From Candidatus Altiarchaeota archaeon (GTDB lineage: Archaea; Altiarchaeota; Altiarchaeia; IMC4; SCGC-AAA252-I15): DNA of 17,541 nucleotides. A program made the position numbers and the translations under genes. Under the pieces are notes generated by a model that worked only from the letters and a program-made list of their open reading frames with translations, was not told the DNA's origin and searched no databases. Where the stretch lies: positions 1 to 17,541 of the forward strand of contig JAZDIN010000010.1 in assembly GCA_043804895.1 (NCBI GenBank), read 5' to 3'. Below, piece by piece: positions 1-17,541 of this stretch; position 1 is the stretch's first letter; every line of letters begins with the position of its first letter.

Positions 1-1
1 A

Positions 2-250
2 TTTTATTGTGCTGCACCAGGATTTTGTGGGGTTAAGGTAGGGACTGAGGATAGTACGTGTACCTCAAACTTTGACTGTTTGGGTAGTTCCTCTGGCGGA
101 GGCTCCAGTAGTGGTGGTGCCTCAACGCATGGAGAATGCTACAATCCATACGCTTCATCCGTATGTGTGGCTGTGGATGGTGCGGGTACTGATGAATGTA
201 TCCCCCCAGATGATATACGGTGTCTGACTTATGGTGGCGGCACCGGCTGA
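2..250 (+). CDS. 3' end of a Cys-rich protein (partial, 5' end outside the window)
   Basis: Open frame 2 from the window edge: FYCAAPGFCGVKVGTEDSTCTSNFDCLGSSSGGGSSSGGASTHGECYNPYASSVCVAVDGAGTDECIPPDDIRCLTYGGGTG*, TGA at 248-250. Two 4-Cys units joined by an S/G linker. Not in the ORF track. Confidence 0.8.
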   Translation, partial: FYCAAPGFCGVKVGTEDSTCTSNFDCLGSSSGGGSSSGGASTHGECYNPYASSVCVAVDGAGTDECIPPDDIRCLTYGGGTG

Positions 251-321
251 TTTCTCCAGTCTAGTTTACATCACGTTCTGCACGAACTCATATCCTGGCT
301 TTCATGCTGCCGTGAACTCTC

Positions 322-410
322 TACTACACGCCCTATATTGACATGTAACTGGCTTTCCCGCAGTACCTCCCGTACTCAATGCCTCCTGTGGGGGTGGCGT
401 TCCAGGGTGA
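322..410 (+). repeat. Intermodule direct repeat, copy R1 (degenerate)
   Basis: TACTACACGCCCTATATTGACATGTAACTGGCTTTCCCGCAGTACCTCC matches the 5' half of the repeat consensus (CACACGCCYTGGTATGAAC..GT...TGGCTTTTCCTGCGGCGTCTCC). Confidence 0.55.
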
Positions 411-425
411 CGGCCTATTGTGAGG

Positions 426-749
426 TTATACTGCTACTCCCTCTCTGACTGCCTGCTGCACTATGCAGCGGGATTGTTTCTTCTCCATGAACTCTTCCGG
501 CGTGTACGGTAGCACGTCTATGTCCCTATCAGAATCCCAGAACCTCACAACCTCCTCTATCCTCCTATGCCATCTAACGTCCTTGAATTTCTTCGAGACT
601 AGTATCAGGTCGTAGTCGCTGTATGATTTCTCGGTGCCCTTGGCTCTGGAGCCGAATAGTATGGCCTCGTCGAGCGGGAAATTACTCCTCACTTTGGAGA
701 GGAATTCGGCTAGTTCATCCTTTAGTTGGTGATTTTTTTCTTTATCCAT
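426..749 (-). CDS. Minimal nucleotidyltransferase (MNT) domain protein, partner of the upstream HEPN gene
   Basis: 107 aa; LFGSRAKGTEKSYSDYDLILV = GSx10DxD motif; third Asp in IDVL; start overlaps the 3' end of the HEPN gene. Confidence 0.9.
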   Translation of the reverse strand: MDKEKNHQLKDELAEFLSKVRSNFPLDEAILFGSRAKGTEKSYSDYDLILVSKKFKDVRWHRRIEEVVRFWDSDRDIDVLPYTPEEFMEKKQSRCIVQQAVREGVAV

Positions 750-1070
750 TCTATGACCTCCTCTGCCCTTTGAAGCAGGTCTGAGACGTCCTCCTTACCG
801 TAAAGCTCGTATGGTGCTCCAATGGATGCGTCAGGGTATCTTGTGTCAATGAATTTTGGCGTTAGAGTCCTCAATTGAAAGGTAGGTCAGGGAGTGGGAC
901 TGCGGCACCAGATCCCTGTTTTCGAAGAGATAAAGGGCTTTAAGGCATTTCTCAACAGCCTGCTGGATGAGAAATGCCGCGTTACTGTATCTGCCCTTCT
1001 CGTGGAGTATTTTGGCTGATTCAAGGTCATATAAGCCCTGCTTAAGCCAGACTTCAACGTCCTTATCCAT
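722..1070 (-). pseudogene. HEPN domain protein (PF05168-like), frameshifted near 875-882
   Basis: ATG at 1070 with TATAAA 22 nt upstream. N-part: MDKDVEVWLKQGLYDLESAKIL...QQAVEKCLKAL...HSLTYL. C-part in another frame: LRTLTPKFIDTRYPDASIGAPYELY...EEVIEWIKKKITN*, TAA ending at 722. Span of 349 nt is not a multiple of 3. Confidence 0.85.
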
Positions 1071-1172
1071 CCTAAGACATTCAGCTTCCACATTTATATC
1101 CATGGTCTGAGCTTGAAGTCGCAATATTAGGCACGTGAATTTACTGCCATCTAAGGGGGGGGTTTCATCGCT

Positions 1173-1310
1173 TATGAAATCGTAGCCTGACTTTCCTGCA
1201 GAATCTCCTGATGTCTGGGTTCCTCAGAAGGTGGTGTTCCTCGCGGCTTGGCCTTGGGGGGGTTGTTCTCTGCTGGTGAACAATAGTGTTCATTGGTGGT
1301 GAACAAGTTT
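1173..1310 (+). repeat. Intermodule direct repeat, copy R2 (split by an insert of about 45 nt; tandem dyads intact)
   Basis: TATGAAATCGTAGCCTGACTTTCCTGCAGAATCTCCTGA (1173-1211), then GGGGGTTGTTCTCTGCTGGTGAACAATAGTGTTCATTGGTGGTGAACAAGTTT ending at 1310. Confidence 0.75.
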
Positions 1311-1315
1311 ATAAG
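1308..1315 (+). promoter_or_regulatory. Archaeal TATA box for the ATPase gene (likely leaderless)
   Basis: TTTATAAG ending 23 nt before ATG 1339. Confidence 0.6.
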
Positions 1316-1338
1316 CATGGCCGTCCCTATCACATAAC

Positions 1339-2559
1339 ATGATGCTTAAGGAGACCCTGCGGGGCGTCGTAACGTCTCAGGGGGAGGAGCTTAAGCTCTT
1401 CGACAAAGGCATAGGACGGGAAATATCCCCTCAAATACGGTTGGACACGCCCTTAGCCACGGTCTTGTCAGGCGTTAGAAGGTGCGGTAAGAGCACCCTA
1501 CTTCGGCAGCTTATGGGTAAGGTGGATGGCTTCTACTTCAACTTCGAAGACCCGAGGGTGGTGAAATTCGAGGTTGGGGACTTCCAGAAGCTGGATGAAG
1601 TATTCCATGAGGAATACGGGAGCAGAGACTACTACTTCTTTGATGAGGTACAGAACGTCCAGAAGTGGGAGCTTTTCGTCCGCGCGCTGCTTGACAAAAG
1701 AAAACATGTCACAATAACGGGCTCCAACGCCTCTCTCCTGAGCAGGGAACTGGGGTCACGGCTTACCGGACGCCATCTCAGGCGGGAGCTGTTCCCCTTC
1801 TCATACAAGGAGTTCCTCAAGCTGACTGGCAAGGAAGAGGGCATAAAATCCTTCCAGGAGTATATGACCAAAGGAGGCTTCCCAGAGTACCTGAAAATAG
1901 GCCGAGCCGAAGTGCTTCAAGAACTCCTCAACGACATACTGGTGAGGGACATAGCCGTAAGGCACAAGCTCAGGAACGTCAAAACAATAAGGGAGATGGC
2001 CATGTTTCTCCTCACAAACGTCGGTAAGGAATTCTCCTACACTTCCCTCAAGAAGACGTTCAGCCTAGGCTCAACCAACAGCGTAATATCCTTCGCATCC
2101 TACTTCGAAGACAGCTACCTGCTGTTCACCATAACCCGGTTCGACTACTCCCTGAAAAAACAACTCGTAAGCCCCAAGAAAGTCTACTCCATAGACAATG
2201 GCATGTCAAACACAAACTCCGCCTCCTTCTCGGAAGACAAAGGCAGGATGCTTGAGAACACAGTCTTCCTGAACCTCAGGAAAAAAGACGGGGACATATA
2301 CTACTTCAGGGAAAAAAACGAATGCGACTTCGTAATCAAGCAGGGGACGAAAATCACTGAGGCAATACAGGTATGTTACAACCTAGACGAAGATAACAAG
2401 GACAGGGAAATAAAAGGCCTGACTGAAGCATTGGACAAATTCAACCTAAAACAGGGCCTAATCCTAACATACGACCAGGAGGAGATTCTGAAAATAAGCG
2501 GGAAAACAATACACCTAAAACCAGTCTGGAAGTGGCTTCTGCACTCAACCAGTCCCTGA
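1339..2559 (+). CDS. AAA+ ATP-binding protein (AAA_14 + DUF4143, COG1373-like)
   Basis: 406 aa; Walker A GVRRCGKST, YFNFED, Walker B YFFDEVQ, ITGSNASLLS, LTGR, GGFPE, KKVYSIDNG, ENTVF and ECDFV..IQVC (PD-(D/E)xK-like C-terminus). Confidence 0.92.
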   Translation: MMLKETLRGVVTSQGEELKLFDKGIGREISPQIRLDTPLATVLSGVRRCGKSTLLRQLMGKVDGFYFNFEDPRVVKFEVGDFQKLDEVFHEEYGSRDYYFFDEVQNVQKWELFVRALLDKRKHVTITGSNASLLSRELGSRLTGRHLRRELFPFSYKEFLKLTGKEEGIKSFQEYMTKGGFPEYLKIGRAEVLQELLNDILVRDIAVRHKLRNVKTIREMAMFLLTNVGKEFSYTSLKKTFSLGSTNSVISFASYFEDSYLLFTITRFDYSLKKQLVSPKKVYSIDNGMSNTNSASFSEDKGRMLENTVFLNLRKKDGDIYYFREKNECDFVIKQGTKITEAIQVCYNLDEDNKDREIKGLTEALDKFNLKQGLILTYDQEEILKISGKTIHLKPVWKWLLHSTSP

Positions 2560-2593
2560 AGAAGCGACGATACTATCCCATAAACGTCCGATG

Positions 2594-2602
2594 TTTTATA
2601 TA
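2594..2602 (+). promoter_or_regulatory. TATA box for the Cys-rich gene at 2629
   Basis: TTTTATATA ending 26 nt before the ATG. Confidence 0.5.
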
Positions 2603-2628
2603 CCTAAGGGGCCCATATATTATGTGAT

Positions 2629-4029
2629 ATGGCCGTTGTTCGGGTGAAGAGTGTAGGTTACGGAACCAAAACACTGCTTCTATTCTCAGCCACACTCACA
2701 CTCCTCATAGGCTTAACAGCGCCGTTGACTGCGGCGGTTACAATTTGGCCGATGCAGGTTGAGGACTGTTCTCAGTGTGATTACAACAGTCATGCTGAAA
2801 TGGACTGTTATGAAGGGTGCTTTGAGCTTCTTGGCAGTTGCTGTTGTTGTGATGGTTATTGCGTGGATGGTGTGGTTACCCTAGGCCCGGACGGTCAACC
2901 CACTCAAGGACCGGCTACCTGTTGTCCTGGTAACTATTGTGGTGATAATACTGGCGGTTATACTCCTCCAGAAGGTAATCCTTTCTTTGTCTCTGAAGAT
3001 GCGTGCAAAGTCCATTGTGCGCAGAACTGGTCGTCCTGCGGTGATTTCGGCGACATAAGCGGTATCAATCCAATCACTGGCCAAAAGGACGACTTTATGT
3101 TGAATGGGACTAAAGCCAACAGTTTCTGTGATGACCCTGAGAACTGTGGCAAATCATGCAGTCCCCCGTGCGAGCCAGGCACTGGAAGTCCTTGTTGCTC
3201 TATGCTTTGTACCCTAATGGATGGAGTTGTCTGCCCTCCATGTCCCGGTACTTTTACGCCAAGCAGTGGCACTGACACTGACACCGCCACCTCCGAATCC
3301 TCTTCCCCCAGTTCCGATTCAGGTAGTTCCGACAGCACCAGCAGCGGCCACGGAACCGGCCCCGGCACTGGCACTGATTCCGGCACTGACTCTGGCTCCA
3401 GTTCAGGCACTGACACCACAAGCAGTGAGTCCTCCTCCACGAGCAGCAGCACAAGCGACTCCACCAGCAGCTCCACAAGCTCCTCCAGCAGCGGCGGCAC
3501 GGATTGCGTGTGCCAGAGCACCTGCCCGTCAGGTTTCGCTCCAAGGTGCATCCAACCCGGCCAACCCAACCCCACCGAACCAGGAGCCTACCAAAACGGC
3601 AAATGCGTCTGGACAACAGGCGGCACAGGCGCCACAACCACAACACTACCCGGCGGAGGCAACCCTGAAGGCGATGCCGCCTGTGCGACAGAGTATCCGG
3701 CGGATGATACTCTTCAGGCTGGTGTGTGTAAGGACCAGTACTCGGATTGTTCTAGCCTCTGTGATGGATTCCAGTGGCATGGTTCTAAGAACTGTGATGT
3801 GTATGCTACTGGTACAGAGGGTTGTTGCCAATGCCCAAAGCCTTTCGATTGTGCGACAGAGTATCCGGCGGATGATAACTGTAAGGCTGGTGTGTGTAAG
3901 GACCAGTACTCGGATTGTTCTAGTCTCTGTGGTGGGTTCCACTGGCATGGTGGCAAAAACTGTGACGTGAATATTCTTGGTACAGAGGGTTGTTGCATAT
4001 GCCCGCAACCACTGAAGGTATGCTCCTAG
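2629..4029 (+). CDS. Secreted Cys-rich modular protein with S/T/G linker and tandem 56-aa Cys repeats (C-terminus frameshifted; remnant runs to 4069)
   Basis: Basic N-terminus plus hydrophobic signal (KTLLLFSATLTLLIGLTAPLTAA), Cys-rich N-domain, long Ser/Thr/Gly linker, module CVC..CIQPGQP..KCV, TTTTLP linker, two CATEYP...CCxC repeats. Confidence 0.85.
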   Translation: MAVVRVKSVGYGTKTLLLFSATLTLLIGLTAPLTAAVTIWPMQVEDCSQCDYNSHAEMDCYEGCFELLGSCCCCDGYCVDGVVTLGPDGQPTQGPATCCPGNYCGDNTGGYTPPEGNPFFVSEDACKVHCAQNWSSCGDFGDISGINPITGQKDDFMLNGTKANSFCDDPENCGKSCSPPCEPGTGSPCCSMLCTLMDGVVCPPCPGTFTPSSGTDTDTATSESSSPSSDSGSSDSTSSGHGTGPGTGTDSGTDSGSSSGTDTTSSESSSTSSSTSDSTSSSTSSSSSGGTDCVCQSTCPSGFAPRCIQPGQPNPTEPGAYQNGKCVWTTGGTGATTTTLPGGGNPEGDAACATEYPADDTLQAGVCKDQYSDCSSLCDGFQWHGSKNCDVYATGTEGCCQCPKPFDCATEYPADDNCKAGVCKDQYSDCSSLCGGFHWHGGKNCDVNILGTEGCCICPQPLKVCS

Positions 4030-4069
4030 CATTGAGGGTTGTTGCCAATGCCCACAACCAGGACATTAA
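3682..4069 (+). repeat. 168-bp intragenic tandem repeat: two full units plus a truncated third
   Basis: Unit 1 (3682-3849) and unit 2 (3850-4017) both begin TGTGCGACAGAGTATCCGGCGGATGAT. 4018-4069 matches only the 3' part of the unit (YAPSIEGCCQCPQPGH*). Confidence 0.9.
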
Positions 4070-4146
4070 CCTAATCTACTATAAAATCTCTCCAGGAATA
4101 CCTCTCGCATTAATTCGTCCGTCTCAGCCTGCGTAACCGGGGCCTT

Positions 4147-4206
4147 CACCGTACGCCCGGTATGACCTTGTGTTTTTGACTCTCCTGTCAGCGTCTCCTG
4201 ACATCT
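4147..4206 (+). repeat. Intermodule direct repeat, copy R3 (5' half)
   Basis: CACCGTACGCCCGGTATGACCTTGTGTTTTTGACTCTCCTGTCAGCGTCTCCTGACATCT. Confidence 0.7.
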
Positions 4207-4375
4207 AATAGTCCCTGAAACAGGGAGAGGATTAGGCCGTGTGTGAATTAGTTGGGATTATAAGCGCATTTCCAATGATTAACTGCTATGGCGGAGGGGG
4301 GATATTTTCCCGGTGCTCGCGGTGGTTTTAAAGTCAACCCTGTGACAATAAGTTTAGGGATTGAAGGTGGATTCC

Positions 4376-5351
4376 ATGGGTGCGACTAAGGCGTTGGTTG
4401 TTTTTGACGGCAGGCAGATACGCAGGGTCTGGCATGATAACGGATGGTATTTTTCCGTTGTTGATGTAATAGGAGCCTTAACAGACAGTGTTGATTCGAA
4501 GGATTACTGGTACCGGCTGAAGACAAGGGAATTAGAATCAAGCGGAATCGAGTTATCGACACTTTGTCGACAACTGAAACTGCCATCGGCAGACGGTAAA
4601 AAATACCTAACAGACTGCGCCAACACGGAGTCCATGTTTAGGATTATCCAATCCATACCCTCCAAGAAGGCAGAACCTTTCAAGCGGTGGCTTGCTAGAG
4701 TCGGCTTTGAGCGTGTGCAGGAGATTGAGAATCCTGAACTGGCTCAGGACAGGGCTAAAGGGTATTATGAGTTGAAAGGATACCCGAAAGACTGGGTTGA
4801 CAAGCGGCTTAGGGGCATAGCCATACGGCAGGAGTTGACTGATGAGTGGGGGCAAAGGGGCGTAGACGACAAACAAGGCTACGCGATACTAACTAATGAG
4901 ATATCTCAGGCCACTTTCGACGTGCCGGTGAAAGAGCACAAGAGGCTTAAAGGATTGGACGCTGAAAACAGGAACCAGAACCTCAGGGACCATATGACTG
5001 ATTTGGAGCTTATATTCTCCATGTTAGGTGAAAAAGCCACCACAGAGATATAGCGAATGACATAAGTTGTTGAACTTTGGCTTGTTGGAAATCAGTCAAA
5101 TTTCCATGTCATTCGATATATTCGATAGCAAATGTACATTGTCAAAAGTTCAAATACATTTGCTATCGTCTATAACTCGGGCTAGGAACTCCAATGGATT
5201 CGGCGAATGCCTCCACTCATCAAGGGAAGGCGGGAAGATAGCGAAAAACGCTAGAGTGGAGCTTGAAAAGAAGACCGGCCGCAGAGTCGTAAGCCGAACC
5301 AATTATCTGGGACTGGCGGAACGGAAGAAGCTCAAAAAATATAGCAAATGA
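4376..5351 (+). pseudogene. BRO-N domain / phage antirepressor-like protein interrupted by an insertion
   Basis: FDGRQIRRVW..WYFSVVDVIGAL..YWYRLK..IIQSIPSKKAEPFKRWLARVG..NLRDHMTDLELIFSMLGEKATTEI, then after 124 extra nt TRARNSNGF..GGKIAKNAR.ELEKKTGRRVVSRTNYL. Removing 5051-5174 gives a continuous 283-aa ORF from ATG 4376. Confidence 0.88.
5051..5172. mobile_element. 122-bp MITE-like insertion with TA target duplication
   Basis: TA at 5049-5050 and 5173-5174; ends read TATAG...CTATA; AT-rich; internal inverted repeats at 5048-5063/5106-5121 (15/16) and 5123-5136/5155-5168 (14/14). Confidence 0.75.
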
Positions 5352-5407
5352 TGGAAGTTATTGGACATTCGTCAAATCCTAAATCTACCATCTACTGTCA
5401 TCTGTGT

Positions 5408-5514
5408 CATTCACACCCCTGGTATGAACCGGTGTTTTGGCTTTTCCTGCGGCGTCTCCGGGGGGTTGTTCACTGCCGGTGGATTATGGTGTCTGTTGGT
5501 GGCGGCTGCGTTTA
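5408..5514 (+). repeat. Intermodule direct repeat, copy R4 (full length)
   Basis: CACACCCCTGGTATGAACCGGTGTTTTGGCTTTTCCTGCGGCGTCTCCGGGGGGTTGTTCACTGCCGGTGG. The 3' tail aligns without gaps to R2 up to GTTTA, which overlaps the stop codon of the AbiEii gene. Confidence 0.85.
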
Positions 5515-6441
5515 GTCGGTTAGGATTTTGTTCGCTAGTTTGGTTAGGTATTTTGTCAGTTGTTTTGTGTGTTGTTCGAATTCTTTGTTCAGGGGTTTCA
5601 GGAGTATTTTCTCCTCTTCTCCGAGTTTGAAGGTTGGTGTGGCCGTGGTATTTTGCTGTAGGTTCTGCCTGTATTTCTCGTATTTGAGGATGAACCTGGT
5701 TTTGTCGAGGATCACTGCCTCCAAGTCTTCTGGTTTGACGCCTGTTTCTTTTTGTATCAGGTAGACGTCTATGAAGTCTCTTGCTTTAGTGCCTTTTCTG
5801 GTGAGGATGGCGCGGACTTTCTCGGCTAGTATCTCCCTCAGGTCGTAGGTTCTGACTTTAGGCCGGCTTAAGAGTTCTTTGGCAGCGTCTGGATACAGGT
5901 ACTTGAACTCCTTGACGTCTACGGCTTCGAGGTTGTTTCTAGCCTCCAATGTCTTGAACGGGTACTTGAATTTTTCGACGTAGTTGACTTGTATCTTGAT
6001 GAACTTCTTTGCTTTCAGTTCGACGGAATCGTACCATACCCTGAAGGTGGTGAATTTGTTTCCGCCGCCGAATTCCATGAAATCCCGGTCTTTTTTGTCG
6101 GCCTTGAATTCAAGCGTCAACTTGGCTGATATGGCTTCAAGCTTCTTAGCCAGCCCATTTACCTCCTCAGATAACTGCCGTCGTATCTGTTTTTCGGATT
6201 TTCCTTCGAATTCGTCCTGTCTGGCGTAGCTGAAGTCGAGGTCTTCGCTGAACCGGTAGTATCCGAGGTAACATTTTATGAGGCAGGTGCCGCCCTTAAA
6301 GACGTAATGTGTTCTGAAGTACTCGTCAGCCGTAATCTCCTTCAAGAGCAGGTGCAGGATTATATCCTTCTCGACGAGTGCCGGCTCCTTGACGCCTGTT
6401 TTCCCCGCAAGATAGTCGACGAGCTCTTTTGTAATCTTCAC
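5512..6441 (-). CDS. abiEii: AbiEii/AbiGii-family nucleotidyltransferase toxin (type IV TA)
   Basis: 309 aa; VEKD, FKGGTCLIKCYLGYYRFSEDLDF, EILAEKVRAILTR, KARDFIDVY; GTG start overlaps the upstream TGA (GTGA). Confidence 0.9.
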   Translation of the reverse strand: MKITKELVDYLAGKTGVKEPALVEKDIILHLLLKEITADEYFRTHYVFKGGTCLIKCYLGYYRFSEDLDFSYARQDEFEGKSEKQIRRQLSEEVNGLAKKLEAISAKLTLEFKADKKDRDFMEFGGGNKFTTFRVWYDSVELKAKKFIKIQVNYVEKFKYPFKTLEARNNLEAVDVKEFKYLYPDAAKELLSRPKVRTYDLREILAEKVRAILTRKGTKARDFIDVYLIQKETGVKPEDLEAVILDKTRFILKYEKYRQNLQQNTTATPTFKLGEEEKILLKPLNKEFEQHTKQLTKYLTKLANKILTD

Positions 6442-7067
6442 TTTATGCCCTCCAGGAATTTTTCCACCGATCTGGGGTATCTTCTCGCGTATGCTTCGAG
6501 CTTGCCCTCGGAGCAGTGTTCAAGTATGTCTGAGACCCGTCCAACAACTTCTGACTCGGTCAAACTGTTGTATCTGCTCAGGTATATCATGTCCAACACG
6601 GTCTTTTCTGGGTCCGAGTAGTTCAGCTTGTCCTTCACTATCCCAAAGCCGAAGAGCCTCTTCGAAACCCTGATGAATTTCACCTTATGCCCCAGTATCT
6701 CGAAAGCGTTGGGTCTGCCAATCGAATCGGATATGACGAATGTTGTCGTAAAGTACTCGTGCGTGAGGTTGTTGAGGGAGGCTGCCGTCTCAAGTCCATA
6801 ATACCAGTTTTCTACTTTCTTTAGGGTTAACGCCTTCTTTATCGCCTCCAGATGGTTCACGTCCAGTTTGTCGAGCTTACGCTCTTCAATGGATTTGACA
6901 TAAAATACTCCGCGCATAATCCGCAGAATGTATTTGTTCGCGTTCAAGTACCCTACGGCGGAAAGATACCTTATGTCTGCCTCATCAGACCATAATTTAA
7001 GCTCCTCCCGCGTAATGTATTTTCCGCCTGAGCGTTCGACCTTTTTGACCAATAAACTGTAACTCAT
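6438..7067 (-). CDS. AbiEi-like antitoxin / transcriptional regulator
   Basis: 209 aa; N-terminal wHTH-like region ending RIMRGVFYV, WYYGLETAASLNNLTHE, YSDPEKTVLDMIYL; translationally coupled to AbiEii. Confidence 0.8.
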   Translation of the reverse strand: MSYSLLVKKVERSGGKYITREELKLWSDEADIRYLSAVGYLNANKYILRIMRGVFYVKSIEERKLDKLDVNHLEAIKKALTLKKVENWYYGLETAASLNNLTHEYFTTTFVISDSIGRPNAFEILGHKVKFIRVSKRLFGFGIVKDKLNYSDPEKTVLDMIYLSRYNSLTESEVVGRVSDILEHCSEGKLEAYARRYPRSVEKFLEGIK

Positions 7068-7068
7068 C

Positions 7069-7109
7069 TTAAACCATAAGTATATATAATTTATACATAT
7101 ATGATTTAA
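7069..7109. promoter_or_regulatory. Inverted repeat over the TATA box of the first AbiE operon (candidate autoregulatory operator)
   Basis: TTAAACCATA...TATGATTTAA arms (9/10) with inner GTATA/TATAC; minus-strand TATAAA at 7090-7095, 22 nt from the ATG. Confidence 0.55.
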
Positions 7110-7117
7110 AATACAAA

Positions 7118-7216
7118 TATATAACTGTTAATCCTGGCTCTGCACAACCCCCATCACCCACAGATACCCCATCCTCTGCCGGTGAACAAAGGTATTCACT
7201 GTCAATGAACACCTTT
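7118..7216 (+). repeat. Intermodule direct repeat, copy R5 (dyad half conserved)
   Basis: TATAACTGTTAATCCTGGCT, then CTCTGCCGGTGAACAAAGGTATTCACTGTCAATGAACACCTTT (7174-7216). Confidence 0.7.
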
Positions 7217-7330
7217 CATAGGTTTTGTGCGTATCAGCTGGTGGGGGTGGTTTTATTATGGATTGTGCTGCCTGAGAGGTGGTTTCTGCTGTCTCAGCCG
7301 TTATTTTTATCCCCCTTCCTATCTTAACTG

Positions 7331-7714
7331 ATGAAAGAGGAATTGAGCCGGCTTGTTGGTAGGGCTCGGAGGGATTCTTCTGTCCTGGCGGTGATGGTTT
7401 TCGGGAGCTTCGCGAGGGGTGAGCGGTACCGTGACTTGGATGTGTGCATGGTCCTTAAGCCTAAGCGTTACTCCGACCTCCAGTTGTCTGAGAAGAGGCT
7501 TGAGTACCTCTCTCACGTCGGCACCCCTGTTGACTTGCAAGTCTTCCAGCAGCTTCCATTGTATGTGAGGGAGCGGGTTTTCGGCGAAGGCAAGCCCCTT
7601 TACGTGAGGGACGAGTCCGCCCTCTTCGACTTGGCTGTTGATACTCACAGGTCATTCGAGGACTACAAGCCCATATATGAGGAGTATCTGCGAGGTGTCG
7701 CCGATGGCGGATGA
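7331..7714 (+). CDS. mntA: MntA-like minimal nucleotidyltransferase antitoxin
   Basis: 127 aa; VMVFGSFARGERYRDLDVC, VDLQVFQQLPLYV, EGKPLY; overlaps the downstream HEPN gene. Confidence 0.85.
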   Translation: MKEELSRLVGRARRDSSVLAVMVFGSFARGERYRDLDVCMVLKPKRYSDLQLSEKRLEYLSHVGTPVDLQVFQQLPLYVRERVFGEGKPLYVRDESALFDLAVDTHRSFEDYKPIYEEYLRGVADGG

Positions 7715-8156
7715 GAAGAGAATCCTCTCCAAGATAAGCGAACTGGACGGTTACCTGCGGGAGCTTGAGGAAGTCAGGCCTTCCGGTTTCAGGGAGTATG
7801 AGTCTTCTGTGGAGAAGAGGAGGAGTTGTGAGAGGCTTCTCCAGATTAGCATCGAATGTGTGGTGGACGTCTGCTCTCTTCTTGTGAAAGGATTGTCTGC
7901 CGGACTCCCCTCTGATGAAGACGACCTTTTCGTGAAACTGGGCGGGAAGAGGGTCTTCTCCAAGAGCCTTGTCGGTAAACTCAGGCAGATGAAGTCTTTC
8001 AGGAACATACTCGTCCACAGGTACGGTACCGTGGACGACCGTCTCGTATTCAAGTTCATCGAGGAGGACTCCAGCGACTTAAGGGAGTTCATAAGCCAGA
8101 CACTCAAGGCCTTGAAGAATCTGAAGAAAATCGGAGGCCGTGGGCGCAGACGATAG
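7704..8156 (+). CDS. hepT: HepT-like (DUF86) HEPN RNase toxin
   Basis: ATG 7704 preceded by GAGGTG; ERLLQISIECVVD; intact Rx4HxY motif RNILVHRY followed by GTVD; 150 aa. Confidence 0.88.
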   Translation: MADEKRILSKISELDGYLRELEEVRPSGFREYESSVEKRRSCERLLQISIECVVDVCSLLVKGLSAGLPSDEDDLFVKLGGKRVFSKSLVGKLRQMKSFRNILVHRYGTVDDRLVFKFIEEDSSDLREFISQTLKALKNLKKIGGRGRRR

Positions 8157-8194
8157 CTAGATTATACGGGGTTTTCCCCCTATTCTTTCGCTTT

Positions 8195-8262
8195 CACCAC
8201 ACGCCTGGCATAAACACGTATTCTGGCTTTCCTTACAGTGTCTTTATGGTTGTTCTCTCTGG
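8195..8262 (+). repeat. Intermodule direct repeat, copy R6
   Basis: CACCACACGCCTGGCATAAACACGTATTCTGGCTTTCCTTACAGTGTCTTTATGGTTGTTCTCTCTGG. Confidence 0.7.
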
Positions 8263-8327
8263 GGGCTTGCGTCCTTTTGTTTGTCTTGGAAAGTGAGAAT
8301 ATTCTCGTTTTTTGATACCGTGGTTTT

Positions 8328-9230
8328 TTAGGTTCGTATGACTGGTTTTACCTCGTATAATAATCCTTCAATCTCTCTTGTTAAGTTGTGTCTTCTGGCA
8401 GTTCTTCTGAGGTACTGGATGTCTGTTTCGTCTTTGTGCAGTAGCAGAAGCCATTTGCTGTGCTCCCATGCTTTTTCGGTGCCGTCGAGGAACATATGCA
8501 CTATCACATCCTCCATTGGGGCGTAGTCCCCTCCCTCATCTTTTATTCTGTCTTTTCCGGAGTATGCGTAGACTGTTGTTTCAGGCGGGATGAGGTGTAT
8601 CCCATAGTGGTCGAGTGCGCTCTCTGACGTGTACTTCCACCTGAGTTTTTTCTCGAGGATTTTGTTTTTCAGTTTTTCTATGTTGCCTGCCTTTAGTATA
8701 TACTCGTTGTCGCCTGACCAGGCGACCCATCCGTCAGACTCCTCTAAGTCGAATGGTGGGGTGATGGTTTTTGCCTCAAGGAGTGGTTTGAGTTCCCGGT
8801 ATGTTGGGCTGTCGCGGTTTATTGCGTAGGTGCCTGCGCCCATGTTGACGGCCAATCCCATGGATTGGAATACCCCCAGTTTAAGGTAGACTGTCCGCCT
8901 GGTCTTTTGTATCTCCTCAGCTATCTCCTCCACCCTCTTCTGCCCCTCGTTCAACGATTTTAGGATTTTGAACTCCGTCTCTTGGAGTATGTTTTCAAGC
9001 GCCAAATTAGGCTGTCTCCGAAGTAGCATCCGTATTGCTGTAGCATGGGGAGTCTGGCCTAGGCTGTAGTTCCATCCCTGCTTTTTAGCAAGCCCTAACT
9101 TATGCAGTTTGCTTAGGATTGTTGAGGCTCTGCCTATGCTCAGGTGCAGTTCAGCCGCTATTTCTGAGGTCTTTTTTTGGCTGTTGGCTAGGCTCTTCAA
9201 TGCTAGCACATCAGTTTTGTTTAATTTCAT
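8328..9230 (-). CDS. Tandem winged-HTH protein with C-terminal domain; probable regulator/antitoxin partner of the adjacent NTase
   Basis: 300 aa; two wHTH-like segments (TSEIAAELHLSIGRASTILSKLHKLGL; VEEIAEEIQKTRRTVYLKLGVFQSMGL); C-terminal TSESALDHYGIHL, MEDVIVH; TTTATTAA 22 nt upstream. Confidence 0.8.
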   Translation of the reverse strand: MKLNKTDVLALKSLANSQKKTSEIAAELHLSIGRASTILSKLHKLGLAKKQGWNYSLGQTPHATAIRMLLRRQPNLALENILQETEFKILKSLNEGQKRVEEIAEEIQKTRRTVYLKLGVFQSMGLAVNMGAGTYAINRDSPTYRELKPLLEAKTITPPFDLEESDGWVAWSGDNEYILKAGNIEKLKNKILEKKLRWKYTSESALDHYGIHLIPPETTVYAYSGKDRIKDEGGDYAPMEDVIVHMFLDGTEKAWEHSKWLLLLHKDETDIQYLRRTARRHNLTREIEGLLYEVKPVIRT

Positions 9231-9278
9231 ATATGTAATATGACATTATAAGTTAATAAATAATGCTCTTTTATTTCA

Positions 9279-9950
9279 CTACTGAAATAATCTGCTAATT
9301 TTTGTAGTGAAAGATGCTGGCGGAACAATACTGTGCGTCGTCCTAAGCGACGCAATAGACTGCCTGAAAAAAGCCCAATCCTCACGCTCAAGCTTCGAAG
9401 CCTGCCTAACAAACTCGTCAGCAACCACACCCCAATCAAAATCAGACCTAAGAATCAACCGCATATCATCTATGTCCCTGGGCCTGCCAGCCATCGCCTT
9501 AAACAGGAACACATCCTCTATTGAACAGATGCGGTTATCGAGTTTCCCGAGAACCTTATAGGGGCGGCTTCTCGAAACCATCTCGTCTGAGAACCTTATC
9601 TTTCCGCAAATCTGCTTCAGGAACAGGTCGATTCTCATCCTCGGCGGAATCTTCTCATGGATGCTACCTTCAGCGCGCTCCTCGAATATGCCGAAAGCAT
9701 TCAAGCCCAGATATTCCGGCTGGTTGACAATCTCAACCTCCATGAAATTTGAGTCAAACAATGCCATCCTGAAGGTTTCGACTTCGGCATCTGTCAGAAG
9801 GACCAAGTCGGTATCCTTCGTCGTCGACTTCAACCTGAGCGCGCACATGGCGTTCCCGCCTATGTGATACGCGGTTACGGGCTTCTTCAAATTGGCACCA
9901 ACCCTGCCAAGAACCGCCTCAATATACTCCAACCCATGCTGGTGGTCCAC
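9279..9950 (-). CDS. DUF6036-like nucleotidyltransferase (Pol-beta superfamily)
   Basis: YHIGGNAM..KSTTKDTDLV, RIDLF, EDVFLFKAMAGRPRDIDD. Start placed at GTG 9950 because GTTAATAA lies 22 nt upstream and the longer ORF-track extension overlaps AbiEii and repeat R7. Confidence 0.78.
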   Translation of the reverse strand: MDHQHGLEYIEAVLGRVGANLKKPVTAYHIGGNAMCALRLKSTTKDTDLVLLTDAEVETFRMALFDSNFMEVEIVNQPEYLGLNAFGIFEERAEGSIHEKIPPRMRIDLFLKQICGKIRFSDEMVSRSRPYKVLGKLDNRICSIEDVFLFKAMAGRPRDIDDMRLILRSDFDWGVVADEFVRQASKLEREDWAFFRQSIASLRTTHSIVPPASFTTKISRLFQ

Positions 9951-9990
9951 GAATACAAATTGAGAACAGCGATTATTAACAAAAAATGGC

Positions 9991-10053
9991 CGCCTGCATG
10001 GACATGCAATCAACTTTTCTTGCGGCGTCTTTTGGGGGTTGTTCGCTGCTGGT
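9991..10053 (+). repeat. Intermodule direct repeat, copy R7
   Basis: CGCCTGCATGGACATGCAATCAACTTTTCTTGCGGCGTCTTTTGGGGGTTGTTCGCTGCTGGT, ending directly at the stop codon of AbiEii (10054). Confidence 0.8.
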
Positions 10054-10854
10054 TTAGTTGTCTTTTTGTGGGTATTCGTTGAGGTATTTTTCTGCGTATT
10101 CGCGGGCTTTGAGTATGAGTTCGATGTCGTCTTCTTTGAAGAGGAAGGGCCTGACTTGTTGGGCGAGCCTGTTAAGTTCCTTCTCGTCAAGGCCCCTAAA
10201 GTGTCTTAGGATGCGTTCTTTGGGGTTTTGGATGTTGTTCGCCTCCAGTATGTCCTCGTCGAACGGGAATCTCCTCCTTAGCATGTGTAGTATGTCGTAG
10301 ATGTCGCGGCCTCTCTTCCTGCTTAGCATGGCGCAGAGTTTTTCGGTTATCAGCCCCGGGTTTGACATGAGGATTGCGGTGAAGTTATATCCGAATTTGC
10401 TCGTCACATGGGATTCGGTTTCTGTCGGCCATGGTGGGTTGTTGACTTCCACTTTGACTGTCATTGTCGCGCCTCTATCGTCTGTGATGCCATACTGGCT
10501 CATGATTTCCGTGAATTCGATGTTCGCTGTCATGAGCGTGTCTCTCCTCTTCTTCTGTGCGGTCGTGTTGAATCCTTCAAGCGAGAGCGCCTTCCCTACC
10601 TTCCCCAGTAAGTCCTCGAAGTCCTTCTCGCTCATCCTTTTAGTGTTGAAATCCAAGTCCTCTGAGAACCTTGGGAGGTTGTGGTAGAACCTGAGCGCCG
10701 TTCCACCGCAAAAGAACATCACCCTGCCGTACTCGCTCCGGTATATCGTGTCAAGTATTACTGTCTGCAGGTACTCCCTGATAATCGCCCTCTTCTTACC
10801 CGGCGGCAAGCCTATGATTTTCGCCTCCTCCATGAGGTATTCCATGTTCAGCAT
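10054..10854 (-). CDS. abiEii: AbiEii-family nucleotidyltransferase toxin (type IV TA)
   Basis: REYLQ, FCGGTALRFYHNLPRFSEDLDF, VKVEV, EKLCAMLSRKRGRDIYD. ATG 10854 overlaps the AbiEi 3' end with GAGGGGGTG upstream; GTG 10863 is an alternative start. Confidence 0.9.
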   Translation of the reverse strand: MLNMEYLMEEAKIIGLPPGKKRAIIREYLQTVILDTIYRSEYGRVMFFCGGTALRFYHNLPRFSEDLDFNTKRMSEKDFEDLLGKVGKALSLEGFNTTAQKKRRDTLMTANIEFTEIMSQYGITDDRGATMTVKVEVNNPPWPTETESHVTSKFGYNFTAILMSNPGLITEKLCAMLSRKRGRDIYDILHMLRRRFPFDEDILEANNIQNPKERILRHFRGLDEKELNRLAQQVRPFLFKEDDIELILKAREYAEKYLNEYPQKDN

Positions 10855-11471
10855 TCTATCCACCCCCTCAGTCTTTCCACCTCTAGGGTGGTTTTTTTGT
10901 TGAATAGTCCGGCGTATGCCCTCATCTTTTTCCAGTCGACTTTACCTACCGCTCTCCTGTCGAACCTCTCCTCGTCGTAGTCTATTGTGCCCTCATTTCT
11001 CAGCTTGTAGTATATGTAGTCGATGAGTGTTTTTTCCCTATCAGCCATCATGACCTTCTCCCCCTCATACCTTAGGATGTGGTATCCACTGTATGCTGTT
11101 TCCTTGCAACTTCGGTATGTGAAGAGGCCGTGTCTGTTCCTGTACTCGCGTGTCGGTTTTGTCGTTACTGAGGTGACTTGCGCCGTCACCTCCGGGATGA
11201 TGTTGTAGTATGAGAGCGCTGTTTCGAGTGAGACGTATGACGGCGTGTACAGTCTGTTTGCAATGTACAGGTCTGGGGTTTCCTTCCCTGAGGTGGCGTC
11301 CTCGTATATGCCACGCCTGAGTTTTCCAATGTATCCTCTACTCTGCCAGTTTGTGAGGTTGTTCTTCAGGGTTTTTCTGTTCGCGTCCGGGTATAGGTTT
11401 AGGATGTCTGCTAGGCTGAATATGGTTTGTTTGTTCTTCCTCAGTTTATTAGCCAGCCCAATGTATTTCAT
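10848..11471 (-). CDS. abiEi: AbiEi-family antitoxin
   Basis: 207 aa; KLRRGIY, IANRLYTPSYVSLETALSYYNIIPE, TSVTT, MADREKTLIDYIY. Confidence 0.88.
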   Translation of the reverse strand: MKYIGLANKLRKNKQTIFSLADILNLYPDANRKTLKNNLTNWQSRGYIGKLRRGIYEDATSGKETPDLYIANRLYTPSYVSLETALSYYNIIPEVTAQVTSVTTKPTREYRNRHGLFTYRSCKETAYSGYHILRYEGEKVMMADREKTLIDYIYYKLRNEGTIDYDEERFDRRAVGKVDWKKMRAYAGLFNKKTTLEVERLRGWIEC

Positions 11472-11473
11472 TT

Positions 11474-11493
11474 AGTCCTAATATAATGGGACT
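11474..11493. promoter_or_regulatory. Imperfect palindrome just upstream of abiEi (candidate operator)
   Basis: AGTCCTAATATAATGGGACT, 16/20 self-complementary. Confidence 0.5.
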
Positions 11494-11510
11494 TTAAGGA
11501 ATAAAAACGC

Positions 11511-11607
11511 ATATACTCCATATTAACCTGTCTTGGCTTTTCCTGCGGCGTCTCATTGGTTGTTCAGTGCAGGTGAACAAATGTGTTCATTGGTATGGAC
11601 AAGTTTA
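11511..11607 (+). repeat. Intermodule direct repeat, copy R8 (full length)
   Basis: TATTAACCTGTCTTGGCTTTTCCTGCGGCGTCTCATTGGTTGTTCAGTGCAGGTGAACAAATGTGTTCATTGGTATGGACAAGTTTA; TTGGCTTTTCCTGCGGCGTCTC is identical to R4. Confidence 0.88.
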
Positions 11608-11611
11608 TTGG

Positions 11612-11679
11612 AAATTGTATGCCGTCGACCGACAATTTTTGCATAAAATTGTATGGTGTCAACCGACAGTTTTCGCATT
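11612..11679. repeat. Two tandem 34-bp imperfectly palindromic units
   Basis: AAATTGTATGCCGTCGACCGACAATTTTTGCATA / AAATTGTATGGTGTCAACCGACAGTTTTCGCATT, 28/34 identical. Confidence 0.8.
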
Positions 11680-11710
11680 AAGTCGTCCTACTCAGAATAC
11701 TAAGCCTAAC

Positions 11711-12754
11711 CTACACCACACCTGGTATAAATCTATATTTGACTTTCTTGCAGTATCTTCTGTAGTCGGGGTCTCTTATTAGGTGACGTTCTTCGGTGAC
11801 GGCCCTCAGGAAGTATATCACTGACCAGAATGTCATGCCTGCGATTGCGGGTAGGTTGATGACCGGTATTATCGTCAGCCACCAGGCGAGGTTCTTTGAA
11901 ATATAAGCTGGATGTCTTATGTGGGCGTAGGGGCCTGTTGAGACGATTCCCCTGTTGGTGAGGTTGCTGGATTTCGTCCCCAATGCTAGTGTCGCCCACA
12001 GGTAAATCCAGAAGAGAAAGAGGGCGGCTGCCCTTGCGATGAGCGTCACCGTTGGGCTCCAGAATTGGACGAAATCGTTCGCATACCATGGAACGTACCT
12101 GCCGGCTAGTCCGTTGAACGGCGGATAACACACCAGCGCCACAACCCACCCGATGAGCGTCGGCTCCACAGACCTGACCTTGCTTTTGAGGAACTCGGCC
12201 TCGAACAAGTACCCGAAGCTGAAGTACAGGGTGTCTATGAGTAGGAAGAAGCTTAACCCAAATGGGAATATGATGTTGTTGAACGCGCCGGTGGTGAGGA
12301 AGTCGCCGGCTGACTCCACTCTCCCAAGTTGGTTGGCGACGTCATGGTAGTTCCCGAAGAGGAAGTTGAGCATAATCGGGATGTAAAAAAACTTCACCAG
12401 GGCGAATAGGATGGACGTCCTCTCCCTGTCCGTCAAAGACGGAGCCCTAACCTTAACGTCCCCAGGGAATCTCCTAACGTAATCCACTACTCCTGAGGTA
12501 ATCCTCCACAAGGCCTTCACTATCCTCAGCCCATGGCCTACACCCACCCTCCCATACGGGTAGAAGAGAGTGGCTGCGAGGCCGACTACTGTGTAAGCTA
12601 CCGCGAAAAAGTATATGGTCGCCAGCGTCTCCTCCCTGATGAACGTCTGATAGTAGCCGACGTTCGTGTAAACCCACAACACAACCCAGATGAACACAAG
12701 ATTACAAACATAATTCAACAAAGCAACATCACGACCAGACTCCCCCGAGGCCAT
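11711..12754 (-). CDS. Multi-pass membrane protein with isoprenylcysteine carboxylmethyltransferase (ICMT/PEMT)-family domain
   Basis: 347 aa with many hydrophobic helices; IVSTGPYAHIRHPAY, RAVTEERHL, YRRYCKKVKYRFIPG; TTATAA 24 nt upstream. Confidence 0.85.
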   Translation of the reverse strand: MASGESGRDVALLNYVCNLVFIWVVLWVYTNVGYYQTFIREETLATIYFFAVAYTVVGLAATLFYPYGRVGVGHGLRIVKALWRITSGVVDYVRRFPGDVKVRAPSLTDRERTSILFALVKFFYIPIMLNFLFGNYHDVANQLGRVESAGDFLTTGAFNNIIFPFGLSFFLLIDTLYFSFGYLFEAEFLKSKVRSVEPTLIGWVVALVCYPPFNGLAGRYVPWYANDFVQFWSPTVTLIARAAALFLFWIYLWATLALGTKSSNLTNRGIVSTGPYAHIRHPAYISKNLAWWLTIIPVINLPAIAGMTFWSVIYFLRAVTEERHLIRDPDYRRYCKKVKYRFIPGVV

Positions 12755-13039
12755 AATGAAGTTATTGACACCAGACGATTATAAGTCCTAATCGGCTTCA
12801 CAGTCACCTTGACTGCCAAGTAACAAGGTGCATGCGCATACTTCGTGGATAAAGTGCTTGGACAGATTTAGCGTCAAATCCTAACCTTCTCTACCCCAAT
12901 GAATACTCCATCAACGTCTAATCAGTTAAAGCCTTGAATAATGCCGGCTACGTTCCTGTGAGACCCTCCCCCGGATGGGTCACTTTACGTTATACGCCCA
13001 CTTAGACTAATATATATTCTCCTCCAATACTGTAATGGT

Positions 13040-14266
13040 ATGTCCTCAAGAGCATTAGCCCTCATCCTGGCATTACTGCTGCCGTCTTCGGTGTTTGCCG
13101 AGGCCTCCTCATCCGACACCACATTATCCGGCGCCCAAATAGCCGAGTCAACGTATGGTTTCCTCCAGAAGCTCGTTGATGAGGACATGCCTGCAGTACA
13201 ATCATACGACTGTAAAGACGGCGGATGCATCCCAGTCGACGAAAGCCGTTACACCCCCCAGCTTTTGGCCTGGAGTCTACTGGCTGACAGCAGCATGCAA
13301 AAGACCAAACCCAACGACCTATACTTGAACCGAATCAACACAAAAATGGACTACCTGATGAAAGCATGCTACGATGAGGTGAACAACTGCAGGGGCTATG
13401 AGATATACGTGAACGATGCGACTTGCATAGCCAGTATCATGCAGGTTTACGATGCGTATTCCATCACCAAGAAACCTGAACACAGGGACTTCCTTGTTGG
13501 CGTGGGCAGTTGCTCAACAGGCGCTACGATGAGTCTACCTATGATTGAGGCAATATACTCAAGGGAAAGCGCACTCATATCACAAATCCATCCCAATGTC
13601 AAAAAAGTGCCCTACTACAGTAGTCGTGCTAGACTTAGGCTCGGCTGGGCTGAAAGCAGGCTACCCCAGAGTCTCACACATTACCAGGACGGTGGTTTCG
13701 AGTTCAAGCAGAGCGCATGTTGGGTTCAGCTTGCGAAGCTTGAGCTTTACAAGGCTACGGGGAACGAGTCCTACCTCAGCCAAGTGAAAGAGTTCTTCGG
13801 GGGCGCTAAGCTGAACGAACACCTTTCAGGTGACCCCTCACTGTCGTTGAGTGTGCAGGATATCGGGTCTTGCAGTGAGTCCCTGTTGAACCTCTATGAC
13901 ATCACAAAGGATTCCGCATACAAGCGTGAGGCGCACTCCCTAAGTCAGTACCTGTTGGACAGGTACTGGGATTCGCCTTACAATGGGGTGGTTAGCGCAG
14001 ACGGGGGGTTCTTCGCAGTCCCATCGAATGTGCAGGAGAACAGGAAGCTGATTAGCGACAACGCCTACATAATCTACCTCTTCAACAGGCAGGCTGGTGA
14101 TTCCTTTAAGGTGGCGTCTGTGAAGGCGCCTTCCACTACGGTGTCTCCCGCGTCTGCGGCGCCTTCCCCCCTCTCGGGTGTGGGGTTCATAATCATCGTC
14201 ATCATCACCATAGCCATATTATACTTCCTATCCAAGAGTAACGTCTACAAGAAAGGCGGAGGATAG
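13040..14266 (+). CDS. Exported, C-terminally membrane-anchored protein, probably six-hairpin (alpha/alpha barrel; YyaL/SPATA20-like motifs)
   Basis: Signal peptide (LALILALLLPSSVFA); repeated helical-hairpin motifs AYSITKKPEH, LYKATGNESYL, LYDITKDSAY; YWD..GGFF; KLISDNA; S/A/P linker, TM helix and basic tail. The fold call is inferred from motifs. Confidence 0.7.
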   Translation: MSSRALALILALLLPSSVFAEASSSDTTLSGAQIAESTYGFLQKLVDEDMPAVQSYDCKDGGCIPVDESRYTPQLLAWSLLADSSMQKTKPNDLYLNRINTKMDYLMKACYDEVNNCRGYEIYVNDATCIASIMQVYDAYSITKKPEHRDFLVGVGSCSTGATMSLPMIEAIYSRESALISQIHPNVKKVPYYSSRARLRLGWAESRLPQSLTHYQDGGFEFKQSACWVQLAKLELYKATGNESYLSQVKEFFGGAKLNEHLSGDPSLSLSVQDIGSCSESLLNLYDITKDSAYKREAHSLSQYLLDRYWDSPYNGVVSADGGFFAVPSNVQENRKLISDNAYIIYLFNRQAGDSFKVASVKAPSTTVSPASAAPSPLSGVGFIIIVIITIAILYFLSKSNVYKKGGG

Positions 14267-14293
14267 CGTATACCCCTCAGGTGACATGCCATC

Positions 14294-16555
14294 ATGATGG
14301 AAAAAAACAGAGGATACGGCGTGGAAGAGCCAGTGAAGGCAATGCCCTACAAGTGGCTCCTAACCATATTTACCCTAACCCTCCTCACACTAACAACAAA
14401 AGCACAGTACGACCAACCCGTTCCATGGGGTAGCGGCAACTACTGCACTTGTAACTTCTGGTGGAAGCACAGTGAAGAGGATACCTGGAGGATGTATGAT
14501 TTATTTGGTGTAGGTTGTGATTGTGATTGCTCGAATTGCATAGACGCGAAAGCGAAGCTGCTGGAGAATAACCCCACGTATATCACCTCATGCCTTAAAG
14601 ACCCCACCAACCCTAACTCTGGTGATTGGTGTGATTGTCAAACTCAATGTGATACTAACAATAACCCAACCAAGCCTCCTGGTTACAAATGTTGCAATAA
14701 CTGTGATGACCTAGCATGTTTGGATCCTGAGTGGGAGCCTTGTGGGCCTCCTGCTGTGTGTCCTTGTCCTGACCCAGCTCCATGCTATGACTGTTGCGCT
14801 TCACTTGACTACTGTACCGGAAATCTTACCTCAAACGATGGATACTGCGGTCCAGCATCTGAGGGATGCTTTTACGGCCAGTCATTTGATTATACCAATC
14901 CCTGTGCCAAATGTTGTCAGGCAACTGTGGACTGCTGGGAGAAAGAGCACCGTCTCACCAACCCAATATGGCCTACTCCCGCCTGCAAGTTCGACTGCTG
15001 CCAAGTGGATGCTAACGGCGACTTTTCTCCCGATGGTCAGTGCACGAAAGGGAATCCATCATGCGACATCCAGCCCGTATGTTGCGCAGTCGACACAAGC
15101 ATCGGACCACCATACCCTGATGCCAGGTGTGATCCAGACACATGCTGTAAAAAGGACGGCCGTTACCCAGATTCAGAGGAGAAGGAATGCTGCTCTGATG
15201 AGTATATAAACGGGGGCAGTTCATACTGCTGTAACAGATACTACCAGGACCCAGAAACCAGCGGATATGTGATGTTGGCTCCTTGCTGTAGCGATGAAAG
15301 CGGCAATCAACTATGCTGCGATTACCCTCAAACAAACTGCTGGCAGTATCCTCACCAAGGGGAGGAACCCAAAAAGGGTCTTTGTTACGAGCCTTGCTAT
15401 CCACTTCAGCCGGATTCGCAGTGTTCTAACGAAGGCGACCACTGCTGCCACCTACTCGAAGATGCTGAGGAGGCTAAGAAAGAATGCGACTGGTGTGAAG
15501 ACAAATACTGTCCCAACATTATTAGCGGGGGTATATACGCTTGCCAGAGCGCCCAAGAATGCTGTGACGTCCAAGCTTTAAGCGAATGTAAAGAAGCACT
15601 CTCTCCTTGTGAAGGCAATGATAGCTGCACAACTGAAAGCCTCAAACTTCAGTGTTGTGAAAAAAACGCGGACGGAGACGATTCGTGCTGCATAGCCGCT
15701 AAGGGTGAAAATATAGGCTGCGCCGACTGTTGCACCGAAACCAATCCAAACACCGGCGACCCAGTGCAATGCTGCGACGAAGGATGCTGTGAAGCTGCGA
15801 AACCCTACTGTATCGGGATTGTTGAACTACAAGAGGATGTCTGCGTCGAATGCCTGAAACACGAGGACTGCCCTCAGGTGACGACCAGAGACTGCAACGC
15901 CGACAGCTGCCCCGGACACTGCGAAGACGTTGACGGCGACGATAAGTTAGAGGTGGTTGGTTGCTGCTGGCCTGGCGGATGCAACAAAAACTATGATTGC
16001 ACGAACGGCGGCTGCGTAAGCACTGTATGCGAAGGATGTGGTGAATGCCAGCCCTGCACAGAAGAAGAATGCGGCCAAACAGTAATCAGACAATGTGGGG
16101 ACTGCGGCAACACCTATACTCTAACATGCCCCCCATGTTCGTCATCCTCCAGTAGTGGCACCCATAGTTCCCAAACTTCCTCATCTTCCAGTAGCAGTTC
16201 CTCCTCTAGTGAATCCTCCCCCAGCGAATCCTCATCTACCAGCAGTTCATCCACGAGCAGCGAAACTACTGGTACTACTGGCACGACGGGTACTACTGGT
16301 ACTACTGGCACGACTGGTACTACTGGCACGACGGGTACTACTGGTACTACTGGCACGACTGGGACGACGGGCACTACACTCCCTCCTAACCCCGAGAACC
16401 CTTGTTTGTGCGCTGACGCTGACGTGTCTGTTGGCGAGGCGTGGGCTGCTAGTTTAGGCAGGACCGGCCACCCAGATTGCATTGTGGGCGGGAAGCCTGA
16501 GGGGGTTGAGGGAGTCGACTACATTAAACTCAGCAAATGCATCAGAACATCCTGA
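14294..16555 (+). CDS. Large secreted Cys-rich protein (about 95 Cys) with Ser-rich and (TTG)n linker; C-terminus frameshifted
   Basis: Signal-like KWLLTIFTLTLLTLTTKAQ; many CC pairs; acidic DxD/NxD motifs; CPPC followed by an S-rich linker and (TTG)12. Confidence 0.85.
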   Translation: MMEKNRGYGVEEPVKAMPYKWLLTIFTLTLLTLTTKAQYDQPVPWGSGNYCTCNFWWKHSEEDTWRMYDLFGVGCDCDCSNCIDAKAKLLENNPTYITSCLKDPTNPNSGDWCDCQTQCDTNNNPTKPPGYKCCNNCDDLACLDPEWEPCGPPAVCPCPDPAPCYDCCASLDYCTGNLTSNDGYCGPASEGCFYGQSFDYTNPCAKCCQATVDCWEKEHRLTNPIWPTPACKFDCCQVDANGDFSPDGQCTKGNPSCDIQPVCCAVDTSIGPPYPDARCDPDTCCKKDGRYPDSEEKECCSDEYINGGSSYCCNRYYQDPETSGYVMLAPCCSDESGNQLCCDYPQTNCWQYPHQGEEPKKGLCYEPCYPLQPDSQCSNEGDHCCHLLEDAEEAKKECDWCEDKYCPNIISGGIYACQSAQECCDVQALSECKEALSPCEGNDSCTTESLKLQCCEKNADGDDSCCIAAKGENIGCADCCTETNPNTGDPVQCCDEGCCEAAKPYCIGIVELQEDVCVECLKHEDCPQVTTRDCNADSCPGHCEDVDGDDKLEVVGCCWPGGCNKNYDCTNGGCVSTVCEGCGECQPCTEEECGQTVIRQCGDCGNTYTLTCPPCSSSSSSGTHSSQTSSSSSSSSSSSESSPSESSSTSSSSTSSETTGTTGTTGTTGTTGTTGTTGTTGTTGTTGTTGTTGTTLPPNPENPCLCADADVSVGEAWAASLGRTGHPDCIVGGKPEGVEGVDYIKLSKCIRTS
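16265..16378 (+). repeat. 9-bp coding tandem repeat, (Thr-Thr-Gly)x12
   Basis: ACKACKGGN units; higher-order 45-bp duplication 16274-16318 / 16319-16363 (44/45). Confidence 0.92.
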
Positions 16556-16676
16556 AGGTTGGATATGCCATGATAACGTGTACTCCGACTGTTTCCAAGT
16601 GGGTTGCGAATTCTTCTTCCAAGGCGTTGACTGTGACCCTGACCATCCTGGCGAGGAGTATTGCTGTTCGTGTTAG
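16545..16676 (+). pseudogene. Out-of-frame C-terminal Cys module belonging to the 14294 gene
   Basis: EHPEGWICHDNVYSDCFQVGCEFFFQGVDCDPDHPGEEYCCSC* aligns with the 56-aa repeat of the 2629 protein (EYP..GVCKDQYSDC..C..F..G..NCD..GTEGCCQC). Confidence 0.75.
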
Positions 16677-16780
16677 TACGTCAAAAGCGGGCGCCACCTA
16701 CTCGCCCAGACAACTTATTGGAATCGCATATATAACCTCGGAAATTTAATAATTCTATATATATGCTGGTAAGGTGTCAG

Positions 16781-17541
16781 ATGGCTGGTAAGTCTGCGTT
16801 GAAGGCGTTAGGGTATGGTACCCCCAGCCTCATCATAGTGTCAGCCATACTAATACTGCTCATATCGGGGTCTGGTGGTCAGACTTATCCGGATGCTGAG
16901 AGTTGTATGGAGCAATGCTTTACACAAGAGGGTGCCTTATCGGATGCTGACTGCCTTGAAGTTTGTGTTGAGCTTGTGGATAATGCATGTTGTTGTGTCG
17001 AGAGTAAGTGCATTATGGTCTCTCAGGGAAGTAATATCTCTGAGGGTGGTATCCCAGAGCAGGAATGGTTTTGTTGCCCTACCATATTATGTGCACAACC
17101 TGGAGAAGACGGCACGTGTGATCCTCTCCCCTGTCCGCAGGATTGGTCAACCTGCGAGGATGAGCAGTTTAGGACAGAAGAATCATATAGTGCATATTGT
17201 AGCGTTGATGTGGATAGGGATGGGGTTCCGGACAACTGTTGTGAAACTCCACCTGATTGCCCGAGTTGCAGCCCCCCGTGTGACCCCCCTGGGATTGAAG
17301 TTTACGACCCCACCCGACCTGATGACCCTATGAACGGGTGCGAATGTGTCAGTCGAGAAACTAGAATGTGCGACCCCTGCCCTGACATTGGCATGCATAT
17401 GAACATCTCTAGTTCCTCCCCTACTTCCGGCACTACCAGCTCTGAAAGCGAGTCATCAAGTTCCAGCAGCTCATCACAGGACGGTGGCTTAGGCACCGGT
17501 ACTATCATCACCAATACTGGCACTGGAACGGCAACCAGCGA
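16781..17541 (+). CDS. Secreted Cys-rich protein, paralog of the 2629 gene (partial, runs off the window)
   Basis: Open frame from ATG 16781: MAGKSALKALGYGTPSLIIVSAILILLISGSGGQ..DCLEVCVELVDNACCC..CCP..CPQDWSTCED..DVDRDGVPDNCC..CSPPCDPP..CDPCP, then an S/T/G linker. Not in the ORF track. Confidence 0.88.
   Translation, partial: MAGKSALKALGYGTPSLIIVSAILILLISGSGGQTYPDAESCMEQCFTQEGALSDADCLEVCVELVDNACCCVESKCIMVSQGSNISEGGIPEQEWFCCPTILCAQPGEDGTCDPLPCPQDWSTCEDEQFRTEESYSAYCSVDVDRDGVPDNCCETPPDCPSCSPPCDPPGIEVYDPTRPDDPMNGCECVSRETRMCDPCPDIGMHMNISSSSPTSGTTSSESESSSSSSSSQDGGLGTGTIITNTGTGTATS

Follow-up and report, generated by a model that had tools for sequence, protein, structure and literature searches.

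Copies of the last codons of a membrane methyltransferase gene separate small defence and toxin-antitoxin units in an uncultured member of the Altiarchaeota

Serial accretion at one att site is a known way of building genomic islands. Streptococcal CIMEs, which are bounded by att sites and lack recombination genes, lie in tandem beside the 3' end of a target gene and have their integrase supplied in trans; this accretion is bacterial, usually involves one or two elements, and its helper ICE is known. The attC sites of integrons contain the boxes R''/L''...L'/R', in which R' is GTTRRRY, and pdif modules are bounded by 28-bp XerC/D-type sites in alternating orientation.

In archaea, elements integrate in the 3'-distal parts of protein-coding genes and supply the stop codon, and tandem integration at one site has been documented, according to the parts of Krupovic et al. 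2019 (PMC6563490) used here. The loss of the integrase after integration is documented in the corresponding part of a review (PMC8371274). In the tycheposon islands of Prochlorococcus, successive integrations leave partial copies of the target, as described in the sections consulted of Hackl et al. (bioRxiv 10.1101/2020.12.28.424599).

The array described here lies in a window (the whole stretch of DNA analysed, 17,541 nt) on contig JAZDIN010000010.1 of a Candidatus Altiarchaeota archaeon (GCA_043804895.1). An original prediction, made from the sequence alone, had described repeat-delimited units in this window and had suggested a free-standing capture platform with its own type of site. The observation is confirmed in part, and its interpretation is supported in part.

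Repeats and the gene end they derive from

Eight copies of one 60-100 bp consensus had been predicted, and the repeat families were recovered at these positions both mechanically and by direct reading. The single consensus is misleading, however, as it merges two separate elements, A and B, which are joined at two different positions. Half A is present on the + strand at seven of the eight positions (322, 1173, 4147, 5408, 8195, 9991 and 11511), whereas the eighth (7118) holds B only, on the - strand. Two copies had been overlooked, namely the real 3' end of the source gene (11711-11809) and C34:2795-2867(-), on another contig (C34) of the same genome. The source gene, the A copies and the adjoining features are as follows.

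11711-12754, - strand: ICMT/PEMT-like gene, intact; its product is a membrane protein of 347 aa whose C-terminal domain is ICMT/PEMT-like
11711-11809, gene on the - strand: last ~100 nt of this gene, the source sequence of A and presumed attB
320-420, + strand: A copy R1, a pseudo 3' end of ~100 nt without B (A profile E 1.9e-19)
1166-1256, + strand: A copy R2, ~90 nt; its reverse complement gives 26 in-frame codons, 58% identical to the C-terminus of the gene product, and then a stop
4145-4223, + strand: A copy R3, without B (A profile E 6.6e-13)
5407-5510, + strand: A copy R4 (A 5407-5468) with a decayed B from 5466
8194-8290, + strand: A copy R6 (A 8194-8248) with a decayed B
9990-10080, + strand: A copy R7 (A 9990-10041) with a decayed B overlapping the AbiEii stop
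11512-11610, + strand: A copy R8 (A 11512-11558) with an intact B (11561-11602) and a TATA-like box to the right of B
11612-11679, + strand: two tandem 34-nt repeats, 82% identical and each with an internal inverted repeat; no other feature separates R8 from the gene end

Reverse-complemented, the last 50-105 nt of the ICMT/PEMT-like gene give half A. The family assignment of the encoded protein is marginal for PF04140 (ICMT; 25.0 bits against a cut-off of 24) and falls short for PF04191 (23.1 against 25), and its N-terminal 230 residues are not assigned to a family. When reverse-complemented, five of the eight A copies on the contig (R1, R2, R3, R4 and R6) can be translated into recognisable forms of the gene's C-terminus that include a stop codon. 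With the last 120 nt of the gene as sole query, a search of the whole genome returned R1 (E 1.5e-4), R2 (E 1.6e-4) and the C34 copy (E 2.1e-4), the next match having an E of 2.2; moreover, the last 32 residues match R2 in frame (tblastn E 6.2e-7). Only 3' ends of up to ~105 nt recur, and gene bodies never do. The neighbouring membrane methyltransferase gene is thus the source of the repeats, which are remnants copied from its last codons, and the region can therefore be read as small defence and toxin-antitoxin units inserted serially at that gene.

A genome-wide profile scan, proposed with the original prediction, was run with four copies (R4, R6, R7 and R8) against all 71 contigs (1.58 Mb). 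The profile found its own four copies as well as 1237-1301 (E 2.4e-5), 324-360 (E 0.032), C34:2815-2861 (E 0.034), 11717-11762 (E 0.095) and 4146-4198 (E 0.26), with no other match below E 0.14 in the whole genome. An A-only profile gave ten matches at E <= 4.9e-6 (nine on the array contig and one on C34), which match by construction since the profile was made from the copies themselves; its next match in the genome had an E of 0.22. The copies are thus confined to the array contig and C34 and are not scattered. All nine on the array contig lie on the + strand and none falls inside a toxin-antitoxin pair, in agreement with the prediction. They sit in intergenic gaps, the real gene end excepted, and the decayed B remnant of the copy at 9991 overlaps the last codons of AbiEii. 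The origin of the A copies, their orientation and their confinement to a single locus are direct observations.

The A copies are only ~60-88% identical over 45-100 nt. R4, R7 and R8 have a common 17-nt block with at most one mismatch, but the A copies as a whole have no exact match of 10 nt or longer in common, and hence no short identical crossover core; present-day recombination between them is therefore doubtful.

Repeats at every boundary and a cargo rich in toxin-antitoxin and defence genes recall integron arrays, including archaeal ones, as far as these are covered in the portion of PMC9668308 considered here. That the locus is a canonical integron array (CALIN) or a set of Xer/pdif-type modules is nevertheless scarcely credible. 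The R' box GTTRRRY occurs in none of the nine repeats on either strand, as expected from the predicted absence of canonical attC sites, and no RYYYAAC...GTTRRRY (R''...R') pair lies within any of them. All sites are direct, unlike the alternating sites of pdif modules, and the A half is plainly a gene end. There was no Rfam match at E <= 1 except one chance match to a lncRNA, and no IntI or Xer was found (PF00589, six frames, in a genome that is 88.68% complete).

Since the repeat copies the 3' end of the neighbouring ICMT-like gene, the array is best explained by serial accretion at one att site, which the original prediction had listed as an alternative, and it does not point to a free-standing platform with its own type of site. 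We assign a probability of roughly 0.6 to the reading that this is an additive defence island, built up as circular DNA entered one att site by repeated Campbell-type integration.

Cargo of the units and its relatives in other genomes

At least seven units, each of one or two genes and 0.15-3 kb in size, follow one another in ~11.6 kb. Their genes are listed below.

2-250, + strand: Cys-rich secreted-type ORF truncated by the contig start, so that just its C-terminal part is present; it ends a further unit, the rest of which probably lies on C34
426-1124, - strand: MNT nucleotidyltransferase (426-749; PADLOC PDC-S09) and HEPN (846-1124); Pfam
1339-4029, + strand: AAA_14/DUF4143 ATPase (1339-2559) and Cys-rich secreted-type protein (2629-4029); Pfam, PADLOC PDC-S01 (E 1.9e-115)
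4361-5351, + strand: BRO-N protein (4361-5053) and 94-aa ORF (5067-5351); Pfam, PADLOC PDC-S13 (E 4.8e-98)
5512-7067, - strand: AbiEii (5512-6441) and AbiEi (6438-7067); Pfam, PADLOC
7331-8156, + strand: MNT (7331-7714) and HepT (7638-8156); Pfam
8328-9950, - strand: two-wHTH protein (8328-9230) and DUF2204/DUF6036-like nucleotidyltransferase (9279 to ~9950, its start chosen by comparison with the homologue in related genome G017)
10054-11471, - strand: AbiEii (10054-10863) and AbiEi (10848-11471); Pfam, PADLOC

Both AbiE units are adjacent AbiEi/AbiEii pairs, with E values of 1.5e-30 and 1.3e-24 for Pfam AbiEii, 8.1e-52 and 5.7e-46 for PADLOC AbiEi, and 8e-76 for PADLOC AbiEii, for which 5512-6441 alone was scanned. 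The first unit appears to extend to C34, where a 433-aa partial ORF can be aligned with the Cys-rich protein encoded at 2629-4029 (466 aa) over residues 17-402, while ORF 2-250 aligns weakly to residues 402-465 of the same protein. The end of the window contig and that of C34 have no sequence overlap, and the join is therefore hypothetical. A 77-nt piece of the BRO unit (4672-4748) also recurs on C34, beside the A copy there (89.6%). Between R8 and the gene end lie only ~155 nt, a unit too small for a plausible mobile circle, which shows that deletion has reshaped units.

Paralogous cargo proteins are just 22-35% identical (the two AbiEii proteins 28%, the two MNT proteins 22% and the two ATPases 35%), so the units are not recent duplicates, and the predicted role of the repeats as boundaries of independently acquired units holds. 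Local tandem duplication of a segment comprising the gene end and cargo, followed by divergence, would place all copies in one orientation at one locus, and two AbiE units and two ATPase-plus-Cys-rich units do recur. Yet the cargo proteins are far less alike than the repeats (~60-88% DNA identity), cargo families differ from unit to unit, and two units have closer counterparts in other genera (77-82% DNA identity) than among the paralogues of the array. Remnants of tandem duplication, also raised in the prediction, are thus largely refuted, and we consider this origin highly improbable.

The AbiE unit (5536-7132) is 82% identical in DNA to contig C145 of genome G019 over ~1.6 kb, the ATPase unit (1277-2489) 77% identical to contig C63 of G010 over 1.2 kb, and part of the BRO unit (4303-4744) 73% identical to contig C10 of G014. 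In G019 and G010, a core region gives 65-67% in segments of ~0.5-1 kb. Because of this difference (77-82% to other genera against 65-67% for the core), the units look horizontally acquired.

In G010, the homologous ATPase unit, headed by half B, lies right after nucS and is flanked by a direct repeat of 41-47 nt (80% identical) that consists of the last codons of nucS; it forms a clean single-gene unit of 1.4 kb between these target-gene-end repeats. In G000, nucS has a single end and is followed directly by another gene. In G019, the repeat is a 191-nt 5' part of a methyltransferase gene. Unoccupied sites of the ICMT/PEMT-like gene were also found. Its closest orthologue belongs to G015, of the same family, with identities of 64% (C-terminal segment) and 40% (N-terminal segment); there, tRNA-Val comes after a single gene end and repeats are absent. 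A metagenome relative (43%) likewise has one gene end with no repeats downstream. Neither the repeat nor a close orthologue of the gene was found in the four same-genus genomes.

The palindrome/TATA module and the recombinase search

Half B is unrelated to half A and forms no part of the ICMT/PEMT-like gene. It is a 42-bp double palindrome, TGTTCA-N7-TGAACA occurring twice, 4 nt apart, and abuts a TATA-like box. In the window, its core pattern has four matches (0.01 expected), a number reached in none of 200 shuffles. The B of R8 has three mismatches to the pattern; two further copies are as follows.

1264-1315, + strand: B of R2, an intact double palindrome (1264-1305) with one mismatch to the pattern; TATA-like box ~30 nt before the ATPase ATG
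7160-7212, - strand: R5, which has three half-sites, lies upstream of AbiEi 6438-7067 and occupies the same position as B in G019; without A

Of the nine A copies of the contig, two have an intact B, and R1, R3 and the gene end have none. It joins A at ~60 or ~100 nt from the stop codon, and R4, R6, R7 and R8 have one fixed A/B junction in common. As DNA, the B of R2 folds as a strand-biased hairpin with G-T pairs (-10.1 kcal/mol, z -4.44; none of 200 shuffles as good) and is the one part that clearly outperforms shuffled sequence, the other z values being -2.13 (B of R8), -0.88 (B of R4), -0.97 (R5), -1.32 (whole R2) and -0.70 (whole R8).

B precedes AbiE operons in G019 and G014, a nucleotidyltransferase-wHTH operon in G017 and an AAA_14 ATPase gene in G010, that is, in 4 of 20 related genomes, and in all four it directly adjoins both a TATA-like box and the operon's first gene. 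Among 60 other genomes, four have it, once each and next to cargo operons, and it is not a conserved dif. From these contexts, which together with the independence of the units and their foreign-like similarity are observed directly, we infer that B serves as a promoter/operator module of the cargo. The predicted possession of own promoters stands for several units that have this promoter-like module. In Streptococcus agalactiae, the abiE promoter has an AbiEi operator (PMC7319586, in the part consulted). Like this operator, B consists of paired inverted repeats and occupies an AbiEi-AbiEii promoter in G019, in G014 and at 7160-7212; unlike it, B also precedes the nucleotidyltransferase-wHTH operon (G017) and AAA_14 ATPase genes (G010 and window 1264-1305) and is therefore not specific to AbiEi.

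The search for a tyrosine recombinase beside the array, proposed with the original prediction, found none. No match to PF00589 (tyrosine recombinase), PF16795 (SSV-type integrase) or PF00239 (serine recombinase) was found in six frames of the whole genome, including the window and C34, a genome that is 88.68% complete and in which the contig ends inside the array, so that the distal flank lies outside it. Nor was any integrase fragment found within the ~11.6-kb array. PF00589 is present in 10 of 20 relatives of the same family.

These data bear on a dedicated, integron-like system of individually mobile recombinase-less cassettes, which a recombinase encoded elsewhere would excise and reinsert at A/B, with B as the recognised site or the cassette boundary. 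In its favour, at least seven consecutive units lack a recombinase gene or fragment, unit homology starts at B in both cross-genus comparisons (at 1277, inside the B of R2, against G010 and at the B of R5 against G019), B stands before three unrelated operon types in five genomes, and the single-gene unit of G010 and the hairpin of R2 would fit. However, the genome yielded no recombinase, B is absent or decayed at most junctions, its position against a TATA-like box and first gene is that of an operator, and the divergence of the A copies makes recombination at present doubtful. Such a system is possible but unlikely. The same guarded standing applies to its extended form, a non-integron system of the Altiarchaeota in which recombinase-less defence cassettes, headed by the palindrome/TATA module as promoter and recombination or boundary signal, would be inserted by a trans-acting enzyme at various gene 3' ends (ICMT-like here, nucS in G010), stack and cross genera.

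Serial integration and comparison with known systems

For serial integration at the 3' end of the ICMT/PEMT-like gene, we infer the recombination mechanism and the order of events as follows. The att site would overlap the last 50-105 nt of the gene, and integration would most likely be mediated by a recombinase. Each incoming element would have brought its own version of the gene's 3' end, and a crossover inside that stretch would give the gene a new end, while the previous end, fused to the element's arm, would be displaced from the gene along with all earlier inserts. The outcome would be a row of pseudo 3' ends (A) in the same orientation between the inserts, the insert nearest the gene being the youngest. 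What persists of the inserts would be units without a recombinase gene, holding toxin-antitoxin, Abi or candidate defence genes; these may have arrived without an integrase, with help in trans, or lost it later. B may have adjoined the att site in one element family (copies R4, R6, R7 and R8).

Direct repeats of the target end and an intact target gene, two features of elements that integrate at gene 3' ends, are both present. In addition, R8, the copy closest to the gene, has R4 as its nearest match (84%) and is 69% identical to the present gene end, and R4, R7 and R8 have a near-identical gene-internal part and the same junction to B; this fits an attP borne by the elements, not duplication of resident sequence.

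The same geometry, with partial gene ends of 50-105 nt around each insert, would arise without a site-specific recombinase if small circles carrying a captured 3' end of the ICMT-like gene, acquired for example by imprecise excision, had entered by single-crossover homologous recombination, which duplicates the homologous stretch. The lack of a detected recombinase agrees with this, as does the finding that repeats in relatives derive from whichever gene adjoins (the nucS 3' end in G010, the methyltransferase 5' part in G019) and vary widely in length. Nevertheless, ~60-88% identity over 45-100 nt is a poor substrate unless much of the divergence came later, and the fixed A/B junction in four copies indicates a defined attP instead of fragments captured ad hoc; we regard this route as improbable.

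Some observations run against serial integration, namely the two distances at which A and B are joined, the absence of any remaining integrase or fragment, the lack of an exact core in the A copies, the implausibly small unit next to the gene, and the absence of this locus from the four same-genus genomes. The same ATPase cargo, moreover, lies between ICMT ends in this genome and between nucS ends in G010. The two A/B distances and the two kinds of bounds would require shuffling of cargo between vehicles with different attP, or another mechanism.

The locus gives a concrete picture of defence-island assembly in an archaeal phylum that is uncultured and little studied. The 3' end of one protein-coding gene appears to have been the landing site at least nine times, with a datable scar remaining from every event. 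The stack consists only of small recombinase-less units, some of which recur in other genera at the ends of other genes with a common palindromic promoter module. This raises the testable question of whether cassette-type gene exchange takes place outside integrons in archaea. If there is no such route, the locus would still illustrate clearly how units accrete and then decay until just the addictive or defensive genes are left.

Like streptococcal CIMEs, the units lack recombination genes and are stacked beside the 3' end of a target gene; here, however, there are about ten elements, and no helper was found. It resembles CALINs, including archaeal ones, in its small units, one recurring site, toxin-antitoxin and defence cargo, and lack of an integrase on the contig; unlike CALINs, as characterised in the part of Ghaly et al. 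2022 (PMC9668308) used here, its sites have no R'/R'' boxes, their conserved half is a gene 3' end, and its units face both ways and have promoter-like modules. With the archaeal elements that target gene 3' ends, as portrayed in the passages used of PMC6563490 and PMC8371274, it has in common direct repeats at the gene end, an intact gene with an element-supplied end, successive inserts at one site and, for some of those elements, the lack of an integrase gene after integration. It differs from them in its row of at least nine or ten partial gene ends, its units of 0.15-3 kb, its long (50-105 nt), divergent repeats, its host among the Altiarchaeota, and the absence of an integrase or a fragment of one anywhere. 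Tycheposons, in the account drawn on here, have tRNA targets, tyrosine recombinases and fragmented integrases among their remnants, whereas here a protein-coding gene is the target and neither a complete integrase nor a fragment of one was detected. As in the tycheposon islands, however, earlier elements would have been pushed deeper, older events would be marked by partial copies of the target, and the genes carried serve adaptation or defence.

Repeat copies and the genes between them

The genome bin comprises 1.58 Mb in 71 contigs and is 88.68% complete; the window is its contig C10 (17,541 bp). According to the original prediction, eight copies of a single motif lie along this contig. Mechanical repeat finding does recover repeat families here, but they do not form one motif: two halves, A and B, have to be distinguished. 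A is present in seven of the eight predicted copies (R1 to R8, at ~320, ~1166, ~4145, ~5407, 7160-7212, ~8194, ~9990 and ~11512); the copy placed near 7118 (R5) lacks A and matches B only, at 7160-7212, and two further copies had been overlooked, at 11711-11809 and on another contig of the same genome (C34:2795-2867). A profile built from four copies and scanned over the whole genome retrieved the other copies and almost nothing besides. As had been proposed for the eight predicted copies, the nine A copies on C10 all lie on the + strand, and none of them splits a toxin-antitoxin pair. No tRNAs were found in the window.

Genes of the window (coordinates, strand, description)
2-250: tail of a Cys-rich ORF
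426-1124 (-): HEPN and MNT
1339-4029 (+): AAA_14/DUF4143 ATPase (PADLOC PDC-S01, E 1.9e-115) and Cys-rich secreted-type protein
4361-5351 (+): BRO-N protein (PDC-S13, E 4.8e-98) and 94-aa ORF
5512-7067 (-): AbiEii and AbiEi, first pair
7331-8156 (+): MNT and HepT
8328 to ~9950 (-): wHTH protein and DUF2204-like nucleotidyltransferase (NTase)
10054-11471 (-): AbiEii and AbiEi, second pair
11711-12754 (-): 347-aa membrane protein, ICMT/PEMT domain marginal
beyond 12754: surface and glycosidase-like genes

The first half, A, corresponds to the terminal stretch of the ICMT-like gene in reverse complement; the true 3' end of this gene is 11711-11809. In particular, the reverse complements of R1, R2, R3, R4 and R6 translate to versions of the ICMT-like C-terminus followed by a stop codon. 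When the last 120 nt of the gene alone were compared with the whole genome, a test independent of the copies, R1, R2 and the C34 copy were found at E 1.5e-4 to 2.1e-4, the next match being at E 2.2; with the last 32 residues as query, R2 is matched across 26 in-frame codons (58%, E 6.2e-7). An A-only profile, which was built from the copies and so matches them by construction, gave ten matches at E <= 4.9e-6, nine on C10 and one on C34, with the next at E 0.22. Only the terminal 50-105 nt recur, and the ICMT-like gene itself is intact. Such a pattern is what integration into a gene's 3' end classically leaves behind, where each event would supply a new gene end and displace the old one. A search with the ICMT-like protein in genome contigs and metagenome contigs revealed only distant relatives (41-43%), and the repeats were present in none of those tested.

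The order on contig C34 (1-3947), read in reverse, is HicB-HicA, then an A copy, then a BRO fragment of 77 nt with 89.6% identity to window 4672-4748, and finally an ATPase followed by a Cys-rich gene that the contig end truncates. The ATPase is of the PDC-S01 type and 35% identical to that of the window; thus, the pairing of an ATPase with a Cys-rich secreted protein occurs twice. The partial Cys-rich protein of C34 aligns to residues 17-402 of the 466-aa Cys-rich protein of the window, and the first ORF of the window aligns weakly to residues 402-465. Since the two cover successive parts of this protein, C34 probably precedes the window, an order that is hypothetical because the contig ends do not overlap. 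The Cys-rich protein gene contains an internal 155-nt duplication (86%; 3682-4004), and a 753-aa surface-protein gene contains a Thr/Gly-rich tandem array with a 9-nt period (16238-16390); both are typical low-complexity features of surface proteins and are likely to cause assembly breaks.

On the other side, the right-flank gene has no orthologue within the same genus. In the related genome G015, an ICMT-like orthologue lies between genes like those of contig C33 and tRNA-Val, whereas in the present genome C33 joins contig C47 directly at that tRNA, the last ~140 nt of C33 being identical to the reverse complement of the C47 end; synteny did not define the distal flank. The whole of C10 is accessory. 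At the C33/C47 join, a 21-nt copy of the 5' part of tRNA-Val lies ~120 nt upstream of that tRNA, and near an integrase in another genome (G006, locus L050, 8065-8220) two comparable tRNA 5' fragments lie 121 nt from each other.

The palindromic module B

B is not derived from the gene: profiles that contain it match the ICMT-like gene over the A part only. The intact copies (1264-1305 and 11561-11602) consist of TGTTCA-N7-TGAACA, a 4-nt gap and a second TGTTCA-N7-TGAACA, followed directly by a TATA-like GTTTATA box; the first lies ~30 nt ahead of the ATPase start. Between the second and the ICMT-like stop codon, the sole content is a pair of tandem 34-nt repeats (11612-11679) that are 82% identical and both contain an inverted repeat; they might represent a terminator, binding sites or a small RNA. 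When 61 genomes from the phylum were searched for the 42-bp pattern at a tolerance of three mismatches, two sites were found here; 4 of the 60 others, which all belong to the same family (4/20 there), had one site each, and reversed-pattern controls gave no sites.

B in related genomes
G019: precedes AbiEi-AbiEii
G014: precedes AbiEi-AbiEii
G017: lies 55 nt after a geranylgeranyl-reductase-like gene and precedes an NTase-wHTH operon with homology to window 8328-9950
G010: precedes an AAA_14/DUF4143 ATPase; 75 nt after nucS

Because a TATA-like box separates the palindrome from the first cargo gene in all four of these genomes, we infer that B serves as a promoter/operator module of the cargo. 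The copy at 7160-7212 occupies the position of B in G019, upstream of the orthologous AbiEi. Paired inverted repeats are known at abiE promoters (PMC7319586); an operator specific to AbiEi was rejected as an explanation, as the same module also stands ahead of NTase-wHTH and ATPase genes. A dif-like Xer site was likewise rejected, since B is absent from 56 of the 60 other genomes at three mismatches and always abuts cargo promoters. A three-half-site B pattern had one match in viral contigs, which lacked the TATA arrangement and was within chance expectation.

Origin and probable integration of the units

Recurring types of cargo in this genome are only distantly related: the two AbiEii proteins are 28% identical, the two MNT proteins 22% and the two ATPases 35%. 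Across genomes, the AbiE unit (5536-7132) shows 82% DNA identity to G019 (contig C145), the B-ATPase unit (1277-2489) 77% to G010 (contig C63) and part of the BRO unit 73% to G014, compared with a baseline, from a 4.5-kb core region of the same genomes, of 65-67% over segments of ~0.5-1 kb and up to 76% over ~200-nt pieces. In both cross-genus comparisons (G019 and G010), homology starts at B. The 1.4-kb B-ATPase unit of G010 lies between direct repeats of 41-47 nt (80%) that represent the last codons of nucS; in the present genome, nucS has a single end and is followed directly by another gene. In G019 (C145, locus L036), an AAA_14/DUF4143 ATPase unit beside the AbiE unit is flanked by a 191-nt direct repeat (1898-2088 and 3815-4005; 72% identical) matching the 5' part of a SAM-methyltransferase-like ORF, so that the boundaries of this ATPase unit are copies of a gene start and not of a gene end. 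Therefore, C10 is not the only place where small units are stacked between partial copies of a gene beside them. On contig C45 of the present genome, an ORF (21030-21392, +) ends in a sequence of 50-58 nt that recurs in the same orientation at ~16884, ~19183 and ~20567 (82-94% identical); picked up by a crude genome-wide screen for duplicated gene ends, the output of which was noisy, C45:16884-21392 may be a further array bounded by repeats.

The geometry agrees with Campbell-type integration at an att site within A. At each junction, the order on the + strand is A (stop-codon side first), B and cargo, as would be expected if the attP of the elements were A flanked by B. R4, R6, R7 and R8 have one A/B junction in common. 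Within the gene-internal part of A, R4, R7 and R8 also agree over a block of 17 nt, one mismatch at most aside, but towards the stop codon they differ. R8, the copy beside the gene, is 84% identical to R4 and 69% to the present gene end, which is closest to distant copies (C34, 86%; R2, 82%). Because R8 is nearer to R4 than to the gene end, and the gene end nearer to distant copies, the pattern of similarity argues against in-situ duplication of resident sequence and for a copy borne by the element. Deletion has clearly acted on the array: the unit from R8 to the gene end retains only B and the two 34-nt repeats, C34 retains a 77-nt scrap of BRO, R1 and R3 lack B, and the AbiE and MNT-HepT units adjoin without an A between them.

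Some features fit this mechanism poorly: the A copies have no common exact core, B is joined to A at two positions, and the same ATPase cargo is bounded by the ends of different genes in two genomes. The original prediction also looked to an adjacent tyrosine recombinase, and PF00589 has no match anywhere in the 88.68%-complete genome; nor do PF00239 and PF16795. PF00589 is present in 10 of 20 relatives. No integrase fragments were found among the at least seven units of the array, and around six tyrosine recombinases, from five relatives in the family, there was neither a homologue of the window's cargo nor a long direct repeat that could act as an att site. The units may have arrived lacking an integrase and relied on help in trans, or they may be what is left, as addictive genes, of larger elements; integration by a homologous single crossover would be a further possibility. 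Integrase loss following integration has been described (PMC8371274). A sequence-only covariance model of A and B gave no convincing match in 60 related genomes (two marginal, E 0.0056 and 0.0073), and the exact A/B-junction pattern occurred in no stretch of the metagenome or viral contigs.

Relation to known systems

That the sites are not canonical attC was correctly anticipated, and identity with attC is rejected: the R' box is absent from 9/9 repeats, and Rfam at E <= 1 gave a single chance lncRNA match on the window and nothing relevant. A pdif-like arrangement is also rejected, as every site has the same orientation. Most archaeal integrons are CALINs whose cassettes carry many toxin-antitoxin and defence genes (PMC9668308); their likeness to this array is confined to content. 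In archaea, both integration into the 3'-distal parts of protein-coding genes and tandem integration at one site are in print (PMC6563490), and in tycheposon islands newcomers shift older inserts outward, leaving partial target copies (bioRxiv 10.1101/2020.12.28.424599). In the literature on Altiarchaeota and integrons, no such array was found described; supplementary tables of the cited papers might list comparable cases. The closest kinds are archaeal integrated elements that target gene 3' ends and additive islands of the tycheposon type. What is unusual here is how many scars are stacked, that the units are uniformly tiny and have no recombinase, and that they share a palindromic promoter module.
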